Made by a program: the position numbers and the translations under genes
Notes under the pieces: model-generated
Database searches by the model: none
Told to the model about the DNA's origin: nothing
The model's input: only the letters and a program-made list of their open reading frames with translations
Part shown: positions 1 through 64,000 of the stretch, one piece after another
How the letters are laid out: the number at the start of each line of letters is the position of its first letter
How positions within the stretch are numbered: the first letter of the stretch is position 1
DNA from: Cyanidioschyzon merolae
Lineage: Eukaryota
Strand: one strand, 5' to 3'
Assembly (NCBI GenBank): GCA_000091205.1
Contig: AP006500.2
DNA: 64,000 bases

Positions 1-606
1 GGCCTGCTCCGCGGAAACAGAGGCAGCCAGTTGCCCTGGGGAGCCAGCGACAGCCATTACCGTTTCGGAGAAATCTGGTTCCGTTACCATTCTTATTTCC
101 GTATTGCGACCAGACTGGTGCTTTTCAGTATCAGTGAGTCCACGCAAGCTCTCCGGTATATGCTTCAAAAATGCCTCATGTAGACACGTAGCCAAATTAT
201 CTAGATAAGCCTTCAAGAATCTTTGCTCATGCATGGAAAGCCGTCCCATCGAGGTTTGCGAGCCTCCTTCGGCCTCCTGCTGGTAGTATGCTGCATGGCG
301 CTGGAGCTTCCAAAGTCGAACGCGCAAGTAGCTCGCTAGCAAGTAACGAACGCGTTCAAGATCCATACGTTGCAACTGTGCTACCAGCGATCGCCGGAAC
401 GCAGTTTCCGTATCGCTCTCTTCTCGATCACCACTGGAAGCATACGCCGAGTGCTGTCCGACACGCTGCTCCTGGAACGCGATGACCGCCTCGATATCCT
501 CGACAAGGCTCGCGCGGAATGGCAACAACTCAGGAGCGCAAACTTCTTCGCAAAACGCCCGTTGCAACGCTGGAATCTGATCGTTTACTTCGCATCGGTG
601 AGGCAT
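1..606 (-). CDS. SLD5: GINS complex subunit SLD5 (GINS4), 3'-partial: start codon ATG at 606..604 (minus strand), C-terminus runs off the left edge of the window
   Basis: Manual minus-strand translation: MPHRCEVNDQIPALQRAFCEEVCAPELLPFRASLVEDIEAVIAFQEQRV...RMDLERVRYLLASYLRVRLWKLQRH... colinear with SLD5 N-terminal and central helical regions (ELIERLEQAW..FAPELL..; MEMERIRYVLSSYLRCRLMKIEKF). Absent from ORF track because no in-window stop. Confidence 0.6.
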   Translation of the reverse strand, partial: MPHRCEVNDQIPALQRAFCEEVCAPELLPFRASLVEDIEAVIAFQEQRVGQHSAYASSGDREESDTETAFRRSLVAQLQRMDLERVRYLLASYLRVRLWKLQRHAAYYQQEAEGGSQTSMGRLSMHEQRFLKAYLDNLATCLHEAFLKHIPESLRGLTDTEKHQSGRNTEIRMVTEPDFSETVMAVAGSPGQLAASVSAEQA

Positions 607-1326
607 ATGGATCAACAGGTCTGTTGCGCACCTTGGTCGAGCACACCGATACGGCCGGAAGCGCACCGAAGAGGACGCAACAGGCGCGACCTTATACTTG
701 GCGCGCTGCCACCGAGGCGTTCACACCCTCAGTGCGCGTTATCCACGAGGCCACGAACGGGTTTGCAACCTCGAGCGCGATCCCTACAAACGAACGGGAT
801 CGCTGAACAATAATGCTGGACGCGCCCCCTCTCGAATTCTTCAAGCGCGCTATCGGGTATCGCGCTTCACCATGAACATTCTTTCAAACTATAAAGTCGA
901 TAAAAAATGGCGGGACGGGTCGCCGACGCGTTTTCGCAATCACCAGCGCCTCGTGCGAGGCTGCAGGCCGCGTTTCGATTTCAGCCCGGCCCCTATCGGT
1001 ACCGTCGCCTTGCAGGGCCTGCCCTGGCATCTCGACAGTAATAGCGACTTGCAGGGGAAGCGCCTCCGACGCCTGCAGAACGGCGGAGTCGGAGCCAGAC
1101 GCGGAAACGTGTCGGCAGTTGTACTGGGAGCTCGAGGCTCAGCTGATTCTCTTACTCTGTTTGTAGGTATTTTGTATTCAGAAACAGGCGCTTTTCAGCG
1201 ACTTGGTTCGAGCGAAAGCCGGGACCCAAGTCGCGGTGTCCCTTTGGCTGGCTTAGGACGGAGTATTGCGCCACTGGGTACTTGACGTACTAGTCGAGTG
1301 ATCCCCGAGAGGCTCGCTGGGCAACC

Positions 1327-2982
1327 ATGGAGCGCGATTTGGTCGGCAGGGGCGCCGCACTTGAATGCAGTTTGCGGCGAGCGCTTCAGAGGCAAATGCC
1401 GGAAGAGCACGTCTTCTTTCTGGCGGAAAGGCTTTGTGCGGAAAAGTCGACTGCGGAGAGCTTTGCGCTTTATGCTCAGGCTCTTGCGCAGTACGGCCGA
1501 CATCGGCAGGCAGTCGACGTTGTGGCGAAGTACTGGCAGCAGGATCTTGAGTGTAGGTACTGGTACGCACTCTGCTGCATTGAGGCTAATGAGTTGGCTG
1601 CCGCCTACAAGGCGCTATCTTTCCTGCTTCAGGAGAACGCGAACGAGAACCTTACCAAGGAGGTTCGCTCGTCCCTTAACAACGCTCGGGGTCTCCCGTC
1701 CGAGAGAAGCCTGTCTGTGCCATGGCAGGCGGAGGGACTATATCTACTAGGGCGTGTGTTTCGCCTCTCGAACACGCGCGTTGACCAGGCTGCTCAGTGT
1801 TTCCGACGAGCGCTTGAAATTGATCCGTTTCTTTGGTGCTGCATCGAGGAGCTCAGCTCCCTCTATCGATATATAGATTATTTCGTACCGGAAATGTTTG
1901 GTATCTCTGGAAAAGAAGAGCAAGTCTTCCAATCAGGACGAAGCTCTCTTCGGCTGGACAACTGCATTTTGCGCTGGAAGACGAGATCCTCGGGCTCGCC
2001 TCAGGATAACTTTCAGGCCTTGGCCACCGTGCGTGCACTCGTTGAAGGATACCATTGCCGAGAGGCGGTCGCTCTAATTGCGACGTTGCCATTGGCGCTT
2101 CAGCAAGCACCCGTGGTGCTCAAATGGCAGGGTCGTGCATATCTTGATGCCGGTGAGCTATCCGAGTGTGCGCGAACGTTTGAAAAGTACCTGAGTTTGA
2201 ACAGATCTGGATCCTTGGATGGCCTCGAATACTACTCGACGGCGCTCTGGCATATGCGGCGGGATGTTGAATTAAATGCACTGGCCCGGTATGCACTTGA
2301 ACGAGACCGCTTCTCTGCAGCAACCTGGTGCATTGTGGGTAATGCGTTCAGTTTGCAACGAGACACAGACAGCGCTATCGAGTTCTTCCTCCGTGCCGCC
2401 CAGATTGATCCGCGAAATCCGTACCCCTGTACGCTAGCGGGTCATGAGTATCTTTATTTGGACAATTACGATGCCGCTATGAGATGTTACCAGGACGCGC
2501 TCTACAGGAACAGTCGACATTATAATGCCTGGTTCGGCATCGGACAAGTCTATCAACGGCAAGAGAAATTCCGTCTAGCGGAAAAACACTATCGAATAGC
2601 CCTCGATTTGAACTCGAATAATTCCATGTTGTGGTATTATCTGGGCCATGTTATCCGCGTCGGCGGAGGCCGCGAGGTCGATGCACTGAACGCTCTGGAG
2701 AAGGCTTTGGAAATGAACCCTCGCAATCCGGTGGCGCGTTTCGAGTGCTGCAAACTATATATGCAGATAGGCCGCTTACAGGATGCCTGGAAAGAGCTGT
2801 ACCAGCTCCGGAATATGGTGCCCCGTGAAGCAGCTATCTACTACCAGATGGGTGTCATCGCTCGCGAACTGGGTCTTAAGAATGCCGTAGAGCTGTTTAG
2901 CATCGCTCTCGATCTGGATCCGAAACAACCGCTATATAGGCAGGCGCTCTTATCGCTAGACGAGACGCAAAGTGCGCCGTAG
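1327..2982 (+). CDS. CDC27: Anaphase-promoting complex subunit CDC27/APC3 (TPR repeat protein)
   Basis: 551-aa ORF with ATG start; C-terminal TPR block AWFGIGQVYQRQEKFRLAEKHYRIALDLNSNNSMLWYYLGHV...NPRNPVARFECCKLYMQIGRLQDAWKEL...VPREAAIYYQMGVI matches the conserved CDC27 C-terminal TPR array (AWYGLGMIYYKQEKFSLAEMHF...). Confidence 0.8.
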   Translation: MERDLVGRGAALECSLRRALQRQMPEEHVFFLAERLCAEKSTAESFALYAQALAQYGRHRQAVDVVAKYWQQDLECRYWYALCCIEANELAAAYKALSFLLQENANENLTKEVRSSLNNARGLPSERSLSVPWQAEGLYLLGRVFRLSNTRVDQAAQCFRRALEIDPFLWCCIEELSSLYRYIDYFVPEMFGISGKEEQVFQSGRSSLRLDNCILRWKTRSSGSPQDNFQALATVRALVEGYHCREAVALIATLPLALQQAPVVLKWQGRAYLDAGELSECARTFEKYLSLNRSGSLDGLEYYSTALWHMRRDVELNALARYALERDRFSAATWCIVGNAFSLQRDTDSAIEFFLRAAQIDPRNPYPCTLAGHEYLYLDNYDAAMRCYQDALYRNSRHYNAWFGIGQVYQRQEKFRLAEKHYRIALDLNSNNSMLWYYLGHVIRVGGGREVDALNALEKALEMNPRNPVARFECCKLYMQIGRLQDAWKELYQLRNMVPREAAIYYQMGVIARELGLKNAVELFSIALDLDPKQPLYRQALLSLDETQSAP

Positions 2983-4075
2983 TGGCCAACAGCGCCCGCG
3001 GTATATATGCGAACGAAACGGCGAATAGAGACCCTACAGGCTGTCGTACGAGTAAGTCGCCAGCTGTCCATGCGGTAAGCGCCAGTTGACACCTCGGGGC
3101 TATTTCGATTCCGCACCCGCAGACATTGATCCGTCTGTATTGGACCGGATGTCAAACCGGTAGCATGGGAGCTAGGATTTTCGATACGGACGCGACGGCA
3201 ATCGCATGTTAGTCTGAGCGTTGCTCCGCTTGTGCGAGCTCTCGAGACAGACTCGGATACGAGAGCTGGTACCCGTCTGCGATGGACCCGCTTGGACTGC
3301 TACCTTGCACCGGCGCTCGCGGGAGATAGGAAACTAGAATCCTATCTTTCTGTCAAAACCTTCCTGGAATTCCCTTGGGGTGCTTGATTCTATTCAGCGT
3401 TCTTCAGTCTGGAACTGGCGGGTGCCAAAGTGTTGCTGTTATTCTGATAGTTTCACTCATGCAGCAAAGGCGAAGGCCCTCTCGAAGACGCAGCAATGCT
3501 CCGCGCTTGCCGTCTGGGCGCTGATCTCTCCCCCCTCCATTCTAGACAATTACCGATGCTCTTGGGATTCGCTCTGGCCATCGCTTCTCGCGGGGCCAGC
3601 TCAGGGCTTGAACGACAGCGCGGCCTCAGCAAGTTGGGTTATTCTCGTGAAGGCAAGTCGGTTGATTGCATGCTGCACGCGCTACTATTCCGTACGGCAG
3701 AACGAGCGTTCTAAACCAGCGCCTACGGGTCGCCTTTCGAACGCTGCAATTCCTCTCTGGTGACCTGACAGGAGGGCTCACCCAAGATCTCGCTTGCTCG
3801 TAGGGCTCTCAGGGCCGCGCCACTGAATACTGACGCAGCCCACTCCTGCAAACTTTGACGATACAGAACCTGCGGCCTTTGAGGCTTATGAAGCGTGCCC
3901 CGTGGGGCACGCATTCTGCATTTGCGTCGTGACTCCACAGCAGGGCAGCCGCCAATGCAAACAGCCCGTAACCATCGGGCTCGCGTGTGCGGCCTGTTAC
4001 CGCACGGTTAGCCTGTCACCAGGAGGCAAAAACACTTGTCAGGCTCAAAAGATGCATTGCAATCTTCATTTTGTT

Positions 4076-5452
4076 CCCGCCTTTCGATCGTTTCCCGAAT
4101 GTTCGCTAGAAACACAGCTGCAATATTCAAAGTGCAGCAATAACGGCGAATGGATTCATGGGTAGTTCTATGCCCCTCGGTTGTACTATCCGTAGGGATC
4201 CCGTCGACTCCCTGCCGCTGGCATTCGATACGTCACCGGGATCAAGATGGTTCGTGACGCCCTCATACGCGGGTTCGTAACATAGCCGATATCATCATCT
4301 CATTCAGTCGCACGCGCCTGCACTCTTCTGTTTTCCTCAAGTATAGCATGCTTGAATCATGCATTCTTCAAGTTTTCGATATTTCTCCTTAAAGGCAACT
4401 CGAGGGCGCAGCAATGCGTACAGCTGGGTGGACAGCGAAAAGAATCGCAACGACTTCACTTGAAGACTTTGTCACATGCTCATATCGAAGGCTGACTACA
4501 ATTGTCAGGTCAGCTAATCGCATCCGTCCGAGAAGGAAATCCGCCCGTCCTTGAGACAAGCGGCAACGTGGCGTTCACAGCCGGCGAGATAACGCTCACG
4601 GCATACGTCCCCAGAGGCTTCGCTCGCTTCCGTACACACCGAAGAAAATCGGAGACTCAGACCTGAGTTATCGCAGCGACCGCGCCAGATAGAGAGTCTG
4701 GCACCGCCTTGCACGGAGGAAGCGTAGACGGATCGAAGTTTTCTAGAATTGCGCTCCAGCCTGCATTTTTGCCTCGCGGTACATGGTTCACCACGAAAAG
4801 CTTCCCGTTCCACGAATCCTCCATCGAATGCGACACTGTGCACTGGCTTGCGCTGGCTTGCACTGGCTTGCGCTGGCATTGCCCCGCACTGCCTCGAGCC
4901 GACGCCCTCTGTGTGGTACGGCAACGCCGTTCTGCCTCCGTGCAGCGACCGCACTGGCGCTATAGGCGTCATTGCTGTCGCTTTCGGCAGGCACTAGGCA
5001 CACACGATAGGACGTATGAAACGACTAGAATATCCGGGAAGTAGTGTGGGTCATGGAACTTGGAGGCAGGGCGTTCGATGGCTACTTCACCGCACACAAA
5101 CAAAAAGAAAACAAAAAGTGCACAATCGGAGAACGCTGGCCTAAGTAAGCATTTTGTCAGTGAGAAAAATCCGACACTGTGTTCGCTGAGGGCATTGCGC
5201 TGATGCAACCTGCCAGCGAAGCGCACGGCAGCGAGCCCGCAAACTGAGAAGAGCATCGTGGTAAGCCTTCGATACTCGTCAATTGCATGGAACGAGCGAA
5301 AACGCGAGCTGTACGACGCCTCAAAACGGCCCTCCGAGGAAGAGGAGCAGGAGCAGGAGAGGCTTTGGTGGATATACGGGAACACCTGACCACAGCCAAA
5401 AGTCATCGATGCGAGGACGCACAGAGGCTGTATACAATGAAGATGAAAATGG
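4076..5452. repeat. Direct repeat copy R1 (1377 bp), >99% identical to 14734-16110
   Basis: Identical ORF translations (4514-4972 = 15172-15630; 4969-5406 vs 15627-16064, 1 aa difference) and direct sequence comparison; boundaries where identity stops (left ...ctttcgatcgtttcccg; right ...gaaaatggcaagcgaa). Contains the microrepeat cactggcttgcgctggcttgcactggcttgcgctggc (4845-4881). Confidence 0.85.
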
Positions 5453-6360
5453 CAAGCGAAGCGCAGGCTGCAACAACCGTCCGCGCAACAAGTGCGTCGA
5501 CAACTACCGAACGCAGTAAAATCGGGACTTTACCACCACCGCCATCAATATCCTGCGACTGCCGAAAACCTAGCCAGAGAAGATAGGAACAGGAAGCAGT
5601 CACAGAAAAAGCCCGCACACGCTAGTCTCGATGCCAGCTCGAAGACATCCAGCCGTTCAGATTCGCACTCGAGCGCGCAGCGAGCACCGCAGCGTATACC
5701 TAGCGGACACGTATGTCGGACCCGATCCAACTGGAGGCCCCTGTGCGCTGCTTCGTTGCTGGCGGGCAACGCGCAAGCACGCGCGCGGCGCCGTTGACCG
5801 CGAGATCGACGGCGGGTATCTCACGCGTTGCGCGAGCGGCTGTATGCGATGGCGCGCGCATCTGCAAACGCCGCCTCTGAAAATATCTGAGGAGCGGGGC
5901 GTACACGCGGCGCCGAGCGTCGCGTCTCGAGAACGTTTCGCGGGCGATCCTGCGGCGAAGGCGCGCTTCGTCTCGACATCGCTAGATGCTGTGCGCTGCA
6001 TTATCGAATGCAGCTGCGCGTCAGCGGTGATATCTTGTAGCTGCAGTGCTGTGACGTGAGCGACCAGTTGCTCGATATTTGCGTGAGACTTCGAATCAGC
6101 GCTATAATATCATAGTTGTGGAGGTTGACGGCTTCTTTGACTGGTTCGAGGGGTGAGCGACTACATCTACTAGAAGCAGTGAGCAAAGTCCGGACGGCGG
6201 CGGCGGCGGCTTCTAGAACCTCGGTACGCTGAGGGTTTGGCACGCGCAGGCGCAACCGAGCTCGAGAACGCAACTCCTGGGGCGAATTTGTGCCAAACTT
6301 TTTAGGTTGTTTTCTTGAGTTTAGTTCGTCTGTGGGCGGCTAGAGTGTCGGCGCGGTACG

Positions 6361-8370
6361 TTGCCGCGTGCCTGCTGGCGTGACGTGGTCATGAAACGGC
6401 GTCCAGATAATATTGCGCTCGCCGGTCGTACAGACGCCGAGCCTGGCAATCAGATGGACGCAACGAAGCAGAGACTGACTAATCGCCCTTCCGGTACGAA
6501 TACCGACCGGTTCGTAGGCCCGGAGACCCAGCAGCATTACTCCGCTTTGACGACATACCCGCAGGTGACGCCAGCGGCTGCATGCTGGGGCAGGGTGGCT
6601 GCCCCGGGTTACGCGGGCGCTGGTTCCATGCAGGCACAATCCAACAGTTACCCCTGGACATCGAGCTATCGTCCGCTTATGCTCCATGGGTATCACTTTC
6701 CAATAGGGCCTCTGCCGCATTCGGGTCCACGTGGTGCTGGTGCGACTTCGGTGACGGCTTTTGGAGTGCCTGCTAGCGCGAGGGCACCCCAAGCGCCGGC
6801 GTCAGGCTTTCATGGATCACTGCAGCACGCTGTGGATCGCTGGGATCCAGTTCCGGTGCAGCCACCGACTAGAGAGGCGTTGTACCAGCAAGAACTATTC
6901 TATCAGTCTGCTCAGTTGTTCGGAATGACGCCGAGACACATAACGGGGACTGAACACACCCGCGGTTGGCCCGTTGCAGTGAATGCGGAGTTTTACAAAG
7001 CAGCGCATCCTGGGCAAATACCGGTGCCTCATAATATCCCATCGTCAGCTGAAGCGTGTTGCGCAAGACCTCATGACGGAGCGTTGAATTGCTTACACGC
7101 TTTGGCCGCAATCTCCTCACAGGCGGCTACCAGCCTTTGTGGCGTGGGAATGGCCCGCCCAAATACCGGCGCGCAGCAGTCCGAGAGAGCGACTGCATCA
7201 TGCCCAGCTGAAAGAGCGCAGAACCGAATGGAGAACCCGCAATGTTGCAACGTTCCAGCGGACTGTTCAATGCCTATGCATACCTCTTCAAACGAAGGCA
7301 TCCCAGCATGCCTGGAGCACCGTCCTCGCCCGGAGTTCTACCCCGGTAAAACGGACGGCACGCGCCCCGGTCATGTGCAGGTTTCAGAGGGCAACATGAG
7401 TATGGTGAGCTTGGATGCCTCGTCGCATACGAATCAATCGATGTCGCTGCCTACTGCGCTTAGCAGCCGCTTTAGGACTGGATACCAGGGACCGTGGATG
7501 CAAACGGTCCCAGAAACCAATGCACACTGGGAGCGAATGAGTCGAGACAGTAGTGGAACGAGCGCCCGCGCGATGCCAAGCGACGCTGCAAGTCAGACCG
7601 GATTGGATCGTTCTTCGAGCGGCGATGATGACGCAGCTTCGCTTGCGGGTGGCGAGCATCTGCAGCGTATGTCCGGAGACAATCCCTGGACTGCCGCAAG
7701 CGCATCACCGACAGCAGGCGATGCTGCCGAGAGATCGATCTTACACAGAAACGTAGGTCTCGCTGGTGGCGGTGCAGCGTCGTCAGACCCCACGGCGGAC
7801 TTTTACAGGGATGGTGCGAGTTCACAGGCTACAGGGCATGTGGCGGGACTGCCAAGCAACGCTGCAGGCCCCGTCGAAGCTCCAGATCGGCGGTTTCAGG
7901 TGCCTCACACGTCGTTCCCCGCGGGTGCGATAAGATGGGTCCAGACGCTCCCTGCGTTGCAACTGGATCAGAGCTCCAATGGTGTTCTTCTAGGCGGGAG
8001 ATTCGTAGCGTCGGAAAACACCGACCATGGCATGGATCGAATACCGCTGACCATCGAGCACCCGCGCTGTGCAATAACGGACCACGCCGATCGAGTCGCT
8101 GCTGTCGGTGCAGCACCTGACACCGCAGCAAAGTCACCGACCTGGAGTGCCACTGAACGAGAGCGCTATCGCTTGGAGCGTGTGCAGCGCTTCCTCGAGA
8201 AGCGCCGCCGTCGCGTAGCGCATCCCGGCTTGATCCGCTACGACGTACGCAAGCGCCTCGCAGATGCACGACCCCGGGTACGCGGCCGCTTCGCGCGACC
8301 TGAAACCGTTGCTGCTGCTACTGCTGTTGCTGCTGCGCCTGCCACGACGAAGGCGCCGACTCCCCCCTGA
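6361..8370 (+). CDS. CCT-motif (CONSTANS/CO-like/TOC1-type) domain protein; first ATG probably at 6391
   Basis: C-terminal RERYRLERVQRFLEKRRRRVAHPGLIRYDVRKRLADARPRVRGRFARP (about 8158-8300) is a canonical CCT motif (R-x5-RY-x-EK-x3-R-x3-K-x2-RY-x2-RK-x2-A-x2-RPR-x-KGRFxK). Rest of protein low complexity; no B-box or receiver domain recognised. ORF starts at TTG. Confidence 0.55.
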   Translation: MPRACWRDVVMKRRPDNIALAGRTDAEPGNQMDATKQRLTNRPSGTNTDRFVGPETQQHYSALTTYPQVTPAAACWGRVAAPGYAGAGSMQAQSNSYPWTSSYRPLMLHGYHFPIGPLPHSGPRGAGATSVTAFGVPASARAPQAPASGFHGSLQHAVDRWDPVPVQPPTREALYQQELFYQSAQLFGMTPRHITGTEHTRGWPVAVNAEFYKAAHPGQIPVPHNIPSSAEACCARPHDGALNCLHALAAISSQAATSLCGVGMARPNTGAQQSERATASCPAERAQNRMENPQCCNVPADCSMPMHTSSNEGIPACLEHRPRPEFYPGKTDGTRPGHVQVSEGNMSMVSLDASSHTNQSMSLPTALSSRFRTGYQGPWMQTVPETNAHWERMSRDSSGTSARAMPSDAASQTGLDRSSSGDDDAASLAGGEHLQRMSGDNPWTAASASPTAGDAAERSILHRNVGLAGGGAASSDPTADFYRDGASSQATGHVAGLPSNAAGPVEAPDRRFQVPHTSFPAGAIRWVQTLPALQLDQSSNGVLLGGRFVASENTDHGMDRIPLTIEHPRCAITDHADRVAAVGAAPDTAAKSPTWSATERERYRLERVQRFLEKRRRRVAHPGLIRYDVRKRLADARPRVRGRFARPETVAAATAVAAAPATTKAPTPP

Positions 8371-8807
8371 GCATGAATAAGCATGCTTTACGCTGTTGAC
8401 ACTATACATTGGGTGTGTGTGTGTTTGTGTGTGAAATCATGTTGGCGTTCTGCGTATATCGAGAGGCACGAAGAACTCATGATACACGCTCGCTGCGACT
8501 CCGAGCATGATCCTTACGGACGTTGCTGTCATTGCAGTAGATGCTGTTGGTCACACATTGTTACCATCATCGCGTACGAAACAAGAGCAAAGCGCACGCT
8601 GTCTCAGTGGGTTACACGCACCACGTACAGCAATGGACACGTGTCCAGAATACCGCTGTGTACACGCATAGACGCATGTATCGACACAGGCATGCGTGCT
8701 CGTGATCCGTGCCCAACACCGATCGGGGCATGCAAGGCTGGCGTTACGAAACGCAGCATTGAACGGGAGCGCGACCTGGCCCAGTCACGTACCGTGCATG
8801 AGGCGAC

Positions 8808-11800
8808 TCAGCGCGTGTGCGTTTGTCGACGTGCCCGCCCCGCAGCACGTGGGTTCCGCTCCGCTGTCGCTGCTGTTGCTGTTGCGGATGCTGGTGAGGC
8901 TTGAGGGAATCCTCCTGCGGTGACGCCTTCGGAGCGTTTCTTCATTGACGCTTCTAATTCCAAGACCTCGGAGCTAAAGCAACCAGTTGCGCGACCTCGA
9001 CGTTTTGAAGGCGATGCGATCGAGGCAGTGCGGAGATTCCATGTGCTGCTCGCACTCGATGTCGTTGTTGCGCTGCTGCTGGAACTGTTGCTTGCGGAGC
9101 TGCAATTGCTTGATGGCTCGAGTTGCAGACGTTGAGCCGGGGCTCGTTTTCCAGTGTTCTGGAGGTTTTGCACGCAAGGGTGCGCGCCTCCGGGCGCACC
9201 TTCGCGGTTGGCGAAGGTTGGTGCCATGGCAGCTGCTCCAGTGCTCTCCAGACGCGCAAGAATGTGCTTTCCATAGGAGAAGCGTTTGATGACGTTCAGA
9301 TTCGCACGAAGAAGCTCCGCCGCTTGCTGACGTTGTTCGTCGCCGGCTACATCCAGGACTCGCTGCACGACATAATTTCCGAATTGGTCCTGGACAAGAT
9401 CTATCAGAGGCACGCTGTTGCGGGGTAACGCAGTTGCGCCAGAACTACCACCACCACCGCTGCCACTGCCAGCAACATCAGATCGGCCCAGGAGAATATC
9501 GATGAGGGCTTTGCGATCCGCTGGGGAGCCATGTTGCAGACATCGCTCGACAACGTTACTCGCGTACTTGTGTTGACTCATGCTAATACACTGATCCCTG
9601 ACCATGCGGAGAATATGCGCACGCTCTTCCTCCTTTCCATGCTCGACAACGTGCTGGATGACATAGTTACCGTATTGGTCCCGAATGAGGGTTCGGCACG
9701 CCTGCATAATCTCGCGCATGATCGGGACTTTTTGCTCCTCTGGTGAATATTCTAAAATGCGCTGTATAACCCGGCATCCATAGGAATGTTCAGCAAGCGA
9801 GACGGCCTGGCCCCGAACCGCGTCCACGATAAACTGAACGTGTTGTCCTGGAACTCGTTCGATGCATTTCTGGATCACATGATTGCCATTCTGATCACGG
9901 ATACACTTCAACACGTGTCCGTCGAGTTCGATCACGAGTTCCGCCTGCGTACTAGCAGGCAAGACTTCGAGTGCCTTCTGTACAGCCCTGCAACCATACA
10001 TGTGGAGTGAGAGCGCTAGGATCCGGTTTTTCAATTTCATCGCGATTGCCTGTAGGTCACGTGCTGTGCCGTGCTCCAAGAGTTTTTGCACGACGTAGTT
10101 GCCAAAGACATCCGTCACCAGGCGATTCATTTCTGCGAGCACTTCCTGCAGCACCCACCCAACCTGATCAGGAGTTGCAGTCTCCAACTTGGTCTGAATG
10201 AAGCGCGAGCCATGCTGATCCGTGCTGAACTCCACGATTTGACCACGAATATCCTCCAGTTTCCAGGAAGTGAACGCCTCGTCCGACGCAAGCAAGGCTG
10301 TCCGGAAGCGCTCCAGGAGAGCCGAGCGCCCAACGGACGCTATGACTCCGCTATTTGGCGGATTAGCGGCATCTGGACTCGAGAGGGTGCCACTAGTACC
10401 CAAATCCAGTGACGGAAAGTGTAGCGGTGACCTCGGGGGGGCCCCTGTCGGTGGAACCGTTGCCGGTGGAGCAGCGGCAGTCTGCAGAAAGCCGCCGACA
10501 CGCACTTGCCCGCTGTACGAGTCTGTGAGTATCGGTGCGACGCTCACGAACGGGGCGCGCAGTTGAGCCACACCACTAGAATGCCCCATCTGGGTTGTTG
10601 GTTCTCGTCGAGGAGCTCTTGCTGCTGCTGCTGCTGCCGGTATCGGATTTGCACCAGCGGGGCCAACACTCCCTGGCACGGCGGGCCTGCCACCATTTTC
10701 TTCGGATACAAAAGAAGAAGAAGACGCCGACGACGGCCTCGGTGATGTCGTTTGCGCTCCATAGGCTGCGGGTTCTGCTGAAAGACAAGATTCCGGAATC
10801 GAAGCATCAGCCAAGTTCCCATGTTTTGCGCTCCGCATTCGCATGGCATCTTCTGTGGCATGTGCACAAACGAAGCGGCATCCGCTCGGAATGACCGGGG
10901 GAAACGATACGCAATGGTCCGGAACCAAGGAAAACATTGACGACTCGTTAGCATCCTCGCTGCCAGAGGCAACCAAAGTGCTCTCTTTCCGAACAGATGC
11001 AGCACGACCCTGTGGACAAGCGATTCCCGACGGCAGCTGTGCAGCAGGGTGCCAGGAATACACGGGTGTTGCTCGTCGATCCGCAAGCTCCACCTCAGTG
11101 CACAAGCCCGCTTGTTCGCTGCCGTTCAAAACGATCTGATCTGGATGAATCCAGATGCTTTCTTCGAGCGGTTGCGTCGCACCTGGTGATGGCGATATGA
11201 GCGGAAGCGCCTGCGAGAGATGCGCGCCGGCCGCGTTCGCAACTTGCAGAGGCCTAGGGCTCGTAGCTGAATAGCCTGGACACAGACGTCGACCGTTGTG
11301 GCATTCGTAGTGCTCGAAAGTGCCTTCGACGAGCGAACTCTGCCTGCTCGGTGAAAGTCTATGGGTCCTATTGGCGTTGGGATCGATCTGAGGCCGCCCA
11401 GTCTCAGATACGGAAGTTGTTCCACTGCCAATCATTTGGGAGTCCACCCGACACTGGTTGTCAGGCTCTGAAACACCGTCAGCGGGGCTCTCCAAGCAAC
11501 AGCGGGCTGTTCGCTGCTCCTGGACACAGGTTTCCGGGCTCGGTTGTGATTCCGTGACTGGGATATTCAACGGAGGGCGGCTTGCCCATTGCAGTGTGGA
11601 TTCGAGACGTGCAGCCGCATCTCGACGACCACACGAGGATTCCTCACTGTTCTGGCTCTTTCCATTGGTGACATGACCCACGTAACCAGGGGAGCTCGCT
11701 GCGCGTTCTCGACGGTTCGGGACCCGCTGTTCATGTTCTTCGTTACCGTTGGTATCCAAACCGTCCCCCTTTTTCCCAGTGCATATTTGACGGTCATCGG

Positions 11801-13328
11801 CGGAGCGTTCTTTCGGTGCTCGGGGCTGATGATTGAGCACAGCGGGATACCCGCTGTTCGGCGCCTGCACCGTGGCAGGACTACTCCAGGATCTGGTGCA
11901 CACAGTACCGCTCTGAGCGCTCTGGTATGCCGCTGATGCATTGTACAGCGGTGATGCGCCACAGCCTCCTGCCCAGCGCATCAGGCTCGGATCGGAAGCC
12001 ACGATTGATGGGTTATTAGCCATTGGTAACGACGACGAACTCGAGGAGACCGATGACGCGGAAACCGGTGCTCGAGGCGAACGAGCATAGCCATTCAACG
12101 TGTTGATGCCTGACAATGCCGTCGTTGCACGCTGCTGATCCCAGGCGTCTTCGCATGACTTCCACGAAGCGGCCCCGGACACAGGTCCCGACCACGCAGA
12201 ACGGGAGCTTCCAAACGCGCGACCGCTCACGACAGATCCCCCTTCTAGCCCAGACACGGAACTGTACTGACTCGCACTTCGAGCTCGCACCGGTGACGAC
12301 ACTACCGAGGAGGACTCGAAGGCTGGGCTTGGCGTGCGCGCCACATCCGACCGTGCTATCTCTGAAATCGTGCGGTGCGGAATCGGTGCCCAGAGCCTTG
12401 AGTAGGCGCCCTCCGCAGCCGACGGTGTGGTCCTTCCAGTACACGTCAGTGGACCAGCCAGGGGCTGCTGTTCACTCGGCGAGGAACAACACGCCGCAGG
12501 CTGCCATACCCGCGGGCAGGGCGCCACTCCCCAGCCTTGAGGAGTTGCAGTGCGTAAATCGCTTTGGAAAGCGGCTGATCCGCTCTCAGAGCCTGCGGAA
12601 AGAGCTGACTGCTGTGCACGCCACCAGTCCGCCTGCTCTGGACGGCTTTGAAACGTCCACTGGGTCGGTGCACGCCTCAATGGCGGGGCGCTCTGAATAG
12701 ATAAATTTGAAAACCTCTCCAGTGTTGTCTGGTCCTTTTCTGTCCAGTCCCTTTGTAGGACACGGGGTCCACGTAATGGATCCGTCTGCGACCCGTAGCC
12801 ACGGAGCATCTCGTTGCGCCGGGTGTCGGCTCCCAGCTGATGGGAGCCAGAAGCAACTTTCCAACTCGCAAGGCGATCCGAAGACATCTGATTCGGCGTG
12901 GACAGCTCTCCAGGATCAGAATACTGCGCGTCGTTGGAGCCGGAAACACGTCCCGGTGACGGTACTGAACAAAAACCCGGACATCCCCAAATCGTCGAAG
13001 CATACATAGAGTTCTTGCCCGCATCTTCCCCGGATCCACCGATGCGCTCGGATGCTGCACTCCAAATATCTTCGCCTGTTGCCACTCCCAAAAGCGATGC
13101 ACCGCGTCCAAACTCCACCTTCTTCCGGAACTGACCCGGAGGCGGCGCGCTGGCCACTCGGGGCGGCTGTTCGTTTTCCAACGCCGCTTCAAAACCGACC
13201 GGAAGTGTCATCTGAGGCGACACAGCACTTCCGCTAACCGTACCAACGCGCACACGAGCCGCGTCGTCTTGCGCGGGCGCCGCCCTGGCTCGAGCATCGA
13301 CGCCGGTCCAATTGCGTTGCGTGCCCAT
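8808..13328 (-). CDS. Pumilio-family (PUF) RNA-binding protein, 1506 aa, long low-complexity N-terminal region
   Basis: Eight PUF repeats near the C-terminus (about nt 9130-10210): FGNYVVQKLLEHGT, MYGCRAVQKALE, DQNGNHVIQKCIE, SYGCRVIQRILE, DQYGNYVIQHVVEHG, HKYASNVVERCL, DQFGNYVVQRVLD. ATG start at 13328..13326. Confidence 0.85.
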   Translation of the reverse strand: MGTQRNWTGVDARARAAPAQDDAARVRVGTVSGSAVSPQMTLPVGFEAALENEQPPRVASAPPPGQFRKKVEFGRGASLLGVATGEDIWSAASERIGGSGEDAGKNSMYASTIWGCPGFCSVPSPGRVSGSNDAQYSDPGELSTPNQMSSDRLASWKVASGSHQLGADTRRNEMLRGYGSQTDPLRGPRVLQRDWTEKDQTTLERFSNLSIQSAPPLRRAPTQWTFQSRPEQADWWRAQQSALSAGSESGSAAFQSDLRTATPQGWGVAPCPRVWQPAACCSSPSEQQPLAGPLTCTGRTTPSAAEGAYSRLWAPIPHRTISEIARSDVARTPSPAFESSSVVSSPVRARSASQYSSVSGLEGGSVVSGRAFGSSRSAWSGPVSGAASWKSCEDAWDQQRATTALSGINTLNGYARSPRAPVSASSVSSSSSSLPMANNPSIVASDPSLMRWAGGCGASPLYNASAAYQSAQSGTVCTRSWSSPATVQAPNSGYPAVLNHQPRAPKERSADDRQICTGKKGDGLDTNGNEEHEQRVPNRRERAASSPGYVGHVTNGKSQNSEESSCGRRDAAARLESTLQWASRPPLNIPVTESQPSPETCVQEQRTARCCLESPADGVSEPDNQCRVDSQMIGSGTTSVSETGRPQIDPNANRTHRLSPSRQSSLVEGTFEHYECHNGRRLCPGYSATSPRPLQVANAAGAHLSQALPLISPSPGATQPLEESIWIHPDQIVLNGSEQAGLCTEVELADRRATPVYSWHPAAQLPSGIACPQGRAASVRKESTLVASGSEDANESSMFSLVPDHCVSFPPVIPSGCRFVCAHATEDAMRMRSAKHGNLADASIPESCLSAEPAAYGAQTTSPRPSSASSSSFVSEENGGRPAVPGSVGPAGANPIPAAAAAARAPRREPTTQMGHSSGVAQLRAPFVSVAPILTDSYSGQVRVGGFLQTAAAPPATVPPTGAPPRSPLHFPSLDLGTSGTLSSPDAANPPNSGVIASVGRSALLERFRTALLASDEAFTSWKLEDIRGQIVEFSTDQHGSRFIQTKLETATPDQVGWVLQEVLAEMNRLVTDVFGNYVVQKLLEHGTARDLQAIAMKLKNRILALSLHMYGCRAVQKALEVLPASTQAELVIELDGHVLKCIRDQNGNHVIQKCIERVPGQHVQFIVDAVRGQAVSLAEHSYGCRVIQRILEYSPEEQKVPIMREIMQACRTLIRDQYGNYVIQHVVEHGKEEERAHILRMVRDQCISMSQHKYASNVVERCLQHGSPADRKALIDILLGRSDVAGSGSGGGGSSGATALPRNSVPLIDLVQDQFGNYVVQRVLDVAGDEQRQQAAELLRANLNVIKRFSYGKHILARLESTGAAAMAPTFANREGAPGGAHPCVQNLQNTGKRAPAQRLQLEPSSNCSSASNSSSSSATTTSSASSTWNLRTASIASPSKRRGRATGCFSSEVLELEASMKKRSEGVTAGGFPQASPASATATAATAERNPRAAGRARRQTHTR
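10619..10638. repeat. (GCT)6 microsatellite inside the Pumilio CDS
   Basis: gctgctgctgctgctgcc read directly. Confidence 0.7.
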
Positions 13329-13892
13329 CCTGCTCCCTCGCCAGCGTCGTGTGTCGACGGCAAGGAGTACTCAAGAACCTCGAAACGCACCCGAACCGCA
13401 ACACAAAACCGGCAATCACGACACGCTTGCACTAGCTATCGTAAGCACTGGAAGCTCCTGAGCTGTTTCAGTCTCCCCGTTTTGCAAGCCCCAATGAACT
13501 ACAAACCAAAGCGCACCAGCAGTTTATCTCCAAGCCACAAACTGACAAAACTGCTGCCCCGAACGAGCCACAGACACTATACCAATAACAACCCGCCGTG
13601 TGGACTTTCAGAAAACAAGCCCGGCAACAAAAACTATTGCCGCGGCTTCAACCAGTTGCAAGCCAATGCGTCGATAGATAATTAGCAACGCTTGTTGCGT
13701 CGTCCGCCGTCGCTGCAGCCGCGTTGCCCGCTGGATCGCGCAGATCGCGCCCATCCCCGTTGCTGTTGCGCTTTTCTTTAAGGCTGCGACGGCGCGCGTG
13801 CGCTCGTGCACCGCGTGGAGGCTCCCCGGGCGCTGCTGTTGCTGCCGCGCGCTTTAAACCAAACAGACACGCCCTCGACGACGGGGACGGCG

Positions 13893-13912
13893 ATGGATGT
13901 CACATGTGACAT
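13893..13912. repeat. Perfect 20-bp palindrome GGATGTCACATGTGACATCC, about 565 bp upstream of the Pumilio start codon
   Basis: Read directly; self-complementary around a central CACATGTG core. Function unknown (possible regulatory site or hairpin). Confidence 0.4.
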
Positions 13913-14733
13913 CCGGCGAGACCGCATGAGTGGCGCTGCGCTCCCGCGTCCGCGACGTGCCGTGGTGCGAGCGCGGGGCGCGATCGGAATGGGAAATTGG
14001 ATAATGCAGACAATGCGGACAGGCTGCGCGGGCGTCGATTTCTTGCTGATCCCGTGGCGACGCGTGCGGGTTGTGTGGAAACGGCAGCGGGCAGTCATGC
14101 CGTGCACCGCATGCCGTCGCTCGGTGTTGGCCATGGCGGGGCGGTGGCGCACGCGCTCCTCATTGATAGGGGATTCGCGGTGGTAGAAGACTCGGACTGG
14201 GTGTTATGCTGGAGTGCCCAGTTTGAAGTCACCTGCCTGAAAGTGCGTCTTCGCTCGAAAACTGCGAATTCCGAAGGTGTTTCTGGTGCCTAGATGTCCA
14301 ATCAGCAGTGGTTACGATGGAGCTCAGTTTCTGAGTGACCTGGTGCGCTGACGGTAGCGTGACGTCGCTGCATTTGGGCCTCGGCCATGGTCTCTTCGAA
14401 GCGCAAACCTCCTTTATGACTGCGTAAGCCAGTCTGTTTGAAAAGATGTGTGGAATCCGTTTACCTCCACGGTCCACAGGATGAAAGACGCTGATATACC
14501 CACTTGATGTTTGACATTGCGGTACAAGACAGACAATCGCAGTTGCCTTGCTCCGAGGCTGCATAGTCGGTGTGCACGGTGTCGTCCGTGGGAATTTATC
14601 ATGATGCACTGATTGCGACAAATATCGCTGCGGCTTATTGGTACACGCGGATGAACAAAATGCAGCTACTTGGCCCCAAGCTCTGCTGAACCCATTTCGG
14701 ATAAAAATGGAACACTGAAATGCTCGTAGTGTT

Positions 14734-16110
14734 ATTTTCTTTCGATCGTTTCCCGAATGTTCGCTAGAAACACAGCTGCAATATTCAAAGTGCAGCAATA
14801 ACGGCGAATGGATTCATGGGTAGTTCTATGCCCCTCGGTTGTACTATCCGTGGGGATCCCGTCGACTCCCTGCCGCTGGCATTCGATACGTCACCGGGAT
14901 CAAGATGGTTCGTGACGCCCTCATACGCGGGTTCGTAACATAGCCGATATCATCATCTCATTCAGTCGCACGCGCCTGCACTCTTCTGTTTTCCTCAAGT
15001 ATAGCATGCTTGAATCATGCATTCTTCAAGTTTTCGATATTTCTCCTTAAAGGCAACTCGAGGGCGCAGCAATGCGTACAGCTGGGTGGACAGCGAAAAG
15101 AATCGCAACGACTTCACTTGAAGACTTTGTCACATGCTCATATCGAAGGCTGACTACAATTGTCAGGTCAGCTAATCGCATCCGTCCGAGAAGGAAATCC
15201 GCCCGTCCTTGAGACAAGCGGCAACGTGGCGTTCACAGCCGGCGAGATAACGCTCACGGCATACGTCCCCAGAGGCTTCGCTCGCTTCCGTACACACCGA
15301 AGAAAATCGGAGACTCAGACCTGAGTTATCGCAGCGACCGCGCCAGATAGAGAGTCTGGCACCGCCTTGCACGGAGGAAGCGTAGACGGATCGAAGTTTT
15401 CTAGAATTGCGCTCCAGCCTGCATTTTTGCCTCGCGGTACATGGTTCACCACGAAAAGCTTCCCGTTCCACGAATCCTCCATCGAATGCGACACTGTGCA
15501 CTGGCTTGCGCTGGCTTGCACTGGCTTGCGCTGGCATTGCCCCGCACTGCCTCGAGCCGACGCCCTCTGTGTGGTACGGCAACGCCGTTCTGCCTCCGTG
15601 CAGCGACCGCACTGGCGCTATAGGCGTCATTGCTGTCGCTTTCGGCAGGCACTAGGCACACACGATAGGACGTATGAAACGACTAGAATATCCGGGAAGT
15701 AGTGTGGGTCATGGAACTTGGAGGCAGGGCGTTCGATGGCTACTTCACCGCACACAAACAAAAAGAAAACAAAAAGTGCACAATCGGAGAACGCTGGCCT
15801 AAGTAAGCATTTTGTCAGTGAGAAAAATCCGACACTGTGTTCGCTGAGGGCATTGCGCTGATGCAACCTGCCAGCGAAGCGCACGGCAGCGAGCCCGCAA
15901 ACTGAGAAGAGCATCGTGGTAAGCCTTCGATACTCGTCAATTGCCTGGAACGAGCGAAAACGCGAGCTGTACGACGCCTCAAAACGGCCCTCCGAGGAAG
16001 AGGAGCAGGAGCAGGAGAGGCTTTGGTGGATATACGGGAACACCTGACCACAGCCAAAAGTCATCGATGCGAGGACGCACAGAGGCTGTATACAATGAAG
16101 ATGAAAATGG
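14734..16110. repeat. Direct repeat copy R2 (1377 bp), >99% identical to 4076-5452
   Basis: See R1; a few single-base differences (e.g. 4183 a vs 14841 g; 5284 a vs 15942 c). Confidence 0.85.
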
Positions 16111-16814
16111 CAAGCGAAATATGCATCGAAACATCTGCATGCGCATGAAATGTGTTGAAAACCACTGGAAGCAGCAAAACAGGGGCTTTAAATCTGCAGT
16201 GAACATCTTCCGATCGCTAATGATGGAGCTGGAAGGAACGGAGACACCGTCGTATCTCAAGTCGGAGCTCGAAGAGAAGGAAGAAAATCAGCCGCGAAAA
16301 AGCCCTTAATGCCTGTTGCTGACGGCAATTGGAGGATACCTAAAATTCAGTATTCACGTTCGAGGTAGAATAGTGTATCCGTTTCATTTTATTCTGAGAG
16401 AGGTCTAGCTCATGGCAGCTATAGAAAATGACTCACTGACTGGCTGCCACTTGCGATGAAGAGCTTGCATAGCAGGTTCTTTTCTAGATCGCAACACCTA
16501 CTGCAGGACCAGAGCTTGGGACAGTATCGTGAATAAGTGTTGTGCTTTGAGAAAGCGGCTGCACGGGCTCTGTACCAGAACGACAAGCGCGGTGAGCCCG
16601 CTACGCTGAAGATGCATTCGCGTTCGAAGCAGCGGCACACACAAGTGCGGTGCTGTCGCCCGCTAGCGCTGGGAGCGCTCCGCAAGCACACTCTTGAGGG
16701 CAACTTTCCCATCACGAGTCGAGTACTTTCACGCTTGCACAGTTCTAGAGCCGCGAGAGGCAGCACGCACAACTTCGTGGCCGCTGAAGCAGACGGCGCT
16801 CCTCGAGTTCGAAG

Positions 16815-19499
16815 ATGCTTGCCGGGTTCTCAGACGTTTTCTGCTCTCCTCTTAGCCAATCGCCCGCGCACAGAACGTTTAGAGAGCGTGCTGCACTCGA
16901 CACGTCCCGACGGCGCCCCAGAAGTATACGTCGCATAAAGGCTTGTGCAGAGCCGTTATCGGATCACCCGAGGAGACCTTTTTATCGCTTCCACGCCCCG
17001 TCATGGTACGGGCCTTTGCGCCACTTCCCACCGGGTCCAGTACATCCCATGGACTTGTATGGAAGGCCATCGTCCTTATCCATAGAAGATGATCGGGAAA
17101 TTCGCCCCGGTTTGAAAGGAGACTCTGACTTTGATGTCGCGATGCGGTACTGTGAGCATCATCCGCTAGCGCCTATGCGGATCCTCGCGGATGCCCTGGA
17201 AAATGCTCCCGACGCACAGCGCATTCCAGAATGGCCGCAATACCTCCAGTGGTTTGACTGTGATGAGCGAACGGGTGATGTACGTAGCATCTATGCACCT
17301 TTGCATCCCGCGGAATCAGAAAGCATCACGGTGTTGCAGTTCTTTACAACGGAGAATACTGACTGTTGGTTTGGTCACCGATTTTGGCGACATGCGCAGC
17401 TAGTATGCCGGGAATATCCAGCAGTTCGCTTCGTTCGCATTCTCGCAGAAAAGTATGAGGCAGTCCGCGAGAAACTCACTAGAGAGCGAACGGAGCAGAG
17501 GCTGAACGAAAGGCTCGGGGAACGGCCACCGATGCCGAGCAAGCGATCCCTGCACAGCACTTTGGAGCGCGAACGGCTTGACGGTGTCGTTGCAGTGGAT
17601 TCCGAGCGTCTAGATTTTTTTCGGACTGTAGGCGCGATCGGGTGGCCGTTTTGTGTGGTGCTCGCCCCCACAGGCACGCTAGTCGCAAAGTGGTATCAGG
17701 GGAGTCTCTGTGGCGGCCTCGCTCTAGATGAGAACAATGGCCATGTATTCTTGTTGGATATCATCCTAGCAGGAGCTATGGATTACTATGCCACACAATT
17801 GCGTTCCGGCCTTCATCCCGGACAGTTTTCATTGTTGAATGATCCACAAAGGCCGCCTGTGTTCCCTGAGGAGCCGCCAAAACCCATTGGACACCAGCTT
17901 GTGCCACGCTCACCCAAGAAGCAGGCTCAAGAGATGCTGGACAAATCTGAGGCGCTGAGGCTTCGGTACCCTTCCAAAGTGATCGTATTTCGTAGGGTGG
18001 AGCCACTAGCGTCAGCAGTGCGCTCGCCAGACTCCGGGCAGCATCATTCCCTGTGTGACATAGATGACTCGACTGTAACGTCGCGCACTTACATGGTCAT
18101 CGCCGATACGAACAACGATCGAGTGGTTTGGTGCCTCTTGGACGAATCCGGTGCCATACCGAAACTCGATCTACGGCACAACGGAACGGTTGAGGGTCTG
18201 CGACGGCCCCGGGGAATTTGCTACGATCACACGCACGATCTTGTCTACCTTGCTGACACAGAAAATCATCGAATATGTCGTTTCCGAGTACCACAATTCG
18301 CGATGCCGAATCCCGGAACACCGTATCCCGTCGAGTGGATTGCGGGAACTGGTGCTGCAAAATTTGACCTTTTCGGTACCCGAAGAGCGCGCCACCAGTC
18401 GCTGGTCTTTCCCTGGGACGTGGCCGTGGGACCGCGCTTTCGCTTCACTCCGACTGCGCCCTTGGATGAGGCGAACTCAGCCGCACCCTTGGGTTCGCCG
18501 GACCGCAGCCCCGCCTCCCATGCCGTATACGTCACGAACGCTGGTTTGAATCAGCTCTGGCAGATTGATTTCTTCGCGAAACAAACCGCCCCAGATACGA
18601 TGCATCCTGAGCCGCGCTCCTGCCGAGCGGTTTGCGGTAGCGGTGATCATCGCCAACTGGATATCACGAGCGCAGACAACGAACGCTTGCGAATAGAGCC
18701 CAAACGTTCGTGCTGTTTTGTATCGAGTATGGCTCAACCGACTGGTCTCGCACTAATTCCAGAGAGCTGTGCTGGCGATGGCGACACGAAGGGACCCTTT
18801 ATCGCCTTTATCGATGCTGAGTCGAGTTCGGTGCGTTACTTTGCGCCGAGATCACGCAGTCTGTGCACACTGGCTGGAGGCGGCTCAGCAACAGGTGACA
18901 TCGATGACCTCTTTGAGTACGGGTATTTGGATCATGCGTCTGGAAAGAACGCAAGATTTCAGCACCCGCTGGGTATCACGTACGATTCGTCACGTCGAGC
19001 GCTCTTCGTGGCTGACACCTATAACAATTGCATCCGCTGTGTAGACTGGTCGACTGGTGCAGTAGATACAGTGCACCTTGTTCCCGCCGATCCAGCAGCG
19101 ACAGAACTTTTAGTCGACATGGATCAACGTGGAAAGGTAACGCAAGACGATGCGATACCGTTCTGTTTGAACGAACCAACAGGTGTGGAGGCGGATCCAG
19201 AGGCTTTTCAGGGACGAGGCGCGCTCTGGATTGCAGACACGAACGCGCACCGTATTCTCTGTGTCGAGTGGTTACCGAGTGCATCGAGCGAGGACTCGAA
19301 GGAATCGATGGATGACGAGCAGCTTGCTCAGAAGCAAACGCCCAAGCAGCGCGGAGATCAACGGCAAAGGTTGAAGCTTTCGCGGGTCACGCTCTGGGGG
19401 CGTGTGCATGTTGTTTGGGATGATGCCCTTCTAGAGCAGGCCGCTCACTTGGGGCAGCGTGCACGAGCGGGCATCGTTGAGGCTCAGCCCCGAACCTGA
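16815..19499 (+). CDS. NHL-repeat protein resembling NHLRC2 (N-terminal thioredoxin-like region followed by NHL beta-propeller repeats)
   Basis: Repeated NHL-type motifs LVYLADTENHRICRF, YVTNAGLNQLWQIDF, ALFVADTYNNCIRCVD, ALWIADTNAHRILCVE; N-terminal region with VVLAPTGTLVAKW-type thioredoxin-like segment; ATG start at 16815. Confidence 0.65.
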   Translation: MLAGFSDVFCSPLSQSPAHRTFRERAALDTSRRRPRSIRRIKACAEPLSDHPRRPFYRFHAPSWYGPLRHFPPGPVHPMDLYGRPSSLSIEDDREIRPGLKGDSDFDVAMRYCEHHPLAPMRILADALENAPDAQRIPEWPQYLQWFDCDERTGDVRSIYAPLHPAESESITVLQFFTTENTDCWFGHRFWRHAQLVCREYPAVRFVRILAEKYEAVREKLTRERTEQRLNERLGERPPMPSKRSLHSTLERERLDGVVAVDSERLDFFRTVGAIGWPFCVVLAPTGTLVAKWYQGSLCGGLALDENNGHVFLLDIILAGAMDYYATQLRSGLHPGQFSLLNDPQRPPVFPEEPPKPIGHQLVPRSPKKQAQEMLDKSEALRLRYPSKVIVFRRVEPLASAVRSPDSGQHHSLCDIDDSTVTSRTYMVIADTNNDRVVWCLLDESGAIPKLDLRHNGTVEGLRRPRGICYDHTHDLVYLADTENHRICRFRVPQFAMPNPGTPYPVEWIAGTGAAKFDLFGTRRARHQSLVFPWDVAVGPRFRFTPTAPLDEANSAAPLGSPDRSPASHAVYVTNAGLNQLWQIDFFAKQTAPDTMHPEPRSCRAVCGSGDHRQLDITSADNERLRIEPKRSCCFVSSMAQPTGLALIPESCAGDGDTKGPFIAFIDAESSSVRYFAPRSRSLCTLAGGGSATGDIDDLFEYGYLDHASGKNARFQHPLGITYDSSRRALFVADTYNNCIRCVDWSTGAVDTVHLVPADPAATELLVDMDQRGKVTQDDAIPFCLNEPTGVEADPEAFQGRGALWIADTNAHRILCVEWLPSASSEDSKESMDDEQLAQKQTPKQRGDQRQRLKLSRVTLWGRVHVVWDDALLEQAAHLGQRARAGIVEAQPRT

Positions 19500-20039
19500 T
19501 GATGCACGTGCCGTTCTGATCAGCGTTTCAGTACAGTGGGCGTTGTATCCAGGGGTGTAGGTAGCGCTCAGCCGCGTTGCCAAATGTGGTGGCTTCTGTA
19601 GCGGCTTCGATGGATTGTCCTTGCGAGTACGAGGTGCTGTCCGCATGAACGCGCACGCTCTTCTGGAGTTGCTGTTTGTCGAAGACCTGTTCGCCCCTTC
19701 TTTGGCATATGTGTTCGTGCAGTATCGATTTTCTCGACGTTGCGAAGCAGGGCGGATGTGCTGCTCTCATGCTGCTCGTTGCGGTAAACGTATAGATCAT
19801 CATGCAAGCTCAGGGGTGTTTCTTCGTTTTGAGCGTGCATCTACAGGTTGCAGGTCAGGAGGCACTCTCAAAACAGGTGTGCCTGGTGAAAAGCGCGCTA
19901 CGATGCCTGGAAGAGAGTAGTGGAGGCTTCCGGTCTCTTTCGGATCTTCGTGGCAGACTCAGCGCCCGGACGGTCGCTGAGTCTGCCAAATTGTTTTCTT
20001 AGAGTATGGTTGTTCAGTTTGTGGAATCTGGACACATCG

Positions 20040-21590
20040 CCGCTACATCCATTTTACATTAAAGAGGGACACGTTCTCGAACGCTGACGGACACGCTCAA
20101 ATTCTGGCCTTTTTTGATTGCCATCATCATAAGCATTTGCAGGATGTTTCTGCGGATGCTTCATTTTCCTCTTCCTTATCTCCGGATTGTAAAACGCAGA
20201 CCTCTACTGTCGCTTTTTTTCTAGTGCAAGGTGTAAAAGGACGTTGTTGGTAGCGCCAAATGCCCGATTTCGTAGTTTTCCGCTGTTGTCGAAGCTTGTT
20301 ACGCACAGAAGGAAGCTGCGATCTACGCTTCGATTGCCGTTTTCATCTTCCTGTGTACAACTTGTCGGCCTGCTTGGCAGCGATGACACTTTGCTATGGT
20401 CAGATGTTCCGGTATGTCTCGTGCAGTAAGTCCTGCTTCTAGGGCCATCCTATGATTCTTGAACGCTCGCCCTGCAGCTCGGTAGAAGCTTTGGACGAAA
20501 AAGAGGGCTTTGCTCGATGCCTTCCTATTTTGTCGTGATCGCTATCGTCTCATACGATCACGAGCTTCCTCTGGAAGATTCCCTGGACGAGGACTCTGTC
20601 CGCTGCGCATGGGAGCGCATGCTTTTTCACTAGAGATGGGATTTGCGGAACGCGATGTTGTCTATGATGAAAAGTACCTGAAAGAAAATCTACGCTGCAG
20701 AACAAGTCCAGAAATTTCGATCCATCTACGTGCTCTTCGTCGAATGCTGCATCACGTTTTGCATTGCAAGCGATCGTACCGATGGCTGAATTCCAAGTCC
20801 AGGACCCTTTTCCACACAAGCAGAAGAGAAGGAAGCCTCCGAGAGCGTATTCAGTGATGGGATTATGGCGCTGTCGATTGCTGTTTCAAGGGCGGCCATG
20901 ACGAGAGTGGAATTTGTCCTTCGAACAGAATCGATTGTTAAACGTTAGAAATTAAGTGGGCTTTGAGCCTAAGATTGTGAATAGGTTGTCAAAGGGCGAC
21001 GTCGAGTATTTTTTTGCCGTCAATGCAATGGCGTGAGTTGGTGCGTCTACTAGTTGCCTCGAAACAGGGATATCGCAAACTTGGGGAATCTACGATTCGA
21101 GAATGCTGCACACGATGAACGGAGAATCGGGGCTTGGACGCATGCACTGGATAATTATATAGATTGCATGGCGAAGCCTTGTCCAATGTCATTGCAAATT
21201 ATGCGGGTTACGGTAAAGTAACCAAATCTAGCGGCGAAGCATACATTGCGCGACTCCGAAAAGACGAGCAAGCACTCCAAAACTAAGAATGAATTCGTAA
21301 GCCCATAATCTTGCATTTTGAATGTCAAGTATATTCATCGGGAAAAACGAAAGGAAACCACAGAGCGCGCTATTCAGTATTCCATTTTCATCTGATGTCG
21401 GTGAAGATATCAGAGCTAGGTCCCGGCGATCAACAACGTTTTGCAAAACCCGAACATTTTTGTTCATCATGTTCGATTCTGTGGCATGACAAACGCCGAA
21501 GGCGTCATACCCATTTGCGTCTGCTGGAACAAGCGAGTCTCTGGGAAGGCGCTGAAGTCTCGTACCCTGATCGTTGGCAGCGATCCCTCA
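20040..21590. repeat. Dispersed repeat block, copy A (about 1.5 kb), diverged colinear homolog of 30500-32100; directly abuts Fanzor remnant
   Basis: Multiple colinear matching segments at roughly 75% identity and constant offset about 10.45 kb: catcatcataagcatttgcaggatgtttctg vs catcaccataagcgtttgcagaatgtttctg; aagctgcgatctacgcttcgattgcc vs aatttgcgatctacgcttcgcttgcc; gaaagaaaatctacgctgcagaacaagtccag vs gaaaggaaaatccagactggagaacaagtccag; ttacggtaaagtaaccaaatctagcggcgaag vs ctacggtaacgtcaagaattgcagtcgccaat; lower GC than flanks. Confidence 0.55.
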
Positions 21591-22400
21591 TCCAGGAAGC
21601 GCTGACTCAACTGGCCCATAATTTAGGTGCTCAAGGACGCGAAAACGTTTCGCTACCATAGAGTGTACATATATGTCTACTTGCAGACAACTCCCGGACT
21701 GTTTCGACAGGACTCCTGCTATCCTCTTCAGCTTCTCATCGTATACTTCGAGCCCGAGAGGCTGCTCCATAAAGTTAGATAGCCACAGCCCTGCGGGTCT
21801 TGTCTTCAGTACCGCACATTGTCGGATTTTTATGGCGATGTTGAAGTCTCTGTTCACGAACTCTATGCGTTCGTTCTCGCTGGTGGAATTCACTGATACA
21901 AAGAGTCCTCGGACTCGTGCCCTGTATGGCGCCAAAGTCTCGTCATCGTTCCATCGGGCAAACGCCTTTTCTCGACGATCTCCTCATTTCTTCTTCGTCC
22001 ATTGTTCTTCTTCTTCGCTCGAGAGTCAACGAGAAGAGGATTTTTTGTTGTTTTTCCTGCACCCGGCGATGCCGACCCCCCTAGGATTCCCGACTTGCAT
22101 GTCCATACTTTCCCCTGGTTTTTTTATCACTTCAAACGAAAGCACTTTGCATGCGTCCGCGGTAAGCAGCGAAAAAGCATTTGATGACATGCACCTGAAT
22201 GCGGAACACTTTTCAGGGCAAAGACTGCGATGCGATAGCGATCAGCAGCGCGCGGCGCACCGCCGAGGCGTTACGCATTGCGGAATCGCGCACGCACGTA
22301 CGCATGCACGCATCGTATGGCGGCTTCCCGCCAGGCGATCTCGCTGATCCGTGCATGCCACGCGGACGGCACAGCCGTTATCGCCACATGCAACTGGCAT
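21588..22400 (-). pseudogene. Decayed Fanzor-like (TnpB/OrfB homolog) gene remnant, C-terminal RuvC-III region retained
   Basis: ORF 21588-21935 (minus) RARVRGLFVSVNSTSENERIEFVNRDFNIAIKIRQCAVLKTRP...LEVYDEKLKRIAGV..SGSCLQVDIYVHSMV aligns with the intact copy RAKVRGLLAIVSTTRNGKKRMEFVNRDFNAAINVRRCAVLETRP...VELDEKKLEAVVG..AGRCLHVSWRHLL; nucleotide homology to 59988-60165 visible; upstream continuation has frameshifts and stops (e.g. ..MER then shifted RARVRG; GRMQSAF stop vs GGKQRAFANF). Confidence 0.55.
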
Positions 22401-22424
22401 TCATATTCCTTGCGTTTCTAAGCA

Positions 22425-24527
22425 GTGACCAACGAAACTGCTCTATTGACGCTACAGGAACTATTGGTGACGTGTACTAGTAGACACTTTTTCTTTGAAT
22501 CATTGACAGGGGATATGGAGCGATCTCAGCGCGAAACCTGGTCGGAAACCGCCCCGGATATGCATCCGTACGGCGTCGGAGGTCGTGCAACTCGAGACGG
22601 TCGCGACGCTGCGCTCTATGCGCCAACGAACGTGAACGAAGACCATTTTCGGCTGGATGAAACACGCGCACCGTATAGGCGGTATTCAAAACGCGAGTCT
22701 CTGAAACTGCGCAAGGCATCCGGGTCAACCGGAATAGAAGAGCATACAGCGGGCTCTGTTTACGGGATCGGGGATGCTCCAACAGGAACAAAAGGCCGCA
22801 CACTCTATAGGCCTTTAGAGCTGCAGTCTGGGTGCGTGCAATCGGTGGACCTGCAGGAACCTAGCAGCTTTCCAGCTTCGGTGCCGCGTCCACCGGAAAC
22901 TGTGGTTACTCGAGCAGACACTTCGTCTCCCCCGTGGTACGCTTTCCGGAAAATGCACCCGCAGCACGGGCCGTTCCGGCTTCCAGACGCGCCTGTTACG
23001 CTCCACGTAGCAGGTCTGATGCTTATCTGGGTGCTGGTTCTAGTCAGCTTGCGGAACCGTAGCAAATACGGTGTCCAGCGAATCGACCGCGGCGCGCGCA
23101 TCTGGCGCGAGCGCACTCGTGCCAGAGCCAGGCACCATGGAAGCCCTGCATCGGCTGCTTCTCTCGCGCAACATGTGCATCCGTGCTGTTGGCTGCTGCT
23201 TCCTCTGCCGAGGGTAATACGAGTGCACAGCGCGTCTGTATGGCCGACGGTTAAGCCTATCACGACCACCAAGCTCGAGAATCCCGACCATCTCGAACGC
23301 CTCTGGTACCAACGCCATAGTCGCCATTATGCGAATCTGCATGATTTATCCCTTGGTGGGACTTTCATCGCCTTGTCGGATTCCGATGTCGACTCCGAAG
23401 ACTCGGCGATACCGACGATTGAAGAATACGCAGCGCACCGCAGCGAGTTACCTGCTTCAGAACTGATGCAGCATCGATCGGCCAATGTCCATACAATTGA
23501 GAATCTCGCATTCCCTACGGTTTCCGGGCAGATAGAGAAGAATCAAGCGCCATTCCGAGCGCGCCTGGAAAGCAAACCACAAATACAAGTGCTGCGCGAA
23601 AGGAATCAAGATGTACCCGAGAGGCAGTCGAAGTCAGGTCGCCGCAATGGGCCAATGGGCAAACGCGCATCTCTGCCAGCTTCTTGGGACGGCAGCATCC
23701 AGTATTCGTTGCCGATGCCTGGAGCTGACGCACGCGCACCCATTTTCGACAACGCCAGCAGCATCTCCCTGTCAGCCATTGACTCCTCACTTGAAGCAGC
23801 GAACACGGAGAAAGGCGATCGTGTATGGGAGCATCAAGCTTCAGCTGGGGATATCTCTTCATCCTGGCTTTTGCCATCAAGACATTCTGTGGGCGATTGC
23901 TTCGAGGCCAGCGAGCCAAGCCTCGAATTCGAAACCAGTGAGCATGCGCACCACCCCGAACGATTCATTACAGCGATGACTGCTTTCAGTGCGCGTGCAG
24001 GCCCTGTATCCGAAAGTGGCCAGATTCGCGCCAGTGCAGCACTGCCGGATCAGTCCGGCACCGCTACCGAGTGCACTCCGACGGCGCCGAACTCGTTCGC
24101 CACTGGTTCAAAGCAGGGCCTTCCCGTGCTCTCAGCGCTCATATGGCAGGATGCCCGTGTTCGCCGAAACGCAGACGGCAACTGGTGGCTCGAGCGCCAC
24201 GGCGAGTACCGCCTCGAGCACCAACCACATGTTCTAATCCATTTTGGGGACAAGTTCGGTGTGGATGCAAGAATCTTGCCACACAGTCAAGAATCACAAG
24301 TATGGTACGAGTGGTACATCGAAAGACGGCCCGCTAATTCGTCTGTGGAGCAGCCCTCGTACCAGGGTTGTCGCTGGGGTCGTAACAACGCCGGCGATAC
24401 CTGGTACGTCCGGTACGGCACCGATACAAGTGGTTATCACTGGGAGCAGCGTCTGGACTCGAATGGGGCTCGTTTCCAGCTGGAGTGGGAGCAAAGCATT
24501 GCAACAGTGCTGCACGTGCGACTATGA
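22425..24527 (+). CDS. Hypothetical protein (700 aa), no recognisable domain; C-terminal W/Y/G-rich repeats (WYVRYGTDTSGYHWEQRLDSNGARFQLEWE)
   Basis: Long uninterrupted ORF in GC-rich DNA with ATG start; no motif identified. Confidence 0.35.
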   Translation: MTNETALLTLQELLVTCTSRHFFFESLTGDMERSQRETWSETAPDMHPYGVGGRATRDGRDAALYAPTNVNEDHFRLDETRAPYRRYSKRESLKLRKASGSTGIEEHTAGSVYGIGDAPTGTKGRTLYRPLELQSGCVQSVDLQEPSSFPASVPRPPETVVTRADTSSPPWYAFRKMHPQHGPFRLPDAPVTLHVAGLMLIWVLVLVSLRNRSKYGVQRIDRGARIWRERTRARARHHGSPASAASLAQHVHPCCWLLLPLPRVIRVHSASVWPTVKPITTTKLENPDHLERLWYQRHSRHYANLHDLSLGGTFIALSDSDVDSEDSAIPTIEEYAAHRSELPASELMQHRSANVHTIENLAFPTVSGQIEKNQAPFRARLESKPQIQVLRERNQDVPERQSKSGRRNGPMGKRASLPASWDGSIQYSLPMPGADARAPIFDNASSISLSAIDSSLEAANTEKGDRVWEHQASAGDISSSWLLPSRHSVGDCFEASEPSLEFETSEHAHHPERFITAMTAFSARAGPVSESGQIRASAALPDQSGTATECTPTAPNSFATGSKQGLPVLSALIWQDARVRRNADGNWWLERHGEYRLEHQPHVLIHFGDKFGVDARILPHSQESQVWYEWYIERRPANSSVEQPSYQGCRWGRNNAGDTWYVRYGTDTSGYHWEQRLDSNGARFQLEWEQSIATVLHVRL

Positions 24528-24777
24528 TTGCAATCGATTTGTATCCTCTTTCGCTGTCGGCATGCACTCTATCTAGCCCCTGTTGTGCACGACAAACCCA
24601 AGCTGTATCCAAATCGAATGCATCAAAAGCGAATATAGCCATCCGAACGTAGCTTGTAAACGAGCACGGGAAGGCTCTGGAAACAGCCGCCCCGGACGCA
24701 CTGCAGCTTCGTATCCAGCTTCGGTCGCAGCACCTCTGAGTATCCGACACTGAGCGCTAAGCTTGGCGAACATCTTT

Positions 24778-25518
24778 TCAAACTCTCCCGTTGGTATTTG
24801 CCGGCGCCTGATCTCCTCTTGCTGTCTGTTTAAACATCGAGCCGAGGCGCTCGAACTGTCTTGTTAGATAGGCGGCGGCGCCGAGACTATCCGCTGCACT
24901 CCACGCGGTCCCTCGACTTGCAACGCGAGCGCACTGCCAGTATGCAGAAAGTTGACTAGCCTGGAGTATGAAAGCAATAAAAACGACGAGAAGCCAGTTG
25001 AGTTCAAACTTCAGCATACATACGACACCAAGAAGCGCCCAGCACGCTGGTGCAAGATACAGGGACCACCAGAACACCTGGCGCTCGAACGCGGTCGACA
25101 CCAACTCGCTCTCGGGTCGAAACTCAAATCTCAGCGTGTTGCTGCCGTCGAGCTGAACGTGGTTCCACCACCGAAGACCCACCAGCCTCCTTCCTGAAAA
25201 GTTTTTGACCGTCCAAAAGTCCAGCGCAAGTAGGAGGAGCGTCACTACCGTCTGGACAACGAAGGAGTTCGTGAACACGCCCAAAAGAAGAAAAGACACC
25301 ACCGCCCCTATACGAAAGACGAGTGTCGCCACCAGCGCGCCATAGTGTACAGAACGCTGTACATGCCCTTCTCCGGAACCAGTCCTCGAGGGTTTTTCTG
25401 CTTCCTCGGGGGCAGACATGCGGCAAGCGTGCCCACCGGATATCGACAGCAACCGTCGAAACGGATGGGTGTCGGTGCCAGGCGTCGGATCTTCCTGTGC
25501 TGCACCATTTATATACAA
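24778..25518 (-). CDS. TVP23: Golgi membrane protein TVP23 (FAM18) family; likely true start at internal Met (MSAPEE..., about 25419)
   Basis: LLLALDFWTVKNFSGRRLVGLRWWNHV plus four hydrophobic segments match the TVP23 signature (DFWxVKNVSGRxLVGLRWWN). Confidence 0.75.
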   Translation of the reverse strand: MYINGAAQEDPTPGTDTHPFRRLLSISGGHACRMSAPEEAEKPSRTGSGEGHVQRSVHYGALVATLVFRIGAVVSFLLLGVFTNSFVVQTVVTLLLLALDFWTVKNFSGRRLVGLRWWNHVQLDGSNTLRFEFRPESELVSTAFERQVFWWSLYLAPACWALLGVVCMLKFELNWLLVVFIAFILQASQLSAYWQCARVASRGTAWSAADSLGAAAYLTRQFERLGSMFKQTARGDQAPANTNGRV

Positions 25519-26813
25519 GCTTGTATTATACGGAATAAAATGGACGATTTACGAGGCGCGCTTCTCACGCATCGCGTTGCCTGTCAGCACGCCTGCCGCT
25601 ACACAGCAGCCGCTGTGTACTGGGTGTAGGCGGCAGCCAGTGCACCCCGCGGATGCTTTCTTTGGAGCTGCACAGCAACAACGCTGGATACCCGAAGGAT
25701 GTGCTGGCAATGTCGCGCCTATAGACGTTTCAAAGGTGTGCGAAGCACCATCAAGGGTGAACGCTCACACCAGACGCAATTTTTTAGATGCTCGTAACGC
25801 AAAGATGACACCCTGTCCATGAAATTGGTATCACCGCGGGGCCAGCCTCTACGATACGCTATTCGACAGCGGCGATATGCGCGTGCTTTATCGCCCCGAA
25901 GTATCGTCGCTTCAAGGGATGACGTGCAGCGTTACCGACAACAAGGGTTCTGTCCGTGGGAAGCATTTTTCCATTGAACAGTAAACCATCGAATACGATC
26001 GCGATATCGCACGATTCGTCCGCTCTTTCGAACGCTGAGCCTATGTGGCAACGGCAAATGGTGACGCTTCCACGAAGCATCGATATCATCTGTGGTACGC
26101 CTCGGCTGTATCATGCATCGCATGCGCAGCGCGCTCGATTCCTCCGGGTCCAGAAACGCGCTGTGCATACTCGTGGCCATCACACGGAAGCTAGACAAGT
26201 GGAGTGCTCTTCAGTGGCAAGCGATGGACGCAGCAAGTCGTGCACCCATCGGGCGCTGACGCAAAATTTGTTGTGTTCGTGCATCAGCAACAGCTGGAGC
26301 ACCCGTAACTGCTGCTGCTGCACCGAGTTCTTTTCATGATCAGTGCGAATACCCTTGAAATCACAAGAATGCAAGGAAGCGAACAAGGTACAGTAGCAGC
26401 GTCTATCAAAATCATTTCGGGCACATCTGGTTTTCCGATGCAGTTCGCGTCATGAGCCTCGAACAGCATCCATTTGACAGAGCCAGCGTCGACGGGTCAT
26501 CCACGAGCATCGCAGCCGCTGACCAGTAGCGCTGGAGTACAGGGCACCACGCAGCGCATGTTGTGTCATCGGCTGCACTTGGCGGCTTGCTCGCACCAAG
26601 GCGAACATGTTCGACACCGAAGCGCCACGACGCAAGGCGTCTGGGACATGGGATCTAGTGCAGGGTCAAGTGTGCGCACTCGTCGTCGCGTGTACAAGTT
26701 ATTGAAGCACTTCATTGCAAAGATAAAAAATCTCTCATTGGCACGGCACGTGACGACATCCACCAAATCATATCCTGAGCTACACCGCTGGGGGTAGAGA
26801 CCAGTCTACAATT

Positions 26814-29800
26814 TCATGTTGACGACGAATGTGGCGTCGTGCGCCCTGTACAACGTGGCTGCGAAGTGACGGGCTCCATACAGGCGCGTCTAGATATCGA
26901 CGGCTGGCGACGGCTGTGCGAACGTCGCCCGTTTCGACCTTGCGCTGCCTCCATAGCCTCAATAATCGCCATTTGCTCCGCAAGCCAGGTCGCTTCTGCC
27001 TGTTCTGCAGCCTTTTGTAGCTCTTCATGCTCAATTTCACTGATGGAGGCCCTTGCCTGACCTGAAACGTAGCGTCGATCCCACAACGGTGATAGCTGGT
27101 TTCGACGCACAGCGCATGCACAAGAACGATCTGCATTCTGGGTTTCCTCTAAGAGTTTGCGAAATGAACAAGGCTGTGAGACAGAGGGTCCTGATCCCGC
27201 CTCCTGTCCCCAAGAGCGGGCACGCATGGAGGATGCCGCTGAACCCAACGCTGCAGCCAACGTGTCCGAAATCAAGAGCGAGGGCAAAGAACCCGCCTGC
27301 TGCTGCTGCTGCTGCTGCTGCTCCGGTAACACGGCGTCGCGCGGAGCACGCCTCTGCTGTCGCCCGGCACCAGCCGGGTGCTTAGCGATTCGTTGTGTGC
27401 AAGTTGCGGGATTTTCGGGCGTGCCCGCGATGCTGACAAGCTGCGTGGCTCTTTGCGTGTCCGCTGCCTCTTGCTGAAGGAGCTCTCGAAAGCTCTGGCC
27501 AGCTGAGCGGGCTTTCGCACTGCTAGACGGTGAAGCGCGATCCACTGAAGCGCCTTCGACCGATGAAGTTGAGTGACTCTTTCCGGAAAAAAACGAACCC
27601 GCCTCGCAACATGTTTCTTGGTGCCAAGACCGGTCGCTTTTCGTTCGTATGTACGATTCACGTCGTGCGATATGCTGGGGAGCGGAGCGGCCGCTCGTCA
27701 TGCGCCCCGCACCGGTGTGTTCAGAAGCGTCTTCCATTACGCGAGCGCCGGCGTCTCCTGGGAGCAAAAGAACAGTTGTATAGGAGCCAGCGTGCCCGTC
27801 ATTGTGGGTTACGGCATCGTTCGCCGCTACATGCACCAGTCCAGCGGGCGTTTCGCGCGATGTCGTTTCGCTGGATGTAGACGCGGACTTTCCCGATCGT
27901 ACCGGGCGCGTTCGCGAAAATGGTTGTGCTTCTGCTTTTGATCGCTCTGGGGCTTCTTCGAGATGTTCGCGAGTTTCCTGCATAACGAGGGAACGCCCGT
28001 TCCTTAAGAGAGCTACGTCTGACAAGGCGCGATCCCCCAGGCCCGGTGAGGGAAAATCTCGCGCACTGCGCATCACATCTTCACGTGTTGAAGCGCTCTT
28101 TTCGAAACGCGTTAAGGAGCATACCGATAGACCATACCGAGCACATAATTCACGGAAGGATTGCATCGCAGCCGCCCGGTGCGATTGTTGCTCAGCCCGC
28201 GAAACCGTGCCCCAGTGCTCCGTTTGCTGCAGCATGCGAGATCGCTCATTGGTGTTGGCTAGCATCCGCTTCAGATCCTGCTCGAGAAACGCAAGTGCCA
28301 TAGGAAAAAACTCGAGGTCAAGTCCACGTTCCGTCGTGGACGCCAAAAAGATATCCAAATTGCCCAGCAAAAAGCGCGAGCAGGATTCGCGAATGCACGG
28401 TGTGTTTGCGTACGCGGACGCTTCCAGCAGATGCCAAACTGTGTCAAATGTCAGACGTGCAAGGACCGCCTCCTCGCACATATGAGATAACGAGCACGGC
28501 AGAGGAGTCGTTGTCGTTGTCGTTGTCGCCGCCTGCTGCATTCGAAAATCACAAGAACCCCACTCGAGCGAGCAGGCAGCCATTGAAGTTTGCGCTTGCG
28601 TCCACCGGGCTTCGACAATCGCAAACGCATGCTGCGCAGAGGCGGCAACTTCGATAGCACCTCGCAGATAGGGTACCCGTTTGCCACGACGACGCTTGGT
28701 AAAGGCATCTTCAGTACTCCACTGCCAGAGACAGCCCATTTCATCCAACGCATAGCAAACAGTCGCAGTACAACAGATGCGCTGAAACCGATAGGACATA
28801 CGTCCACTGGTCTGCAGCGGTTGCGCCCATAGCCCTTTCATCTCTGGGTGATCCTGTCGATCGGCAGCAGGAGCTGGCGCTCGATCCCGCCGAGCGTACG
28901 TGTCGCTGTCCAGGCGCAGCAGAAAAGGATCGCCAGCCTCTCCCAGTATCAATACAAAACTACCAGCTGCCGATATTTGCGCGAAACGACGACAAGGAAC
29001 AGCACCTCGGGGGCGTACGCGACTCGCCAGCGACAGCCTTGCACCTGGGGCGTGATCCAGTTCGTCGACGTGCGCGCTCATCGACGCTGTGAGGCCCGGG
29101 AAACGAACCCGCCGCAGGTCCGCGCTACCCGCTATCCAGACCAACACCTCGTCATGGTGATCAGTACGAATGAGCGCAGCACAACGGAAACCGTCACCAG
29201 CGGCAATGGCGCGTGTCTTTCGCTCGCCCAGTGCACCGTGCATGATAGCCCGGTATTTGCAGGGTGCATCTGCAGGCGCCCAATAGACAATGTTTTCCCG
29301 CGAAAGCGCCAAGGCATGTGTTTCACTCAAGTCAACGATGCGTATGGGGTCGTGTTTGAGGCTGGTCACGAAGGTTGGTGACCACAGATCCGAACCCCAG
29401 ACGCAGAGCATACCGCAGGCGGTGATGGCTGCGGACTGTTTGCCACCAGCAGCAACGTACACAATGGGTCTGAGTTCCCATTCAGGAGGTGATAGCCGCA
29501 CGGGTTGCAGGCATGAAAACGGGGATCGATTCGTCCCGAATGCTGACTCACTGCTCGACGAGCCCGTCCTGCTGTATGGACGCCCGAGACCTAGCCTGCC
29601 GTTCGCTCCGAAGCCCGCCACGTATACGCGTCGGTCGCGCGTCAGAAAGATGGTGTGTTGTTCAGCGGTAGCAATCTGAATGACGTCAGCATCAAAAGCG
29701 GCAGAGCCGGACATAGCTTTGCGACCCTCTGATGGCCAACTAGTGCCACCATTTCTGCCAAGCCGTCTTGGTTTCGCATCCGCAGACCGCGTGGAGTGCG

Positions 29801-30482
29801 GTAGGCCCAGCTGGAAGTCAGCGTTTTCACCCCAGGCCCAAACCTCTCGAATCGAGCAAGTCGCTCTCGGAGGTCGGTTGAGGGGCGCGACGTAGCGCAA
29901 GTAGTACAGGTCCAGGGGTGACAAGTTTTCGTGGTCTCGGCTGAGGAGCACCTCGTGGTCTTTCAAAATAAGCTCGATGAACGCTCTCAAGTTGCCAGTG
30001 TATACTGCTCGGTGTGCTGCCGACCAACCGCTCTCCCAGTCGCGCTCCCTCAAGAAGTTGCTAGGGCAACGGTTCGCGGCGAGCAGCTGCTGCACGCCTT
30101 CGAAGGCGAGGTCCGCGTTTTCGAAGCCTGCAATCCAGTGTAACAGGGTACGTCCACACTCATCTCTTTGAGAAACTATCCCTGTTAGCGTGGTTTCTCT
30201 TTCATCGGTGTCCAGCGGCGCTAGTCGGCGTTCCACGCAGTTTGACGCTGCTTTACTGGCGAGCGTGCACGGCAGAGCGCTGCATACCCTGCGTTCGGAC
30301 ATGGACGACTCCTCAGCGTAGCAGCTACCGACCAACTCTATGCCATTCTCAAACGATACAGTATTTGGCAACCCGTAGCTATGAGGCAAACGCTGTCGTT
30401 CAAACAAGTCTGGCGGATGGTGCGTCCAAACGGTTGAAAGTGGCCGCGAATTCTCGGTACCAGGTAGAGACCGGGGAATCAC
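26814..30482 (-). CDS. IBTK-like protein (ankyrin repeats, RCC1 repeats and BTB domains); ORF starts at GTG, true ATG probably downstream (e.g. MSERRV..., about 30302)
   Basis: N-terminal ankyrin repeats (GRTLLHWIAGFENADL..., SGWSAAHRAVYTGNLRAFIELIL), RCC1 repeats (VWAWGENADFQLGLP, VYVAGFGANGRLGLG, MLCVWGSD), BTB-like segment (MCEEAVLARLTFDTVWHLLEASAYANTPCIRESCSRFLLGNLDIFL). This domain order is characteristic of IBTK. Confidence 0.65.
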   Translation of the reverse strand: MIPRSLPGTENSRPLSTVWTHHPPDLFERQRLPHSYGLPNTVSFENGIELVGSCYAEESSMSERRVCSALPCTLASKAASNCVERRLAPLDTDERETTLTGIVSQRDECGRTLLHWIAGFENADLAFEGVQQLLAANRCPSNFLRERDWESGWSAAHRAVYTGNLRAFIELILKDHEVLLSRDHENLSPLDLYYLRYVAPLNRPPRATCSIREVWAWGENADFQLGLPHSTRSADAKPRRLGRNGGTSWPSEGRKAMSGSAAFDADVIQIATAEQHTIFLTRDRRVYVAGFGANGRLGLGRPYSRTGSSSSESAFGTNRSPFSCLQPVRLSPPEWELRPIVYVAAGGKQSAAITACGMLCVWGSDLWSPTFVTSLKHDPIRIVDLSETHALALSRENIVYWAPADAPCKYRAIMHGALGERKTRAIAAGDGFRCAALIRTDHHDEVLVWIAGSADLRRVRFPGLTASMSAHVDELDHAPGARLSLASRVRPRGAVPCRRFAQISAAGSFVLILGEAGDPFLLRLDSDTYARRDRAPAPAADRQDHPEMKGLWAQPLQTSGRMSYRFQRICCTATVCYALDEMGCLWQWSTEDAFTKRRRGKRVPYLRGAIEVAASAQHAFAIVEARWTQAQTSMAACSLEWGSCDFRMQQAATTTTTTTPLPCSLSHMCEEAVLARLTFDTVWHLLEASAYANTPCIRESCSRFLLGNLDIFLASTTERGLDLEFFPMALAFLEQDLKRMLANTNERSRMLQQTEHWGTVSRAEQQSHRAAAMQSFRELCARYGLSVCSLTRFEKSASTREDVMRSARDFPSPGLGDRALSDVALLRNGRSLVMQETREHLEEAPERSKAEAQPFSRTRPVRSGKSASTSSETTSRETPAGLVHVAANDAVTHNDGHAGSYTTVLLLPGDAGARVMEDASEHTGAGRMTSGRSAPQHIARRESYIRTKSDRSWHQETCCEAGSFFSGKSHSTSSVEGASVDRASPSSSAKARSAGQSFRELLQQEAADTQRATQLVSIAGTPENPATCTQRIAKHPAGAGRQQRRAPRDAVLPEQQQQQQQQAGSLPSLLISDTLAAALGSAASSMRARSWGQEAGSGPSVSQPCSFRKLLEETQNADRSCACAVRRNQLSPLWDRRYVSGQARASISEIEHEELQKAAEQAEATWLAEQMAIIEAMEAAQGRNGRRSHSRRQPSISRRACMEPVTSQPRCTGRTTPHSSST
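27297..27323. repeat. (CTG)8 microsatellite encoding poly-Gln (QQQQQQQQ) within IBTK-like CDS
   Basis: ctgctgctgctgctgctgctgctg read directly; protein shows LPEQQQQQQQQAGS. Confidence 0.8.
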
Positions 30483-30499
30483 GCGGGCAAACCTAGTAC

Positions 30500-32100
30500 T
30501 CCTTCACCCATTTTCGAGAAAAAATGGATGCATCCATTTGGTTACCTCGGGTGTGAAAACAGAAAAGTTTGAGTCTCTTTCCGATGTCATCACCATAAGC
30601 GTTTGCAGAATGTTTCTGTAAATGCGGCATTTTCCTCCCCGTATCAGTGAAGTTTAACGTCGCTGATCTCATCTGCCTCTTCACATCCGTTGTCAGCCGT
30701 CGAAGGATGTTGATTCTGGCGTTATAGTCCCGAATTCATAGAATCCGGTTGTCTTCGAATCATAGCATACACAGAGGGAATTTGCGATCTACGCTTCGCT
30801 TGCCACTTTCATCTCCATTGTGGTGAGCATCCGCGCGCCTTTTCCAGAGAGGTCCATTGGATTTGGTCAAGTTTTCTCAGATGGCTGCCTTAGGTCCACC
30901 TCCGAGAGCAGTCGAGCGACACGTTGACGCTTGCTTCATCATCCGGTGCATGTACTTTATAAGTACTGGAGGCCCTGCTGAATACTCTCCTCCGTTCCCG
31001 CACCCGGTGCCGTATCCTACGATCACCGGCTTGTTCTGGGTGATACGCGGAACGCTTGCTCTGACCGGTTCGTGTGCGATCTCACGTTGTTCCGTCGAAT
31101 AGGGATTTGTGGAACGCATTGTCTTCCATGATGGAAAACTATCGAAAGGAAAATCCAGACTGGAGAACAAGTCCAGTATTTTCGATCCGGATACGCTGCC
31201 GTCGTGCAACGCGGTGACACTCACACCAATCCTAGTGATAGTACAGGGCCGAGTTCAAGACTCGTCTTCGCACGAGCAGAAGAGAAGAACACTTCCGGAA
31301 GCATTACCTGTGAATGGTATCGTGTTTATGTCGTATGCTGTCTGGTGGATGTCCGGAAAGAGAGGAGGATATTTCTTTAGAATTGAATCGAATATTTTTC
31401 GTTACAAGTTTCAAGAAGTTTCCCGATGAGCTTTTGAAGAGCCGCCAAGGGACGGCGTCGAGTTTTTCTCCTCGTCAAGACATCTGCGCGAACTGCTGCG
31501 CCCACGAGCTGCCCTGACATAGGAGGATCGAAAAATTGAAGAATCCGTGATTGAAGCATGCGTTACGTAAGGAAAGGAGTGGATTGGATGTTTGGACGTA
31601 CGCATCCGAATATGGTATCGATGCATTCACGCGCATTTTCGTTCGAGGACGTCGCTTATCCTCATGACTACGGTAACGTCAAGAATTGCAGTCGCCAATC
31701 GTTGAAGAGCCACTCCGCGAAGACGACAAGGTATCCTAAAATTACGTATGCATTCGTAATTCCTTAATGCAGCAATTCGAACATCGAGTCCGTACATTTG
31801 ATAAAAGTTCGGAAGAAATAGAGAGGCAGGAACGGCGCGACGATTTCTATGTTGGTTTTCATCTGAAACCAGTGTAGAGTGTCAACGTGCTGACGCGGAG
31901 CCACATTGTTCATGATGCAAGATCGAGGCATCTAGACAGGATGCAATGGATACTCGAGTGCTGCCGAAAGCCAGAGAAGCGTCCTCAATCATTCCAGGTA
32001 TGCATCTGCGTACCTCAGGATTCAAAGCAATGTTTTTCTCAGTAAAAAATGCTGGATCCTGTGATCTTCCTGGGCAATAGGCACATCCCGGTTGCCTGCT
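30500..32100. repeat. Dispersed repeat block, copy B, diverged colinear homolog of 20040-21590; lies immediately upstream of the IBTK-like start; no Fanzor-like ORF detected beside it
   Basis: See copy A; lower GC than flanks; only short ORFs. Confidence 0.55.
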
Positions 32101-32804
32101 AAGACGCTAGATACGTCACTGCTGCCACTGCCGCCCAAGAGAGACAGAACAGCTTTCCAGTACCATGACAGGCTTCAGCTCATAGGCGGTGCCGACGTGC
32201 CCCGATACCGATGAGCGTTGCCACGAGCGACCGACTCGGCAGCTTGCCGCCGCCCTAGCTCCCAATGTCTCGTTTCCGAGGTACTCTTTGGAACGCTGAC
32301 GCGAGCCTACGCTAGCAAGATGCGCACATTTCAGGTCGATCTGGATGGAACCTGGGTTGCCACGCTCGCGCTTCCTCCATCCCGACATTCCCCATGTATC
32401 AACAAGACAAAAAAGGTTGCGCTGTACACCGCTCATCGATCATGTACTGGACGCCGTCGAGCTGGTGCGCACCAGACTAGCCATCATACGCACTACACAG
32501 AAACGTCATACGCGTGCACAAGCTTTGAGCATGATCTGCTCCGCTGCTGCCGGGACCTGCCCCGGATCCAGCGCTAGTCTAGTAGCAGCTGCATTTGCGC
32601 CACGCTGTGTGCCAATGATGTGCTAGGTGCACCGCTCGAGATCACGCAAACACTCTAAAAATGAAGTACAGAGGCCTCCAAGGCTTGTCAGTTGCGCGCC
32701 TGGCAACATCCTTGAGGATCCAGTACCAGCGCTGAGATCTGCAGCGAATCTCCCGGCAGCGCGCGGCGTCGAGACAGATTCCTCGTCTGAAGTACGGACT
32801 CGCT

Positions 32805-33479
32805 GTGGGCCTTTCTGAGAATATGTTCGTTTTTGGAGCTTACTGGTTCGACTGTGGTGAAAGAGCGGTCTTACCTGCAAATAGCAGGGGCGCACTGCGC
32901 CCACAGTGCACTAGGCTGCGTTTCTGGCGTGGTCGATACTGGCACCGCGGTGCTGTGTCCGCGTTGAGGCGCGTGCGGCCGCTCAGCGCTTCGACACCGT
33001 CGCCGCGGGTGCTCGACGGATCGCAGTCGTTGGCGGGTACCCCCGACGACGTTCAGCAGTTGTTGCAGCACATGAGTCAGGAGCTCGACAGCGTTGTTCA
33101 GAGTATGGTGCATCTCGAGGAGTACGCACTCGAGCAGGTCGAGAAGTTGAAAGGCGCCATGGAAGCGGACCTACGAAAGCTAGCACTTTACGAGGAGGAG
33201 CAGGCCTTTGCACAGAAACTAACTGAGCAGCTCCAGAAAAAGGAAGGTGCTGTTTTTGAGGCGATGCGTCATTTTCTCTTCCATGTCGTGGGCCTGCAGG
33301 AGCAGACGGTAGCGATTACCAATGAGCTGCAGGTGCTGCACGAATTCGTGAGCGAGAATCATGAACGAGTCGAGCTCGTTCTCGAGTCTCTGCGGGAAAG
33401 GGGCCTATTTGGATCGCGCCAGGACGTTTTCGAGGGCGAGGTCAAGAAGAAACTCGACCGATTCGACCCAGAAATATGA
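32805..33479 (+). CDS. Hypothetical coiled-coil protein
   Basis: ORF with heptad-like E/L/K/Q-rich sequence (LEEYALEQVEKLKGAMEADLRKLALYEEEQAFAQKLTEQLQKKEG); no family recognised; start uncertain. Confidence 0.3.
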   Translation: MGLSENMFVFGAYWFDCGERAVLPANSRGALRPQCTRLRFWRGRYWHRGAVSALRRVRPLSASTPSPRVLDGSQSLAGTPDDVQQLLQHMSQELDSVVQSMVHLEEYALEQVEKLKGAMEADLRKLALYEEEQAFAQKLTEQLQKKEGAVFEAMRHFLFHVVGLQEQTVAITNELQVLHEFVSENHERVELVLESLRERGLFGSRQDVFEGEVKKKLDRFDPEI

Positions 33480-34968
33480 CGATCTGGCACTGAACGCCGC
33501 AGTTGCGCTGCGAATCGATGACGCTGCCAGCACCGGTACCGACATCCATCGAGGAGCCGTCCTGGAGCGCACGCTTACGACGGGAATGCACTGATCGCAC
33601 TATTGGATAAGCGCTCGCTTCGAGCATCCGAGAGCATCTAACGGTACGATGTGCGCTGGTGTACTGTGCAGCAAGCCACGCTGGAGCCCAGTAGCGGGCA
33701 CAAGGCAGCCAGCGGCTTGTCCGGACTACAGGGGCAGCGCGAGCGCCTGCGCAAGGCGATTCGTCGCTGTGTGCCGCCGGGCAATGCAGCCTATCGCCTG
33801 TGAAAGCAGCGAGTCGCAGGGCTGCCGCTTGTATGCAATATTTGCGCTGCGTTCGCTTGTAATGACCATGATAGCCTACTGAGGAGTAAGTGTCAGGTGG
33901 ATTACCTGGTAACAGGTGCTGGGATCCATTGGGCGACCATTAGGCTCAAATTTGACGTTTATGTGTCTCCAATGCGAACCTGATTCACAAACAACTGGAA
34001 AAGATGACTGCTCGTAGATATCCTTGCATCAGAGTGCTACTCTTGATTTACAATGTATGTAACATATGGGAAAGATGCTCCGCGGCAATCGTGGCTGCGG
34101 CGATCGATCGTGCAGTACCGCAGGTACGGGCGATACGTTCGCTCCGAGTGGCGGCTGCACAAAACTGCCCGGAGCATGTGCTTGCTCCAGTGCCCAACCT
34201 GGTGCTTTATTTGCGACCCTTTGGGCGCATTTTTAATGTACGCCAGATGCCAGCTACGCAGGATGGACGCGACGCCGTCCATTCTTCGACTTCGGACTCG
34301 TACCAGTGCACGCTCTCTACCATGACGTTTGTGTCGTGGCAACGCTGGATGCGCTGCGCAATCGCCATAGCGAGCTGCTCTTCGGAAGCCGACCAGCGTG
34401 CATCGTCCATGAGCTCGGGTACGGTTTCATCGATCCATTCAGACGTAACCTCTTCGAACACGTAAACGGAACGCATAGGGTATCGTGTGTCGGTTGCACT
34501 GTTCGAGTCCTCCAGGCGAAACGCTGTATACTGCATGATCTCGTGGTGTCTGTAGAGACGCTTCGTGCTGCGAACAACACCAACGCCTTATGGAGTGAGT
34601 CAGTACCCGTTGAGCAGCAACGCAAACCAGTCGAGCGATCATCTCGAAGAAAGCGTCAGTCAAACGTTCTGAACACACACTGACGACTCGTGTCAAAGAC
34701 ACTGCACTTTAGGAATCAGGCACGACCCGCGTGCCCTGTCAATCCAACAGTGCGCCGTTGATTCGGATGACTAGTCCAGCGGGTCAAGGGCGCTGCGATC
34801 GGAATCAACGCTTGACCGACAGTCGCTGCACGATGTAGTGCTTTTGCAGTTTCGCTCTATGAGTGACACAGGTGCGCTATGCAGTCCAGCGTCTTGAGTG
34901 CTTTCTGGAAATAGCGTGATACGGTTCAAGGAGCGAACAGACACGCTTGCGGCTAAGCTTGATCGTTC

Positions 34969-37032
34969 ATGGCGGAAGAGCCGGCGACTCCAGCAGACAC
35001 CGAGCTGCGGGACTCGCAAGGCGCTGACACTAGCCGGGAAGGGTCCTGGAGCCCCCACGAGTACCTCATTGAGCAGCCGCTGCACGTAAAGCAGCACCAA
35101 GGCGACGAGGCATCAGTTGCGGCCGACAGCGCACTGCCAACTGCCGAGACGGCTATGTGCACTGCACCAGCGCTGATGGAATACGAGGGTGATCGTCAGA
35201 GCAAAAGGGCTCGCGCCTCGGAGCTGGACTGGTCACCAGCGCTACCTCAAGGCAAAGATGAAGCATCAGCAACTGCTCACAAGACAAATAGTGAACATCT
35301 CGGGTCAGAGAGCCCCGACGATGTTGAGAAATCGAGTACGCCAGGTCATACGGACACAGAACTGGACAGGAATAGCACGTTAGTGTCGAACGCGGATCAC
35401 GCACGAGAACCCCTGGAGCGACGCCCTGGTGGTGACTATGACGAGCGCGACGCTTGTGCGACTACAGCTATGACAACGGGCGCTGCACCCCAAGACCCCG
35501 GGGACGAATGCAACGGCGACAGCGACGCTGCATCCACTGTCGACACAGAGCTCCTATTCGAGACACCGCTCGCCATCCTGAAAAAGTTCCTGGATGGCCA
35601 CTGGGTAGATGCCGGTCGCGGTCCAGTGCGCATTCTACGCCTACGCAGGTGCAGCGAGTCATCGGGCAACACAGAGACGTTTCTGCGCATGGACAGCGGC
35701 CTGCGCCCAGTGCTTTACCTCAGACTGGAGCACGAAACGGCACGTACTGCGCGATGGGAAAAAGTTCGCGAACGAAGTATCCGGTTTCTGTGTCCAGTCA
35801 GCGGGCAGGGCCCAGTGATGTGTGTGTTGCAGTTGCGCAATGCAGCGACTGCAGACAAGCTGCTGGCCCTGATCGAGCAGGTGGCGTTTGCTGCGGCCAA
35901 CAAGGCGCCAGTGGCATCGTATACTGAGCGTTCAACTGGCGTTCAGTACTCGAGTAGCTTTACTGAGCTGTGGACTAGATTCCAGGCAGACACAGTACCT
36001 GTTTTGGAGCAGCATCGAGAAAAAGCGCTCGACGATGACGAGACGGCTACTGCTCCTCGGGTTGTGCGCTTGGAGCAGCTCATCGATGCCTCACGCAAGA
36101 CGCTCGAGCTGCAGGACGCAGCGCAAGAGCGTCTCCTTCAGCTCCTAGAGGAAGCACGCGAGACTTGCACCCGGACAGAGCGCGAGCTCCAGACTGTGCA
36201 CCAGCGTCTGTGCCGGCGCATCGCAGCCGTGGAGCCGCAGCTCTCCAAGCTGAGGTCTAGTCTGGGACCCGTCGACTCGCCCGCACCGCTGACATCGGAT
36301 CCTGCGAAAGCGCTTTCCAACAATGACCTGATGATCACGTCGGTAGAGAGGCGTGCAGTGGAGGCATCCGCGTATGCAGATCCTGCCGACTTTCTTGGTT
36401 TCTGCGCGCGCTTATGCTCGTTTCGACCAAGCTGCTTCAAGCAGATGCGCTTAGAAGAGAAAGGGGCACAGGGCACGGGATATCCGCTTGTTATTGAGCT
36501 CGCACTTGGCGGATGGACGTATCTCTTGTCTGGGGCGTTGCACTGTGGGCGCTGCGGGGCCACATCAGCTGTCAGTGAACTCGTGAACGAGTCGGAATCC
36601 AGTGCACAGGGATGCAGACACCAGCCTGGGTGTCGCTGGCTCAGCGAGCGCTCTCCGACGACTTTTGCGTCGTTTCGTGCGGACTCGTCCACAAGTCGGA
36701 CGGAAGCATGCTGGGCACTGCACCTCGCTGACGCAGTCCGCTACTTGCGCGACGCACTGGAACGCTCCGCGTCTCCAAATGCCTCTGTTACTGAGCGTGT
36801 TGCATTTCGCAAGCTAGCCAGTCATGGTTGGGTATGCCAAACGCGGCAGGAGCGACTGCTTTTTTCCTGTATGTTCTGCGGGACACCGCGTTTCATGGCT
36901 CAGAGCGAGATCGAGCGTAGCCTCGACTCGACCGCAGCCGCAGGTCACCATCGCAGGTACTGTGCGTTCGCGGATACCACTGTTGCTGTCGATATCGAGC
37001 AGCAGCTACGAAATGGAACATCTGCAGCCTGA
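34969..37032 (+). CDS. Ran-binding-domain (RanBD, PH-like) containing protein, acidic N-terminal region
   Basis: Segment ELLFETPLAILKKFLDGHWVDAGRGPVRILRLRR...TFLRMDSGLRPVLYLRLEH...VMCVLQLRNAATADKLLALIEQ is colinear with RanBP1-type RanBD (EELFKMRAKLFRF...EWKERGTGDVKLL...RLLMRRDKTLKICANHYI...LLAIRFLNAENAQKF). Confidence 0.5.
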   Translation: MAEEPATPADTELRDSQGADTSREGSWSPHEYLIEQPLHVKQHQGDEASVAADSALPTAETAMCTAPALMEYEGDRQSKRARASELDWSPALPQGKDEASATAHKTNSEHLGSESPDDVEKSSTPGHTDTELDRNSTLVSNADHAREPLERRPGGDYDERDACATTAMTTGAAPQDPGDECNGDSDAASTVDTELLFETPLAILKKFLDGHWVDAGRGPVRILRLRRCSESSGNTETFLRMDSGLRPVLYLRLEHETARTARWEKVRERSIRFLCPVSGQGPVMCVLQLRNAATADKLLALIEQVAFAAANKAPVASYTERSTGVQYSSSFTELWTRFQADTVPVLEQHREKALDDDETATAPRVVRLEQLIDASRKTLELQDAAQERLLQLLEEARETCTRTERELQTVHQRLCRRIAAVEPQLSKLRSSLGPVDSPAPLTSDPAKALSNNDLMITSVERRAVEASAYADPADFLGFCARLCSFRPSCFKQMRLEEKGAQGTGYPLVIELALGGWTYLLSGALHCGRCGATSAVSELVNESESSAQGCRHQPGCRWLSERSPTTFASFRADSSTSRTEACWALHLADAVRYLRDALERSASPNASVTERVAFRKLASHGWVCQTRQERLLFSCMFCGTPRFMAQSEIERSLDSTAAAGHHRRYCAFADTTVAVDIEQQLRNGTSAA

Positions 37033-38257
37033 CGCGTATCGTATGGATTGCGTAGAGCTCATTCGAACATGCATGGATACTTCGCAGGCAGTGCTCAGTG
37101 CTCTCTTGGATGGAGAGCAGGTCCCAAACGAGCGCACGTACCTGCCAGCGACGTCTAGACTGGAGCACCCGACAAGCAGCCGCACCAGATCACTTTTTGA
37201 CATCAAGGCAGCTGGCTGCGTACCATTCGCTGGCCTGTAAACAAGCATGGATGTAGCGTTGCAGAAACATCGACGATACGCAGCACCTCTCTGAAGTTTT
37301 ATGGATACCGACGCAAGCTGCTTCCTGGCGATGGCGAATGCAGGTGCCTCATGGACAAGCGTTTGATGCAGCGACAGACGCCACGGCAAGCGCGTCTACG
37401 CGGTATGCTAGGCCTCTGCTTGCATCGTTGAATGCGGGGAATGACGCTGAAACTGCGAGAGACTGGCACTTTCCATGGCCCAGTGTTCGCCTGTCGAGCG
37501 CGTGTCTTACAAGGCCCGGAGCAACCCCAGTTGAATTCGTGAGCAGAGTCAGTGCGGGGCAAGACTAGTAGACTCGATCGAGTGGGTACGTGACGGGAAG
37601 CTGGACGGCATATTGCGCAGGTGCGATAGCGTAGAAGTGGAGTCACACCATGGTGGTGCTCTGATAACCTGGTGTACCAAGATGGACAAGGGCACTGGGT
37701 TTGCGCTCTGGCTGAACAGTTGCACCTGATGTCGACACTGCGTTATGGGTACGCTGCAGTCGACTCTGGATTCAATACGTTATTCACCAAGTTTCGTTAA
37801 CATGTTGACCAGAGGAAGCAACATAGCGTCGCCTATCCGGATCAATCGACGATTGGTACCTCATTGCGCTTCAAGCGGCATACAAGCACGCAGGCGCTTT
37901 CTTAAACGTCGCCGCCGTCACCAGCGCAACCTGTTCCACGTCACGATACTTTGACAGACTCTGAGCACCCTTCCAGTCCAAGCGCTTCCCCGTAGACAGT
38001 GTAGTAGCAGTAGCGGCACTGGTATCGTCGCTGCCTGTCCTAAGCACTGGATACCGCTGCTCCTGCTTCTAGAATACCCAGGCAATGCTGCCTTCGCCGC
38101 TGACAACCCTCACCAATCGATAAGCAACTCGACGCAGCGGGCGCCTTGCAAGCCGTTCTGCGTACGGCTCCCGTCAAGGTTCCGTAGACGTTCGTGATAG
38201 GAGCTACAACGCTGACGTTACTTGTCTGCTGCACCAATGCCTGTCTGACGGTTACCA

Positions 38258-40075
38258 ATGTTCATAACAGCACACTGTTTTCGTCATTGTATACAGGGCG
38301 TCGGCTCAACGAGCTGGCACACCAGGGACTGCCCTCGGGGACGATCGAAAAGGTGCCGCCCGGTGTGCGCTTCCCGAGCACTCCCAGCGCTACGTGCCAC
38401 GCAGGATCGTACAGAGACTGCTGCGAAACTGACAGTGGCGAGTAATGGTGATGCTCCAGTTTACTGCTACATCACCAGCTCACCGTTCAAGAACGATTAC
38501 CTGGAGCGCGTCCTTAACGCCCGCGTTTACGAAGCGGCCGTTGAGACACCGCTTGACAACGCTCCGCTGCTGTCGCGTCGCCTTGGTCGACGAGTCCTGC
38601 TCAAACGCGAGGATCTCCAGCCAGTTTTCAGTTTCAAGATCCGTGGCGCCTACAATATGATCGCACTCACAGACATGAGCCAGTACGAAGGCGGAGTCGT
38701 TGCAGCCTCCGCTGGTAACCACGCGCAGGGCGTTGCACTGAGTGCGCAGCTGCTCGGGTTGCGTGCCACCATCGTGATGCCTTGCACCACACCGTCGATC
38801 AAAGTGAATGCGGTTCATCAACGAGGCGCTGAAGCCGTGCTCCACGGCGACACGTTCGATGACGCACAGGCACATGCACTGGCGCTGGCAGCGGAGCGTG
38901 GGGCGCTTTTCGTGCCCCCGTTCGACCATCCCGATATCATTGCGGGTCAGGGAACGATCGCTCTGGAGATACTTCGCAAGCATCCTGGACCCATTGAGGC
39001 AATTTTTGTGCCAGTTGGTGGGGGCGGTCTCATCGCTGGCATTGCTGTGGTTGTGAAGCGCCTTCGTCCCGAGATACGGATTATCGGTGTCGAGCCGTTC
39101 GATGCCGATGCCATGTACCAGAGCCTGCAGGCTAGTCAACGGGTCCGTTTGGCGCAGGTCGGGGTATTCGCTGATGGGGTTGCAGTGAAAGAGGTCGGCA
39201 CCGAGACGTTTCGCCTGTGTCGAGACCTCGTCGATGAGGTCATCCGCGTCGAGAACGACGAAATCTGCGCAGCCATTAAGGACATGTTCGAGGACACACG
39301 CTCGATCCTGGAGCCGGCTGGGGCACTCGCTATTGCCGGCTTGAAGCGCTACGCGCAGCGGAACATGGACACTAGCACTAGCACTAGTAGTAGCAGTAGC
39401 AGCAATAGCAATAGCAGTAGCAGTGGTACCCTCATTGCCATTGCGAGCGGTGCGAACACCAACTTCGATCGACTTCGACACGTCAGTGAGCGAGCAGAGA
39501 TCGGCGAGCACCGTGAGGCGGTACTAGCGGTTCGTATCCCGGAACGGCCGGGTGCCTTTCGGGCGATGATGAACGCACTCGGGCCGGGTGCCAATATCAC
39601 CGAGTTCAACTACCGCTACGCATCACCGGAAGTTGCGCATGTGTTTGTGGGACTCTCGGTCTCGGATCGACGCGGTGCTGCAGCAGCAATATCAAAGCTT
39701 GCCGCCCAAGGTTTTGCGGCTACAGATCTCACCGACAATGAGATGGCGAAGTTGCACTTGCGCCACTGCGTTGGGGGCATGGGTGGACCACATTTCGCCC
39801 CAGCGCACGAGATTGTCTACCGCTTTGAGTTCCCGGAGCGCCCAGGGGCGCTAGCACGATTCCTGAATGGTCTTCGTGGCTGGAATATTACCCTGTTTCA
39901 TTATCGGAATCACGGTAGCGATGTTGGTCGGGTGCTTGTCGGCTTGCAGGTGCCGCCATTGGAGCGTTCCACCTTCTTAGAGTTTGTGGAGCGCCTTGGC
40001 TACGCGTACGTGGACGAGACCCAGAATATCGCCTACCGGATGTTTCTGCGTCCGTTACCGAAGAACGAATCTTGA
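38258..40075 (+). CDS. Threonine dehydratase (threonine deaminase, biosynthetic, PLP-dependent) with N-terminal extension (probable organellar targeting peptide) and two C-terminal ACT-like regulatory domains
   Basis: PLP-binding motif FSFKIRGAYNMI, catalytic core (AASAGNHAQGVALSA, GGGGLIAGIA) and tandem regulatory domains (EFNYRYASPEVAHVFVGL; LFHYRNHGSDVGRVLVGLQV); about 75 aa R/S/A-rich leader upstream of the conserved core. Confidence 0.85.
   Translation: MFITAHCFRHCIQGVGSTSWHTRDCPRGRSKRCRPVCASRALPALRATQDRTETAAKLTVASNGDAPVYCYITSSPFKNDYLERVLNARVYEAAVETPLDNAPLLSRRLGRRVLLKREDLQPVFSFKIRGAYNMIALTDMSQYEGGVVAASAGNHAQGVALSAQLLGLRATIVMPCTTPSIKVNAVHQRGAEAVLHGDTFDDAQAHALALAAERGALFVPPFDHPDIIAGQGTIALEILRKHPGPIEAIFVPVGGGGLIAGIAVVVKRLRPEIRIIGVEPFDADAMYQSLQASQRVRLAQVGVFADGVAVKEVGTETFRLCRDLVDEVIRVENDEICAAIKDMFEDTRSILEPAGALAIAGLKRYAQRNMDTSTSTSSSSSSNSNSSSSGTLIAIASGANTNFDRLRHVSERAEIGEHREAVLAVRIPERPGAFRAMMNALGPGANITEFNYRYASPEVAHVFVGLSVSDRRGAAAAISKLAAQGFAATDLTDNEMAKLHLRHCVGGMGGPHFAPAHEIVYRFEFPERPGALARFLNGLRGWNITLFHYRNHGSDVGRVLVGLQVPPLERSTFLEFVERLGYAYVDETQNIAYRMFLRPLPKNES
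39361..39425. repeat. Imperfect (AGC/AGT)n microsatellite encoding a Ser/Thr/Asn linker (TSTSTSSSSSSNSNSSSSG) between catalytic and regulatory domains of threonine dehydratase
   Basis: actagcactagcactagtagtagcagtagcagcaatagcaatagcagtagcagtgg read directly. Confidence 0.7.
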
Positions 40076-41276
40076 GGAGCACACGAACAATTGTTTGTCC
40101 CGAAGCAGACACATCAGAATCTCTGTTAGTGCACATGTCTCGACACGATGAGAATCCGCCGATACCGTGGAGTCCTCTGATCCGAATATGATGCACGAGA
40201 CGTCGGGCCTTGTTTTCGCACGATCCGATCGAAGAAGGCAGTTGGGCTCCACTGCTTGCGCACCTGGTGCCGGCGACCAGGGAATGAACTTCAGTGCCGC
40301 CCCAGCGACGCTTCTGGGTTCCACGGGATCCAGATGAGGCTCGCTATTCGGCGCAGAGGCCCAATGGAGACCGCAATTCCTTGGGGTAGAGAGCCTCAAG
40401 CCAGCGCTTGCTCCCGCGCCCAAATACGCCGCCATGGTCGCTATCTGGACGCAGCACTGCTTCGCCAGTTTCTCGCTGGCGTTTGCTCTAGGTTCGCTGT
40501 ACTCCTCGCCTGTCATGAGAATGGAAGCGCTTTTTAAACCACTTTTGTGGAAGCATTGCCACTGCAAAAAAGACGCGACTTTGTTCACGTTGGACGACGG
40601 GCAACGCTCCAGAATTTGCCGAAGACGCATCCATATCGTATCGCTGACGCGAGCTAGATCAGCGGATCCACCAGCAAGTCGCTTTTGCGAGAAACGCATC
40701 CACATGACCCAGCTAATGATCCAGATGCAACGCTGTCCCGTGGATGCTCAACATCGCGTTCGTGGTAGACTTTTCCACGCGTGCACGCGAGACGCGAGCG
40801 ATAAAGTACCTCATAGAACCAGAGTCAGGTAAACGCAGTCCACAGTCGGTGACAGAATTCGTATCGTCCCGATTCTTTGTTTTAGAGATTGCTACCATAG
40901 ACCGGAGATGTCTGATTGTGCGCTTGCCATCGGCGATCGGGAAGGCTTCCATCGTTCCAGCCACCTGCTGGCTCCGCTATCCACTATGATCTTCAGAGAG
41001 ACGGATCATTTTCCACGTTCCTTCGCGCGTCGAGTCTCTGAGAAGCGTCCACCATCGTGCCTGTTGCGTCAGTCCGGGATGCAGCACGCATGCAGAGCGG
41101 CCTTGCTATACCACGGAAGCCGTCAGCTCGGAATTCCCGCTGATGTCGATGCATACCATAAACAGACGGAGGATGCGTTGTGCACCTCCAGAAACAGAGG
41201 CAACACGCTTTGCGTCCATACTCGAGTTTACTGCCAAGGTGCGCACTGATTCGCATCCATCCTAGTCTGAAACACT

Positions 41277-42215
41277 CTATCTCGGCCTGAAATCCGCGAT
41301 ACTCTCACAGTAAAAGTCTGGGATGACCTCATCCTGGCTGAAGAGACGTTCCTTCGTGGTGACACCACTCAAACACAGAACTGCTCTGGTACCGTTGCGC
41401 TTCCCGAACAGCACATCCGTATCAAGGCGATCGCCAACAACGCAAATCTCACTTTTTGGAATGTGGAATTTGTTTGCCAGATAGTCAATCATAAGTGGGC
41501 TCGGTTTGCCGACGACGGTCGGCTCCACCTGCGTGCAGCCACGGATAGCGCCAACCATGGTGCCGTTTCCTGCCCACTCCTGTGCATCTGTGAGATGCGT
41601 CACAGCGTCCGTGTTCGTCGCTATAAATTCAGCTTTGAGCTCTCGAATGCATACATTGGCGTACTGCGCTTTGTAATAGTTAAAGTAGCGATCGAACCCG
41701 ACCACGACGGCGCCGACCATGGGGTCAACCTCGAGTTTATCGCCGGGGCCCATACGCGGCTGCTTGTCCTTGTCGGCAGGACCTCCGATATGTGGAATCC
41801 CCAGTAAATCAAGTTCCTCCTCAATCCCGACTTCGCCGATGATATACACCTTCTTGCCGGTGGCCTTGAAGTTTTTCGATTCCAAGTATGCCGCTGCAGC
41901 AAAGGATGACGAGAAAATCTCTTCGGGACTAATTTTAAGCCCCAAGGAGGTAAACTTCTTCACATAGCCTGCCCGGGATTTGGTGGAGTTGTTCGTTACG
42001 AAGAAGCAGCGCTTGCCAATGCTGCGCAAGTAGTCGAGGGTTTCCGGCACTCCTGCGATCAGCTTATCGCCAAGCCAAATAACACCATCACAGTCAAAGA
42101 GAAATACTGAGGTCGAGTTCAGGAGCTCCTGCTCCGGATCCTGGAGCTTTCGAAAAACCGCTGTGCCGTTTTCTGCGACTGTCGTTGGTTGTGCGCTGCC
42201 TGTCGTTGTGCTCAT
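41277..42215 (-). CDS. HAD-IIA family phosphatase (phosphoglycolate phosphatase / p-nitrophenylphosphatase PHO13-like); ORF-track entry begins at TTG 42560, functional start is the internal ATG (MSTTTGS...) about 42215-42217
   Basis: HAD motif I FLFDCDGVIW, FFVTNNSTKSR, C-terminal GDRLDTDVLFG motif; colinear with PGP/PHO13-type enzymes. Confidence 0.75.
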   Translation of the reverse strand: MSTTTGSAQPTTVAENGTAVFRKLQDPEQELLNSTSVFLFDCDGVIWLGDKLIAGVPETLDYLRSIGKRCFFVTNNSTKSRAGYVKKFTSLGLKISPEEIFSSSFAAAAYLESKNFKATGKKVYIIGEVGIEEELDLLGIPHIGGPADKDKQPRMGPGDKLEVDPMVGAVVVGFDRYFNYYKAQYANVCIRELKAEFIATNTDAVTHLTDAQEWAGNGTMVGAIRGCTQVEPTVVGKPSPLMIDYLANKFHIPKSEICVVGDRLDTDVLFGKRNGTRAVLCLSGVTTKERLFSQDEVIPDFYCESIADFRPR

Positions 42216-44278
42216 GGTCAGCTGCGCGTTGACGTACGCGATAGATAGCGGACGGCGCCGCGCTTTCAGGGCAAAAGACTTGTTTTGACTAGTTCGGCAC
42301 GAATTTGCGTCACTGAGGTGCCTAGGATAGGCGCTATGTGTCGCAGAAGTGTGCAACACCGTGAATTTACTGCGGAGTGCGCACTGCACACTCTGGACGA
42401 AAGCGCTTCCTTGTGACATAACAGAACCGTTGAAATGCGAGACAGGCGGCTGAACTGTGCAAGCACGTGGCAGCGACCAAAGTCCTTTCGTATGAGAAGG
42501 CCAATTACTTGCCGCGATGTGGCAGACGACGACCTCAACGACAACGCTCTGGTGCCACAATGACGGAAGAGAAGCGCATCATGCGCATCGAAGGCTGCTC
42601 TGCGGTCTATGCGGCAGCGCTGTTGTGGTCGCCACGCATTCTCGCGCGCTCCGAGACTATGAATCGAACCCGAGTTTCATGGCGGTGCGCAGCTGCAAAC
42701 GTAACCTCTACATACAGGTATTCTCGTGCAGCTGGTCCAAGAGCGGCATATCCAAAAGTAATAGTGGTTAGATGTGGTAGTTTTGGCGGCTGTTGTTGAA
42801 GCATTTCATGAAGAGACGGAAAAAGCGTTCGACGCTTCGCTTCCCGTTTTCATCTGCTTCGTGGACTGCTTCGAGGCGCTCTTGGACGCAGTAACACTAG
42901 TGTTTCTTTGGGTGTTGCCATATGTGCACGTCACATACCTCGCTCGATCATTGTCCTGTGCCGCTTGAACGCTTGATTCACCGCTCGGTAAGGGCACTTG
43001 ACAGGCACAGCGAGCGCTCCTCGATACCGTCCCGCGTTTATGCACACCGGGGCTGTATCGTACGATTACGGGCTTCTTCCGGGAGATCCCGTCGGCAAAC
43101 ACGCTGTCCGCTGCACACAGGAGCGGACGCTCTTCCATTCGATAAAGTACTTGTGTAACATGATGTTGTCCATGATGAAGGAAGCGCGGGAAATAGAACC
43201 ACGCATCAAGAGCAAGTCGAGAAATTTCGATTTTTCTTTCGCTTTCTTCGGGGGAAACGGTGACTCAGTCTGCACTGGGAGCGACTGCTGTGATGACCCA
43301 CAACCGAGCCCAATACACTTTTCTATGCAAACGGAAGAGACAGGAGCACCCAAAGAGCATGACGTGTGAGAGATATGATGCTGCTGTGGAGTACTGTTTC
43401 GTCGACGACCAGACAGATATGTTGCTTTGCCTCTCGGCCTGAATTGTTTTATCGGTGGGAGAAATTCAATGAACTTTAGGAATGAGCTTGTGAGGAAATC
43501 CTTCAAGCACGAGCTCTATTCTTCGTCGTCGTCAGTCCAGCGGAGCGACTTGCTGCACCCCCAACTTGCCCGGTAACCGAAAGAACGAAAACTTGATGAG
43601 TTTGCGTGATTCGAGCAATGCTTCACCTAAGGAAACGAAACGAATGGATGCTTATACCTATGATTTAGATAATGATATCGGTTATTCATAAAACCCTATT
43701 TCGAGTGTATTGCGATTTAGCTTGATTCTAGTTCTGGTATACATGCCAGCGGCAAAGCGCCAAATGAGCCCTTCCAAAAATGCGACGAAACACATCAAAA
43801 TACATATGACTCGGCAATGCCTTATCGCTGCACATGTATTGTCGAGGCTGTCACTGTAAGAGAAAGCCCCTAACAATCGACACACAGGAACAGAGCGACC
43901 AGTTCAGTGTTCCACGGGAACCAGACGCTAGTGTAGCCGCGTGGCCCCTGTTAGCGTCCACGCGCCTGCAGAGCGCCATGCGCGATGCCACGTTCCCAGT
44001 CGGTGCACGATCCAGGACGGCCTCCTGTTTGTCCTGGTATCCTGCGAGACCTTGTAGCAGCTGCAAGGCTGTGCTTTCAGCTCAGGACAAGGCACGTGAG
44101 CTTCGAAATCCCCTTGAGGTGTGTGTGCTGCGTTTACTTGGTGAAGCTTCTGTTTCTCCAGAAGCATATTGAACGGGTAACTGGTGCAAAGCGGCGCCTT
44201 CATCTGAGCTCGCACTGGAGCGCAGGCTTCGACAGTCTTTTCTCGAAGCACCATACACAACTGAAATGCACTGCGCTC

Positions 44279-47047
44279 ATGAAGCCAATAGATGCGCACA
44301 CCAAATCTCCGAGGGCGCTCACAGACGATGCCACCGAAACAGCAGTGTCACAGAGCCTTCAGGCGAAGCGACCAAGAAGCTCTGGGCAAACGCTTGCACT
44401 GCACTGTACCACGCCGCCAGTGTCGAGTGCAAACGCTCTGAGCGGTGCTGACTTTGGCTTCCCATATCCGCAGCCATACGGGACTCAGCTTGAGCTCATG
44501 CGAGCGGTATATGAGACCATCGACCGTGGTGGAATCGGCGTGTTCGAGTCGCCAACAGGCACAGGCAAAACGCTCTCCCTTCTATGTGCAGCGCTTACCT
44601 GGATACGACAAGACAGGCATCGAATGGACCGTACCAACGACGTGCACGAGGAACCTAGTTCCCAAAGTGAACCAGACTGGTTACGGGACTACGAGATCGC
44701 CAGCAGCTCAGGTTCAAACTCGCCGATGAAGTACAATTCTTTCGTGAACAGCGGAACGCGAAGCGAGCCTACGCGCGTGATGCAGTTCAGCATAGGGCGT
44801 TATTCGCAGGGAACGCGAACCGAAGACCCCGTAATTTATTCACCAGTGCACTCACTCGATACGAACACCAGTGGATCGCTAGGACGAGCCAGTGCTGCCT
44901 CGTCTGGTTTGGTGCTTTTCGGAGATGACGACAGTGCGTTTGCCCCCGACATGCCGCGTCAAGGAATGCACCCCGGCCGGATGCCGCCGCCGTACCGTAT
45001 CCTTTACGCTTCACGTACGCACTCGCAACTTTCGCAGTTTATCAGTGAAGTTCGACGGACCGAGTATGCGAAGCAGGATCCGACATTGACGACAACCGTA
45101 CTCGCATCCCGAAAAATGATGTGCATCCATCCGAAGGTGCGGATGCTGCGCTCAGCAGCAGCCGTGAATGAACGCTGTCACGAGCTGAGGAACAACCAAG
45201 TCAAGACGGCAGCCGCTGAGCAGCAATCACAATGCCCGTTTTATCAGAAGGAGCGTATTCGCAATCTCGCGAATGTCATGCACCAGCAGGTTTGCGACCT
45301 CGAAGATCTGCTGGCGCTAGGGCAGCAACACCAGGCATGCCCGTACTATGCAGCACGAGCGTCGCTTGCGTGTGCGGAGCTCATCGTCATGCCGTATCAG
45401 ACGCTGCTGCACGAGACAACGCGCCAGTCGGCGAATGTGCCCGTAGACCAGCGCACGATTGTGATTTTAGATGAGGCGCATAACTTGGTGGATGCACTGA
45501 ATGAAATGCATACAACGAAGCTTTCCATAGCTGAAGTTACCGCAATGGAAGCCACCGTGAGTGAGTTTATCGAAAAGCAGAAGACATGGAAGCCGGACCC
45601 GGATCGGAGTTTCCATCTCGAGCAGCTGCGACGGCTGCTTGCGGCGCTGCGGCAGGGCATGCAGCCGGAGGACCTGTCTCGGAGGCCGTCTGACCCGACG
45701 CGAACGCGCCCACTGGACAAGGCGAGCGACGAGCACTCACCTGTAGTCCGTAGTGAAATACCAGAGCCTGGAAGAGACCTCCAGGATGACGTCATCTTGT
45801 CCGAGTTTTGCCAGACGCCGAGCGATTTTTGCTTTCAAATGAAAATTGAGCAAATGAATTTTTCCCAGTTAATTCGTTATTTATTCAGCACGAAATGCAT
45901 GCATATGTTACAGAGCCTTCACGAGTCGCGGCGGCGAACGGAGCGCTCGATAGAATCGTCCGCGCACTCAGTGCTGAGCGAGGTGGCGTCGGTTCACTCG
46001 AACGAATCTCCGACTTTGTATGGAACGGGCTTTTATGAACTGGCCTCCTTTTTGGCAGCGCTTTGTGAGCCACGCGCTTGTGGCAAGGTCCTAACGGCTC
46101 CGAATCGCCACATACGATACGTTCTGCTGGATCCGATACCCTACTTTTCCCCGATCTATCGCACAGCTCGGGCAACGATTCTCGCTGGTGGCACGCTCGA
46201 GCCACGCGAAGCGCTTTTGCCAAGACTCTTCGACGAGGAAACCTGCAAGCAAGTATACTTTAGCGCGTTTCAGCATGTTGTACCACAGGAGAATGTGCTC
46301 GCCCTGATCCTAGGCAAAGGACCTACCGGACTGCCGCTGGAGTTTTCCTTCTCCCAGCGGCAATGCATGGCGCAGATAGATGAGCTTGGTCATTGTATTG
46401 TGAACCTCTGCGCTCTCGTTCCCAAAGGACTCGTAGTTTTCTTTCCGTCCTATGCTCTGGAGCGTCTGGTATGGACGCGCTTCGCTGAAACGAATATAAG
46501 CGAGCGGATCGCCCGACGCAAGGAGGTCTTCCGCGAACAACGCGGCTGTGACGTGGACAAGCTCTTCAACGACTATCGTAGCGCAGTTACCGCGCTACCC
46601 GCCGCCACTGAGCGAGCGGAACTTGCGTCTCCCCAAGAACGAGACGGCGCCCTGCTCAGTGCAGTCATTGGTGGCAAGTTATCCGAAGGCATCAACTTTG
46701 CCGACGATCTCGGGCGTTGCGTGGTAGTCGTCGGCTTGCCGTTCCCAAACGCACGCCAAACCGAGACGCGCCTCGTCCTGCACTTTCTCCAGGAACGCTA
46801 CCCGAGTTCCGACCTAAGCCGCGAGTACCTCGAAAACGCCTGCATGATCGCCGTCAACCAGTCCGTAGGTCGAGCTATTCGACACGCCCGTGACTATGCT
46901 GCTGTTGTCTTCGTTGACCAGCGGTATGCAGCGCAGGAGCGACTGCGGTTCAAGTTACCGCGTTGGTTGCGCGGTCGCGTTCTCGAGCCGCGAACTTTCG
47001 GCGACGCAATACAGCAGCTGGCGTCGTTCTTCCGCAACAAGTGCTAG
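44279..47047 (+). CDS. DDX11: ATP-dependent DNA helicase DDX11/Chl1 (XPD-family Fe-S helicase); ORF-track start 43985 is upstream of the probable ATG at 44279
   Basis: FPYPQPYGTQLELMRAVYE, Walker A ESPTGTGKTLSLLCA, Fe-S cluster cysteines (CIHP...C..YY...CPYY), DEAH box ILDEAHNL, C-terminal VVVVGLPFPNARQTE and VGRAIRHARDYAAVVFVDQRY motifs. Confidence 0.85.
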   Translation: MKPIDAHTKSPRALTDDATETAVSQSLQAKRPRSSGQTLALHCTTPPVSSANALSGADFGFPYPQPYGTQLELMRAVYETIDRGGIGVFESPTGTGKTLSLLCAALTWIRQDRHRMDRTNDVHEEPSSQSEPDWLRDYEIASSSGSNSPMKYNSFVNSGTRSEPTRVMQFSIGRYSQGTRTEDPVIYSPVHSLDTNTSGSLGRASAASSGLVLFGDDDSAFAPDMPRQGMHPGRMPPPYRILYASRTHSQLSQFISEVRRTEYAKQDPTLTTTVLASRKMMCIHPKVRMLRSAAAVNERCHELRNNQVKTAAAEQQSQCPFYQKERIRNLANVMHQQVCDLEDLLALGQQHQACPYYAARASLACAELIVMPYQTLLHETTRQSANVPVDQRTIVILDEAHNLVDALNEMHTTKLSIAEVTAMEATVSEFIEKQKTWKPDPDRSFHLEQLRRLLAALRQGMQPEDLSRRPSDPTRTRPLDKASDEHSPVVRSEIPEPGRDLQDDVILSEFCQTPSDFCFQMKIEQMNFSQLIRYLFSTKCMHMLQSLHESRRRTERSIESSAHSVLSEVASVHSNESPTLYGTGFYELASFLAALCEPRACGKVLTAPNRHIRYVLLDPIPYFSPIYRTARATILAGGTLEPREALLPRLFDEETCKQVYFSAFQHVVPQENVLALILGKGPTGLPLEFSFSQRQCMAQIDELGHCIVNLCALVPKGLVVFFPSYALERLVWTRFAETNISERIARRKEVFREQRGCDVDKLFNDYRSAVTALPAATERAELASPQERDGALLSAVIGGKLSEGINFADDLGRCVVVVGLPFPNARQTETRLVLHFLQERYPSSDLSREYLENACMIAVNQSVGRAIRHARDYAAVVFVDQRYAAQERLRFKLPRWLRGRVLEPRTFGDAIQQLASFFRNKC

Positions 47048-47079
47048 TGCGCTGGTTTGCTCGTTCACTCGCTCACCTC

Positions 47080-47712
47080 ATGTCGGTCGGTCGTAAAGTC
47101 TTTCTTTGGTTGAGGAAGTATCTCATGTTCTTTATCGCTGGGTTTGAGGCGGTGAATGTCGCGCTCATGTTGGTAACACCTGCGGGCGGACCAAGTTTTG
47201 CGGCAACTGCGGGCTTGTCCACGCTCCACAACCCGTTTCCGTTTCTGCGGAACCTCGTCGCACCTCTCCCGTACATGCGGAAACACTTTTGGCCTTGCTT
47301 GGTTGCTTCAGCGAAAACGAGGACTTTCTGGTTCTACTATTTAGAGTACGTGGTATTGTTGTTAGCGTTACCGTACTTTGTGGCGTTCATCTTCAACCTG
47401 AATGCACCCGAGTATACCCCGCTCACCGTCTCTCTATCTCGCATTGGGTTGCTTTGGGTATTTGGAGACTTTGACGTTGTAGGGAAGTTTATGACGCACC
47501 TCAGTAGAGATATACTTTACCTGAACAGTGCTGTTGTGGTCGTCGTCGAGGTCCTCTACGTCTTGTTCTTCTGCGAGTCGTGCCACCTGCCGATGGCGCC
47601 CTGTCGAGCGTCTTCCAAGGCGCGTGCAGGGAGCGGCACGGAATCCCCCAGAGAGCCAGAGACATCGAGTGCGAATGTGTCGCTGGCGGCAGGTCATGCC
47701 AAGGCTGCATGA
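47080..47712 (+). CDS. Hypothetical small membrane protein (3-4 predicted TM segments)
   Basis: ORF overlapping the helicase 3' end in another frame; hydrophobic stretches (FFIAGFEAVNVALMLV, YVVLLLALPYFVAFIF, VVVVVEVLYVLFF); could be spurious. Confidence 0.25.
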   Translation: MSVGRKVFLWLRKYLMFFIAGFEAVNVALMLVTPAGGPSFAATAGLSTLHNPFPFLRNLVAPLPYMRKHFWPCLVASAKTRTFWFYYLEYVVLLLALPYFVAFIFNLNAPEYTPLTVSLSRIGLLWVFGDFDVVGKFMTHLSRDILYLNSAVVVVVEVLYVLFFCESCHLPMAPCRASSKARAGSGTESPREPETSSANVSLAAGHAKAA

Positions 47713-47933
47713 GCAGGCATCTGTGCTCGTGGTGGTACTGCGTACCGCTTGCGTTATGCGAGAAGGAGCGATCAAAACGAACCGCGCGGTGTCGTATCAA
47801 GGACCTACTCGCAAGGGCGGTTGCATTCGGGTCGCTTAGAGTCAATGCATCGGGGAAACTGGGCAAGGGTCCAGGGGCAGGGTGCAATGTACTGCTGCTC
47901 GGTGGAATCGCGCATGCGTAGCCTACTTTAGAG

Positions 47934-47957
47934 GTAGTAGTAGTAGTAGTAGCAGCA
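47934..47957. repeat. (GTA)6(GCA)2 microsatellite
   Basis: gtagtagtagtagtagtagcagcagcc read directly. Confidence 0.7.
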
Positions 47958-49378
47958 GCCTTGACGAAGCCCCAACTGACGCTCCAGCATGCAGTGACGT
48001 GGATACTGGGCGACGTAACGGAAGGCTTATGCGCATGTGCTGGTGACCGACGAGACGAGGGCAGTCCGGAGGAGTCCAAGGCGTACGCACGCTTACCTGC
48101 AACGTGTAACGCGCACGCTACTCGACAGGGATCCACGTGGTGCCGCGTACGCTACCGGAAGCGTTGCGGTGAACATCGACACACCAGCTATCGATTGAGG
48201 GCATCGGTGTTTCCCGGTCAGGTTCTCGAGGGTATGTGTGTGATCCTCGTATGTCGCCACAAGTTACATGGCATCGTGGTGGCATTGCGGCACACGATGT
48301 CCTTATGCCGTTTGTTTCCTTGCAATGCCATCGTGGAAACACGCATCTTGCTGTGTCTCTGTTCACGACAAGGGAAAGGAGAATAACGCGCATCCTGCAC
48401 GACTGAGCGTGCCTCTGGTAACATCCGATAGTGGCGAAGCAGGTATGACAAGGATTGGAACCTATCTGCAAACCTGCTGGCAAACATAGCGCGTTGTCAG
48501 CCTGGTGTAGCGTCGCTGGTGAAGAGCGTCTGTGCGCTCGCGTCTCGCGATACCGCTGGTACCCGGAATCTGATGGACGTTTCCACATCGACTCTGGACG
48601 TGCGCTCTCCCGGACTTTGAAAGTCGCGTTGTATGTCGTGCATTAGCAAGGCATCGGGGTCGTTTCTTGCGCAACCGGATCCGGTGCACTTGTCTCGGTG
48701 ACAGGCATTTCATGGAGGCTGGCTGAGCACGTCGGAGGCACCACGTCGCTTCCCGCTGAACAAGATTGGTCGGGCGTTTCAGCGTAACTAGGGCGTTTCG
48801 TGTCGGTTCGGTTCGTTGACGTGTAGTGTCTGCTCGATGCGCACGTAGCACAGGAGAGGTATCCGGAAGCTAGATGACGAGTGCCGGCCTTGTCCGTGCA
48901 ACCGGCTGCCGTGCCGGGCCACAGATATTGCACGCCGCACATTTCATGGAATGTATCTTCGATCGTTTGGGTCATGCTGGAAGCGATCACAGATGCAGAT
49001 GAATCAGGTAGCCACGTCGAAGAAATAGCTCTTGAAATGTAAAGGCATTGTCTGGGCAGAAGAGTGCCGAATCACGGAACTAGTGATGCTCTATCGCATC
49101 CGAACAATTCAGTTCATCCACCCTGCTTCCGTTGCTTCGTTCGGCAGCTACGCGGTGCTGATCCTGCTGAACCCGATATCGGAGACGATGCGCTCTAACG
49201 ACCTGCATCGCGGTTACCGGCGAGGTTGCAGTCAAGGGCGTCTTCGTGGCGCATGTGCCGGGCGACATTGTCGTCATGGTCGACGTCGTCCCAAGGTTCA
49301 CGGACGACCAGAGCATCCTCATGGGCTCTACAAAATCCAGCAGGGCTTCGGAAGAAGCTGCTCAGCTCCATGTGCCAT

Positions 49379-50407
49379 TCACTGGGGCCTGACAGTCGCT
49401 CGTGGCGACTCAACAGCGCATCGGTTCACTGTGGCGGGGCCACCGTCGCTTCGCAGCGCGACCTGCACTTGCCGGTAGGCTTCCCAGAGGGCAATGGCGG
49501 CGCTGGTCGATAGATTGTACGATCTGATACCGGCATCACCGGGACACACCATTGGAATCGCAATCGTCCGCTCCCGAGGAATATCCTCGGGCGGAATGCG
49601 TTCGAAACCATCTAGCTCGTTCCCAAATATTAGCGTGATCTTCGTTGCAAGAACCTCACTTCCTTTCTTTGATGAGACAAGGTCCGCGTCCAGCAACGAG
49701 CTCTGTGCGAACTTGGTGAAGTAAAAAACGTTACCCAACTGGGGCAAACCCTCGTCGCGAAAGGCCTGCCAACTCGACCATACACGCAGATCAACGAAAG
49801 GCCAATAGTCAAGGCCAGCCCGTTTCAGGTGGCGATCACTCAGAGAAAAACCCAGCGGTTCAATGATATGAAGCCGTGCTTGAAAACCTACTGTAGTTCT
49901 GGCGGTATTCCCGGTATTCCAGTGAATAGAGGGTGCGTAGAAAACAACGTTCAGTAGGGGCTCGCCTGTGCCCGTGTGACGCAGTGGCGCGCTCACAACG
50001 CCTGGGCCATAGCTCGCGCGTACGCACTTGCTTCTCGAGATGCACTGTCGAGATGCTCTACTGACGCCTGCGAAACAGGGCAGTTCTGGTGACCACTCGG
50101 TAACAAAAACGAACTCGAGTGCGCGCATAAGCGCCTGGCGTCGGTACCAGGTTCCTGTGTCCATACAGAGCGCGCAATATGAGGAATACTGGGGTGTTCG
50201 CCCTGCGGCGAGTGCATTTCTTTGTGGTTCTTTGAGAGCACGTTTCCTCGAACAGGGAATCGTCATCATTGCTGACTTGATACCAGCAATGGGAGAGCGT
50301 GCATGTATCCACGCCTTTCCTCCAACTTCTGAGACCCATATTCCCCGTCGCAGGTAGTGGTCATTTCGTGCGTTCCGCAGTGCGCCGAGTCTGCCATGAG
50401 CGTCCAC
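49379..50407 (-). CDS. SpoU/TrmH-family RNA 2'-O-methyltransferase, TrmL-like (tRNA wobble-position methyltransferase), with about 150-aa N-terminal extension (possible organellar targeting)
   Basis: C-terminal 170 aa LNVVFYAPSIHWNTGNTARTTVGFQARLHIIEPLGFSLSDRHLKRAGLDYW...RTIAIPMVCPGDAGIRSYNLSTSAAIALWEAYRQ is colinear with bacterial TrmL ([73 protein letters not shown]). Confidence 0.7.
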   Translation of the reverse strand: MDAHGRLGALRNARNDHYLRRGIWVSEVGGKAWIHARSPIAGIKSAMMTIPCSRKRALKEPQRNALAAGRTPQYSSYCALCMDTGTWYRRQALMRALEFVFVTEWSPELPCFAGVSRASRQCISRSKCVRASYGPGVVSAPLRHTGTGEPLLNVVFYAPSIHWNTGNTARTTVGFQARLHIIEPLGFSLSDRHLKRAGLDYWPFVDLRVWSSWQAFRDEGLPQLGNVFYFTKFAQSSLLDADLVSSKKGSEVLATKITLIFGNELDGFERIPPEDIPRERTIAIPMVCPGDAGIRSYNLSTSAAIALWEAYRQVQVALRSDGGPATVNRCAVESPRATVRPQ

Positions 50408-52155
50408 AATCGTGCCTATAGCTTCGATACGAGCGCAACAACGAGAAAAAGGCTATTCCCTACCACTGGCGGTGTTTGCGCTGCTGCCCACGCATCGTTT
50501 GCGTGACGGCAACTTACACACTAGCCTTCCGTACCGCCATGCTTGTCTTGTGCATGCGTCCTGCTTGCTCGACTATCGTCCGAGTCTTATATGCGGAAGC
50601 AAAGGCATGCGGTGCTGCGGACATAAGCGATATGGCGCAGTCGAGGTAGCTGAGCGTTGCTCGTCTGCTGGACTGCCTCCAGAGACTTGGACTTATGCCG
50701 CAATCTGGTGTACCTGCAGCTCGTCAACGGCTGCAGCGAAGTTTGCTCGTTTTCGGATCCGAAACGGATCCCATGCTGGTCACGATGCCACCTGAGCACA
50801 CTGCGACGTTCCGGACGCAATGTCTAGAATCCAGCACTCGCTCTGTTGTCGACCGAGACGCCAGGAGCCAAACTCGTGCTAGGGTGAGTCCACACAGGAC
50901 GCCTGTGAGGCCGCTCCACTTGACTCGGCGGTGAGTGTAGAGGTTCGTATGCGGAGCGCATGTCGAGCGCCACTCGGAAGGTTTGCGAAGGTTTGGTTTG
51001 CATTGGTGACCAGCAAAGCCTCTGAAGCCTTTATGGGCGATTGCCTATCGATTCGTTGCCACCGCATTGGGCACCGACGCGCTGGCGAGTGCTCCTCGTC
51101 GACATTGATGCCTGCTGCATGTGCTGCCACCACCCGGGCAGTGCTGGTTGTCGTCGCTGCTTCTTTACCAAGTACAAAATGATCGAGGATTTTATGCAAA
51201 GCTCCGAATACGCTCTGAGAGATGCCGATGTTGATGATCACCGATTTGATTTCCGATTACACCTACGTGAAGGTCAGTGGTGGTCAGCACCCGCGCTGCT
51301 GCCAAGGTGTATTCGGTGCTCGCACACAAGCGCATGCAAGTATCATGCACACCCAGTACCGCCGATACCTGCATGTACCCGCTTCGCGGTTTGTCTTTCG
51401 CCGGAGTCGCTCGTCATGAAACGTGGCTTGTCTCAAGCGTGCGCTTTACAAAACGATGATCCCGAAATCGTTATATCCATATGCTGTGAACCGAAACGAC
51501 CATGGAAACAGCGACGGCTCATCCCGGTCACACCAGCACACTGGGAGACGCTCGACATGCTGAGCACCGCCGGCTGCGATGCCTCTGGAGCGCAACCACC
51601 CGCACGTTCGCCTCATCGCGTTTTTCTGCGCCATATAAAGTCTATGCATTGACCCAGAATTACCCGAGCGCACACCATATCTTTCAGCGGCAAAAGAAGC
51701 GACCACTACTCCTCTTCAATGAATTTTGTTAGCATACGAGCCTCAGGCGATTTTCCTGGTACACAACCCGCTCGCAGGCAACAGAGCGAGCCGTTCTCTA
51801 GTCAAGGACTGGCGGCACGAACATGCCCGCGCTCAAGCAGCCGTCCCCGATGTGCCAGCTGTTCGCGCGAACGTGCGAGCATGCCATGGACAAGGCGGTT
51901 TTTAGCGCTGCCGCTGCCGCTGCTGCTACCGGGGCTGTGCTCTAAGGACAGCTGGTTTCGATAGTCGCCGTGGGAGAGATTCGGTTCACTGGCGCCCTGT
52001 TGCGGGAGCGCGTCTGCACAGTGTTGTTTCGCTGAGCGCCTTGGTGACGAAAAACGCAGGTGTCGCTCACTGGCGTCAACCGGTGCCCGTACTCGCTGTA
52101 GTGCCCCGTGTACCGCCAACGGAGACTTGCTGAGGCCTTTGGGTGAAACCCGTAC

Positions 52156-54792
52156 GTGATCTCGCTTCGATTTACGGTGCAGGTATTCGTTTGTGCAGGA
52201 GGACGGGGAACGCATCGGGATCGAGGAACCTCTTTCTCATTGGACTGCAGCCAAGCAGTCTGGAAGAGGTTCACCTTCTCGTCTTCCCCCATGGCTACGG
52301 AGCAGGATGTTGGTGCTGAATTGCTTGCGTCGTGCAGAGAAAACTGTCGTGCGCTGAAGATTGCTCTTTTACAAACTCTGGCGTCACGAGAGCGCGGAAC
52401 GCATAGCAAGAGTGCTGATCCCAAAACTGAGCTTGTTCAGGAGACGCTACGAAGCATCTTCGATATCTATCGACACAATACCAGTGCCGAAGCATCCTCG
52501 AACAGTACGCGGAATGCATGGGATGCATCTCCTGTTGACGACTCGCTTGTCTGCATCCTGTTCATAGCAGTGGGGCTCCTGGTTCGAACCGAGGGTCTGA
52601 TGCTTGACCAGCCATTCCATGCGATGTTCAGGTCCGTGACGCGAAAGATTCATAGCTTATGGTTTCAGGAGATCGGCAGTGCCGGGGATTCTGGTGTGGA
52701 TATTGAAGCACGAAGTCTTCCCGACACCAGTTGTTTAGTCTACGGCAGTGCACGTGTGGGGAGTCCGGTGTCAAGTAAGCCTTGTGAGGATCATCATGTG
52801 GTCGAGCGTCGCCCCCTTGCGGACAAGCAAACCCGTGCAACGTATGGCCGAGAGACACTGCTGGCAGCGCGCATCAGCAGTCTTGACTCAGCAGATGAGC
52901 CTCAACATGATCCTCGGTTTAGGAGACTGGACCTTGGCACCGCGAGGGATCACGGGGAGTCGAGCTTGCGACGCCGCGGGCGAACTGGAGCGCTGCTCGC
53001 GAGGCTGGGACACCATGGCGAGACGAGTATGCCCCAGTTTCTGACCAGGAAGCTTGTAGCAGATAGAGATGTACTTACCGGCAGCATAGTCGACGCGGAA
53101 CGCGCGGATGCGGCGGTAACTGGAGCACACGCGACATGCACGCCTTTGGAGAAGCGCGTGTCCGAGCCGCATGAACAGGATATACCAGAAGCGCCCGAGT
53201 CCGCAACGCTCCCTCGACAAGCACCAGCCAAACTGGACGGCTTGTTGCAGCCTTGCGATGCGGCATGCGATGAACCGCGCTTCCTGCCAATGAGGAGCAG
53301 CGCTCCACTCGTGGATGCTTGTTCTAATGATGCGTTCAGTTCAGCGCGTCCTCAGCGACTGGCATTCGCTAATCTGTTCCGTGAGGCAGTCGAGCTCCTC
53401 GCTGTCATGTACAAGCAACTCGTGCGCGACATGTATCCGATTTTAGCGACTGCGATGCTCGAGCGCCTGACGCGAAGCCTTCCGTTCGACCACCCCAAGT
53501 GTCGATGCATGCTGCTTCGACTCTTACTCCTGCACGTTGACTTGAATCTCACGGACGACAACCACGACGACAACGGGTTCGCTCTATCCGAGCTCGTCAG
53601 CGGAGCACGCCCATGCCCGCAAGCGAATGCCCGCATCACAGAAGCAGGGGCACCAACGACACCGCCGGGAGCGCAGCTCTTATCTCCGGAGTATGACACA
53701 TGCATCAGCAAACAGATGATGCACCACAGCCACTTCCTGAGCGAGCTGTGGTACTCCTTGGAAAAACATCGCACACGCCTATTGAAAAGCGGTCCACGGA
53801 TCTCCCGGAGCGCCCAGCGAATCGCCGCGAATGCACTCGCCACCCAGTCCGCCGTCTTGTTTGGCGTCGCAATGCCACTCGCACATGCCTATATGCACTG
53901 GCTCGCCAGGTACCTGGACAAGCACCCGTCAGCGGCATTGAGATCTCGTCAGCGATCACGCATCCTGCGTGCGCTGCTGCCTGCATGCATGCAAGTGACA
54001 CGTGTCGCCGTGCACTGCATGACCTCCAGTGCAGCGGCTACACGTGTCACTGCAGTTGGCGGGAGATCGCGAACAGCATCGCCCTCGCCGATCGCCGTGG
54101 ACATGCTTGCGAGCACGCTCCGTATGCTCATCGACTGGAGTCATGCGGAGCCCGGGGCCTCCAGCGATCTGTGTCGCGCTGGCATCTGTGATACGCTGCG
54201 CACGCTCTGGGGCCTCGACCTCTGTTCCATGATCAGTAGGGTCGAATCACCGGCTAGCAGTGTGCAGGCGCTGGGCTTGCCCTATGACTTGCGCATTCTA
54301 TCTCTTGCGCTGTTGGTGAACCTTGTAGAGCAGAGTTCCGAGGCTCGTCATATGCTGTTTGGTCAGTCGCAGTCTAGACCAGGGCTCGAAACGCTCCACG
54401 GGGCTCGAGTACCCGTTCTTACGTATCTGTGGCTGCTGGTGGCTGCATCTGGTACCGGGCTGGAGCACGCCGGCGCACCAGCGGAGGCTTCATTGCCTGA
54501 GGCGGCAACGTTACCTGAAAGCGCGATAACTGCTGCATACAGTGCGCTCGCAGTGGCCTGCGCCGTGGTCCAAGATAGCAACTTGACGGCGTTCGCAAGT
54601 CGTGAGATACCTGAGCTCTCTTTACCTGTTTTGACTAATATTCTGGACAAGTTCGTGCAGCTGATGGAAATAGTGGATGCGGCTGCGGGCTCGTCGACGG
54701 ATCCCGAAGCCGGTCTCCATGAAGCCCTGCTGCGTTTGCTGCAAAGATTGCGTTCGCTGGAGACGAGCGCTACCGACGTGGTGTCACCTTAG
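52156..54792 (+). CDS. Hypothetical protein (878 aa), probably alpha-helical/HEAT-like; no family recognised
   Basis: Long ORF; no diagnostic motif. Confidence 0.35.
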   Translation: MISLRFTVQVFVCAGGRGTHRDRGTSFSLDCSQAVWKRFTFSSSPMATEQDVGAELLASCRENCRALKIALLQTLASRERGTHSKSADPKTELVQETLRSIFDIYRHNTSAEASSNSTRNAWDASPVDDSLVCILFIAVGLLVRTEGLMLDQPFHAMFRSVTRKIHSLWFQEIGSAGDSGVDIEARSLPDTSCLVYGSARVGSPVSSKPCEDHHVVERRPLADKQTRATYGRETLLAARISSLDSADEPQHDPRFRRLDLGTARDHGESSLRRRGRTGALLARLGHHGETSMPQFLTRKLVADRDVLTGSIVDAERADAAVTGAHATCTPLEKRVSEPHEQDIPEAPESATLPRQAPAKLDGLLQPCDAACDEPRFLPMRSSAPLVDACSNDAFSSARPQRLAFANLFREAVELLAVMYKQLVRDMYPILATAMLERLTRSLPFDHPKCRCMLLRLLLLHVDLNLTDDNHDDNGFALSELVSGARPCPQANARITEAGAPTTPPGAQLLSPEYDTCISKQMMHHSHFLSELWYSLEKHRTRLLKSGPRISRSAQRIAANALATQSAVLFGVAMPLAHAYMHWLARYLDKHPSAALRSRQRSRILRALLPACMQVTRVAVHCMTSSAAATRVTAVGGRSRTASPSPIAVDMLASTLRMLIDWSHAEPGASSDLCRAGICDTLRTLWGLDLCSMISRVESPASSVQALGLPYDLRILSLALLVNLVEQSSEARHMLFGQSQSRPGLETLHGARVPVLTYLWLLVAASGTGLEHAGAPAEASLPEAATLPESAITAAYSALAVACAVVQDSNLTAFASREIPELSLPVLTNILDKFVQLMEIVDAAAGSSTDPEAGLHEALLRLLQRLRSLETSATDVVSP

Positions 54793-57294
54793 CGAGACCG
54801 GAACGATTGCGTTTGCTCAACACAGACTCGGCATCAGCTCGTTAAAAGTGCGACCATATTCATGTGTGTCACATGTTTCCGAACGACCAGATTTGCGATG
54901 CCTAGTCGCCTGCAGGTGTCCCGATGCCCCCAGTGAACGACACACGACTGATACTGAGGCGACAAGAAGCATGTGTTGCTGCGTCTGACATTCGCGTAGC
55001 GGTGGCTGCGGCTCAAGGCTTGTCCAGAAAGCGCTCGAGCGTCAAAGCGTCTGCAATTTTGGTGCAGGTTGATCGCGTGTAAACTCTGCACAGGCACGGA
55101 GTTGGTCAACGATAACGTGTTTCCGGACACAGTTCTCGGCGCTTTTTCGGTGCACGGTAACGGTGCGTTCTGCTTGTATGCGAGCTGCAACGCCCCGAGA
55201 AGCGTAGGGCGTAGCACTCAGTGTTTCTAGGATTGAAAATGGTACGGTTCTGGAAACACGTTGTACCTGCCGGTGGGCTTGTAAACGGAGTGCGATGGCC
55301 TGATTGGTAGCCCTGCACCAGAGCATACGCTGTGTGTCGGTTGTTGGCACGGGCCGAAGCCGAACCCAGCACCTGCACTTTTATCGTCGTTACCGTCGCT
55401 CATGCATCACTGGAGATCAGATGGCTATGATGCGTGTAAGCACAGCAATGCCGCTTTTCGACAAGTCGTTCTCTGCGCTCACCAGTCCTGGACTGCTGTG
55501 TAGCATCTCTGCTCATACGTAGGCTGGAGCGTAAAATCCGCGCGCTAGTCCATAGGCGTGCTCGTGACGGTAGTAACGAAAATGAACCTATGGCATACCA
55601 GGTACATAGAAAGAAAAGGCGGGTTTCGGTTCCAAAGCCAAGGAGAAGGCGAAGAATCCCGAAGGCGACGATTAGCAGACGGATCTTCTCGAAAAGAAAC
55701 CCCCGAGAGGCATGAAGGAAAAACTGTCGGGGCGGATGGATCAGTCTAAGACCGCTGCCATGGCATTCTTCATGGGAACATATCAAAGGATAGACCCTTT
55801 TAAAAAGTGAGGCACAGGGCGTTATCACGGATCATGTTGCTCCAAATTTGAACGAGACACGTCTGGCTTTTCTCGCCTTGAAGAACCTCGTTAAACAACT
55901 GCCTGTAGGAGTTGCGGACACAGGGTTCCCAGCTGTCGTCATTCATCGGGAAGCCCTGGGTCAAAACTCGATGGGACTAGTGCTTTACAGGACAGGAGCT
56001 GCAACACGGCCTGATCGTGGGTCCCAGGTTTTGCACACACGCTTCGCAGCATACCTCGACGCATCGCTATGCCATATCGGTCATCGGGACACCTAGAGCG
56101 CATGTGCCAAAGGGCATCGACATAAGCTCCCGGAGCGTATGGGTGTCGATGTCCAGCGTCTCATGAAGCGCACCCTGTGGGCGTCGTCGAAGTCTCTCCC
56201 TAATGGACCAGAAAACCGGGACTCAAGGAACCGATTCTACGCTTCGTGGAGTTTACAAGCGTCCAAGTGGCTCATGCGGACGATCTGTGACTAGGCTGCA
56301 TGAGACTGCACTAGGCCCGCGAACGATTTCATTTACACGAAAGCAATGAGCGTGTACACACCGAGCTATTGAATGAGGTGGCAAATGGAATGACCGCCAA
56401 GTCGCCTTATTTTGTGGCCGCCCATCGCGCTCGACGTATGGCAGCGAGCATGGGCTACACGCCCGCTTTTTGGCGATTGCGTACAATGAGTCCAGGAAAC
56501 GATTCTGCGCGATTTCCGAGGACACCTTCAGGACGGCATAGAGGCATCACGAGCACGGGTGCTTGCTGAAACTGCCAACGGAGAAGCGCGTAGAACAGAG
56601 ACGGATGCACGGGATAGTGTGCGGTACGCTGAGCGAATGCCAAATGGCGAGGCAACCGGAGATGAGCGGCGTCGCCTGGGTCGGATTCCACCGGTAACCC
56701 TGCGGGCAGGCAGTCTCTGCATCGAGACTTGAGCGTCACCGTCAACATTCGACAATGTCTCGCGTATCCGGAGCGTCCAGCGGATTTGTGTAGAGCGACC
56801 TTTCAAAGGAGTCGTTTCGTATTCAGCACGGGTATTTCGCTGAACCGCTGAAGACTCTGGATGAAAAAATACATGCAGTCAGGGTAGAACGCGTAGTCCA
56901 TGCTCGACTGGATCAACGCATTGGTATGGTGTGGTTCAGGGATCGGGCAAGGTCGGAACACCAGACGTGCAATCAACGGAAATGCTTTTCCTGTTCATTG
57001 ATAAACGATTTCAATGTTGCATTTTCCGATCATATACCGGACACCTGTCAACCGACACCCAGGCTCTGGGATACAGCGATTTCGCCATCGCGACGGGGAA
57101 GCGTGCTTCGGCTCGCTTCTCAAGCGCCGTACGCTGGACCCAGACTTGGATTCGAGTCTGAGAATCCGTCCCCGAAGTGAACAAGCGCCCTGGTTCCATT
57201 TCAAGCTAGCGTATGGGTAAAAATTCGCGTTTTACATCGATGCGGCCCGTCACACCCATTCACATACGAGTCGGCGTGAACGCGGCGATCCGAG

Positions 57295-59979
57295 TCAAAC
57301 GGATGCTTGGTTATCTGTCTCGTCCCAGAGCGGTACACGCAACACCGGCTCTATCAAAACAACCCAGGGCTGTAGCCCCGACTGCTCTTTGATGATATCG
57401 CTGGCAGGCCGCTCCGCTCGCAGATCATCACCCCAGGATGCAACCAGCAGCACATCGATCCACACAAAAGGCATGGTGAGCACATATCGAAGCGACTGGG
57501 AGAACGCCTCCACTCGCTCTGGTTCAGCCGTTGACCAGCTCATGTTCGTCCCAGTGCAGAGCGTTGTCAGATCCTCGTCAAGTACCCAAGCCGAAATCAC
57601 CGTCGGCGCAGAAGCGATTATTTTCCGATTTTCGAAACGCAGGTCGTCATTTAGAAACGGCTGATTTTCCACCGCTTCTTTCGATCCACTCGGGCACTGG
57701 AATGGCAGATCTGTCAAAAGCAGCTGCAGCATGTGCCGCGAGTCAGCGTCAACGATCCAGTGCACGTCGCAGACGCAGGCGTACACGCGGTAGAGCCGAT
57801 GCATTGGAGTGTCGGCGCGCGCGCACGCATTACCCGCTGCACGCATCGAGCGCAGTGCACGCATGTCATCCAACATATGCGCAAGCGACTGAGGGCGTAG
57901 CGCTTGCCAGGGTATGCTCATCGTTGAACTTGTCTGTAGCAGCGGTGGACCACTACAATGCAGGCAGCTGGGGTGCTGTACAGGACCCCGTTTGACAATT
58001 CCTGTCTCTGCGGACTCGATATTAGTCGTTGTATGGGAGGTGGTGGTGTAGGCAACGCGTTCGCGATTCAGTTCGGTGCACGGGGCGCTGAGTATGGGAT
58101 AGGCAGCAGCGCTCATTTGTTCCGGTGTATTTCGGGTGCCAAGCGCACGCTGGTGAGCAACGGGCGCTGCTTCGTATGCGCTTTGCGAATCGGTCCGACA
58201 CGTGGGATCAGTCAATGCTGCTCCCAAGTGCTGCATGCGACTTTGCACCTCGGGCATCCATTGCGGGAACTTGTAAATCGATGAACCCTCATTCATGGTC
58301 AGGCGCAAAGGCAGACCCGGGCGTCGATCGAGGCGTACATCGCGAAGCCGGAACCAGTTACCGCGAAGGTGCGGCTCCAGTCGATGTGTGAGCCGCGTCC
58401 AGCACTCTGCGGCAATGGAGACCGTCACCAAATCGGAGATGCTTCCGTCGGTGACTTTGAGCAGGAATTCGTACGGGGTTTTCTCCAAGTCCCGAATGAG
58501 CACCACCAGATCGTATCGTAGCCGTTGCATGGCGCTGCCGTTTGCTGAGTCGACCACAAGCGAACTTTGCAGAATGTCTCGCAGGGTGGCGGAGAACGCC
58601 TTCGAGCCGAGAAAGCCGCTTTGCGACAGGAGTGCACGCGCCCAACGTAGCAACTCCATGGCGTAACATTTTTCACTATTGGTGATCACGATCGATTTCG
58701 TGTTTGACGGGTAAGCATATATGAGCGGATCGGGTAAATGATTCATTTCTTCGAGATGAGTGGCGGTCGCGGCTCGCAGACCGGACAAGTCTCCGGAAGC
58801 GGAAGCCGACGAGCGTCCCAAACCAGCTCCCTCATCATGCTGAGCAAGTGCAGGCCAGAGGCACATAGAAGAGAGCGAATTTGTCTTCAGCTCCAACGTC
58901 TCCGTCTTCGAACCACTCGGACTCTGTTGGGGAAACCACCGCAGCTCGGCGCGATGTACCCGGACGACGTCTCCTACCCCGATGTACGGAACGCAATCGC
59001 TAAGACGGCTACTGAACGAGGTAAGCATGAATTGGGGAGGTGCGAAGCTCACCAGCCGCCCATCAGAGTCTGTTACGACGATGCTTGGATCGATGATCTG
59101 CAGCTCAGTGAGCAGTTCTCCGGTACGTACCAGGCGAGGCGCCCGGACGTCGACGATCACCCCGTAAACGTCATACGTGCGACCGGACATCTGGCCGGGG
59201 TGTCGCAACTGCTCAAGCGTTAAGTAGTGATGTTTTGAGTCCAGGGGCACTACAGGCCTCGGAACTGGTTCGCAACTTTCGTGCTGTGCGACGGGGCGTC
59301 CACTGGTGTCCGTCCCTGCACCATGCTCTGTGACGACCAGAGTTTGCCCTATAGACTCCGGAGACAGCTTCATGATACGTGCGTTTGCAAGTTGGGATAG
59401 ATCGTTGCACTTGCCGGCGTCTTTGAATATGGTGAGCGCGGGTTTGCAGGCTGTTGCGTCTGCGGCACCAGCACAGCAGGCCTCTCGCTGGTCAGGACCC
59501 AGTACCACCGCGTACTCGTGTAGTTCCAGACACGAGTCCAACAGTCCATGGTCCCTGGCCTCACAAATGTCGCCCAGCGGTACGACCTGTGCGTTCTGAA
59601 CCTCCACAACGTCCCAGTGTGCTAGGGCGGTGCCCGCGGCCGTCCAGTCGCCGGTGCAAACAAGCACAACCACGGTCTGCTGTGGAGCAGGAACACTCGG
59701 CCAGGGCTCAAGTAAAGCAAGGATCGCTCTACCTGAACGATTTTCAACTAATGTTCGAAGGACTCGCCCTCGTAGACGAAATGGATGCTCAGCGTTGCAG
59801 GTGTAGGGCTTGAGGCTCCGAAACTGCACGAGACGCAGTTCCATAGATTCCGTCGCACCAACAACGCCGTTCGAAAGTCGAACGACGCCAACGGTGTACA
59901 GTAGTGGCGGGAAAACCGTCTTAGAGAAGATGTCTCCAACTGACGTGCAGACACCTCCCCGCCTTTTTGGACCGGCCAC
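57295..59979 (-). CDS. POT1-like telomere end-binding protein (OB-fold); annotated start overlaps Fanzor stop, true start may be internal Met (MELRLVQF..., about 59844)
   Basis: HYLTLEQLRHPGQMSGRTYDVYGVIVDVRAPRL...LQIIDPS...GDVVRVHRAELRWF is colinear with POT1 OB1 (YTYLPLNQL...VNVYGVVKFF...IVDQT...GDIVRFHRLKIQ); an additional OB-like segment lies N-terminal. Confidence 0.5.
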   Translation of the reverse strand: MAGPKRRGGVCTSVGDIFSKTVFPPLLYTVGVVRLSNGVVGATESMELRLVQFRSLKPYTCNAEHPFRLRGRVLRTLVENRSGRAILALLEPWPSVPAPQQTVVVLVCTGDWTAAGTALAHWDVVEVQNAQVVPLGDICEARDHGLLDSCLELHEYAVVLGPDQREACCAGAADATACKPALTIFKDAGKCNDLSQLANARIMKLSPESIGQTLVVTEHGAGTDTSGRPVAQHESCEPVPRPVVPLDSKHHYLTLEQLRHPGQMSGRTYDVYGVIVDVRAPRLVRTGELLTELQIIDPSIVVTDSDGRLVSFAPPQFMLTSFSSRLSDCVPYIGVGDVVRVHRAELRWFPQQSPSGSKTETLELKTNSLSSMCLWPALAQHDEGAGLGRSSASASGDLSGLRAATATHLEEMNHLPDPLIYAYPSNTKSIVITNSEKCYAMELLRWARALLSQSGFLGSKAFSATLRDILQSSLVVDSANGSAMQRLRYDLVVLIRDLEKTPYEFLLKVTDGSISDLVTVSIAAECWTRLTHRLEPHLRGNWFRLRDVRLDRRPGLPLRLTMNEGSSIYKFPQWMPEVQSRMQHLGAALTDPTCRTDSQSAYEAAPVAHQRALGTRNTPEQMSAAAYPILSAPCTELNRERVAYTTTSHTTTNIESAETGIVKRGPVQHPSCLHCSGPPLLQTSSTMSIPWQALRPQSLAHMLDDMRALRSMRAAGNACARADTPMHRLYRVYACVCDVHWIVDADSRHMLQLLLTDLPFQCPSGSKEAVENQPFLNDDLRFENRKIIASAPTVISAWVLDEDLTTLCTGTNMSWSTAEPERVEAFSQSLRYVLTMPFVWIDVLLVASWGDDLRAERPASDIIKEQSGLQPWVVLIEPVLRVPLWDETDNQASV

Positions 59980-61297
59980 CCACTACTGCTTCCAACTTTT
60001 TCTCATCTAGTTCGACTTTGATAGGTTGTCCAATAAAGTTCTCTCTTGTCAGCTCTGGAGGTCTCGTCTCCAGGACCGCACATCTCCGTACATTGATAGC
60101 GGCATTAAAGTCTCGGTTCACAAACTCCATACGTTTCTTCCCGTTGCGAGTTGTACTCACTATTGCGAGTAGCCCTCGAACTTTCGCCCTCCTTTCCATT
60201 TGCTCCTCCGTCAGCGGTCCGTACTTTGCTATTTCCTCAGGGCTCCTCTGGCACTTTTCTATCTCCACGCTCTGAAGTGTACAACCCAGTTCGTGGTATA
60301 TATACGATGTTCGGAACTCATCTACAGGTATCGTAACAAAACGCCTTGCGCACTGTTTGTGCACCCTCGTCGTTGGAGCTGGAGTAGTGCCTTTCTTGGG
60401 CGCCCAGCGCCCTGCCCCATACGCTACTACGAGCCTTTGACTTTCATCCTCCTTCAAGGCGCTCAACTGATTGAAAAAGTTGGCAAACGCCCGCTGCTTC
60501 CCACCGTATAGATTCATTCGCAAACGAGCCCACCGGGGCTTCGTATACTCCTCCCACAGCGCATCCCAATGCGCCATGCGAACTTCCATGAATTTCCGAA
60601 AAGCTTCAAATTTCGCGCTTCGGCTAGTCACCTTGCTCAAAGCTTCCAGGTGATCCTTCATCCCTGAATTCCAAGTCTCGATTTTCTTCCTTGCATTCAT
60701 GATTCCCGATTCTCGATAGTATCTCGCTCTCGAGAACGTCAAGAGACGCATGTCTTTCTGACGTAAGTTGCCGTCAGTACAATCTTCCGCCCGCTTCGGT
60801 GCTGCGATGGTGATGATATTTGAGTTTCCGGTGTCCGCGCCAACGACAAAGTCGTTATCTTGCACTTTCTGCTTCTCAGAACCGGGCTTCTTGTTTTCTT
60901 CATGGTTCGTCGCGTCAACGACAAAGTCGTTATCCTGCACCTCCTGCACCAGAGGATCCGCTTCCTTCCCATCTTCATCCTTCGTCACGTCAACGACAAG
61001 GTCGTTATCCTCCACCTCCTGCATCGCAGGTTCTGCCTCCTTCTCATCTTCATCGTTCGTCACGTCAACGACAAAGTCGTTCTCTTGCACCTCCTGTGTC
61101 GCAGGATCCGCCTCCTTCTCATATTCATCCTTCGCCACGTCAACGACAAACTCGTTATCCTCCACCTCCTGCATCACAGGATCCTCCTCTTTGTTTTCTC
61201 CATCCTTCGCGACGAGCGCAGCCGAGGGCGGAACTGGCCGACCTTCCTTCAACCGCCGATAGTGTACACACAAGGGTACTCCATCGGTTTCGATCAA
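59921..61297 (-). CDS. Fanzor-like protein, C-terminal segment (acidic tandem repeats, RuvC-II, Zn-finger-like, RuvC-III)
   Basis: See the mobile_element entry; the ORF-track start at 61297 is TTG, and the reading frame is open a further 30 codons upstream. Confidence 0.75.
   Translation of the reverse strand: MIETDGVPLCVHYRRLKEGRPVPPSAALVAKDGENKEEDPVMQEVEDNEFVVDVAKDEYEKEADPATQEVQENDFVVDVTNDEDEKEAEPAMQEVEDNDLVVDVTKDEDGKEADPLVQEVQDNDFVVDATNHEENKKPGSEKQKVQDNDFVVGADTGNSNIITIAAPKRAEDCTDGNLRQKDMRLLTFSRARYYRESGIMNARKKIETWNSGMKDHLEALSKVTSRSAKFEAFRKFMEVRMAHWDALWEEYTKPRWARLRMNLYGGKQRAFANFFNQLSALKEDESQRLVVAYGAGRWAPKKGTTPAPTTRVHKQCARRFVTIPVDEFRTSYIYHELGCTLQSVEIEKCQRSPEEIAKYGPLTEEQMERRAKVRGLLAIVSTTRNGKKRMEFVNRDFNAAINVRRCAVLETRPPELTRENFIGQPIKVELDEKKLEAVVGGRSKKAGRCLHVSWRHLL
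60841..61215. repeat. 5 x 75-bp in-frame tandem repeat (minisatellite) inside the Fanzor-like ORF, encoding acidic 25-aa units (EVQDNDFVVDVTKDEDEKEADPxxQ)
   Basis: Unit starts caacgacaa(a/g)gtcgtt at 60841, 60916, 60991, 61066, 61141 (period exactly 75); protein shows DNEFVVDVAKDEYEKEADPATQEVQENDFVVDVTNDEDEKEAEPAMQEVEDNDLVVDVTKDEDGKEADPLVQEVQDNDFVVDATNHEENK. Confidence 0.85.
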
Positions 61298-61677
61298 CCC
61301 AGTAAATACCTTTTTTTGCTGACTTTTAGACGTTTGAAATCGAAGATACTCTTCCAGTACGTCTCCCGGTGTTCGCCGGAGAACTCCTCCCTGCTAACAT
61401 CGAACTCCGGACAGATCTCCCTCATGATGCCGTAAAGGACGCCGGAGTCGATAGTTACAAAATGTGACTTGACTTTCCACATTGGAACCACGTTGAAGCG
61501 CTTCCCCATTAGGAAATTCTTCCGTCTCTCCCACTGTTCATTTGTCTCTTCACTCAGCTTCACCTCCGCTTTGCGTGCGAGCTCTCGGTCCAAAAACACG
61601 AAATAGCGCAGGATGAGGCGGTAGTATCTTTCCTTATCTTTTTTCAACGGTGATATCTTGTCTGTTGGATTCACCAA
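61294..61677 (-). CDS. Fanzor-like protein, middle segment containing RuvC-I (VTIDSGV)
   Basis: Frame joins the C-terminal segment if the A7 run at about 61313-61319 (plus strand T7) is A8; ORF-track start is TTG/GTG. Confidence 0.65.
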
Positions 61678-62423
61678 CCCAGTGCCGCACGGTGCTCTTG
61701 TATAGCCGCACGGATCACAGAAGCTTCATTCGTGCTCCTGCGTGATGTCTTCATATCGACAAATTCGATCTCATCTTCATACTTTCGATCGTTCGTGATG
61801 CCGTTGATCATCGCCCATATTCCTTTGCGAGAGATGCCCGGGTAGAGTGCAAACACGGCGCGTTTCATGAAACGTTCGAGGTTCTCTGTCAAATGCTTCT
61901 TCAGGTTCGTAATGTACTTCATTACCCCGTATGTGTAAATATTTCCGTCACCCTTGTATCGGGTACGCTCGAAGCGGTATTCGGCGTAGTTTTCGTGGAG
62001 AGCGTGCACTAGCACATTTTCCTTCCGCGCTTCCCCTGTACCAAGCATCAGGTGACGAATAAAGGTCTTGTGGAAAAACTCGTCTGGAATCTCGACCGTT
62101 TCCATGTGCGTCACGTCGCGATACATCTCCCTCGCCAAATGCATCAGCCCTGAAGACGCCTTGACAATACTCTTGGAGTGCGAGTCGACACGTTTTTCGA
62201 TAGCGTCTCGCAACTTTTCCCTGTAGGGATCCTTGATATGTCCAAGAAGGAAGGCTTTCACCACCATCTCGTCGTACAGTCGTCTTTCTTGCCGCCTTCG
62301 ACGTAGGGCGTCCACCTTTCGATTCTCCTTCACTTCCTTTTCTTCTGGACTCGGCACTGTATTTGTTTTTTTTCTGGCAGCCGGCGACACTGGGCCTCCA
62401 GGATCGTGGACTTGCTTTTTCAT
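61671..62423 (-). CDS. Fanzor-like protein, N-terminal segment
   Basis: 250-aa ORF with ATG start (MKKQVHDPGG...), basic N-terminus (KKTNTVP..RRRRQERR, NLS-like); frame shifts by one relative to the middle segment within 61673-61720. Confidence 0.6.
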   Translation of the reverse strand: MKKQVHDPGGPVSPAARKKTNTVPSPEEKEVKENRKVDALRRRRQERRLYDEMVVKAFLLGHIKDPYREKLRDAIEKRVDSHSKSIVKASSGLMHLAREMYRDVTHMETVEIPDEFFHKTFIRHLMLGTGEARKENVLVHALHENYAEYRFERTRYKGDGNIYTYGVMKYITNLKKHLTENLERFMKRAVFALYPGISRKGIWAMINGITNDRKYEDEIEFVDMKTSRRSTNEASVIRAAIQEHRAALGW

Positions 62424-63626
62424 AGCTTTCCTTTTTTAGTTTTTTTGAGAAAGAACGCTCTTTGAACCCTTCTGTTATATACTGCGAAAAATTAATCGAA
62501 TATTTTTACTTGAGGTTTGAAGCACAATCGAACTGAAAGACTGTACGTTGCTATGACCTGAACGAAAATACAACGTTTACAATAGATCTACATGCTAGAG
62601 ATCAGGATCACGTTCCCCTTCAAAAACGGCATGTGCGTCGTGTCTCATGCCTGCCTGATCTCCGAGGTGCGCTCACTGAGCGCGATGCAAACTAGTCACA
62701 AACTATTTATCAAAGAACAACTATCTTTAAGCCCAACACACCACGCCCGCATAAGAGGTCTAGTTTTTCCGGAGAAGCTCTGAAAGTGGGCGAACGCGGG
62801 GTGCTTGGGCGACGGCGAAGGAAGCCCACGACAGGGACGTTGACCGCAACGAACAGAGGGGCGCAGACAGTGGCAGCAGAAAATATTGACGAGGGTTCTG
62901 AGCAGTCATCCGCTGCTCTCGAAACAACGCTGCAGGCTCCGGCGCAAATCCTGGATTCATTCTTGAACTCGGGCTCAGGATTACCTCCTACATTGGTTTC
63001 TACCTCAACTCTGGAAACAGTCTCGGCGGATACTTTGGAAGACGGCTGGCAGTATGTTCGCGGTCGAAGCTGGAATAAGCGACTTATCCGCCTATGTGTT
63101 TGGGGAGCGGATACGAAGCCGCTGAAAGGGTAGTTCGTAGAGTATCCGCTGTGGTTGCGGGTAGCTTCACGCGTCCGGCAAGATAAAGGTCGCATTCGAA
63201 TCGACCTTGACTAATGTACTTCTGATTTTACGCTAGCACTGCGGCAAGCACTCAGTGAACGACTGGAATGCAGGAGGCAATGGTGGCGTGTGCGTTCTCA
63301 CACCCTGGGGAGGGTGCATCTAAATCGACGACGTATCTCTGGAGTACCGCAGCGTTACTCCTATTCCCTTATGCGCTACGACTCGATAGGTTTCGCATCA
63401 TGGAATATTTGTGGGATAGCCTCGATACTAGACGACGAGATATCGAATTACCAGTACAGTAATGAAGAACTGATACAAGTCGTTGACTGTACAATGGGTA
63501 AAGAGACCCAACCAGATACGGAGAAGGAGACACAGAAACCTCATGATCCACCTAGATGCAAAATATCCAGAGAAAGCAGCTCAGGAAAGAGCCCGAAGAA
63601 GAAGAAGACCAGCAAGAAAAAATAGA

Positions 63627-64000
63627 TGAATAGAAAGAAGAACTCCCAAACGAGCCCATCACAAGTCATCCCCCGAAAGGGCACCCCAGCGGGATCTCAA
63701 GAAAGCTGTCACCAAACCCAGGCACCTGCTCACAGCGCTGAAGATCCGAAAAGCCGTGAATACAAATCTTCAGACCAATTGGCACGCGAGTTTGTAGATG
63801 GGAATCAGAAGATTGCCAGAGAACTGGGACTGCTTGCACCTGAACACAACAGTAGCAAGCCGCAGTACCTCAAACGACGTACCAAAACTCGGATTGATGA
63901 ATGCCACCGACTCCATAAGATCGTCAACCGCACCGCCATACGCGCCAACGCCGGAGACAAGGAAGCGAAAGCAGCGCTACCGGCGCTACAGGCGCAACAT
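63627..64000 (+). CDS. Hypothetical ORF, 5'-complete, runs off the right edge (MNRKKNSQTSPSQVIPRKG...REFVDGNQKIARELGLLAPEH...); AT-richer DNA adjacent to the Fanzor-like element
   Basis: Manual translation from ATG 63627; open to window end; basic/low-complexity; no family recognised. Confidence 0.2.

Follow-up and report, generated by a model that had tools for sequence, protein, structure and literature searches.

Two near-identical direct repeats (R1 and R2) that bracket a pair of regulatory genes on chromosome 18 of Cyanidioschyzon merolae 10D are probably two old copies of a dispersed repeat family that were homogenized by ectopic (non-allelic) gene conversion. The analysis covered a stretch of 64,000 nucleotides (the window), in which R1 and R2 lie on the same strand at an offset of 10658 bp, with 99.855% identity, no indels, and two mismatches in the base-by-base comparison (A at 4194 versus G at 14852, and A at 5287 versus C at 15945; Table 1). 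This agrees with the initial annotation of near-identical direct repeats differing at a handful of positions, although the coordinates given there (4076-5452 and 14734-16110, 1377 bp), while correct in their offset, were shifted by 5-8 bp. Identity stopped abruptly at both edges (5 mismatches before 4081 and 9 consecutive mismatches after 5460), and a match of such length cannot have originated by chance. Comparison with metagenome contigs showed that each copy in 10D carries one of these two changes, both of them derived and private to 10D.

Table 1. Features of the R1/R2 locus and of the related repeats in the window
Feature	Coordinates	Strand	Description	Basis
R1 core	4081..5460	+	1380 bp, 99.86% identical to R2 (putative converted tract)	BLAST self-comparison, base-by-base comparison
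R2 core	14739..16118	+	1380 bp, 99.86% identical to R1	BLAST self-comparison, base-by-base comparison
Full old family element around R1	4037..5563	+	Extends 44 bp left and ~100 bp right beyond the core	R-free HMM, alignments
Full old family element around R2	14662..16219	+	Extends 77 bp left and ~100 bp right beyond the core	R-free HMM, alignments
Diverged family copy	20244..21397	-	Intergenic, without module	nhmmer, family HMM
Diverged family copy	30710..31869	-	Intergenic, without module	nhmmer, family HMM
Diverged family copy	42752..43928	-	Intergenic, without module	nhmmer, family HMM
Nested module in R1	4854..5168	+	~315 bp, second short interspersed repeat	Family-HMM gap (4853-5169), alignments
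Nested module in R2	15512..15826	+		Family-HMM gap, alignments, TRF
Solo module copy	40853..41185	-		nhmmer, alignment
Partial solo module copy	50277..50487	-		nhmmer, alignment
cdc27/APC3 TPR protein	1327..2982	+	Left neighbour, BAM82592.1	Pfam, 10D annotation
CMR408C	4969..5406	-	145-aa ORF inside R1, 10D hypothetical protein BAM82593.1	Exact match
CCT-motif protein CMR409C	6391..8370 (ORF from 6361/6391)	+	Interior	PF06203
Pumilio-family RNA-binding protein	8808..13328	-	Interior	PF00806 (eight hits)
NHL-repeat protein	16815..19499	+	Right neighbour	Start at 17049 in metagenome gene calls

A dispersed, non-coding repeat family containing R1 and R2

Sequence comparisons within the window indicate that R1 and R2 are members of an old dispersed non-coding family, represented by at least five copies of ~1.2 kb with 55-62% mutual identity that are located within 44 kb of chromosome 18. 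A nhmmer search with R as the query returned three further copies in the window (E ~1e-40), each lacking R positions ~772-1092, and a family HMM recovered exactly five copies. The diverged copies are 1154-1177 bp long, and with the nested module the family element reaches 1.5 kb. Identity to R is 55-61% for the copy at 20244-21397. Boundaries of the full elements around R1 and R2 were determined with nhmmer, using an HMM built from the three diverged copies only (R1 and R2 left out), plus alignments. When the flanks alone were compared with this R-free HMM, family likeness was detected for R2 left (E = 5e-6), R1 right (E = 4e-4), and R2 right (E = 0.04), and the left flank of R1 showed no significant likeness. 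Outside the core, R1 and R2 share 50% (44 bp) and 58% (78 bp) identity, which is the level of unrelated family members, compared with 99.7-99.9% inside it. An in-register alignment of their right flanks scored 23 (versus 11.2 ± 1.2 for shuffled sequences, z ~10), and the right tract end falls within the 25-bp block that is best conserved in the family. A larger duplicated unit was rejected, as in-register identity dropped to chance level past 44-77 bp of left flank and ~100 bp of right flank. Two 224-aa ORFs beside other family copies were also considered as shared duplicated sequence, and proved to be unrelated.

Searches for family copies beyond the window gave chance hits only in a motif scan of prokaryotic genomes and none in viral contigs, and a k-mer scan of metagenomes returned only the R1/R2 locus. 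The initial annotation had named many copies behaving as a simple interspersed repeat as an outcome that would refute its reading. This is half borne out, in that R belongs to an interspersed family, but its near-identical version was found at two sites only.

The family is non-coding, given that tblastx among the copies produced hits in all frames on both strands, the family alignment lacked 3-base codon periodicity, six repeat ORFs had no Pfam hit at E ≤1, the repeat contained no RNA gene according to Rfam (gathering and E-value thresholds) and no tRNA according to ARAGORN, and RNAalifold identified no conserved fold in the best conserved block. Protein searches with both repeat ORFs of annotated size retrieved nothing beyond the clusters of these ORFs and other module copies. 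One annotated ORF, CMR408C (CYME_CMR408C), spans the nested module and the right arm of R1. It is probably a spurious ORF rather than a gene, because it had no Pfam hit, its only relatives in protein searches were ORFs over other module copies, and the family shows no codon periodicity.

The R family is reminiscent of the WSV repeat of C. merolae, a 253-copy interspersed element with a mean length of 3.2 kb and a truncated ORF weakly similar to WSSV WSV486 (Nozaki et al. 2007, PMC1955436). Both are interspersed, specific to the C. merolae lineage, without known function, and carry annotated internal ORFs. The R family differs in being 1.15-1.2 kb long with sharp ends, as its homology stops at defined ends rather than extending over ~3.2 kb, and its lack of a conserved ORF argues against membership in the WSV repeat.

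Evidence for a probable ectopic gene conversion

Each of the two cores contains the nested module, which opens in R1 with a 10-bp microsatellite (TGCACTGGCT, 4.3 copies at 4839-4882 according to TRF). Solo copies of the module occur elsewhere in the window (Table 1), and further ones were found in L018 (another contig) and P0107. Among the five family copies, the module and microsatellite are present only in R1 and R2, and hence represent a shared derived character. A 10-bp target-site duplication (TSD; CGACACTGTG) around the module was ambiguous, with a similar short internal repeat present there in the family, and is not claimed here.

Two hallmarks of gene conversion were found at this locus: a near-identical tract embedded in older homology that continues past both of its ends (50-58% identity outside, 99.9% inside), and derived characters common to both copies (module plus microsatellite). 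Moreover, the high-identity version of R was found only with the four flanks cdc27, CCT, PUF, and NHL among the contigs retrieved. Four positions (376, 715, 844, and 966) vary between strains and are the same in both copies of each genome or contig. As a signal of conversion after strain divergence this pattern is confounded and may reflect collapse, because assembly from short reads does not resolve which copy an interior variant of a 1.4-kb repeat belongs to, and all observed differences between R1 and R2 lie ≤175 bp from a repeat edge.

We infer the mechanism, direction, and timing of conversion as follows. A 1380-bp tract of one element would have been copied into the other, either once and fairly recently or repeatedly. 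The donor would already have held the ~315-bp nested module, which would have been co-converted with almost the whole element. Both ends of the tract fall within sequence homologous to the family, so that the margins of the elements (44-77 bp at the left, ~100 bp at the right) would have escaped conversion and retained family-typical divergence. Homologous recombination is very inefficient at only ~57% identity, and a one-off conversion would therefore require repair primed by short homology, unless the core was continuously homogenized.

Ectopic gene conversion and concerted evolution are known from Ty/delta elements in yeast and low-copy repeats in humans. The R1/R2 pair is similar to these in having a near-identical tract within older paralogous sequence, abrupt ends, and an apparently co-converted insertion, and in the location of both copies on one chromosome in direct orientation. 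It differs in that the family is very diverged (55-62%) and that homogenization involves only two of the five local copies; with partners this dissimilar, classical homologous recombination does not readily account for its start. Judged from sequence alone, ectopic conversion appears to be the best explanation for the pair, and would imply that non-allelic gene conversion acts in the C. merolae genome, making long perfect homologies. Of the two causes of the near-identity named in the initial annotation, gene conversion, whether recent or ongoing, is thus retained, but a fresh unit duplicated very recently is not supported, because outside the core the flanks show the divergence of unrelated family members.

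Alternative explanations for the near-identity

Assembly could have created the second copy by collapsing or duplicating a contig end, a possibility raised initially, and repeat-only metagenome contigs (L007, 1380 bp; L008; L026; L027) and contigs ending at repeat edges illustrate that assemblers struggle with this sequence. We nevertheless consider the chance of an artefact to be negligible. The window derives from 10D chromosome 18 of a finished, gap-free, BAC-supported Sanger genome, four window proteins are exact matches to proteins of 10D chromosome 18, and R1 and R2 can be told apart by two bases and by their flanks on either side. In addition, the junctions cdc27/R, R/CCT, PUF/R, and R/NHL were all recovered from at least six independent metagenome samples of natural relatives, which shows that the R1/R2 structure is present in natural populations. 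Two long direct repeats around a 9.3-kb segment are also what an LTR retrotransposon (or solo-LTR pair) or a composite transposon carrying the CCT and Pumilio genes would produce, with R1 and R2 as terminal repeats, and this resemblance had been pointed out previously. Yet the core starts with CTTTCG and ends with GCGAA rather than having TG..CA ends, and no terminal inverted repeats were found (best match between termini 20-24 of 60 bases, i.e., chance level). Checks for TSDs, which had been recommended, were negative at core and family boundaries alike: none flanked the whole unit outside 4081 and 16118 (TTCCCGC and ATATGCA) or the individual copies (CCCGC and GCGCA; ATTTT and ATATG), or occurred at the ends of the full family elements. 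Neither the repeats nor the interior encode gag/pol, an integrase, or a transposase, and the interior yielded only CCT (PF06203) and PUF (PF00806) in Pfam searches, confirming the earlier description of CCT-motif and Pumilio genes on opposite strands between the repeats. The gene order cdc27-CCT-Pumilio-NHL is identical in Cyanidiococcus, where the syntenic locus has no R-like sequence and no self-repeat; the recommended synteny comparison hence indicates a pair of host genes instead of a transposon-like cassette, and the transposon interpretation is refuted for practical purposes, with scarcely any probability remaining. Nozaki et al. 2007 likewise reported no LTR retrotransposons in the C. 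merolae genome (PMC1955436).

Near-identity could alternatively reflect insertion age, if a young 1380-bp mobile element or small segmental duplication had arrived at two sites. The sharp ends are compatible with this, and the family repeat DNA with a short interspersed element nested inside suggests that mobile DNA was involved. A young unit is nonetheless unlikely, as both copies sit in register within older elements whose homology continues beyond the ends at 50-58%, so that the unit would on two occasions have had to hit an old copy at exactly the corresponding position. R1 and R2 also lack TSDs, terminal inverted repeats, and coding capacity, and no third high-identity copy with other flanks was present among the retrieved contigs. 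Strong purifying selection is less probable still; it would require both copies to be functional, for example as non-coding RNA genes or regulatory modules located upstream of CCT and NHL. Each R copy does lie upstream of a + strand gene, and the family has a nearly constant length (1154-1177 bp) and conserved blocks in common. However, selection does not freeze the core, because it diverges between strains (0.14-0.36%) as fast as its neighbours do (0.04-1.8%), and selection would be unable to keep neutral-looking sequence the same in two paralogs at 1380 of 1380 positions. The absence of an Rfam hit and of a conserved fold in R also argues against an RNA function.

Possible recombination between R1 and R2

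In addition to being a probable product of gene conversion, R1 and R2 could plausibly recombine so as to delete or duplicate the CCT-Pumilio segment, in keeping with the initial proposal that recombination could excise or duplicate this cassette. Given the homology between the repeats and the very efficient homologous recombination in C. merolae, 1.38 kb of near-perfect homology around CCT and Pumilio could allow the 10.66-kb unit to be deleted as a circle or duplicated. Homologous recombination routinely pops out segments between direct repeats in C. merolae, and is exploited in engineered pop-out cassettes for recycling the URA5.3 marker (PMC8504449, PMC13353863). The natural locus parallels these cassettes in that direct repeats flank a segment predicted to be excised together with one repeat, in an organism whose homologous recombination is very efficient. 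It differs in that the repeats are natural, the interior comprises two probably useful genes, and the reciprocal deletion junction was in no contig retrieved.

Metagenome contigs L012, L025, and L036, from three samples, carry a PUF-side/R/CCT-side junction of the type expected from a circle or tandem duplication. L036 corresponds to exactly one turn of the circle, and closing it restores an intact Pumilio ORF. These contigs may be artefacts, as the reads are shorter than the repeat and the contigs are legal walks through an assembly-graph loop. We therefore regard it as very unlikely that the 10.66-kb unit (one repeat, CCT, and Pumilio) also exists in natural C. merolae populations as an extrachromosomal circle or tandem amplification generated by R1/R2 recombination; if it does, the locus would act as a naturally occurring, reversible switch controlling the dosage of two regulatory genes.

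C. merolae, which serves as the "simplest" photosynthetic eukaryote, is reputed to contain almost no repeats. Our results indicate that diverged non-coding dispersed families fill several of its intergenic spacers and may be under-annotated, although the R1/R2 locus represents ordinary biology and leaves the current understanding of genome biology unchanged. For strain engineering, primers or homology arms placed in 4081-5460 or 14739-16118 match two sites, and recombination could remove or duplicate the CCT/Pumilio segment. No mention of CMR407C-CMR410C was found in the literature, and these genes are absent from H3K27me3 supplements. For CCT and NHL alike, 931 bp separate the end of the core from the next ATG, which we judged to be a coincidence.

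Structure and gene content of the repeat locus

BLAST self-comparison of the window revealed a single long direct repeat, formed by R1 (4081-5460) and R2 (14739-16118), which share 99.855% identity over 1380 bp (2 mismatches, 0 gaps). Base-by-base comparison placed the mismatches at 4194 (A/G) and 5287 (A/C) and showed that the edges of this shared core are sharp, with 5 mismatches before 4081 and 9 consecutive mismatches after 5460. The initial annotation, which described 1377-bp repeats at 4076-5452 and 14734-16110, had the correct spacing (10658 bp) with positions off by 5-8 bp, and Pfam bore out its placement of CCT-motif and Pumilio (PUF) genes between the repeats. Four ORFs in the window match proteins encoded on chromosome 18 of strain 10D letter for letter (BAM82592.1, CMR409C BAM82594.1, CMR418C BAM82601.1, and CHL1 BAM82604.1). 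The ORF of CMR408C covers a short module nested in R1 together with the right arm of the repeat, and no relatives of it were found apart from ORFs lying across further copies of the module; hence, CMR408C is unlikely to be a genuine gene. Its R2 twin, one base different, has no database record. The distance from the core end to the next ATG is 931 bp on both occasions (5460-6391, CCT; 16118-17049, NHL, from a metagenome gene call), which looks like coincidence, as in-register identity over these stretches does not exceed chance.

Genes and repeat elements at the locus, with related copies elsewhere
Feature	Position	Strand	Basis or remark
cdc27/APC3 TPR protein (BAM82592.1)	left of repeats		Pfam
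Nested module in R1	4854-5168		second, shorter interspersed repeat; absent from the three diverged family copies
CMR408C, hypothetical protein, 145 aa, ORF within R1	4969-5406	-	exact match to annotation
CCT-motif protein CMR409C (BAM82594.1)	6361/6391-8370	+	Pfam; interior gene
Pumilio protein, eight repeats	8808-13328	-	Pfam; interior gene
NHL-repeat protein	right of repeats		Pfam
Diverged family copy	~20.2-21.4 kb (start 20244)	-	nhmmer
Diverged family copy	~30.7-31.9 kb (start 30710)	-	nhmmer
Diverged family copy	~42.8-43.9 kb (start 42752)	-	nhmmer
Solo module copy	40853-41185		
Solo module copy	50277-50487		
Solo module copy	contig L018 (another chromosome), upstream of TCP1 chaperonin gene		84-91% identity
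Solo module copy	beneath protein P0107		

The C. merolae genome is a finished one, obtained from Sanger shotgun reads with BAC-based gap closure (Nozaki et al. 2007, PMC1955436). Exact-protein look-up with two repeat ORFs retrieved ~25 contigs from JGI and ENA hot-spring metagenomes (98.6-99.8% identity to the window), of which three long ones carry both repeats arranged as in the window (Ga0078972_1002912, 53.9 kb; Ga0080006_1118312, 59.3 kb; Ga0504776_000574, 22 kb). Each of four distinct flanks is joined to the repeat in several independent samples, and no fifth flank was found among the retrieved contigs. Duplication of the repeat by assembly, raised initially as collapsed or duplicated contig ends, is therefore excluded, although the metagenomes support the junctions and not the exact identity of the interior. 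Repeat-only contigs (e.g., L007, exactly 1380 bp) and contigs stopping at the repeat edges both occur, showing that short-read assemblers treat the repeat as a repeat node.

A likeness to LTRs or a composite transposon had also been proposed. Neither the core nor the wider element has a target-site duplication, terminal inverted repeat, or TG..CA ends, and Pfam searches of six repeat ORFs gave no match even at E ≤1. Gene order (cdc27-CCT-Pumilio-NHL) is the same in Cyanidiococcus yangmingshanensis (Pumilio 64% identical), as a synteny comparison suggested in the initial annotation showed, and the matching spacers there (~1.8 and 2.4 kb vs ~3.4 and 3.5-3.7 kb in the window) contain no repeat-like sequence or self-repeat detectable by sensitive BLASTN, TBLASTX, or family HMM. 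Moreover, no LTR retrotransposons were reported in the C. merolae genome (Nozaki et al. 2007, PMC1955436). Both transposon readings thus fail, and CCT and Pumilio are ordinary resident genes. No RNA genes were detected in the repeat by Rfam (two thresholds) or ARAGORN.

A diverged repeat family and the case for gene conversion

An nhmmer search of the window with the repeat as query, R1 and R2 being masked, identified three further, opposite-strand copies (E ~1e-40 each), all missing repeat positions ~772-1092. Other copies, which the initial annotation proposed to look for, hence exist in diverged form, while the repeat itself was found with other flanks in no contig. A family HMM detected exactly five copies in the window; a 20-kb stretch of another chromosome (L018) and the Cyanidiococcus locus had none. 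In a MAFFT alignment, identity between copies is 55-62%, and their lengths vary little (1154-1177 bp). The family is non-coding: tblastx matches between copies are short, in all frames and on both strands, invariant columns lack 3-base periodicity (p = 0.4-0.9), no fold is conserved in the best conserved block, and all five copies are intergenic. It is distinguished from the C. merolae 'WSV repeat' (253 copies, average 3.2 kb, WSV486-like ORF; Nozaki et al. 2007, PMC1955436) by its shorter length and lack of an ORF. Copies start at 4037, 14662, and the three tabulated positions, each in its own spacer at intervals of roughly 5-12 kb; all lie within 44 kb of the window start, with none in the last 20 kb. 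The nested module begins with a 10-bp microsatellite.

An HMM built from the three diverged copies only, leaving out R1 and R2, aligned R1 over 4037-5563 and R2 over 14662-16219, past both core ends. Three flanks also matched this model by themselves (R2 left, E=5e-6; R1 right, E=4e-4; R2 right, E=0.04), and an in-register alignment of the two right flanks scores 23 (vs 11.2±1.2 for shuffles). In the outer parts beyond the core, identity between R1 and R2 is 50% and 58%, no more than unrelated family members show, vs 99.7-99.9% within it. The nested module is a derived character, found among family copies in R1 and R2 only. This pattern is the signature of ectopic gene conversion, the more likely of two causes suggested initially: because family homology extends past the core at 50-58% identity, old family copies occupied both sites first, and the 1380-bp inner tract, including the module, was probably made identical afterwards. 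The other cause, a very recent duplication of a new unit, accounts for the near-identical core and is disfavoured by the low identity of the outer parts; a fresh insertion would have to hit the matching point of an old copy on two occasions. On the right, the tract ends within the most conserved 25-bp family block (GAAGATGAAAATGGCAAGCGAAGCG), which would offer short identity islands between diverged copies.

Classical homologous recombination between 57%-identical sequences is very inefficient. Hence, either the core was long kept homogeneous as erosion proceeded at its edges, or repair primed by short homology acted in a single event. Among known phenomena, the nearest match is non-allelic gene conversion (concerted evolution) of dispersed repeats, with which the structural tests agree. 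The finding is real and largely explained by an ordinary process acting on diverged repeats of a model genome, a family not described so far; we found no paper mentioning this locus.

Strain variation and possible recombination between the repeats

Tract boundaries are common to all strains. Core divergence between 10D and the metagenome strains (0.14-0.36%) is similar to that of neighbouring regions (0.04-1.8%), so the core is not unusually constrained. The R1/R2 differences in 10D are two private derived changes, one per copy. Strains vary at core positions 376, 715, 844, and 966, with both copies alike in each contig, which at face value would indicate concerted evolution after the strains split. 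However, short-read assemblers cannot phase a 1.4-kb repeat interior, and every R1/R2 difference seen (positions 17, 114, and 1207) lies ≤175 bp from an edge. At positions 715 (4795/15453) and 966 (5046/15704), GG, GA, AG, and AA are all present across 10D and three metagenome contigs. Such a four-gamete pattern would imply that natural strains recombine, in line with recent work reporting a sexual cycle and a mating between 10D and a Yellowstone strain (PMC13353863).

DNA integrates in C. merolae via highly efficient homologous recombination, and intrachromosomal recombination is in routine use to pop out markers placed between directly repeated terminators (PMC8504449; PMC13353863). Occasional recombination across a 1.38-kb perfect direct repeat is therefore to be expected, with deletion or duplication of the 10.66-kb unit as the outcome. 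Among contigs spanning the repeat with flanks on both sides, four had the cdc27-R-CCT junction, six PUF-R-NHL, three PUF-R-CCT (circle or tandem duplication; L012, L025, and L036), and none cdc27-R-NHL (deletion). L036 (JGI 3300054705, Ga0556633_006493; 10,671 bp) contains exactly one unit (CCT, Pumilio, and one repeat) in circularly permuted order, and its ends overlap by 5 bp. Closing the contig restores the intact 1508-aa Pumilio ORF; it is a real circle, a tandem array, or an assembly-graph loop. The PUF-R-CCT contigs are suggestive and not evidence, since the locus forms a simple loop in a short-read assembly graph, where reads shorter than the repeat allow artefactual walks and cannot tell the chromosomal arrangement apart from a circle accompanied by a deletion chromosome. 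That the CCT-Pumilio cassette occurs naturally as a circle or a tandem amplification is, in our view, unlikely.

Other features of the window

CMR418C (34969-37032), a 687-aa protein without a clear Pfam domain, falls into the same 90%-identity cluster as CMH270C, which is encoded on chromosome 8 (739,753 bp). The pairing suggests a duplication between chromosomes, in a genome that reputedly contains few paralogs. At 23763-24475, identity to metagenome contigs L003 and L009 (and L030, 1053-3116) falls to 79%, with a gap, from ~99% around it. This drop lies within a 700-aa ORF (22425-24527, no Pfam match; gene calls of 713 aa vs 687 aa between strains), marking a putatively hypervariable or rearranged gene. 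A 75-bp tandem repeat (60841-61209, 4.9 copies, 81% identity) occurs inside a 458-aa minus-strand ORF (59921-61297, no Pfam match), and the surrounding 60-62 kb region is GC-poor (0.50), with both GC and AT skew strongly negative (-0.2). An imperfect palindrome of ~65 bp (53990-54054, 84% self-complementary) lies inside an 878-aa ORF (52156-54792).

Follow-up and report, generated by a model that had tools for sequence, protein, structure and literature searches.

Copies of the repeat in the window

The window, a stretch of 64,000 nucleotides from Cyanidioschyzon merolae 10D contig AP006500.2 (assembly GCA_000091205.1), contains two blocks of low GC content (0.477/0.480 at 20-22 kb and 0.523/0.482 at 30-32 kb, vs ~0.55-0.60 elsewhere). 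The preliminary description of this DNA, made from the letters alone, regarded the blocks as two diverged, colinear copies of one repeat. Their colinearity is confirmed by a single blastn HSP that pairs 20119-21106 with 30585-31561 (63.6% over 1000 bp, E~1e-20), and both align end to end with a profile of the family at more than 1100 bits. The identity of roughly 75% that had been proposed applies to local islands (70-76%), but over the whole unit only about 60-61% is reached. Likewise, the left limits were right to within a few bases, but the right limits at 21590 and 32100 overshoot: the unit common to both copies spans ~20040-21410 (copy A) and ~30499-31880 (copy B), and the last ~180-220 bp of each block are unshared. 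Nor are there only two copies; the window holds five.

Copy A (20040-21410, ancestral coding strand minus, GC 0.47) matches nhmmer profile positions 2-1412 at 20034-21424, its ends having been refined with the terminal inverted repeat (TIR) of the family consensus. It harbours two decayed coding regions, both on the minus strand. The first (20597-21338) is the remnant of a transposase with a helix-turn-helix (HTH) and a DDE_3/IS630-type domain, detected by tblastn with the reconstructed transposase (E 1.9e-37 and 3e-13; 37-41% identity, interrupted by stops and frameshifts). The second (20099-20657; tblastn with the reconstructed Fanzor part, E 1.3e-29, 48-50% identity) is a C-terminal module of Fanzor/TnpB type that covers the RuvC-II region, the zinc finger and RuvC-III. 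The inner part of the left TIR lies at 20052-20070 by local alignment to the consensus TIR, with the outer ~12 nt extending to about 20040; that of the right TIR lies at 21380-21395 (the GTATTCCATTTTCATCTGA region).

Copy B (30499-31880, minus strand; profile positions 2-1414 at 30491-31893) has TIR-like ends at 30511-30528 and 31851-31868, and starts ~17 bp from the start codon of an RCC1/ankyrin (IBTK-like) ORF at 30482. Its decayed transposase part occupies 31147-31797 on the minus strand (E 1.8e-31, 39% identity). Copy B had been thought to lack any recognisable Fanzor. In fact, a highly diverged C-terminal module of Fanzor type belongs to the copy itself and lies at its left end (30565-31101, minus strand; one tblastn HSP over residues 8-186, 49%, E 4e-32). 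Both blocks carry such a module at the left end, which in A is the end opposite to the neighbouring Fanzor remnant, and it becomes visible only after ancestral reconstruction. The similar short peptides DGSKFLDLFCSVDF (in A) and SGSKILDLFSSLDF (in B), suggested earlier to derive from a decayed element-encoded protein, do so: both are read from the minus strand, within the transposase parts, and in the reconstructed DDE transposase, a DDE_3/IS630-type protein, their place is after the first Asp motif and before the second.

Copy C (42541-43942, minus strand, same orientation as A; profile positions 2-1404) shows matches to the reconstructed transposase at 43799-43069 and to the Fanzor part at 43165-42783. 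It fills the whole space between two divergent genes, identified by Pfam as those for a HAD hydrolase (start 42560) and a CHL1 helicase (start 43985). Copies D (4055-5678; profile positions 52-1371) and E (14669-16409; profile positions 12-1415) lie on the plus strand, inverted relative to A. In D, tblastn places the transposase part at 4201-4840 and the Fanzor part at 5170-5632 (E 2.8e-48 and 2.1e-27); in E, they are found at 14859-15498 and 15828-16306. Copy E has good TIR-like ends (16381-16399 and 14695-14713; TIR scores 26 and 32). In all five copies, the reconstructed proteins map in the same order and on the same strand (E 1e-26 to 1e-48).

Alignments reveal an extra segment of ~320-370 bp in D (4853-5168) and E (about 15511-15826) only, at the junction of the transposase and Fanzor parts. 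It was considered as ancestral coding sequence retained by these two copies, and three-frame translation gave nothing recognisable. D and E also share a tract of 97.9% identity by blastn (4081-5532 vs 14739-16190) that is interior to both, with divergence outside it; this probably reflects gene conversion between neighbouring paralogs. An isolated 53-bp match at 41133-41185 in the profile search was marginal and was set aside.

A dispersed family of old, decayed copies

A sixth copy lies directly upstream of window position 1 (L011 12738-12932), and at least 12 paralogs occur beyond the window on environmental contigs of C. merolae. A copy number estimated from a motif scan of a single metagenome is biased, the motif being present in none of six independently found copies, so that all that can be said for the genome as a whole is that copies number from tens to low hundreds. 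Pairwise identity among copies is 51-61% (mean 56.7%, sd 2.0), identity to the consensus is 68-75%, and the phylogeny is a star, which points to a single old burst. Neighbours in the window resemble each other no more than they resemble the copies found on other contigs. One of the earlier suggestions, that of a dispersed family of non-autonomous transposons, is well supported by the at least 17 paralogs, the star phylogeny, unrelated flanks and inverted-repeat ends.

The same observations contradict a simple local or segmental duplication, or a diverged family of host genes, as the source of the copies. Clustering would fit such an origin, with five or six copies in about 45 kb and two or three within a few kb at several other loci, as would the 98% identity of D and E. 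However, the flanking genes are unrelated and unduplicated, the D/E tract is interior to two older and otherwise diverged copies, and the consensus encodes transposon proteins between TIRs; together with the lack of any excess similarity between window neighbours, this renders duplication exceedingly unlikely.

As a dispersed transposon family, the copies show every sign of age. Translated matches among them occur in all frames and on both strands with no conserved ORF, there is no 3-base periodicity, mean BLOSUM scores are equal in the six frames, and stops are found in every frame; in copies that decay neutrally, however, such coding tests carry no information. An intact ORF is present in none of the copies, and the surviving ORFs of single copies give no Pfam matches. 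Substitutions among copies are symmetric, with a ts/tv of 0.97. RIP-like mutation was considered and ruled out by these two properties and by RIP indices like those of genes. Windowed RNAalifold energies are about 0 to -4.8 kcal/mol per 160 nt on both strands, offering no conserved RNA structure, and neither Rfam nor tRNA matches were obtained. The decay looks neutral, at ~25-32% substitutions; it accounts for the missing ORFs and coding periodicity, for a GC content near 0.48-0.50, and for genes that can be seen only in the consensus. Nothing suggests that the copies have activity or function today.

One feature fits this picture less easily: indels are fewer than simple neutrality predicts. 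Nine of ten paralogs measure 1338-1368 bp despite ~43% pairwise divergence, with 7-12 indel events per copy against about 350-400 substitutions. Among strain variants, there are no indel sites in 7.6 kb of elements, vs 11 in 17 kb of other intergenic DNA; SNP density in the elements (6.6/kb) is intermediate between ORFs (5.3) and other intergenic DNA (7.9). Uniform length and scarce indels would be explained if the copies had been co-opted as functional non-coding DNA, either as promoter or boundary modules or as long non-coding RNA, and the positions of C (the entire intergenic region of a divergent gene pair) and B (abutting a start codon) are compatible with this. Yet such a role seems decidedly improbable. 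Neither strand has conserved RNA structure or an Rfam match, divergence is spread across the element in a star at ~57% identity, near that of unconstrained decay, and orientation relative to neighbouring genes is inconsistent. The best-conserved island is partly an ascertainment effect, exact in none of the six independently found copies. Furthermore, the element is undetectable in syntenic DNA of two related algae, Cyanidiococcus (L039) and a more distant relative (L034). This absence suggests that the family would have spread after Cyanidioschyzon split from Cyanidiococcus.

Reconstruction of the ancestral element

The majority consensus of the copies, 1406 nt long, opens a frame of 336 codons, longer than in any of 500 shuffles (mean 112, maximum 215) or in single copies (110-243). 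The stitched consensus transposase matches Pfam DDE_3 with 41.4 bits (E 1.7e-10, gathering score 28.6, profile positions 3-117 of 146), preceded by an HTH_Tnp_Tc3_2 match (E 6e-4). It also matches the NCBIfam IS630 family transposase model at positions 20-238 of 299 (E 2.7e-17); the NCBIfam scores are significant, yet lie under the equivalog cut-offs. The first two catalytic residues are present, in the motifs VAIDETAF (D1) and FIMDNIAFH (D2). The third acidic residue of the DD(E/D) triad is missing at the Fanzor junction, where the alignments stop (117/146 and 238/299), as expected of a non-autonomous derivative.

The Fanzor part matches Pfam Cas12f1-like_TNB (PF07282, the TnpB zinc ribbon) with 31.4 bits, against a gathering score of 26.3, and the C-terminal end of NCBIfam guided_TnpB (positions 330-388 of 389, E 1.6e-3). 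It is colinear with the Fanzor of the window itself, over residues 263-410 by BLASTP (E 3e-5) and 259-299 by hhalign (E 5.8e-5). The published Fanzor C-terminal signature, [TS][TS]-X-X-C4-X(5,50)-RD (Bao & Jurka 2013, PMC3627910), is present in the reconstruction as TTAK-CHRC...CMKC-VDNSRKQRN-RDFNAAINI, with nine residues before RD. Homology begins at the equivalent of residue ~259 in the 458-aa C-terminal ORF of the window's Fanzor. RuvC-I (GADTGN-type) has no counterpart and the WED/REC region is also missing, so that the nuclease is incomplete. The reconstructed 3' 260 nt, where an omegaRNA/fRNA scaffold would lie, fold no better than shuffles (z -0.7), a value in which decay and consensus errors could mask a scaffold.

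Both domain matches are reproduced by an 11-copy consensus built from non-window copies only (TNB 32.9 bits, DDE_3 42.2 bits). A consensus of four window copies alone gives just 12.9 bits for the TnpB domain; with this weak score, and with single-copy ORFs that have no Pfam matches, the domain calls rest on the reconstruction. A phmmer search of the reconstructed proteins against PDB sequences returned no matches.

In the consensus, the transposase and Fanzor frames overlap by ~70-80 nt, which leaves the exact junction between the two uncertain. In principle, a compact master element could have encoded a genuine transposase-Fanzor chimera, or two overlapping genes, and perhaps have been active itself. 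The two parts are adjacent, lie on one strand and fill the element from TIR to TIR; one indel error in the overlap could hide an in-frame fusion; and copy B has an open frame of 125 codons that links the transposase motif GSKILDLFSSLDFP with the Fanzor sequence KPVIVGYGTG. However, this frame requires two frameshifts relative to the consensus, and the parts lie in different frames in both the 15-copy and the 11-copy consensuses. Each half, moreover, is without a catalytic residue (the third acidic residue in one, RuvC-I in the other), and internal deletion is the commonest source of non-autonomous DNA transposons. A master element of this kind is decidedly unlikely, and an internally deleted, non-autonomous element is the preferred reading.

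The ends of the element

The consensus ends form a 31-nt inverted repeat with 26 of 31 positions matching, scoring 18 vs a maximum of 14 in 5000 shuffles. Several of the copies, taken singly, still show its inner 17 nt, TCAGAWTAAAATGGAAC, and the per-copy TIR scores are not above chance. Terminal repeats and target-site duplications had been proposed as checks on the transposon reading. The former are present in the consensus, but a scan for duplications of 2-10 bp (22,000 tests) yields no signal after multiple testing, the only maxima being artefacts within the terminal motif. A TA target-site duplication is expected of Tc1/mariner-IS630 elements. At the assumed boundary, TA flanks one of six left ends and none of nine right ends, in copies whose exact ends can be placed only to within a few bases and whose flanks are equally decayed.

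Relation to the Fanzor family CMe-1A

The window also contains Fanzor sequence of the type known as CMe-1A. A near-full-length Fanzor1 gene, recognised by its ORFs and the RuvC motifs GADTGN, VDEFRTS and VNRDFNAAINV, lies in three ORF pieces at 59921-62423 (minus strand), of which the C-terminal ORF spans 59921-61297. It has 260 relatives at E<=1e-5, and the matches listed are 58-99% identical. A 3' remnant of the same type lies beside copy A at 21678-21923 (minus strand; tblastn 51% aa identity to residues 370-452, E 3.6e-20). It represents the last ~83 codons and matches 59943-60190 by blastn. Copy A had been described as running straight into this remnant; the remnant is real, but lies ~250 bp from the element end.

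Two relations between the block and the remnant had been envisaged. The first, that a Fanzor inserted beside the block, holds: the remnant is a separate neighbouring CMe-1A insertion, outside the repeat. Under the second, the blocks and the neighbouring CMe-1A-type Fanzor would belong to one larger composite element, of which the blocks form the 3' part and copy B is a deletion derivative. Fanzor fragments do lie close to several copies (at ~250 bp for A and ~24 bp for paralog I, within the sequence of paralog N, and at distances of up to 1.5-4 kb for paralogs F, G, H and L), and three of five Fanzor-centred loci have a ~1.39-kb element within 10 kb. However, side, distance and orientation differ every time. 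No element follows the 3' end of any of four near-full-length CMe-1A copies: for the window's Fanzor at 59.9-62.4 kb, a profile search of 44-64 kb was negative, and the other three copies are those of L002, L007 and L017. The family profile also finds nothing within the window's CMe-1A copy or in L001. Elements that start with a CMe-1A Fanzor 3' tail were sought, and Fanzor homology was seen in the flank of paralog I only (85 bits), the others remaining in the noise (<=24 bits). The ~1.39-kb element has its own TIRs, and CMe-1A is described as a ~3-kb unit with no such appendage by Bao & Jurka (2013) and Nozaki (2007). A composite origin is very improbable, and, judged by their sequences, the ~1.39-kb family and CMe-1A are separate families.

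Their apparent co-localisation is nevertheless a lead on Fanzor insertion sites. Seven CMe-1A copies or fragments occur in ~122 kb of element-bearing sequence sampled regardless of Fanzor, where a rough Poisson estimate, based on 253 copies per 16.5 Mb, predicts ~1.9 (P about 0.003; small fragments may be missing from the published count). It is conceivable, though a long shot, that the RNA-guided CMe-1A Fanzor used the dispersed 1.39-kb family as a platform on which to home or land, by way of breaks that a guide directed to the repeated target and subsequent copying. If true, Fanzor-assisted spread into a repeat family would have a natural example here.

Proposed origin of the family

The block is most probably a copy from an extinct family of non-autonomous Tc1/mariner-IS630 + Fanzor transposons that arose by internal deletion and has decayed neutrally. 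The master element would have measured ~1.39 kb, bounded by TIRs of ~31 nt, with both gene parts on one strand. The first part, from a Tc1/mariner-IS630-type transposase truncated immediately ahead of the third acidic residue, would keep the N-terminal three quarters of the protein, with the HTH and the first two catalytic Asp residues. The second, adjoining it, would encode the C-terminal ~180 residues of a Fanzor/TnpB-type RNA-guided nuclease, comprising the strand that precedes RuvC-II, the TTxxC zinc finger and the RuvC-III motif RDFNAAINI, without RuvC-I and the N-terminal domains.

On the most economical reading, the parent would have been a larger autonomous element with a Mariner/Tc1 transposase and a Fanzor1 gene; through an internal deletion, the transposase gene would have lost its 3' end and the Fanzor gene its 5' two thirds. 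About 400 kb of C. merolae sequence contained no autonomous or longer copy; as none has been found, it is from the truncated domain coverage that we infer the deletion step. The deleted derivative, having kept both TIRs, would have been mobilised in trans in a single burst, as the star phylogeny suggests, once the Cyanidioschyzon lineage had separated from Cyanidiococcus. Later, CMe-1A Fanzor elements would have landed next to or inside several copies, for example beside A. The copies have survived only between genes.

Relation to known systems

Fanzor1-carrying Mariner/Tc1 elements have been described, e.g. PGv-1 and PUl-1 (Bao & Jurka 2013, Mob DNA 4:12, PMC3627910). Like these, the C. merolae family joins a Fanzor (TnpB-like) gene bearing the Fanzor C-terminal signature to a Mariner/Tc1-like DDE transposase, between TIRs. 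Unlike them, it has both genes truncated and abutting within 1.39 kb, and all its copies are dead, at ~25-32% from the consensus; TA duplications were not recovered. A further difference from the Mariner/Tc1 type is that the transposase scores best against IS630-type models. Internally deleted ITm elements are similar in having both TIRs, a partial transposase ORF and a burst from one master followed by neutral decay, but the present family carries the remnant of a second, unrelated passenger gene (Fanzor).

C. merolae, a model 'minimal' eukaryote, has been said to have almost no transposons beyond one Fanzor-bearing repeat; Bao & Jurka (2013, PMC3627910) list a single Fanzor family for it, CMe-1A, with TE class unknown. 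This is evidently the same family as the 253-copy, 3.2-kb WSV486-like interspersed repeat of Nozaki et al. (2007, PMC1955436). CMe-1A and the present family are both old, diverged and dispersed in the C. merolae genome, with a Fanzor-type C-terminal module and copies that are often close together. They have, however, no DNA similarity, and their proteins share 23% aa identity over 150 residues. CMe-1A is ~3 kb long and without TIRs or transposase, with long ORFs kept in some copies, whereas the present element is 1.39 kb long and has TIRs and a DDE transposase remnant. It is also more decayed, at 68-75% identity to the consensus vs ~80% reported for CMe-1A (Bao & Jurka 2013).

Current understanding of the Fanzor mechanism is unchanged by these results. 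They add a second, older Fanzor lineage to C. merolae, apparently carried by a Tc1/IS630-type transposon. Its ancestor has been reconstructed, its TIRs are defined, and its age can be placed in relative terms, later than the Cyanidiococcus split and with more decay than in CMe-1A. More generally, coding tests fail among old copies, and ancestral reconstruction alone reveals the origin of such a repeat. Nozaki et al. (2007, PMC1955436) also mention eight 'class II elements', transposase-related sequences closest to bacterial transposases with weak E values (0.071 to 6e-7). Decayed IS630-like copies would be expected to give such scores, and we conjecture that these elements belong to the family described here; some of the C. 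merolae repeats that are unnamed, whether 'class II' or unclassified, may thereby be explained.

Copies of the element in the window

The two low-GC blocks that a preliminary description had taken for possible transposon relatives belong to a dispersed transposon family, as seen from at least 17 paralogs, a star-shaped phylogeny, terminal inverted repeats (TIRs) and the remnant of a transposase. The GC content is indeed low (0.48 at 20–22 kb and 0.52/0.48 at 30–32 kb, against ~0.55–0.60 elsewhere), and the colinearity of the two copies, A and B, is borne out by a single blastn HSP aligning 20119–21106 with 30585–31561 (63.6% over 1000 bp, E ~1e-20). The proposed identity of ~75% is too high for the whole unit (60–61%) and applies to islands only (70–76%). 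The left ends placed at 20040 and 30500 are accurate; the right ends are not, the last 180–220 bp lying outside the shared unit, whose right limits are near 21410 (A) and 31880 (B).

The two blocks are accompanied by more copies. On blastn self-comparison of the window, fragments of A match 42.8–43.7 kb in the same orientation, and 4.1–5.5 kb and 14.7–16.2 kb inverted. With a profile made from the copies, all five align over their whole length, each scoring above 1000 bits: A at 20034–21424, B at 30491–31893, C, oriented as A, at 42541–43942, and D and E, inverted relative to A, at 4055–5678 and 14669–16409. D and E have in common an extra segment of ~320–370 bp, absent from the other copies, and are 97.9% identical over 4081–5532/14739–16190 (blastn). 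This tract is interior to both copies; outside it, their divergence is typical of the family. We infer gene conversion between two neighbouring copies, 10.6 kb from each other, as the source of the tract.

All five copies are intergenic. Long intron-free ORFs in the window encode an APC subunit, a CCT-motif protein, Pumilio, an NHL-repeat protein, an RCC1/ankyrin protein, threonine dehydratase, a HAD hydrolase, a CHL1/DDX11 helicase and POT1. Threonine dehydratase and helicase are identical (100%, full length) to BAM82602.1 and BAM82604.1 of C. merolae strain 10D, whose genes both lie on the 1,253,087-bp chromosome. Copy C takes up all of the space between the HAD and helicase genes, which are divergent, and copy B begins just a few bases away from where the RCC1/ankyrin ORF starts. 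Between the stop of the NHL-repeat gene (19499) and the left end of A there is a 38-nt near-perfect hairpin at 19951–19988 (GGCAGACTCAGCG…CGCTGAGTCTGCC, 89% complementary), which may serve as that gene's terminator or be what remains of a different element. A 58-nt inverted repeat (85% complementary) occurs at 53994–54051, within a long ORF (52156–54792).

Family size, phylogeny and age

A sixth full-length copy was present on a Fanzor-centred contig picked for another purpose (L002). When metagenome contigs were scanned once for the best-conserved 22-nt island, 31 loci were recovered, most of which hold full-length copies by profile search; these group as orthologues of the window copies plus ~10 more paralogs. 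Three additional Fanzor-centred loci contributed two new ones, giving at least 17 distinct paralogs in total. The exact scan motif is absent from all six copies that were identified without its use, so the scan sampled a minority of the family, whose total membership is probably in the tens to low hundreds. Clustering is common, with groups of two or three copies inside a few kb in the window and at three other loci (L016, L020, L031).

Pairwise identity among ten full-length paralogs is 51–61% (mean 56.7%, sd 2.0), and each is 68–75% identical to their 1367-nt consensus; per paralog there are 7–12 indel events versus roughly 350–400 substitutions. Window neighbours are as distant from each other as from copies on other contigs, and the same holds for the later paralogs; D/E is the sole exception. 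A local duplication that produced only two copies is rejected by this lack of neighbour similarity and by the number of paralogs. On sequence comparison, the star shape indicates a single burst from one master sequence rather than stepwise local duplication.

The burst is probably specific to the Cyanidioschyzon lineage, since a 21.8 kb stretch of the Cyanidiococcus yangmingshanensis genome that is syntenic (threonine dehydratase 85% identical, plus two orthologous neighbours) shows no trace of the element and it was undetected in a more distant relative (JGI 3300041539, contig Ga0453586_000344). The latter has the order HAD–CHL1 helicase–SpoU methylase–POT1 as in the window, with a helicase only 54% identical and a HAD–helicase spacing of ~2.1 kb.

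Reconstruction of the master element

The copies themselves show no conserved ORF and no 3-base periodicity of substitutions. Translated matches between them fall in all frames on both strands, the mean BLOSUM62 score per codon column is ~1.0 in all six frames, and each frame contains stops. Rfam and tRNA searches gave zero matches, and windowed RNAalifold on both strands gave consensus energies of 0 to −4.8 kcal/mol per 160 nt. A ts/tv of 0.97, balanced counts (C>T 360 vs T>C 343, G>A 342 vs A>G 290) and RIP indices equal to those of genes exclude repeat-induced point mutation. The equilibrium GC implied by the substitution counts, roughly 0.46–0.48, agrees with the GC of the copies (0.47–0.54) and the consensus (0.50); unconstrained evolution from a start of ~50% GC therefore suffices to explain the low GC, with nothing special needed. 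If the copies have decayed neutrally since insertion, such tests are uninformative about the master. Given the star phylogeny, the master is approximated by the majority consensus.

On the strand opposite to the orientation of A, the 1406-nt consensus of 15 copies has an open stretch of 336 codons (500 shuffles: mean 112, maximum 215 codons; individual copies: 110–243). Its C-terminal 180 residues contain ...LYRMEQRALARAADRVLAEGIAQKKPVIVGYGTG...DMVDIWEHLTTAKCHRCEG...LCMKCVDNSRKQRNRDFNAAINILRLL...; upstream, a different frame with one stop reads ...LGRLFGVAPSTLCRWN...PLFVAIDETAFDSS...GYAPRGSR...VDGSKFLDLFSSLDFPSGTCFIMDNIAFHKS...YSP.... This upstream, transposase part matches Pfam DDE_3 with 41.4 bits (gathering score 28.6; E 1.7e-10; profile positions 3–117 of 146), preceded by a Tc3-type HTH, and NCBIfam 'IS630 family transposase' (E 2.7e-17, positions 20–238 of 299). 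The Fanzor part matches PF07282 (Cas12f1-like TNB, TnpB zinc ribbon; 31.4 bits, gathering score 26.3) and the last 60 model positions of NCBIfam 'RNA-guided endonuclease TnpB'. It is colinear with residues 263–410 of the C-terminal ORF of a Fanzor gene in the window (23% identity, E 3e-5), and its first 40 residues match the family profile of that gene (hhalign E 5.8e-5). The C-terminal half of the Fanzor/TnpB signature, [TS][TS]-X-X-C4-X(5,50)-RD (Bao & Jurka 2013, PMC3627910), is present as TTAK-CHRC...CMKC-X9-RD.

Both ORFs and both above-threshold Pfam matches recur in the consensus of the 11 non-window copies alone, and a consensus of four window copies alone opens a 209-codon frame with the same motifs. 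The reconstructed proteins, interrupted by frameshifts and stops, map to every window copy in constant order and strand (E 1e-26 to 1e-48). The similar short peptides, earlier described as compatible with a decayed element protein, do derive from one: DGSKFLDLFCSVDF and SGSKILDLFSSLDF map between catalytic Asp 1 and Asp 2 of the transposase.

The consensus ends are inverted repeats, AACAGTA-ACCCCTTTTAGAGTAAAATGGAAC versus AACACTACACTCATTTCAGATTAAAATGGAAC, matching at 26 of 31 positions (score 18; maximum 14 in 5000 shuffles). The inner TCAGAWTAAAATGGAAC is recognisable in single copies, e.g. E and the paralogs L, G, P and U. Of the two end features that the preliminary description had suggested looking for, inverted repeats thus exist in the consensus; no target-site duplication was recovered at the copy ends.

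Origin of the element

The transposase part ends immediately ahead of the third catalytic residue, and the Fanzor part lacks RuvC-I and all regions N-terminal to it. The two remnants adjoin and occupy the whole space from TIR to TIR. Other eukaryotes and giant viruses are known to carry 'Mariner/Tc1 transposase + Fanzor1' elements (Bao & Jurka 2013, PMC3627910), and the present remnants are what an internal deletion in one of these would leave. Such a deletion in a parent of this type would have produced two adjoining truncated genes; the parent's transposase would then have mobilised the derivative in trans, in a single amplification that was followed by decay. We infer the deletion and trans-mobilisation steps; no parent element was found in ~400 kb of this genome. 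Because their frames overlap by ~70–80 nt in the consensus, the two parts may instead, though with low probability, have been a true ancestral fusion.

A Fanzor gene on a Tc1/mariner-type transposon is a known kind of element, as are non-autonomous deletion derivatives. For C. merolae, the literature searched (including PMC3627910 and PMC1955436) describes a single Fanzor family (class unknown), many unclassified repeats and eight unnamed transposase-like 'class II elements', and no MITEs. The ~1.39-kb family may already be among the unclassified repeats; its Fanzor content appears unreported in that literature.

Relation to the CMe-1A Fanzor

The window Fanzor1 gene, near full length, occupies 59921–62423 (minus) in three ORF pieces (61671–62423, 61294–61677 and 59921–61297) with the motifs GADTGN, VDEFRTS and VNRDFNAAINV. 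It has hundreds of relatives in the same environmental populations (58–99% identity among the matches listed) and is a member of the CMe-1A family, with ~150 copies of ~3 kb without TIRs (Bao & Jurka 2013, PMC3627910). CMe-1A is evidently the WSV486-like repeat (253 copies, 3.2 kb) of Nozaki et al. 2007 (PMC1955436). In the window gene, four to five tandem repeats of 75 bp (60835–61214) closely precede the RuvC-I motif and encode acidic 25-residue repeats (…QEVxDNDFVVDVTKDEDxKEAxPA…), whose number varies among relatives.

A CMe-1A remnant beside copy A (21678–21923, minus; last ~83 codons, 51% protein identity) sits at the end opposite A's own Fanzor-like part. A composite element including this neighbouring Fanzor, as had been considered, fails because near-full-length CMe-1A copies lack the 1.39-kb element at their 3' ends and Fanzor homology in the flank is restricted to a single paralog (I). 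There, a CMe-1A 3' fragment (residues 400–453; L004 1934–2095, likewise L009, L019 and L031) ends ~25–50 bp from the left terminus of I, in tail-to-tail orientation to the Fanzor-like remnant that the element itself carries. In paralog N (L016 3896–6650) the insertion is clearly nested: a 1.4-kb segment that holds a CMe-1A 3' fragment (residues 334–452, minus) splits the copy at profile positions ~985/1026, and ~40 profile positions are missing at the junction.

CMe-1A fragments thus lie near or inside A, I and N, and within 1.5–4 kb of F, G, H and L; conversely, the element is found within 10 kb at three of five Fanzor-centred loci. This proximity is attributed to survival of both in the small number of intergenic places that tolerate insertion in a very compact genome, old element copies serving as safe landing sites for CMe-1A; a targeting mechanism is a less likely alternative. 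Near the remnant at A, a 224-codon ORF (21673–22347, +) overlaps it on the opposite strand, and a 700-codon ORF without Pfam match follows (22425–24527, +).

Environmental populations and strain variation

Positions 1–62 kb are nearly all covered by hot-spring metagenome contigs 99.2–99.8% identical to the window. The same five copies are present in these contigs, and none has an empty site for any of them. This near-10D population recurs in several JGI and ENA environmental assemblies (L001, L005, L010, L011, L013–L015, L022, L027, L029 and L032). Among strain variants, SNP density rises from 5.3/kb (long ORFs) through 6.6/kb (elements) to 7.9/kb (other intergenic DNA), and the corresponding counts of indel sites are 2, 0 (in 7.6 kb) and 11 (in 17 kb). 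Under simple neutral decay, more indels would be expected than the elements show, both here and among the paralogs. In three variants (L027, L029, L032), the alignment to the window falls into two pieces that each include 40733–40822, downstream of the threonine dehydratase gene, which suggests a duplication or rearrangement polymorphism of ~90 bp.

Follow-up and report, generated by a model that had tools for sequence, protein, structure and literature searches.

Results

The stretch of DNA analysed here (the window, 64,000 nucleotides in full) had been ascribed to an uncharacterised protist in the initial annotation, but it comes from Cyanidioschyzon merolae 10D, a model red alga with a fully sequenced genome, seven of whose annotated proteins are matched exactly by ORFs in the window. 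The Fanzor unit of a CMe-1A element occupies 59863..62688 on the minus strand, as do all features of the element given below. The unit corresponds approximately to consensus positions ~645–3169, the part common to all copies, and its homology with 71 metagenome copies ends in two clusters, at 62686–62688 and 59854–59866. A 5′ untranslated leader (62424..62688), homologous to consensus 645–905, contains a subterminal hairpin, GCGCTC-AGT-GAGCGC (62683–62669); of 26 distinct copies, 21 have such a predicted hairpin. The opposite end (59863..60083) is a candidate for an omegaRNA scaffold, a cis-acting right end or both. Outside the element, a host gene encoding a telomere-binding protein alpha-like product flanks it on the minus strand (57295..59844; exact protein match to BAM82608.1), with its ATG at 59844, ~20 nt downstream of the element 3′ end. 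The GC content is 0.45–0.53 over 59750–62750 versus 0.55–0.59 in this downstream gene, in agreement with the earlier description of the element as AT-richer than its surroundings.

Three abutting minus-strand ORFs had been proposed to encode a protein of about 830 aa, and these were recovered at 62423–61671, 61677–61294 and 61297–59921. They lie in three different frames, abutting or overlapping by a few bases, and give 834 aa when joined, the coding sequence in the window spanning three frames rather than a single uninterrupted one. The first piece supplies 250 aa at the N-terminal side, basic at their start and including a helical REC-like region (the long N-terminal region anticipated for a Fanzor1-type protein), and ends at the TGA of frameshift 1. 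The second (127 aa) contains the conserved VTIDSGV motif (61458–61438), and the third (458 aa) comprises a repeat linker, the RuvC domain and a reduced TNB region. Each of the two suspected frame disruptions is a single-base deletion relative to intact paralogs. At frameshift 1 (61674..61684), a run of G has lost one nucleotide (CACTGGGTTGG; GGGG in paralogs). Every paralog has one more base at this site and the same deletion is found in an orthologous metagenome contig, L013 (99.4% identical), so frameshift 1 is probably real, being present also in an independently assembled sequence. Frameshift 2 (61311..61317) is an A7 run in place of the 8 bases of intact paralogs and L013 and, since L013 has A8, reflects polymorphism or, alternatively, an error in the homopolymer. 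None of the ORF pieces is listed in the C. merolae protein collection, and the element is not annotated as a gene.

A 75-bp tandem repeat of 4.9 units (60841..61209), detected by TRF, by self-blast and as a gap in the protein alignment, encodes acidic units of 25 aa. As the consensus has one 75-bp unit, the window copy carries a 100-aa insertion. In the AF2 model of the paralog P0001, the corresponding residues (374–470) are disordered (pLDDT <50).

CMe-1A was described from the C. merolae genome by Bao & Jurka (2013, Mob DNA 4:12; PMC3627910) as an element of ~3 kb present in ~150 copies, ~80% identical to their consensus, without TIRs and without a detectable TSD, the first 5′ 635 bp of which constitute TE-N2_CMe. 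Using blastn against the 3169-bp consensus (taken from Additional file 2 of PMC3627910), consensus 660–2196 was matched to window 62672–61135 at 85.8% identity and consensus 2122–3169 to window 60909–59865 at 87.6% identity. The matched consensus span (660–3169) is 79% of its 3169 bp, both sequences belonging to C. merolae 10D. The frame-corrected window protein aligned end to end with the published CMe-1 protein (734 aa), with 592/734 residues identical (80.7%; BLASTP 1154 bits). Together with the 71 related loci, this match is far beyond chance. The Fanzor-like gene belongs to the known CMe-1A/CMe-1 family (Bao & Jurka, 2013; PMC3627910); little about the window element is new, the family, host, copy number and consensus all having been published in 2013.

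Consensus 1–~645 gave no blastn match adjoining the window copy, and TE-N2-like fragments are located elsewhere in the window, at 4892–5070, 15550–15728 and 50319–50401. The 5′ regions of related loci take several alternative forms, TE-N2 in either orientation among them. Given this variation and the absence of the TE-N2 part, the window copy is a 5′ variant or truncated member of CMe-1A. Its 5′ boundary is ambiguous because other copies, too, are preceded by repeats of 62689–64000. For the element, neither a TAM nor a TSD nor a transposase was definable, the TAM for want of a defined left boundary and of defined empty sites. The 71 related loci, recovered from metagenomes, occur in differing contexts, and the multi-copy dispersal of the CMe-1 family is evident.

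The peptides VTIDSGV (61458–61438), IPVDEFRTS (VDEFRTS at 60325–60305) and VNRDFNAAINV (NRDFNAAINV at 60118–60089), on which the Fanzor assignment was first based, are every one present in the window translation. However, VTIDSGV, although conserved, is not RuvC-I as had been supposed; it aligns to ‘VRIDTIILY’ of SpuFz1, which precedes the RuvC-I Asp by ~100 residues. The RuvC-I motif is GADTGNS (60821..60841, in ‘VVGADTGNS’), with the catalytic Asp codon at 60835–60833. This Asp, D484, aligns to SpuFz1 chain D777, native D383 (PMC11423790), and is invariant in an alignment of 46 relatives (A2) on which the invariance of D484, E656, D725 and G623 is based. The window copy has P485T in this motif, given that the family consensus is GxDPG with a near-invariant Pro. 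The canonical RuvC-II position is occupied by Gly (G623, in the upstream VVAYGAG), and an alternative, ‘rearranged’ Glu, E656, lies 33 residues downstream in VDEFRTS (60305..60325; Glu codon 60319–60317). Both residues are invariant in A2, and E656 aligns to SpuFz1 chain E935 (native E541). Such a rearranged RuvC-II Glu, with the canonical Glu changed to Gly or Pro, has been described for Fanzors (PMC10530073). RuvC-III, NRDFNAAINV (60089..60118; Asp codon 60112–60110), provides D725, again invariant in A2 and aligned to SpuFz1 chain D1000 (native D606). The D/E/D triad was therefore correctly reported as complete, D484, E656 and D725 mapping to SpuFz1 D383, E541 and D606.

Between RuvC-II and RuvC-III is a reduced TNB region (60113..60316) without CxxC pairs. 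A C-terminal zinc-finger-like domain was noted in Fanzor/TnpB by Bao & Jurka (2013; PMC3627910), and a Cys/His zinc-finger-like region had been read into the window protein, but it has no zinc ribbon: a CxxC…CxxC pair between RuvC-II and RuvC-III occurs in 0 of the 46 family members in A2, and the window TNB region has only HELGC…EKC. The AF2 confidence is also lower in the TNB region of the P0001 model. The absence of a zinc ribbon characterises the whole CMe-1 clade and is not damage to the window copy. It makes a canonical TNB less certain; the RuvC and fold evidence remains.

Single-sequence searches with the window protein found nothing in Pfam, NCBIfam, PHROGs or the PDB (phmmer), with PF07282 giving only a sub-threshold match at the RuvC-III motif. 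When the A2 profile was searched against 177,635 PDB sequences, the only matches were Fanzor1 chains, namely PpFz1 (9cf0, 5.4e-21), SpuFz1 (8gkh, 9.1e-12) and GtFz1 (9cer, 1.9e-5). The structure was modelled on the intact paralog P0001, which is 75% identical to the window protein and stands in for it (AF2; pLDDT 79.1, pTM 0.76). In a Foldseek search of the PDB with this model, the top 7 matches were all Fanzor1 (E 2e-16 to 8e-13; target-normalised TM 0.51–0.72), followed by TnpB 8h1j (E 1.4e-2) and Cas12f (E 1.9e-2). The predicted structure of P0001 thus matches Fanzor1 structures over its full length, with a bilobed REC/WED and RuvC/TNB fold. The initial annotation was to stand or fall with a significant HMM hit; the single sequence gave no match, and it is the family profile or the structure model that gave Fanzor1. 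An IS200/IS605-type TnpB element was considered as a separate assignment and rejected, as there is no second ORF for a partner (the Y1 HUH protein TnpA or an IS607 serine recombinase), the host is eukaryotic and unrelated host genes neighbour the related loci.

The divergence of the RuvC body is 8.5, 6.2 and 20.7% at the first, second and third codon positions, respectively, showing that the RuvC domain was under purifying selection of the coding type in the history of the family. One open frame through all motifs was found at 1 of 66 related loci. The window copy has further changes, K555R and G556S. An active nuclease had been thought possible, but this is unlikely, with frameshift 1 also in L013 and the near-invariant RuvC-I Pro changed. 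We regard the copy as dead on account of frameshift 1, the change of DPG to DTG, the 100-aa repeat expansion, the missing TE-N2 5′ part and the lack of annotation; it is almost certainly an inactive relic.

The Fanzor1 guide RNA is expected to arise from the element 3′ end (PMC10530073, PMC11423790). The final ~220 nt give a more stable predicted fold than shuffled sequences do (MFE z = −2.77 for the window copy and −2.89 for the consensus), with a hairpin at 60073–60055, a long-range helix (59988–59980 paired with 59907–59899) and a terminal hairpin, CGTCGTTCGA-CTT-TCGAACGGCG (59887–59865); these helices recur across single-sequence folds. The stop position of the ORF varies among copies while the underlying DNA is conserved, and third-codon-position divergence is 15.0% in the ORF tail versus 20.7% in the RuvC body. 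Covariation in the 3′ end was not above that of shuffles, RNAalifold gave no consensus structure for it and Rfam gave no match. An omegaRNA at the 3′ end of the window copy is an unproven candidate.

Discussion

Taken as a whole, the region 59863–62688 on the minus strand is almost certainly one degraded copy of CMe-1A, a Fanzor1-carrying element. The family profile, the P0001 model and the CMe-1 protein match bear out the original identification of a mobile-element gene for a Fanzor1-type RuvC nuclease of the TnpB superfamily.

The gene might instead be intact and active, its two breaks being homopolymer sequencing errors or else overcome during expression (programmed −1 ribosomal frameshifting, transcriptional slippage), with a working 834-aa RNA-guided nuclease as the product. 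Each break is indeed the loss of one nucleotide from a short homopolymer (GGG, A7), the same −1 correction applies to both, the A8 of L013 implies that the second is not fixed, and D, E and D are all kept. Nevertheless, we consider an intact gene highly improbable, since frameshift 1 is exactly reproduced in the independently assembled L013, its context (CTG GGT TGG TGA) offers no slippery heptamer, and all paralogs, like the published consensus, read through the two sites without a break, so that frameshifting is not a feature of the family. The Pro to Thr change in the near-invariant DPG, together with K555R and G556S, the lack of an annotated protein at the locus and the broken state of 65 of the 66 related loci also argue against it. 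Domestication into an immobile host gene, perhaps one connected with the neighbouring gene for a telomere-binding protein, is scarcely credible. The locus does lie ~20 nt upstream of the POT1-like gene (BAM82608.1) on the same strand, and the insertion is found also in the environmental relative L013, but its frame is broken, it is unannotated, dozens of dispersed paralogs occupy unrelated contexts and the 3′ flank is not common to more distant Cyanidioschyzon-like contigs.

The ends of the element pose a separate question, as the subterminal hairpins, two in number, and the conserved final 220 nt might be DNA signals for a single-strand (HUH-type) transposase supplied in trans and not an omegaRNA scaffold. 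The models for this are IS200/IS605 or Helitrons, and it concerns the end mechanism rather than the identity of the protein. The lack of TIRs and of a detectable TSD (PMC3627910), the GC-rich hairpins at both ends (62683–62669, in 21/26 distinct copies, and 59887–59865) and a right end sharply defined at …GGCG(TT) would fit such signals. No HUH transposase was found in the element or at any locus examined, however, and a 39%-identical relative adjoins a Tc1/mariner DDE transposase instead. Moreover, the long-range helix tolerates G–U pairs (103/189, 216/224), as fits RNA, and the two roles are compatible, the right end serving both in TnpB elements. A purely DNA role for these signals seems to us rather unlikely.

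By analogy with characterised Fanzor1 and TnpB enzymes, an intact CMe-1 member would express, from a single-exon gene, a bilobed nuclease of ~734 aa, whose one RuvC active site would combine two Asp residues (in GxDPG and NRDxNAA) with the rearranged Glu in DEFRTS. This nuclease would bind an omegaRNA transcribed from the element 3′ end, a transcript that takes in the final codons together with the right end and continues into flanking DNA, which serves as the guide. The nuclease would then cut matching DNA beside a short TAM, which probably aids persistence or spread of the element.

A wider reading, made up of four linked parts and improbable as a whole, is that CMe-1 and ~1,400 cluster-level relatives may form a zinc-ribbon-less Fanzor1 clade; that the hairpin-ended units may move without TIRs or TSDs in an IS200/IS605-like manner; that the last ~220 nt may encode the omegaRNA; and that rare intact copies (such as L001/P0001, from hot-spring Cyanidioschyzon) may be active RNA-guided nucleases adapted to 40–50 °C. 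Broken copies like that in the window could supply guide RNA in trans; the joint reading leaves the window copy itself non-functional.

A real Fanzor was recognised here from raw sequence, one that standard single-sequence HMM libraries miss. Leads for Fanzor work are a CMe-1 clade without the canonical TNB zinc ribbon, the hairpins at both ends of a TIR-less unit, the well-folding CMe-1 3′ end as an omegaRNA candidate, and at least one intact relative (L001) as a source of protein from a moderately thermophilic eukaryote.

Of known systems, CMe-1A itself is from the same genome and has the same right end (…GAAAGGCG), absence of TIRs and single exon as the window copy. The latter differs from the consensus in lacking its TE-N2_CMe part (~645 bp at the 5′ end), with other repeated sequence upstream, and from CMe-1 in having four extra 75-bp units, two 1-nt deletions and DTG in place of DPG. 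The structures and biochemistry of Fanzor1 enzymes were published in 2023–2024. Those of known structure, SpuFz1 from Spizellomyces punctatus (PDB 8GKH, 9CEU–9CEZ), Parasitella parasitica Fz1 (PpFz1; 9CF0–3) and Guillardia theta Fz1 (GtFz1; 9CER–T), resemble CMe-1 in full-length fold, D/E/D positions and rearranged Glu, at a sequence identity of only 12–15%. Unlike these, CMe-1 has a TNB without CxxC…CxxC, has RuvC-I preceded by a disordered linker of acidic repeats, and is associated with neither a transposase nor TIRs. TnpB of IS200/IS605 (ISDra2 TnpB, PDB 8H1J) and Cas12f have the RuvC fold in common with CMe-1, with weak Foldseek matches, and IS200/IS605 elements, like CMe-1A, lack TIRs and TSDs and carry subterminal hairpins. 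In contrast to TnpB and Cas12f, CMe-1 is about twice the size, has a large N-terminal helical region, resides in a eukaryotic nuclear genome without TnpA, and has Gly for the canonical RuvC-II Glu with the alternative Glu 33 residues on.

Host and family of the element

Six long ORFs of the window are exact matches to proteins annotated in Cyanidioschyzon merolae strain 10D (BAM82592 to BAM82604, including CYME_CMR418C; 1.25-Mb chromosome), as is BAM82608.1 ('similar to telomere-binding protein alpha subunit'), the gene directly downstream of the element. By these exact protein matches the host, which the initial annotation had called an uncharacterised protist, is instead a well-known, completely sequenced red alga. 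The Fanzor ORF pieces had no counterpart proteins in the protein collection searched.

A Fanzor1 family, CMe-1A, has been described in this genome as ∼150 copies, each ∼80% identical to a 3169-bp consensus without terminal inverted repeats (TIRs) and with target-site duplications (TSDs) not determinable; its single-exon gene encodes a 734-aa protein, CMe-1, and its 5′ 635 bp are another repeat, TE-N2_CMe (Bao & Jurka 2013, PMC3627910). Using the consensus from Additional file 2 of that paper (PMC3627910), positions 660–2196 aligned to window 62672–61135 with 85.8% identity and positions 2122–3169 to window 60909–59865 with 87.6% identity. The frame-corrected window protein aligned with CMe-1 from the first to the last residue (592/734 identical), the sole gap being a 100-aa insertion that represents four additional units in a tandem repeat of 75 bp. 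This repeat (60841–61209, minus strand; 4.9 units with 81% matches) codes for acidic 25-aa units that immediately precede RuvC-I, and its unit number, one in the published consensus, varies among paralogs (P0006 having more than P0002). Judged from these alignments, the window element is a copy of CMe-1A without the TE-N2 5′ part, and the family, in a model genome, is already published.

The reading frame and its two breaks

The initial annotation was correct in its description of the locus: three ORFs of 250, 127 and 458 aa lie on the minus strand at 59921–62423, in three different frames with ends touching or overlapping by a few bases, and give 834 aa when joined. All the peptides it quoted were found in the window ORFs, and the AT-richness that it reported was seen as a GC content of 45–53%, compared with 55–59% in the downstream gene. 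Homology searching gave 18 close relatives with 48–77% identity, and the intact paralog P0001 (752 aa) is uninterrupted across both junctions.

DNA comparison with 71 related loci showed that the window is short by one base at each junction, with GGG where relatives carry GGGG at junction 1 (within 61684–61674, minus strand) and A7 where relatives carry 8 bases at junction 2 (61317–61311, minus strand). Short introns were considered at both sites, where potential GT...AG introns 17 and 31 nt long are present, and were ruled out by paralogs that are colinear with a 1-nt difference per site; the colinear paralogs, together with the lack of a slippery sequence at junction 1, also ruled out programmed frameshifting. 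An independently assembled metagenome copy of the same locus, L013 (99.4% identity across the element's 3′ flank), distinguishes the two breaks. Since L013 has the same deletion at junction 1, frameshift 1 is, from this comparison, almost certainly real, and since it has A8 at junction 2, frameshift 2 reflects either polymorphism or an error in the homopolymer.

Membership of Fanzor1

A profile-HMM comparison, proposed in the initial annotation as a check on its Fanzor assignment, gave nothing with single sequences and a specific answer with a family profile. Searches with the three ORFs in Pfam (a set without PF26935/DUF8286, the Pfam family precomputed for the paralogs), NCBIfam and PHROGs, and with ORF piece 3 in the PDB, returned nothing significant; the RuvC-III motif gave a sub-threshold match to PF07282, and a Pfam scan of ten distant relatives likewise found one sub-threshold PF07282 match and nothing else. 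An exhaustive profile search collected 1,429 cluster representatives at E≤1e-3, and in a 46-sequence alignment drawn from these matches (A2) residues D484, G623, E656 and D725 (P0001 numbering) are invariant. Among PDB sequences the A2 profile matched three and no others, each of them a Fanzor1: Parasitella (5.4e-21), Spizellomyces (9.1e-12) and Guillardia (1.9e-5). Within this alignment D484, E656 and D725 correspond to chain residues D777, E935 and D1000 of Spizellomyces punctatus Fanzor1 (SpuFz1), which after a 394-residue tag offset are native D383, E541 and D606, the named catalytic residues (PMC11423790).

The AlphaFold2 model of P0001 built with A2 (pLDDT 79.1, pTM 0.76) has a disordered repeat linker, and Fanzor1 structures took the first seven places among its Foldseek matches in the PDB (E 2e-16 to 8e-13, highest TM 0.72). 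The place of the family in Fanzor1 is therefore well supported, and the earlier Fanzor assignment is borne out by the profile, the model and the structural search. That call is of note because standard HMM libraries miss the CMe-1-type protein.

Two of the motif assignments required correction. The RuvC-I aspartate is in VVGADTGNS (60841–60821) and not in VTIDSGV (61458–61438), which is a conserved motif ∼100 residues upstream of the RuvC-I Asp and aligns to SpuFz1 'VRIDTIILY'. The supposed zinc-finger-like region contains only HELGC...EKC between RuvC-II and RuvC-III, with no zinc ribbon, and two CxxC motifs were found at this position in 0/46 relatives; in the aligned sequences the absence of the zinc ribbon is a clade-wide trait.

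A 39%-identical relative, P0021 (L074 1607–3706, brine metagenome), lies directly downstream of a Tc1/mariner-type DDE_3 transposase gene (541–1449). Mariner is listed as the associated transposase of some Fanzor1 families in the family table of Bao & Jurka (PMC3627910).

Decay of the copy and of the family

In the window copy, sites with conservation of 90% or more show the changes P485T (DPG to DTG), K555R, G556S, A625G and I732V. The suggestion that the locus could encode an active nuclease was not upheld: with frameshift 1 almost certainly real and conserved positions changed, the window copy is an inactive relic. Of 66 related loci, L001 alone stays open in one frame from the N-terminal motif across the three RuvC motifs, and it is a candidate intact CMe-1-type Fanzor from a hot-spring Cyanidioschyzon-like genome; it lies at 10001–12259, within an open frame from 9800 of 819 codons stop to stop.

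Across all copies, divergence from consensus in the RuvC body was 8.5 / 6.2 / 20.7% at the three codon positions. This dependence on codon position indicates that the protein was under purifying selection during diversification of the family, in agreement with the remark of Bao & Jurka that coding capacity was long maintained (PMC3627910).

The 5′ end and the flanking sequence

All copies share common sequence from ∼62688, the site of a subterminal GC-rich hairpin (GCGCTC-AGT-GAGCGC, 62683–62669, minus strand) present in 21/26 distinct copies with two stem variants. Upstream of ∼62688 the regions differ by locus, being TE-N2 in direct or inverted orientation or a different region of 121–650 nt, and farther upstream some loci hold a 3′ piece from another copy. 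The window sequence at 62689–64000 recurs at 87–89% in at least six loci (L004, L008, L009, L037, L047 and L048), where it lies upstream of CMe-1 units; these loci differ in their 3′ flanks, of which there are four kinds, and an inverted copy is present in L023 (2421–3056). By its recurrence this sequence is repetitive, and may represent a different transposon or a 5′ region specific to one subfamily; being repetitive, it does not allow the true left boundary to be fixed from the window. A search for the left end, a TSD and a target motif (TAM) across 71 loci fixed no boundary or target motif, and TSDs were likewise not derived in the 2013 paper (PMC3627910). No downstream synteny was found in loci having the window's 5′ flank.

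Contigs tend to end inside sequence of the 62689–64000 type. In metagenome loci TE-N2_CMe, in one orientation or the other, directly abuts the Fanzor unit at its 5′ end, and also occurs 46 nt beyond the 3′ end (L033 1859–2503; L020 3698–4047; L056 2882–3575; L053 1713–2406), which suggests that one targets the other's ends or that they share an insertion preference. A 3′-terminal fragment (107–450 nt) of another CMe-1 copy is seen at L070 2516–2974 and L036 1234–1340, ∼75–90 nt upstream of the full unit's ∼650-nt alternative 5′ region, in a tandem-like, head-to-tail arrangement.

The 3′ end and a candidate omegaRNA

Homology between copies stops sharply at ...TTCGACTTTCGAACGGCG(TT), window ∼59863. 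The ORF end is variable, with an in-frame TAG directly after RPPE in many copies and the stop of P0001 after RENFIG; despite this, the DNA is conserved up to the element end. Divergence by codon position is flatter over the last 61 codons (12.2 / 9.8 / 15.0%), third positions being more conserved than in the RuvC body, and the 3′ UTR diverges by 15.7% compared with 18.1% for the 5′ UTR. The terminal 221 nt are more stably folded than shuffled sequences (z = −2.77 for the window, −2.89 for the consensus), with three recurrent helices: a hairpin at 60073–60055, a 9-bp long-range helix pairing 59988–59980 with 59907–59899, and a GC-rich 10-bp terminal hairpin, CGTCGTTCGA-CTT-TCGAACGGCG, at 59887–59865 (all minus strand). 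No consensus structure emerged from RNAalifold on 37 right ends, and covariation in a hand-built four-helix structure was not above shuffles (80.1% paired vs 79.7%; 68/500); little covariation would be expected either way, as the copies are mostly dead relics. Rfam gave no match for the whole window at the gathering threshold or for the 3′ end at E≤1. In Fanzors the end of the ORF and the right end are both overlapped by the guide RNA (PMC10530073, PMC11423790), and by analogy a candidate omegaRNA is the best-supported reading of the CMe-1A 3′ end.

At the locus of a distant relative, inspected for a similar RNA at the 3′ end, the contig ends 32 nt past the gene. The 3′ end of the window element lies ∼20 nt upstream of the BAM82608.1 ATG on the same strand (59844–59863), so that this gene must have its promoter and 5′ UTR inside or spanning the element. 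The environmental contig L013 also carries the insertion beside BAM82608.1.

Other repeats in the window

A 1.45-kb direct repeat (97.9% identity; 4081–5532 and 14739–16190, plus strand) lies either side of a pumilio-like gene (8808–13328), each copy holding a TE-N2_CMe-like fragment (4892–5070 and 15550–15728; 76.5% to CMe-1A consensus 84–256). Another short TE-N2_CMe-like fragment is found at 50319–50401 (plus strand; 74% to consensus 88–172). The 245-bp fragment at 21679–21923 (minus strand), with 69% identity to the consensus 3′ end (2841–3088), looks like a second, much more decayed CMe-1A remnant. The hypothetical protein CMR418C (687 aa) and its neighbour, a threonine ammonia-lyase (34969–37032 and 38258–40075), fall in 90%-identity clusters with second 10D proteins on another chromosome (CMH270C/BAM79912 and BAM79913), a pattern that indicates a two-gene segmental duplication between chromosomes.

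Comparison with known systems

The leads that remain belong to the family and not to the window locus, namely a TNB that lacks the zinc ribbon, a TIR-less unit with hairpins at its ends and a candidate omegaRNA. In the Foldseek search of the P0001 model, TnpB and Cas12f came next after Fanzor1 (E ∼1e-2). CMe-1 relatives have G623 at the canonical RuvC-II glutamate position and E656 33 residues downstream, the same 'rearranged' glutamate site as that reported for Fanzors (PMC10530073). With subterminal hairpins at both ends and no TIRs or TSDs, the CMe-1A unit recalls the ends of IS200/IS605 elements and Helitrons.

Follow-up and report, generated by a model that had tools for sequence, protein, structure and literature searches.

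The 3' end of a Fanzor1 pseudogene in Cyanidioschyzon merolae 10D, at positions 59850-59994 on the minus strand of the window (the 64,000-nt stretch of DNA that we analyzed, to which all coordinates refer), is the right-end (RE) module of the transposon CMe-1A, and in intact copies of that element it probably acts as an omegaRNA scaffold, with the host flank beyond it as the guide. The original prediction had located both the element terminus and a putative omegaRNA in the 5' region of a telomere-protein gene, and our analysis agrees: the right end lies 8-20 nt from the ATG of that gene and bears a conserved omegaRNA-like fold. As a guide-RNA scaffold the module is a further member of a known Fanzor kind, and its element family is likewise already known.

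By its sequence, the element is a decayed copy of CMe-1A, a Fanzor1 family of C. merolae with a 3169-bp consensus (Bao & Jurka 2013, Mob DNA 4:12, PMC3627910). It is 86-88% identical to that consensus, of which positions 660-2196 align to 62672-61135 (85.8%) and positions 2122-3169 to 60909-59865 (87.6%), and the encoded protein matches the published CMe-1 Fanzor1 consensus of 734 aa. The two also share a size of approximately 3 kb, the lack of inverted repeats and about 80% identity among copies (PMC3627910). The window copy differs from the published element in that it lacks consensus positions 1-659, the 5' part of 635 bp called TE-N2_CMe, and has another repeated module there (without a Pfam match); it carries 4.9 acidic 75-bp units where the consensus has about one; it is frameshifted twice; and its conserved sequence extends approximately 10 nt past the published 3' end. 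Apart from Fanzor we found no ORF within the element, and no transposase gene in or beside it.

The right boundary is set by approximately 70 independent copies on metagenome contigs, whose homology ends at 59852-59863, and by the published consensus, which terminates at 59865. Together these put the right end of the element 57-70 nt beyond the Fanzor stop and 8-20 nt before the ATG at 59844, rather than about 30 nt past the stop, as had been proposed from homology with a second copy. That copy exists, as a diverged 3' remnant at 21679-21923 (minus strand), but it is only 69% identical and plain blastn against the locus fails to recover it, which makes it an unreliable measure of where the element ends. 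At about 50 distinct sites the flanks diverge entirely after the right end and are unrelated from the first bases past the terminal hairpin. On the left, the part common to most copies ends at 62669-62688 (minus strand), where the palindrome GCGCTCAGTGAGCGC occupies 62683-62669. The left flanks are variable repeats in which no common motif was found, and because of this variability a TAM is not definable. We found no terminal inverted repeats at the ends of the element.

The Fanzor gene is broken into three pieces, all on the minus strand. The C-terminal piece (59921-61297) contains RuvC-I (GADTG), RuvC-II (VDEFRTS) and RuvC-III (NRDFNAAIN), and its stop lies at 59921 (TAA, 59923-59921), exactly as predicted. 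A 1-nt deletion in an A-run at approximately 61318 splits it from the middle piece (61294-61677), and a second frameshift near 61680 sets off the N-terminal piece (61671-62423). Within the ORF, the 75-bp tandem repeat (60841-61209, minus strand) encodes acidic units of 25 aa, and the number of units differs between copies of the element. The Asp, Glu and Asp motifs of RuvC-I, -II and -III stand in canonical order and are conserved in relatives: an alignment of 48 sequences shows no variation at D6 or E178 and almost none at D247, N249, A251 and N253. Pfam returned no match for the protein, and an AlphaFold2 model built on a 20-sequence alignment reached a mean pLDDT of 30, too low for use. Searches with the single sequence or with a profile of close family members matched no characterized Fanzor, but a profile that joined the window protein with distant relatives matched the Fanzor1 proteins of Parasitella (9cf0, E 1.1e-18), Spizellomyces (8gkh, E 6.7e-11) and Guillardia (9cer, E 6.8e-5).

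Relative to homologs, the two frameshifts leave no intact nuclease ORF at the locus. A homologous copy (L003) has a single reading frame through both junctions, and a variant of the same locus from a Yellowstone metagenome (L010) keeps the extra A that is missing at approximately 61318. This variant and another from Yellowstone (L009) carry further, independent lesions of the nuclease ORF. Judged by its reading frames, the local nuclease gene is a dead pseudogene, and an RNA from this locus would have to work in trans. The original prediction had missed the two frameshifts, the Yellowstone lesions and the published CMe-1A family.

The neighboring gene (57295-59844, minus strand) encodes a telomere-end-binding protein alpha/POT1-like protein. 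Its translation from the ATG at 59844 is identical (100%) over 849 aa to the RefSeq protein XP_005538644.1 of C. merolae 10D, named 'similar to telomere-binding protein alpha subunit'. The sequence evidence for N-terminal OB folds of the POT1/TEBP-alpha type is weak but consistent: Pfam POT1 matches with an E-value of 1.3e-5 and 25.5 bits, under the 29-bit cut-off; the Sterkiella/Oxytricha TEBP-alpha chain 1k8g matches with an E-value of 5e-5; and orthologs of the protein carry PF02765.

The gene had been described as starting at 59979, inside the Fanzor ORF. A mechanical ORF from the GTG at 59979 does encode the POT1/TEBP-alpha-like protein and does overlap the Fanzor ORF, by 59 nt, but this is not the real start. 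ATG 59844 is the first Met of that ORF; the same Met starts the orthologs in two other cyanidiophytes, and nucleotide homology to POT1 orthologs begins exactly there. Because the 849-aa RefSeq protein and the orthologs both begin at 59844, we regard the upstream start as an artifact of ORF calling, and the two coding sequences do not overlap. The gap from the stop to this ATG is 76 nt, in keeping with the earlier estimate of at most about 77 bp, and since 76 is not a multiple of three the two genes are in different frames. It is hardly credible that the telomere protein nevertheless begins within the Fanzor gene, or forms a fusion protein with it. Prokaryotic gene callers run on metagenomes likewise call the resulting 894-aa product, but GTG is an unusual start codon in a eukaryote, the change of frame argues against a fusion, and the 45 added residues come from reading the element's right end in a different frame; they also turn up upstream of unrelated genes.

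A conserved block (59994-59852), on the same strand as the nuclease, covers the 3' end of the Fanzor ORF and reaches the right end of the element. The RE module consists of the last 24 codons, the stop and a non-coding tail of 65-70 nt. In the predicted fold, the 5' strand of P1, GCAGUAGUGG (59980-59989, codons E-A-V-V-G), pairs with CCACUACUGU (59898-59907) in the tail; the P2 hairpin (59924-59960) covers the last 12 codons and ends at the stop; and the terminal hairpin P4, CACCG.UGGCGUCGUUCGA-CUU-UCGAACGGCGUUG.UGGUG, occupies 59856-59896, with the end of the published consensus inside its 3' arm. The sense strand of the last 145 nt (59994-59850) has a minimum free energy of -67.3 kcal/mol (z -5.54 against shuffled sequence), compared with -45.2 kcal/mol (z -2.2) for the antisense strand. 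A covariance model (R1) scored 161.7 bits at the locus and had 78 matches in related loci, with E-values as low as 1e-30; on sequence grounds, homology by chance is excluded. The module has no match in Rfam.

Covariation gives moderate support for a conserved secondary structure. When the copies are aligned with plain MAFFT, 73.9% of cells are paired, compared with 34-56% when the partners are slid, a control biased in favor of the structure, which was derived from the window sequence itself. Pairs with two-sided changes number 23 in that alignment against 15.9 in shuffles (1/500). The numbers are stronger in the model-fitted alignment, which leans toward the model: 31 such pairs against 19.8, and 100 cells against 46 (0/500), with all 18 pairs of helices 5-7 showing at least one two-sided change. 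Across copies, 84% of the cells of helix 1 (P1) are paired, with changes mainly to G.U, and for helix 3 (P2) the figure is 79-80%, with many alternations among G.U, G-C and A-U; where the structure lies in coding sequence, its conservation is confounded with that of the codons. Compensated variants of P4 in other copies include TTCGA/TCGAA, TTCTA/TAGAA and TTTTTC/GAAAGA. G.U cells exceed A.C cells 2.3-2.6 fold, an excess that may come in part from a G/T-rich strand. The fold is conserved and strand-specific and has been kept through compensatory and G.U changes. Among the Yellowstone variants the scaffold has diverged at 1/145 and 4/145 positions, not clearly less than the pseudogene.

We considered whether the hairpins might instead be DNA-level signals at the transposon ends for an unidentified transposase, like the subterminal hairpins of IS200/IS605 elements or the 3' hairpins of Helitrons, and not an RNA scaffold. 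This is unlikely, even though several features fit it: the element has no terminal inverted repeats (see also PMC3627910), no target-site duplication was determined, a palindrome marks the left boundary and a subterminal hairpin lies 0-10 nt from the right end, and the insertions are strongly strand-oriented with respect to host genes, as single-strand transposition would have it. The many G.U pairs and the much poorer antisense fold speak against a signal in DNA, as do the long-range stem in the coding region and the hairpin at the stop codon, neither of which would obviously serve to mark an end. The sequence of the left hairpin bears no relation to that of the right one, and the element and its neighborhood are without a transposase gene. 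The two roles are also compatible, because TnpB systems use the same DNA for both. An assignment to an IS200/IS605-like or Helitron-like element was rejected, as there is no HUH transposase or helicase gene, no target motif on the left and no CTRR 3' end; the 3' ends of the copies read ..GGTG, ..GGGG or ..CTGG, which does not match the Helitron CTRR.

Bacterial OMEGA elements of the IS200/IS605 type with TnpB resemble the window element in the lack of inverted repeats, in subterminal hairpins at both ends and in a guide scaffold that overlaps the right end as well as the 3' terminus of the nuclease gene. By analogy, homing to a vacated site is plausibly shared as well. In contrast to those elements, the window element resides in a eukaryote, no TnpA gene was found with it and no conserved target motif adjoins its left end; the CMe-1A protein is much larger (approximately 734-834 aa), and the 5' modules of CMe-1A differ among subfamilies.

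A comparison that argues for a guide-RNA scaffold is with the omegaRNA (fRNA) systems of SpuFz1, GtFz1, ApmFNuc and CrFNuc (Saito et al. 2023, PMC10432273; Jiang et al. 2023, PMC10530073). Their guide RNAs are produced from the 3' region next to the right end and are able to fold together with the last part of the ORF; the guide proper consists of 14-21 nt of flank after the conserved scaffold (PMC10432273, PMC10530073). The window system, known from sequence alone, likewise has, where the ORF ends and next to the right end, a structured, conserved segment that folds together with the end of the coding sequence, a variable flank after it as the would-be guide, and a protein related to the solved Fanzor1 structures. 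It differs from the characterized systems in that it has no right inverted repeat, of the zinc-finger CxxC pairs that lie between RuvC-II and RuvC-III only HHxxxC...C remains, and the similarity of its protein to characterized Fanzors is seen by profile only. At approximately 50 sites the copies differ in the 14-21 nt directly past the scaffold, which would be transcribed as guide.

We infer an omegaRNA, a guide, a homing function and the place where the telomere-gene transcript begins, as follows. In intact copies, the 3' part of the Fanzor transcript would fold into the scaffold: codons near the C-terminus would pair with the conserved ACUACUGUAC motif in the tail as a long-range stem, and a hairpin over the last codons would be followed by a small GC hairpin and then by the long, G.U-rich terminal hairpin. 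The Fanzor protein would bind this scaffold as its omegaRNA, with a guide of 15-21 nt transcribed from the host DNA immediately past the element end. The nuclease would then cleave a copy of this site that lacks the element, and repair would restore the element. With the terminus 8-20 nt from the ATG, any guide at this locus would take its sequence from the leader and opening codons of the telomere gene; the candidate template is CGACGGAAUCUAUGGAACUGC (59835-59855, minus strand), which includes the ATG (59844-59842). The local module, next to a gene with two frameshifts, would be a relic usable only with protein from another copy, and transcription of the telomere-protein gene would have to begin inside the element or pass through it.

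The position of the element before a gene recurs across the family. At 11 of 51 distinct insertion sites a co-oriented host gene starts within 50 nt of the right end (approximately 1 expected), and at 24 of 51 within 200 nt (P approximately 1e-9 and 1e-15, respectively). On the left side, by comparison, 20 of 22 sites have no gene nearer than 0.85 kb. Nine of the ten ORFs that we checked were equal in length to their RefSeq protein. This placement bias appears to be undescribed so far; the CMe-1A description covers no RNA structure and does not say where copies lie with respect to host genes (PMC3627910).

Another account would see in the segment nothing but the 3' UTR or terminator of the Fanzor mRNA, brought next to the telomere gene by chance insertion in a compact genome. 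The segment does directly follow the stop, the copy is a pseudogene and intergenic regions in C. merolae are short. We nevertheless consider this very unlikely: the pairing reaches into the coding region and is maintained by compensatory changes, nearness to co-oriented start codons is repeated at many independent sites with the probabilities given above, and genes on the left side are mostly distant.

We suggest, tentatively and with considerable doubt, that CMe-1A is inserted or selectively retained directly ahead of host start codons and in sense orientation, with guides drawn from host leaders and first codons. If so, Fanzor targeting would be tied to the starts of needed genes, including that of a telomere-end-binding protein, and a site repaired imprecisely once the element is lost would carry a cost, leading to an addiction-like retention. 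Ty3, Tf1 and the P element are eukaryotic transposons that target promoters or start sites. CMe-1A insertions similarly cluster just upstream of genes in a compact genome, but their bias is orientation-specific and extends to within 0-50 nt of the start codon, and CMe-1A has no integrase or transposase of those kinds.

Alternatively or additionally, transcription of dozens of host genes would start in the region of the element end. The corresponding rival to an omegaRNA scaffold, that the right end was co-opted as promoter or 5' leader of the downstream gene and is conserved for its role in transcription, is a possibility of some weight that we still do not favor. It draws on the closeness of the ATG to the element end, on the frequency of co-oriented starts within 50 and 200 nt, on the 1.5-2 kb of Fanzor-free DNA upstream of the telomere gene at the orthologous loci of two other species, and on the presence of the insertion in 10D and in every Yellowstone variant seen, even though the nuclease ORF decays. 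Promoter activity alone, however, would leave the closeness of insertions to start codons unexplained, and an 18-bp terminal hairpin ending 12 nt before the ATG would impede scanning if it were part of the leader. The right-end segment is, moreover, equally conserved in copies that have no gene beside them.

The TnpB/Fanzor-like gene lies on the minus strand, split into three ORF pieces that cover its N-terminal (62423-61671), middle (61677-61294) and C-terminal (61297-59921) parts, the last ending in a TAA codon at 59923-59921. On the same strand, a mechanically called ORF runs from a GTG at 59979 to 57295 (894 aa); its product has a weak Pfam POT1 match (E 1.3e-5, under the Pfam cut-off) and resembles the ciliate telomere-end-binding protein alpha (1k8g, E 5e-5). 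The original prediction had the Fanzor stop at 59921 lying inside a telomere-protein gene that starts at 59979. Both figures are correct for the raw ORFs, but 59979 is not the start of the gene, which RefSeq and the orthologues place at the ATG at 59844. This is the first Met of the ORF, 76 nt past the Fanzor stop, and the protein translated from it (849 residues) shows 100% identity to XP_005538644.1/BAM82608.1, which RefSeq names 'similar to telomere-binding protein alpha subunit' (Cyanidioschyzon merolae 10D). The orthologues in Cyanidiococcus yangmingshanensis (846 aa) and in a second cyanidiophyte (844 aa) have the same start Met, and the 45 extra N-terminal residues of the mechanical ORF are the end of the element translated in another frame. 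Judged from these gene models, the coding sequences of the Fanzor and the telomere gene do not overlap.

The end of the element stays open in some frames (59845-59979), and gene callers consequently extend host ORFs upstream into it. Prokaryotic gene callers run on metagenomes from hot springs give the identical 894-aa call for the telomere protein, versus the real 849 aa, and propionyl-CoA carboxylase beta is likewise over-extended into an element end (680-875 aa versus 604 aa). Metagenome calls of host genes may therefore run into the ends of such elements, a point for annotation. A second ORF of 894 aa in the window, at 16815-19499 on the plus strand, encodes an unrelated NHL-repeat protein, and the match in length is a coincidence.

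By sequence, the element belongs to a family that is already known, CMe-1A, the one Fanzor1 family described in C. merolae, with approximately 150 copies (Bao & Jurka 2013, PMC3627910). According to the same study, its consensus is 3169 bp long, copies are approximately 80% identical to it and some are intact; the first 635 bp (5') are identical to a separate repeat, TE-N2_CMe; the family is without inverted repeats, and a target duplication was not established there. Our own inverted-repeat search likewise found the element to be without terminal inverted repeats. The published consensus aligns to the window at 62672-61135 and 60909-59865 with 86-88% identity, and the published 734-aa CMe-1 protein is plainly the same protein as the Fanzor of the window. 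A protein search with the reconstructed protein returned relatives from Yellowstone hot-spring metagenomes only; a metagenome scan gave 374 stretches encoding relatives, and we fetched 80 loci. A search of 1.84 billion representative proteins gave 1403 matches, from which distant relatives were drawn; a profile combining these with the C-terminal part of the window protein matches the solved Fanzor1 structures of Parasitella (1e-18), Spizellomyces (7e-11) and Guillardia (7e-5). Searching the PDB with the single protein or a close-family profile gave no Fanzor match. Pfam had no match for the three ORF pieces or their homologues, and for 10 distant relatives gave one weak Cas12f1-like TNB match and nothing else. 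An AlphaFold2 model from a 20-sequence alignment was unusable (pLDDT 30). Within the Fanzor ORF, a 75-bp tandem repeat at 60841-61209 (4.9 units, 81% matches) encodes acidic 25-residue units just ahead of RuvC-I; copies of the family differ in the number of units, from approximately 1 to 5.

The position of the right end of the element, its 3' end, is given by several independent comparisons. In blastn, approximately 70 independent copies align with the window only as far as 59852-59863, the published consensus reaches 59865, a semi-conserved G/T-rich tail extends the similarity to approximately 59856, and the homology of the POT1 orthologues begins exactly at 59844. Because copies, orthologues and consensus agree, we place the right end 57-70 nt past the Fanzor stop and 8-20 nt before the ATG of the telomere gene. 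An earlier estimate of approximately 30 nt past the stop, which rested on a second copy in the window, falls short of the end that the larger set of copies defines. Blastn of 59001-64000 against the window did not find that copy, and tblastn yields just a 3' remnant of CMe-1A (21679-21923, minus strand; 50% amino acid identity, 69% nucleotide identity to the consensus), which we rejected as a ruler for the boundary. The remnant lies within a low-GC stretch (20000-22000), keeps the TGTACAC motif and a small hairpin (GCGAAACGTTTTCGC) past its coding part, and has no co-oriented gene after it. Searching the whole window, filters off, with a covariance model of the right-end segment (59994-59850) detected no further solo right end.

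With the same covariance model we set the right end in the metagenome loci and, after removing duplicates by their flanks, obtained 51 distinct insertion sites, all from Yellowstone C. merolae metagenome contigs rather than the finished 10D genome. A host start was defined mechanically as the initial ATG of an ORF on the same strand that encodes 200 aa or more. For the expected fractions, positions outside ORFs and their strands were drawn at random from a single 64-kb stretch, the window, and P-values are binomial. Such a start lies within 25 nt of the right end at 8 of the 51 sites (expected 0.9%, P 1e-8), within 50 nt at 11 (1.7%, P 1e-9), within 100 nt at 17 (3.3%, P 3e-13) and within 200 nt at 24 (6.4%, P 1e-15). 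Sites of this placement are found among loci L009-L088 of the fetched set (for example, L038:5999, L031:996, L055:215, L015:5978 and L064:6001) and at 59844-59856 in the window. The adjoining ORFs are unrelated host genes, among them those for an anion transporter, an M13 peptidase, propionyl-CoA carboxylase beta, a triose-phosphate-type translocator, a UbiE-like methyltransferase and phosphoglucomutase, and 9 of the 10 ORFs compared with RefSeq, counted from ATG to stop, agree exactly in length with their C. merolae 10D protein. At five sites it is instead the stop of a convergent ORF that lies within 25 nt of the right end. To the left (5'), 20 of 22 sites have no gene closer than 0.85 kb. 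It follows from the excess at the 51 sites that the telomere-gene case shows a placement typical of the family rather than a one-off event. The elements either target the stretch just ahead of start codons, in one orientation, when they insert, or are retained only where they have landed in this way. We found no description of this placement bias of CMe-1A in the searchable literature, and it is the part of our results that deserves follow-up.

The right-end segment itself has a conserved fold. The 145 nt at 59994-59850 fold in the sense strand at -67.3 kcal/mol (z -5.54), which none of 200 shuffles equaled; the antisense strand gives -45.2 kcal/mol (z -2.2). The structure has four helices on the minus strand: a long-range stem, P1 (59989-59980 with 59907-59898), in which the E-A-V-V-G codons pair with the conserved tail motif CCACUACUGU; a hairpin, P2 (59960-59924), over the last twelve codons of the Fanzor ORF; a small GC hairpin, P3; and a terminal hairpin, P4 (59896-59856). 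We counted pairs in a plain MAFFT alignment of 46 non-redundant copies and in an alignment of 69 distinct rows fitted to the covariance model, which favors the model. In a structure that was derived from the window sequence itself, 73.9% (MAFFT) and 76.8% (fitted) of cells pair, against 34-56% and 35-57% with the partners slid. Pairs changed on both sides number 23 in the MAFFT alignment (shuffle mean 15.9; 1 of 500 shuffles reaches 23) and 31 in the fitted one (mean 19.8; 0 of 500), and cells changed on both sides number 44 (34.1; 7 of 500) and 100 (46; 0 of 500), counts to be read with P2 and half of P1 falling within coding sequence. In the terminal hairpin, every pair is changed on both sides somewhere among the copies, and compensated variants can be read directly in the sequences (TTCGA/TCGAA, TTCTA/TAGAA, TTTTTC/GAAAGA). 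That the segment is a plain 3' UTR of the Fanzor gene, which its place directly after the stop codon would allow, seems to us improbable beside these compensated changes. RNAalifold, run on an unfitted 215-nt MAFFT alignment, recovered a 4-bp GGCG/CGCC stem and no more because indels misalign the terminal hairpin; explicit pair counting and the covariance model superseded it. Rfam had no match for the segment.

Cells with G.U outnumber those with A.C both in the fitted alignment (485 to 186) and in the unfitted one (327 to 141), on a strand that is G/T-rich; the excess agrees with pairing in a sense-strand RNA. The conservation of the segment up to the right end could also reflect an end signal acting at the level of DNA instead of an RNA scaffold; we consider this rather unlikely given the G.U excess, although the two are compatible. 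The best reading, by analogy, is that 59994-59850 is the omegaRNA scaffold of CMe-1A, because its position and anatomy match those of characterized Fanzor guide RNAs. These derive from the 3' region adjoining the right end, can fold together with the terminal part of the ORF, and take their guide from 14-21 nt of flanking sequence (PMC10432273, PMC10530073). Scaffolds of this kind are already known from other Fanzors, and the guide-RNA-like segment described here is a new candidate among them.

At the telomere locus, the guide would be CGACGGAAUCUAUGGAACUGC, across the leader and start codon of the gene. The TnpB model has a guide of this type send the nuclease to a copy of the site that lacks the element, so that the occupied copy is not cut. 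The original prediction is partly borne out: an omegaRNA-like segment with a conserved fold lies in the 5' region of the telomere gene, its end 8-20 nt from the ATG, but the coding sequences do not overlap. As the locus is laid out, transcription of the telomere gene would have to start inside the element or run through it. Co-option of the right end as promoter or leader of the host gene, to which this proximity and the excess of starts at the 51 sites would lend themselves, is a possibility we hold somewhat doubtful, and it too is compatible with an RNA scaffold. A bacterial promoter and terminator scan of the region was set aside as irrelevant to a eukaryote.

Relative to its homologues and to L003, a metagenome locus that reads through in a single frame (819-codon ORF), the window Fanzor has two frameshifts, near 61680 and at an A-run at approximately 61318. 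Two Yellowstone contigs, L009 and L010, represent the same locus, telomere gene included, with 98.9-99.2% identity to 57000-62510. In L010, an extra A at 61318, absent in 10D, restores the frame at the A-run, and a stop codon lies elsewhere; L009 has two other indels in the Fanzor ORF. The frameshifts in 10D and the different lesions in these variants indicate that the nuclease gene at this locus is decaying. Since the local nuclease is dead, the right-end module here is probably a relic whose activity would depend on protein supplied by another copy. The Yellowstone variants differ from 10D by 1.0-1.8% across the Fanzor part and by 0.5% across the telomere gene, too little to judge constraint on the scaffold. 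The insertion is common to the Italian strain 10D and Yellowstone populations, and every C. merolae-like metagenome variant seen carries it at the telomere-gene locus. Upstream of the telomere-gene orthologues lie 1.5-2 kb of DNA with no Fanzor, next to a divergent P5-ATPase gene; these loci, at 40-42% protein identity, are too diverged for an empty-site comparison of the junction at the nucleotide level.

The genome of C. merolae (16.5 Mb) has almost no introns, and its genes can be targeted routinely by homologous recombination. If both the scaffold and the start-codon placement are true, RNA-guided homing in a eukaryote could be tested directly in this alga, and it could be asked whether guides into needed genes stabilize the element and whether a transposon end serves as the start region of host genes, a telomere-protection gene included. 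Such tests would bear on what Fanzor nucleases do for their elements and hosts, a native role that the biochemical studies describe as not yet established (PMC10530073).

On the left side, most copies share sequence from approximately 62688, at the palindrome GCGCTCAGTGAGCGC, and upstream of this point they sort into approximately four repeated classes. One class, TE-N2_CMe, is that of the published consensus; a different one is present in the window and runs to its end. This upstream module (62689-64000, minus strand) is a repeat of at least 1.3 kb whose ORFs have no Pfam match, and the same type of module precedes the Fanzor copies in four metagenome loci, L072 (1958-3318), L074, L051 and L018. 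A repeat of approximately 290 bp that is related to the TE-N2_CMe part of the CMe-1A consensus (positions 84-256) occurs at 4891-5173, 15549-15831 and 50319-50401, and in several metagenome loci it directly adjoins the 5' boundary of Fanzor copies.

Follow-up and report, generated by a model that had tools for sequence, protein, structure and literature searches.

The closest described relatives of the element analysed here are the Fanzor1 repeats of the CMe-1A family, which were reported by Bao and Jurka (2013, Mobile DNA 4:12) to be present in ~150 copies, each ~80% identical to the consensus and a few of them intact (PMC3627910). The 3169-bp consensus has no terminal inverted repeats (TIRs) and encodes a 734-aa protein in a single exon, listed as "734 (1)" (PMC3627910). 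An interspersed repeat of ~3.2 kb recorded by Nozaki et al. in 2007 (253 copies, every ORF truncated, weakly similar to WSV486 of WSSV; PMC1955436) appears to be the same family, and WSSV is itself among the Fanzor1 carriers tabulated by Bao and Jurka (PMC3627910). The genome of Cyanidioschyzon merolae 10D is finished, gap-free and assembled from telomere to telomere, and introns occur in only 0.5% of its genes (PMC1955436).

In this study we examined a 64,000-nt stretch of this genome (hereafter the window), the minus strand of which carries three consecutive ORFs in three different frames. As a first-pass annotation had proposed, these ORFs belong to a single Fanzor1 gene, from which one base is missing at a run of seven adenines in comparison with the rest of the family. 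We conclude that the locus is an ordinary pseudogenised copy of the already known family CMe-1A, and that the break at the A7 run (junction 2) is very probably a genuine germ-line deletion of a single base in a dead copy of this element in C. merolae 10D.

Identity and boundaries of the element

The published 3169-bp CMe-1A consensus matched the window (blastn) at 86-88% identity across 62672-59865, in two segments covering consensus positions 660-2196 (85.8% identity) and 2122-3169 (87.6%), and a global alignment of the two DNA sequences gave 86.8% identity. The consensus protein (734 aa) and the restored window protein (834 aa) are colinear. Homology with ~80 other copies stops sharply at ~59854-59866 and at ~62688. 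The products of five host ORFs of the window, and of the adjoining telomere-binding-like gene, are identical to annotated proteins of C. merolae 10D, and the element is located on the 1.25-Mb chromosome of this strain. Like CMe-1A, it is devoid of TIRs, resides in the same host genome and has decayed in the manner of most copies of the family; it differs from CMe-1A in carrying four extra 75-bp repeat units within the ORF and two private 1-nt deletions. The features of the copy are collected in Table 1.

Table 1. Positions in the window of the CMe-1A copy, its reading frames and its sequence features.
Feature	Coordinates	Strand	Remarks
Fanzor1 repeat CMe-1A copy	59863..62690 (about)	-	consensus positions ~660-3169 matched; without the 5' 635-bp TE-N2_CMe-like part
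ORF1	61671..62423	-	N-terminal 250 codons; ATG at 62423; ends at frameshift-induced TGA
Junction 1	61678..61680	-	GGG; in the consensus and almost every paralogue four bases stand here, GGGG or others (CTGGGGcTGG)
ORF2	61294..61677	-	middle 127 codons; out-of-frame tail ...SKKRYLLG*
Junction 2	61311..61317	-	coding-strand A7 (plus-strand T7); the family has 15 nt here, AGCAAACAAAAGGTA, one more than this copy
FTGLIETDG	61280..61306	-	conserved Fanzor1 motif
ORF3	59921..61297	-	C-terminal 458 codons with RuvC motifs
75-bp tandem repeat, in frame	60841..61209	-	4.9 copies, 25 aa each (TRF); just upstream of RuvC-I
RuvC motif GADTG	60827-60841	-	within ORF3
RuvC motif VDEFRTS	60305-60325	-	within ORF3
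RuvC motif RDFNAAIN	60092-60115	-	within ORF3
Non-coding conserved 3' end	59863..59920	-	terminal hairpin CGTTCGA-CTT-TCGAACG at 59868-59884

The 5' 635-bp region of the consensus, which resembles TE-N2_CMe, is missing from the window copy, where consensus homology begins at ~660. Most CMe-1 copies found in metagenomes likewise stop at the point equivalent to ~62688 of the window. Either the window copy is a 5'-shorter form of CMe-1A, or the published consensus is a composite.

Directly adjoining the element on its 5' side is a second repeated sequence (62690-64000), which continues beyond the end of the window. It is 86-92% identical to sequence lying directly upstream of CMe-1 in at least 10 other loci (among them L035, L007, L009, L046 and L058). 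Comparison with the consensus led us to reject its identification as the TE-N2_CMe-like 5' part; it may be an alternative 5' module, mark a distinct subfamily, or be a preferred neighbour of CMe-1. Elsewhere in the window, comparison with the consensus revealed no full second copy of CMe-1, only fragments. These comprise an old piece of the CMe-1 3' region (21679-21923, 69% identical) and TE-N2_CMe-like fragments (consensus 84-256) at 4892-5070, 15550-15728 and 50319-50401, two of which have identical scores and lie ~10.6 kb apart.

Close relatives of the restored protein were found in JGI metagenomes only, where at least 167 stretches are related to the element. Exact-sequence look-ups of ORF1, of two start variants of ORF3 and of a 126-aa gene call for ORF2 returned no record.

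Comparison with characterised Fanzor1 nucleases

The profile of the family (a 33-sequence alignment, A3, composed of P0001, P0005 and 31 remote relatives) matched three Fanzor1 proteins of solved structure among the PDB sequences: Parasitella parasitica Fz1 (9cf0, E=8.6e-18), SpuFz1 of S. punctatus (8gkh, 9.4e-11) and Guillardia theta Fz1 (9cer, 3.4e-5). The remote relatives included in A3 were drawn from the 1391 relatives that a profile recovered from among 1.84 billion representatives. Searches of the PDB sequences with a single sequence (phmmer) or with a profile of the close family gave no relevant match. A Pfam scan of the restored 834-aa protein returned nothing at E<=1, neither OrfB_Zn_ribbon nor Cas12f1-like_TNB; a sub-threshold match to the latter (E=0.0023) was seen in one remote relative, and the database entries carry a weak DUF8286 assignment alone.

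Three acidic residues, D484, E656 and D725 (P0001 numbering), are invariant across the 33 sequences of A3. They are the acidic residues of the RuvC motifs (D in GxDxG, E in DEFRTS and D in RDxNAAxN), with a putative catalytic role. Among the invariant columns of A3 are D of GxDPG, E of DEFRTS and D, N, A and N of RDxNAAxN, each of which is retained in the window copy. A further conserved motif, FTGLIETDG, starts one codon downstream of the A7GG sequence of junction 2 (this codon is GTA, read as Val in the restored frame). In the PDB profile search it aligned with FQGTLETDG of P. parasitica Fz1 and FEGSITTDG of S. punctatus Fz1, and D359 of its TDG is invariant in A3.

The window copy shares with the three characterised proteins the FxGxIETDG, GxDPG, DEFRTS and RDxNAAxN motifs. 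It differs from them in being a distant homologue, detectable by profile, and in having its ORF split in three; nuclease activity of this copy is not expected.

Two one-base deletions interrupt the gene

Alignment of the consensus coding sequence with the window revealed exactly two 1-nt gaps and two in-frame insertions, of 75 nt and 225 nt; in-frame stop codons were absent. The first gap lies at ~61680 (consensus CTTGGGGCTGG, window CACTGGGTTGG) and the second at ~61314 (consensus AGCAAGCAAAAGGTA, window AGCAAAAAAAGGTA).

The second gap coincides with the homopolymer at which the frame break had been placed in the first-pass annotation, and global alignment with the CMe-1A consensus confirms that a single base is missing exactly there. 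The run of seven T on the plus strand had been assigned to about 61313-61319; it exists, but its true site lies two bases to the left. The overlap of the two open frames, estimated at about 30 codons, amounts to ~32 (61393-61299), the frame of ORF3 being open upstream to 61393. The insertion of one A into the run joins the frames of ORF2 and ORF3, as had been predicted, and the product matches intact homologues, so the junction is not a product of chance. These homologues read through junction 2 within a single ORF, and the CMe-1A consensus protein crosses it in one exon (…ASKQKVFTGMIETDG…); at this point the sequence of the published CMe-1 consensus protein is ...KRLKASKQKVFTGMIETDG.

The first gap (junction 1) is a 1-nt deletion situated 370 nt upstream of junction 2, beyond which ORF1 aligns to residues 1-~248 of the consensus. 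Among the paralogues compared, GGG at this position is seen at this locus alone. The unbroken states would be GGGG at 61678-61680 and A8 (or AAACAAAA) at 61311-61317. Because of the frameshift 370 bases upstream, mending the A7 run would not revive the gene: its repair alone would fuse ORF2 with ORF3 and leave ORF1 out of frame. In place of an intact single nuclease ORF, the window contains three ORFs, in three frames, separated by two 1-nt deletions.

The two in-frame insertions are the extra units of the 75-bp tandem repeat, of which the consensus has one. The repeat is a coding minisatellite inside the nuclease gene, and the number of its units differs among copies (more in P0007, fewer in P0002).

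Alleles of the locus in metagenomes

The orthologous locus was found in four contigs (L017, L011, L083 and L086) originating from four different JGI metagenome data sets, which together with the window make five sampled alleles. The contigs show 97.8-99.3% identity and have the same flanking gene. The tract at junction 2 is A7 in L017, L083 and L086, and A8 in L011, which is contig Ga0080006_1264404; GGG at junction 1 is present in all four. L011 and L086 also share a nonsense mutation (TGG to TGA at 60404, ...VVAYGAER*). The first-pass annotation had held that the A7 run decides whether the element is intact. This does not apply, since the deletion at junction 1 is common to all five alleles and the A8 allele carries a premature stop; not one of the five contains an intact gene.

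The A7 count of the 10D window is corroborated by these assemblies of other strains. L083 aligns with the window over 7.9 kb with zero gaps, and the flank common to the window, L011 and L017 has a single indel site (around 56866-56870), which indicates very low indel noise in the metagenome data.

L086 is the haplotype nearest to L011, with which it shares 61299A, 60411A and the stop at 60404, and yet its tract is A7. This contig (Ga0504781_000743) mixes variants which, apart from it, are confined to L083, L017 and L011; either the haplotype arose by recombination, or the metagenome assembly is chimeric. Several other differences among the alleles were observed. The 5' 560 bp of the element are ~6% diverged from the window in L017 and L086, in comparison with ~0.5% elsewhere, which suggests gene conversion between copies or mis-assembly. 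A second tract (62366-62373), located in ORF1, reads A8 on the coding strand of the window (T8 on the plus strand), against A9 in L017 and A11 in L086. The haplotype represented by L011 and L086 differs from the window in the interval 59924-61460 by 22 substitutions within the element, of which 9 are G to A (coding strand) and 1 is C to T, and its flank is free of such a bias; strand-biased mutation or chance may account for this excess.

Selection and the age of the lesions

The dN/dS ratio of the restored coding sequence against the consensus is 0.34 (0.23 for the C-terminal part). With no stop codons at ~13% divergence, most of this divergence must have accrued while the lineage was still coding. 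The differences among alleles are of another kind: their nonsynonymous to synonymous counts (16:6, 28:15, 9:1 and 40:15, accompanied by new stops) are close to the ~78% nonsynonymous share expected without constraint. This neutral pattern indicates that the copy died before the sampled haplotypes split (~1%) and has drifted since. The A7 run is common to haplotypes that are ~1% diverged, which is at odds with the "very recent" inactivating slip suggested in the first-pass annotation; beside the age of the family the loss counts as recent, yet it is not a fresh slip.

The 3' end and the downstream gene

The 3' ~110 nt of the element, including the terminal hairpin, are highly conserved among 25 copies, and the conserved terminal sequence reads ...GAACGGCGTT at 59863-59872. 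Fanzor biology would make this region a candidate guide (omega) RNA. RNAalifold analysis of the 25 copies revealed almost no covariation at the 3' end (1/23 pairs, covariation term +0.12), and in view of this conservation without covariation we make no claim for an omega-RNA.

The gene directly downstream of the element, BAM82608.1, is annotated as "similar to telomere-binding protein alpha subunit". Its ATG (59844) is separated by 18 nt from the end of the element (59863), on the same strand (59842-59863). With so short a spacing, the promoter or 5' leader of BAM82608.1 must be inside the dead Fanzor element. The same arrangement occurs in at least 10 metagenome gene calls, in which the protein is predicted in 894-aa versions whose start is a GTG within the element.

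Origin of the A7 run

Comparison with other genomic copies, which had been recommended as a check in the first-pass annotation, places the homopolymer in a different light. In all 74 paralogues junction 2 is of in-frame length and the run is interrupted, with no stretch of A longer than 5. The commonest form is AGCAAACAAAAGGTA (SKQKV), which contains the interrupted run AAACAAAAG (A3-C-A4). The supposedly "classic" homopolymer signature is therefore peculiar to this locus, and a slip within a pre-existing run is not clearly supported. Dropping the single C of AAACAAAAG gives exactly the A7 of the window, so the deletion may have created the homopolymer rather than having been caused by it.

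The alternative route involving slippage begins with a C-to-A substitution (CAA to AAA, Gln to Lys) that produced A8, a state retained in L011, followed by replication slippage to A7. An in-frame A8 allele does exist, and the tract at 62366-62373 of the same element is A8, A9 or A11 depending on the allele; should the A8 of L011 be both real and ancestral, the lesion would be a slip within a homopolymer that was already there, as the first-pass annotation had proposed. The position of L086, which has A7 though it is nearest to L011, demands of this route a substitution and two independent deletions (three events), or else recombination, whereas loss of the C requires one deletion and one insertion (two events). 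Loss of the C in a single step is the most parsimonious explanation and is favoured over slippage at junction 2. This argument on the order of events is weakened by the mosaic appearance of L086, which, together with the length changes of the tract at 62366-62373, leaves slippage some weight: we regard it as unlikely, though plausible enough to be taken seriously. By whichever route A7 arose, junction 1 was already broken in every allele.

A more elaborate reading, in which we place very little confidence, is that A7/A8 is a hypermutable, reversible length switch still segregating in wild populations of Cyanidioschyzon and that the dead copy has been co-opted, e.g. as promoter or 5' leader of the telomere-binding-protein-like gene. 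If this were true, tract length or translation of the residual ORF might influence the downstream gene.

Homopolymers are classic sites of sequencing error, and the first-pass annotation had considered a sequencing or assembly error, in which case the true 10D sequence would have eight bases and ORF2 and ORF3 would be in frame. The related contig L011, with its A8, is in line with this. We nevertheless consider such an error very unlikely, because A7 was reproduced in three independent assemblies of different samples and the data are poor in indels, as the gap-free 7.9 kb of L083 and the one flank site demonstrate. Moreover, the 10D genome was finished without gaps (PMC1955436), and all alleles have in common a second frameshift, which does not lie in a homopolymer.

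The tract, a run of A with a G behind it, is similar to known slippery sites. Programmed -1 sites on A-rich heptamers, e.g. A AAA AAG, are used by IS3-family transposases and by E. coli dnaX. The break might accordingly be a regulatory feature read by programmed -1 ribosomal frameshifting or transcriptional slippage, and SKKKVF would indeed result if a single tRNA slipped by -1 on AAA AAA A. The likeness to the IS3-family and dnaX sites lies in the run of A followed by G at the point where two overlapping frames of a transposon gene meet; the window run differs from them in being unconserved in its family, in the wrong register and without a stimulatory structure. A7 is absent from the consensus and from 74/74 paralogues, where the frame is continuous without any shift. 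In the zero frame the codons are AGC AAA AAA AGG, with no X XXY YYZ heptamer, because the A-site codon is AGG. The 111 nt downstream of A7 fold no better than shuffled sequences (MFE -33.2 kcal/mol, shuffled mean -35.6, z=+0.68), a result on which programmed frameshifting was rejected. In addition, junction 1 lacks a slippery sequence, and among the alleles stops and nonsynonymous changes build up in the proportions of neutral evolution. We regard this mechanism as highly improbable.

A short spliceosomal intron joining the frames across junction 2 is conceivable in a eukaryotic host, given that multi-exon Fanzors exist elsewhere (PMC3627910), but it can be dismissed with near certainty, as the homologues are colinear, have no extra sequence and differ by exactly 1 nt, the CMe-1 protein is encoded by a single exon (PMC3627910), and only 0.5% of the genes of this almost intron-free host contain introns (PMC1955436).

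Proposed history of the copy

The order and route of events that we infer for this genuine deletion are as follows. The copy would have entered the chromosome 18 nt upstream of the telomere-binding-protein-like gene, and purifying selection would have acted on it during most of its divergence from the consensus. Its reading frame would then have been lost through two locus-specific 1-nt deletions, one converting GGGG to GGG (61678-61680) and the other within AAACAAAAG (61311-61317). The junction-1 GGG is private to the locus, which means that both deletions either followed the insertion or took place in an unsampled source copy. On this account the A8 of L011 would have arisen secondarily, by a +1 slip, or would be an error in the assembly of that contig. 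Neutral drift followed, during which different haplotypes gained a stop mutation and additional indels. What remains at A7 is a scar, with no working mechanism attached to it.

Concluding remarks

The case carries a lesson for the interpretation of interrupted genes: a frame break located at a homopolymer is, taken alone, no evidence for a sequencing error or a slip. In the present case, comparison with the paralogues points to a homopolymer made by the deletion, in a gene already dead from another lesion. The right annotation of the locus is a Fanzor1 (CMe-1A) pseudogene rather than three hypothetical ORFs. Beyond annotation the locus is of little importance, and it is not a candidate for an active RNA-guided nuclease. 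An active Fanzor of C. merolae would be better sought among the rare intact environmental copies. An uninterrupted ORF was found in 2 of the 45 full-length metagenome copies, L001 (819 codons, 5800-8256) and L005 (778 codons, 3183-5516), and these are candidates for an active Cyanidioschyzon Fanzor1.
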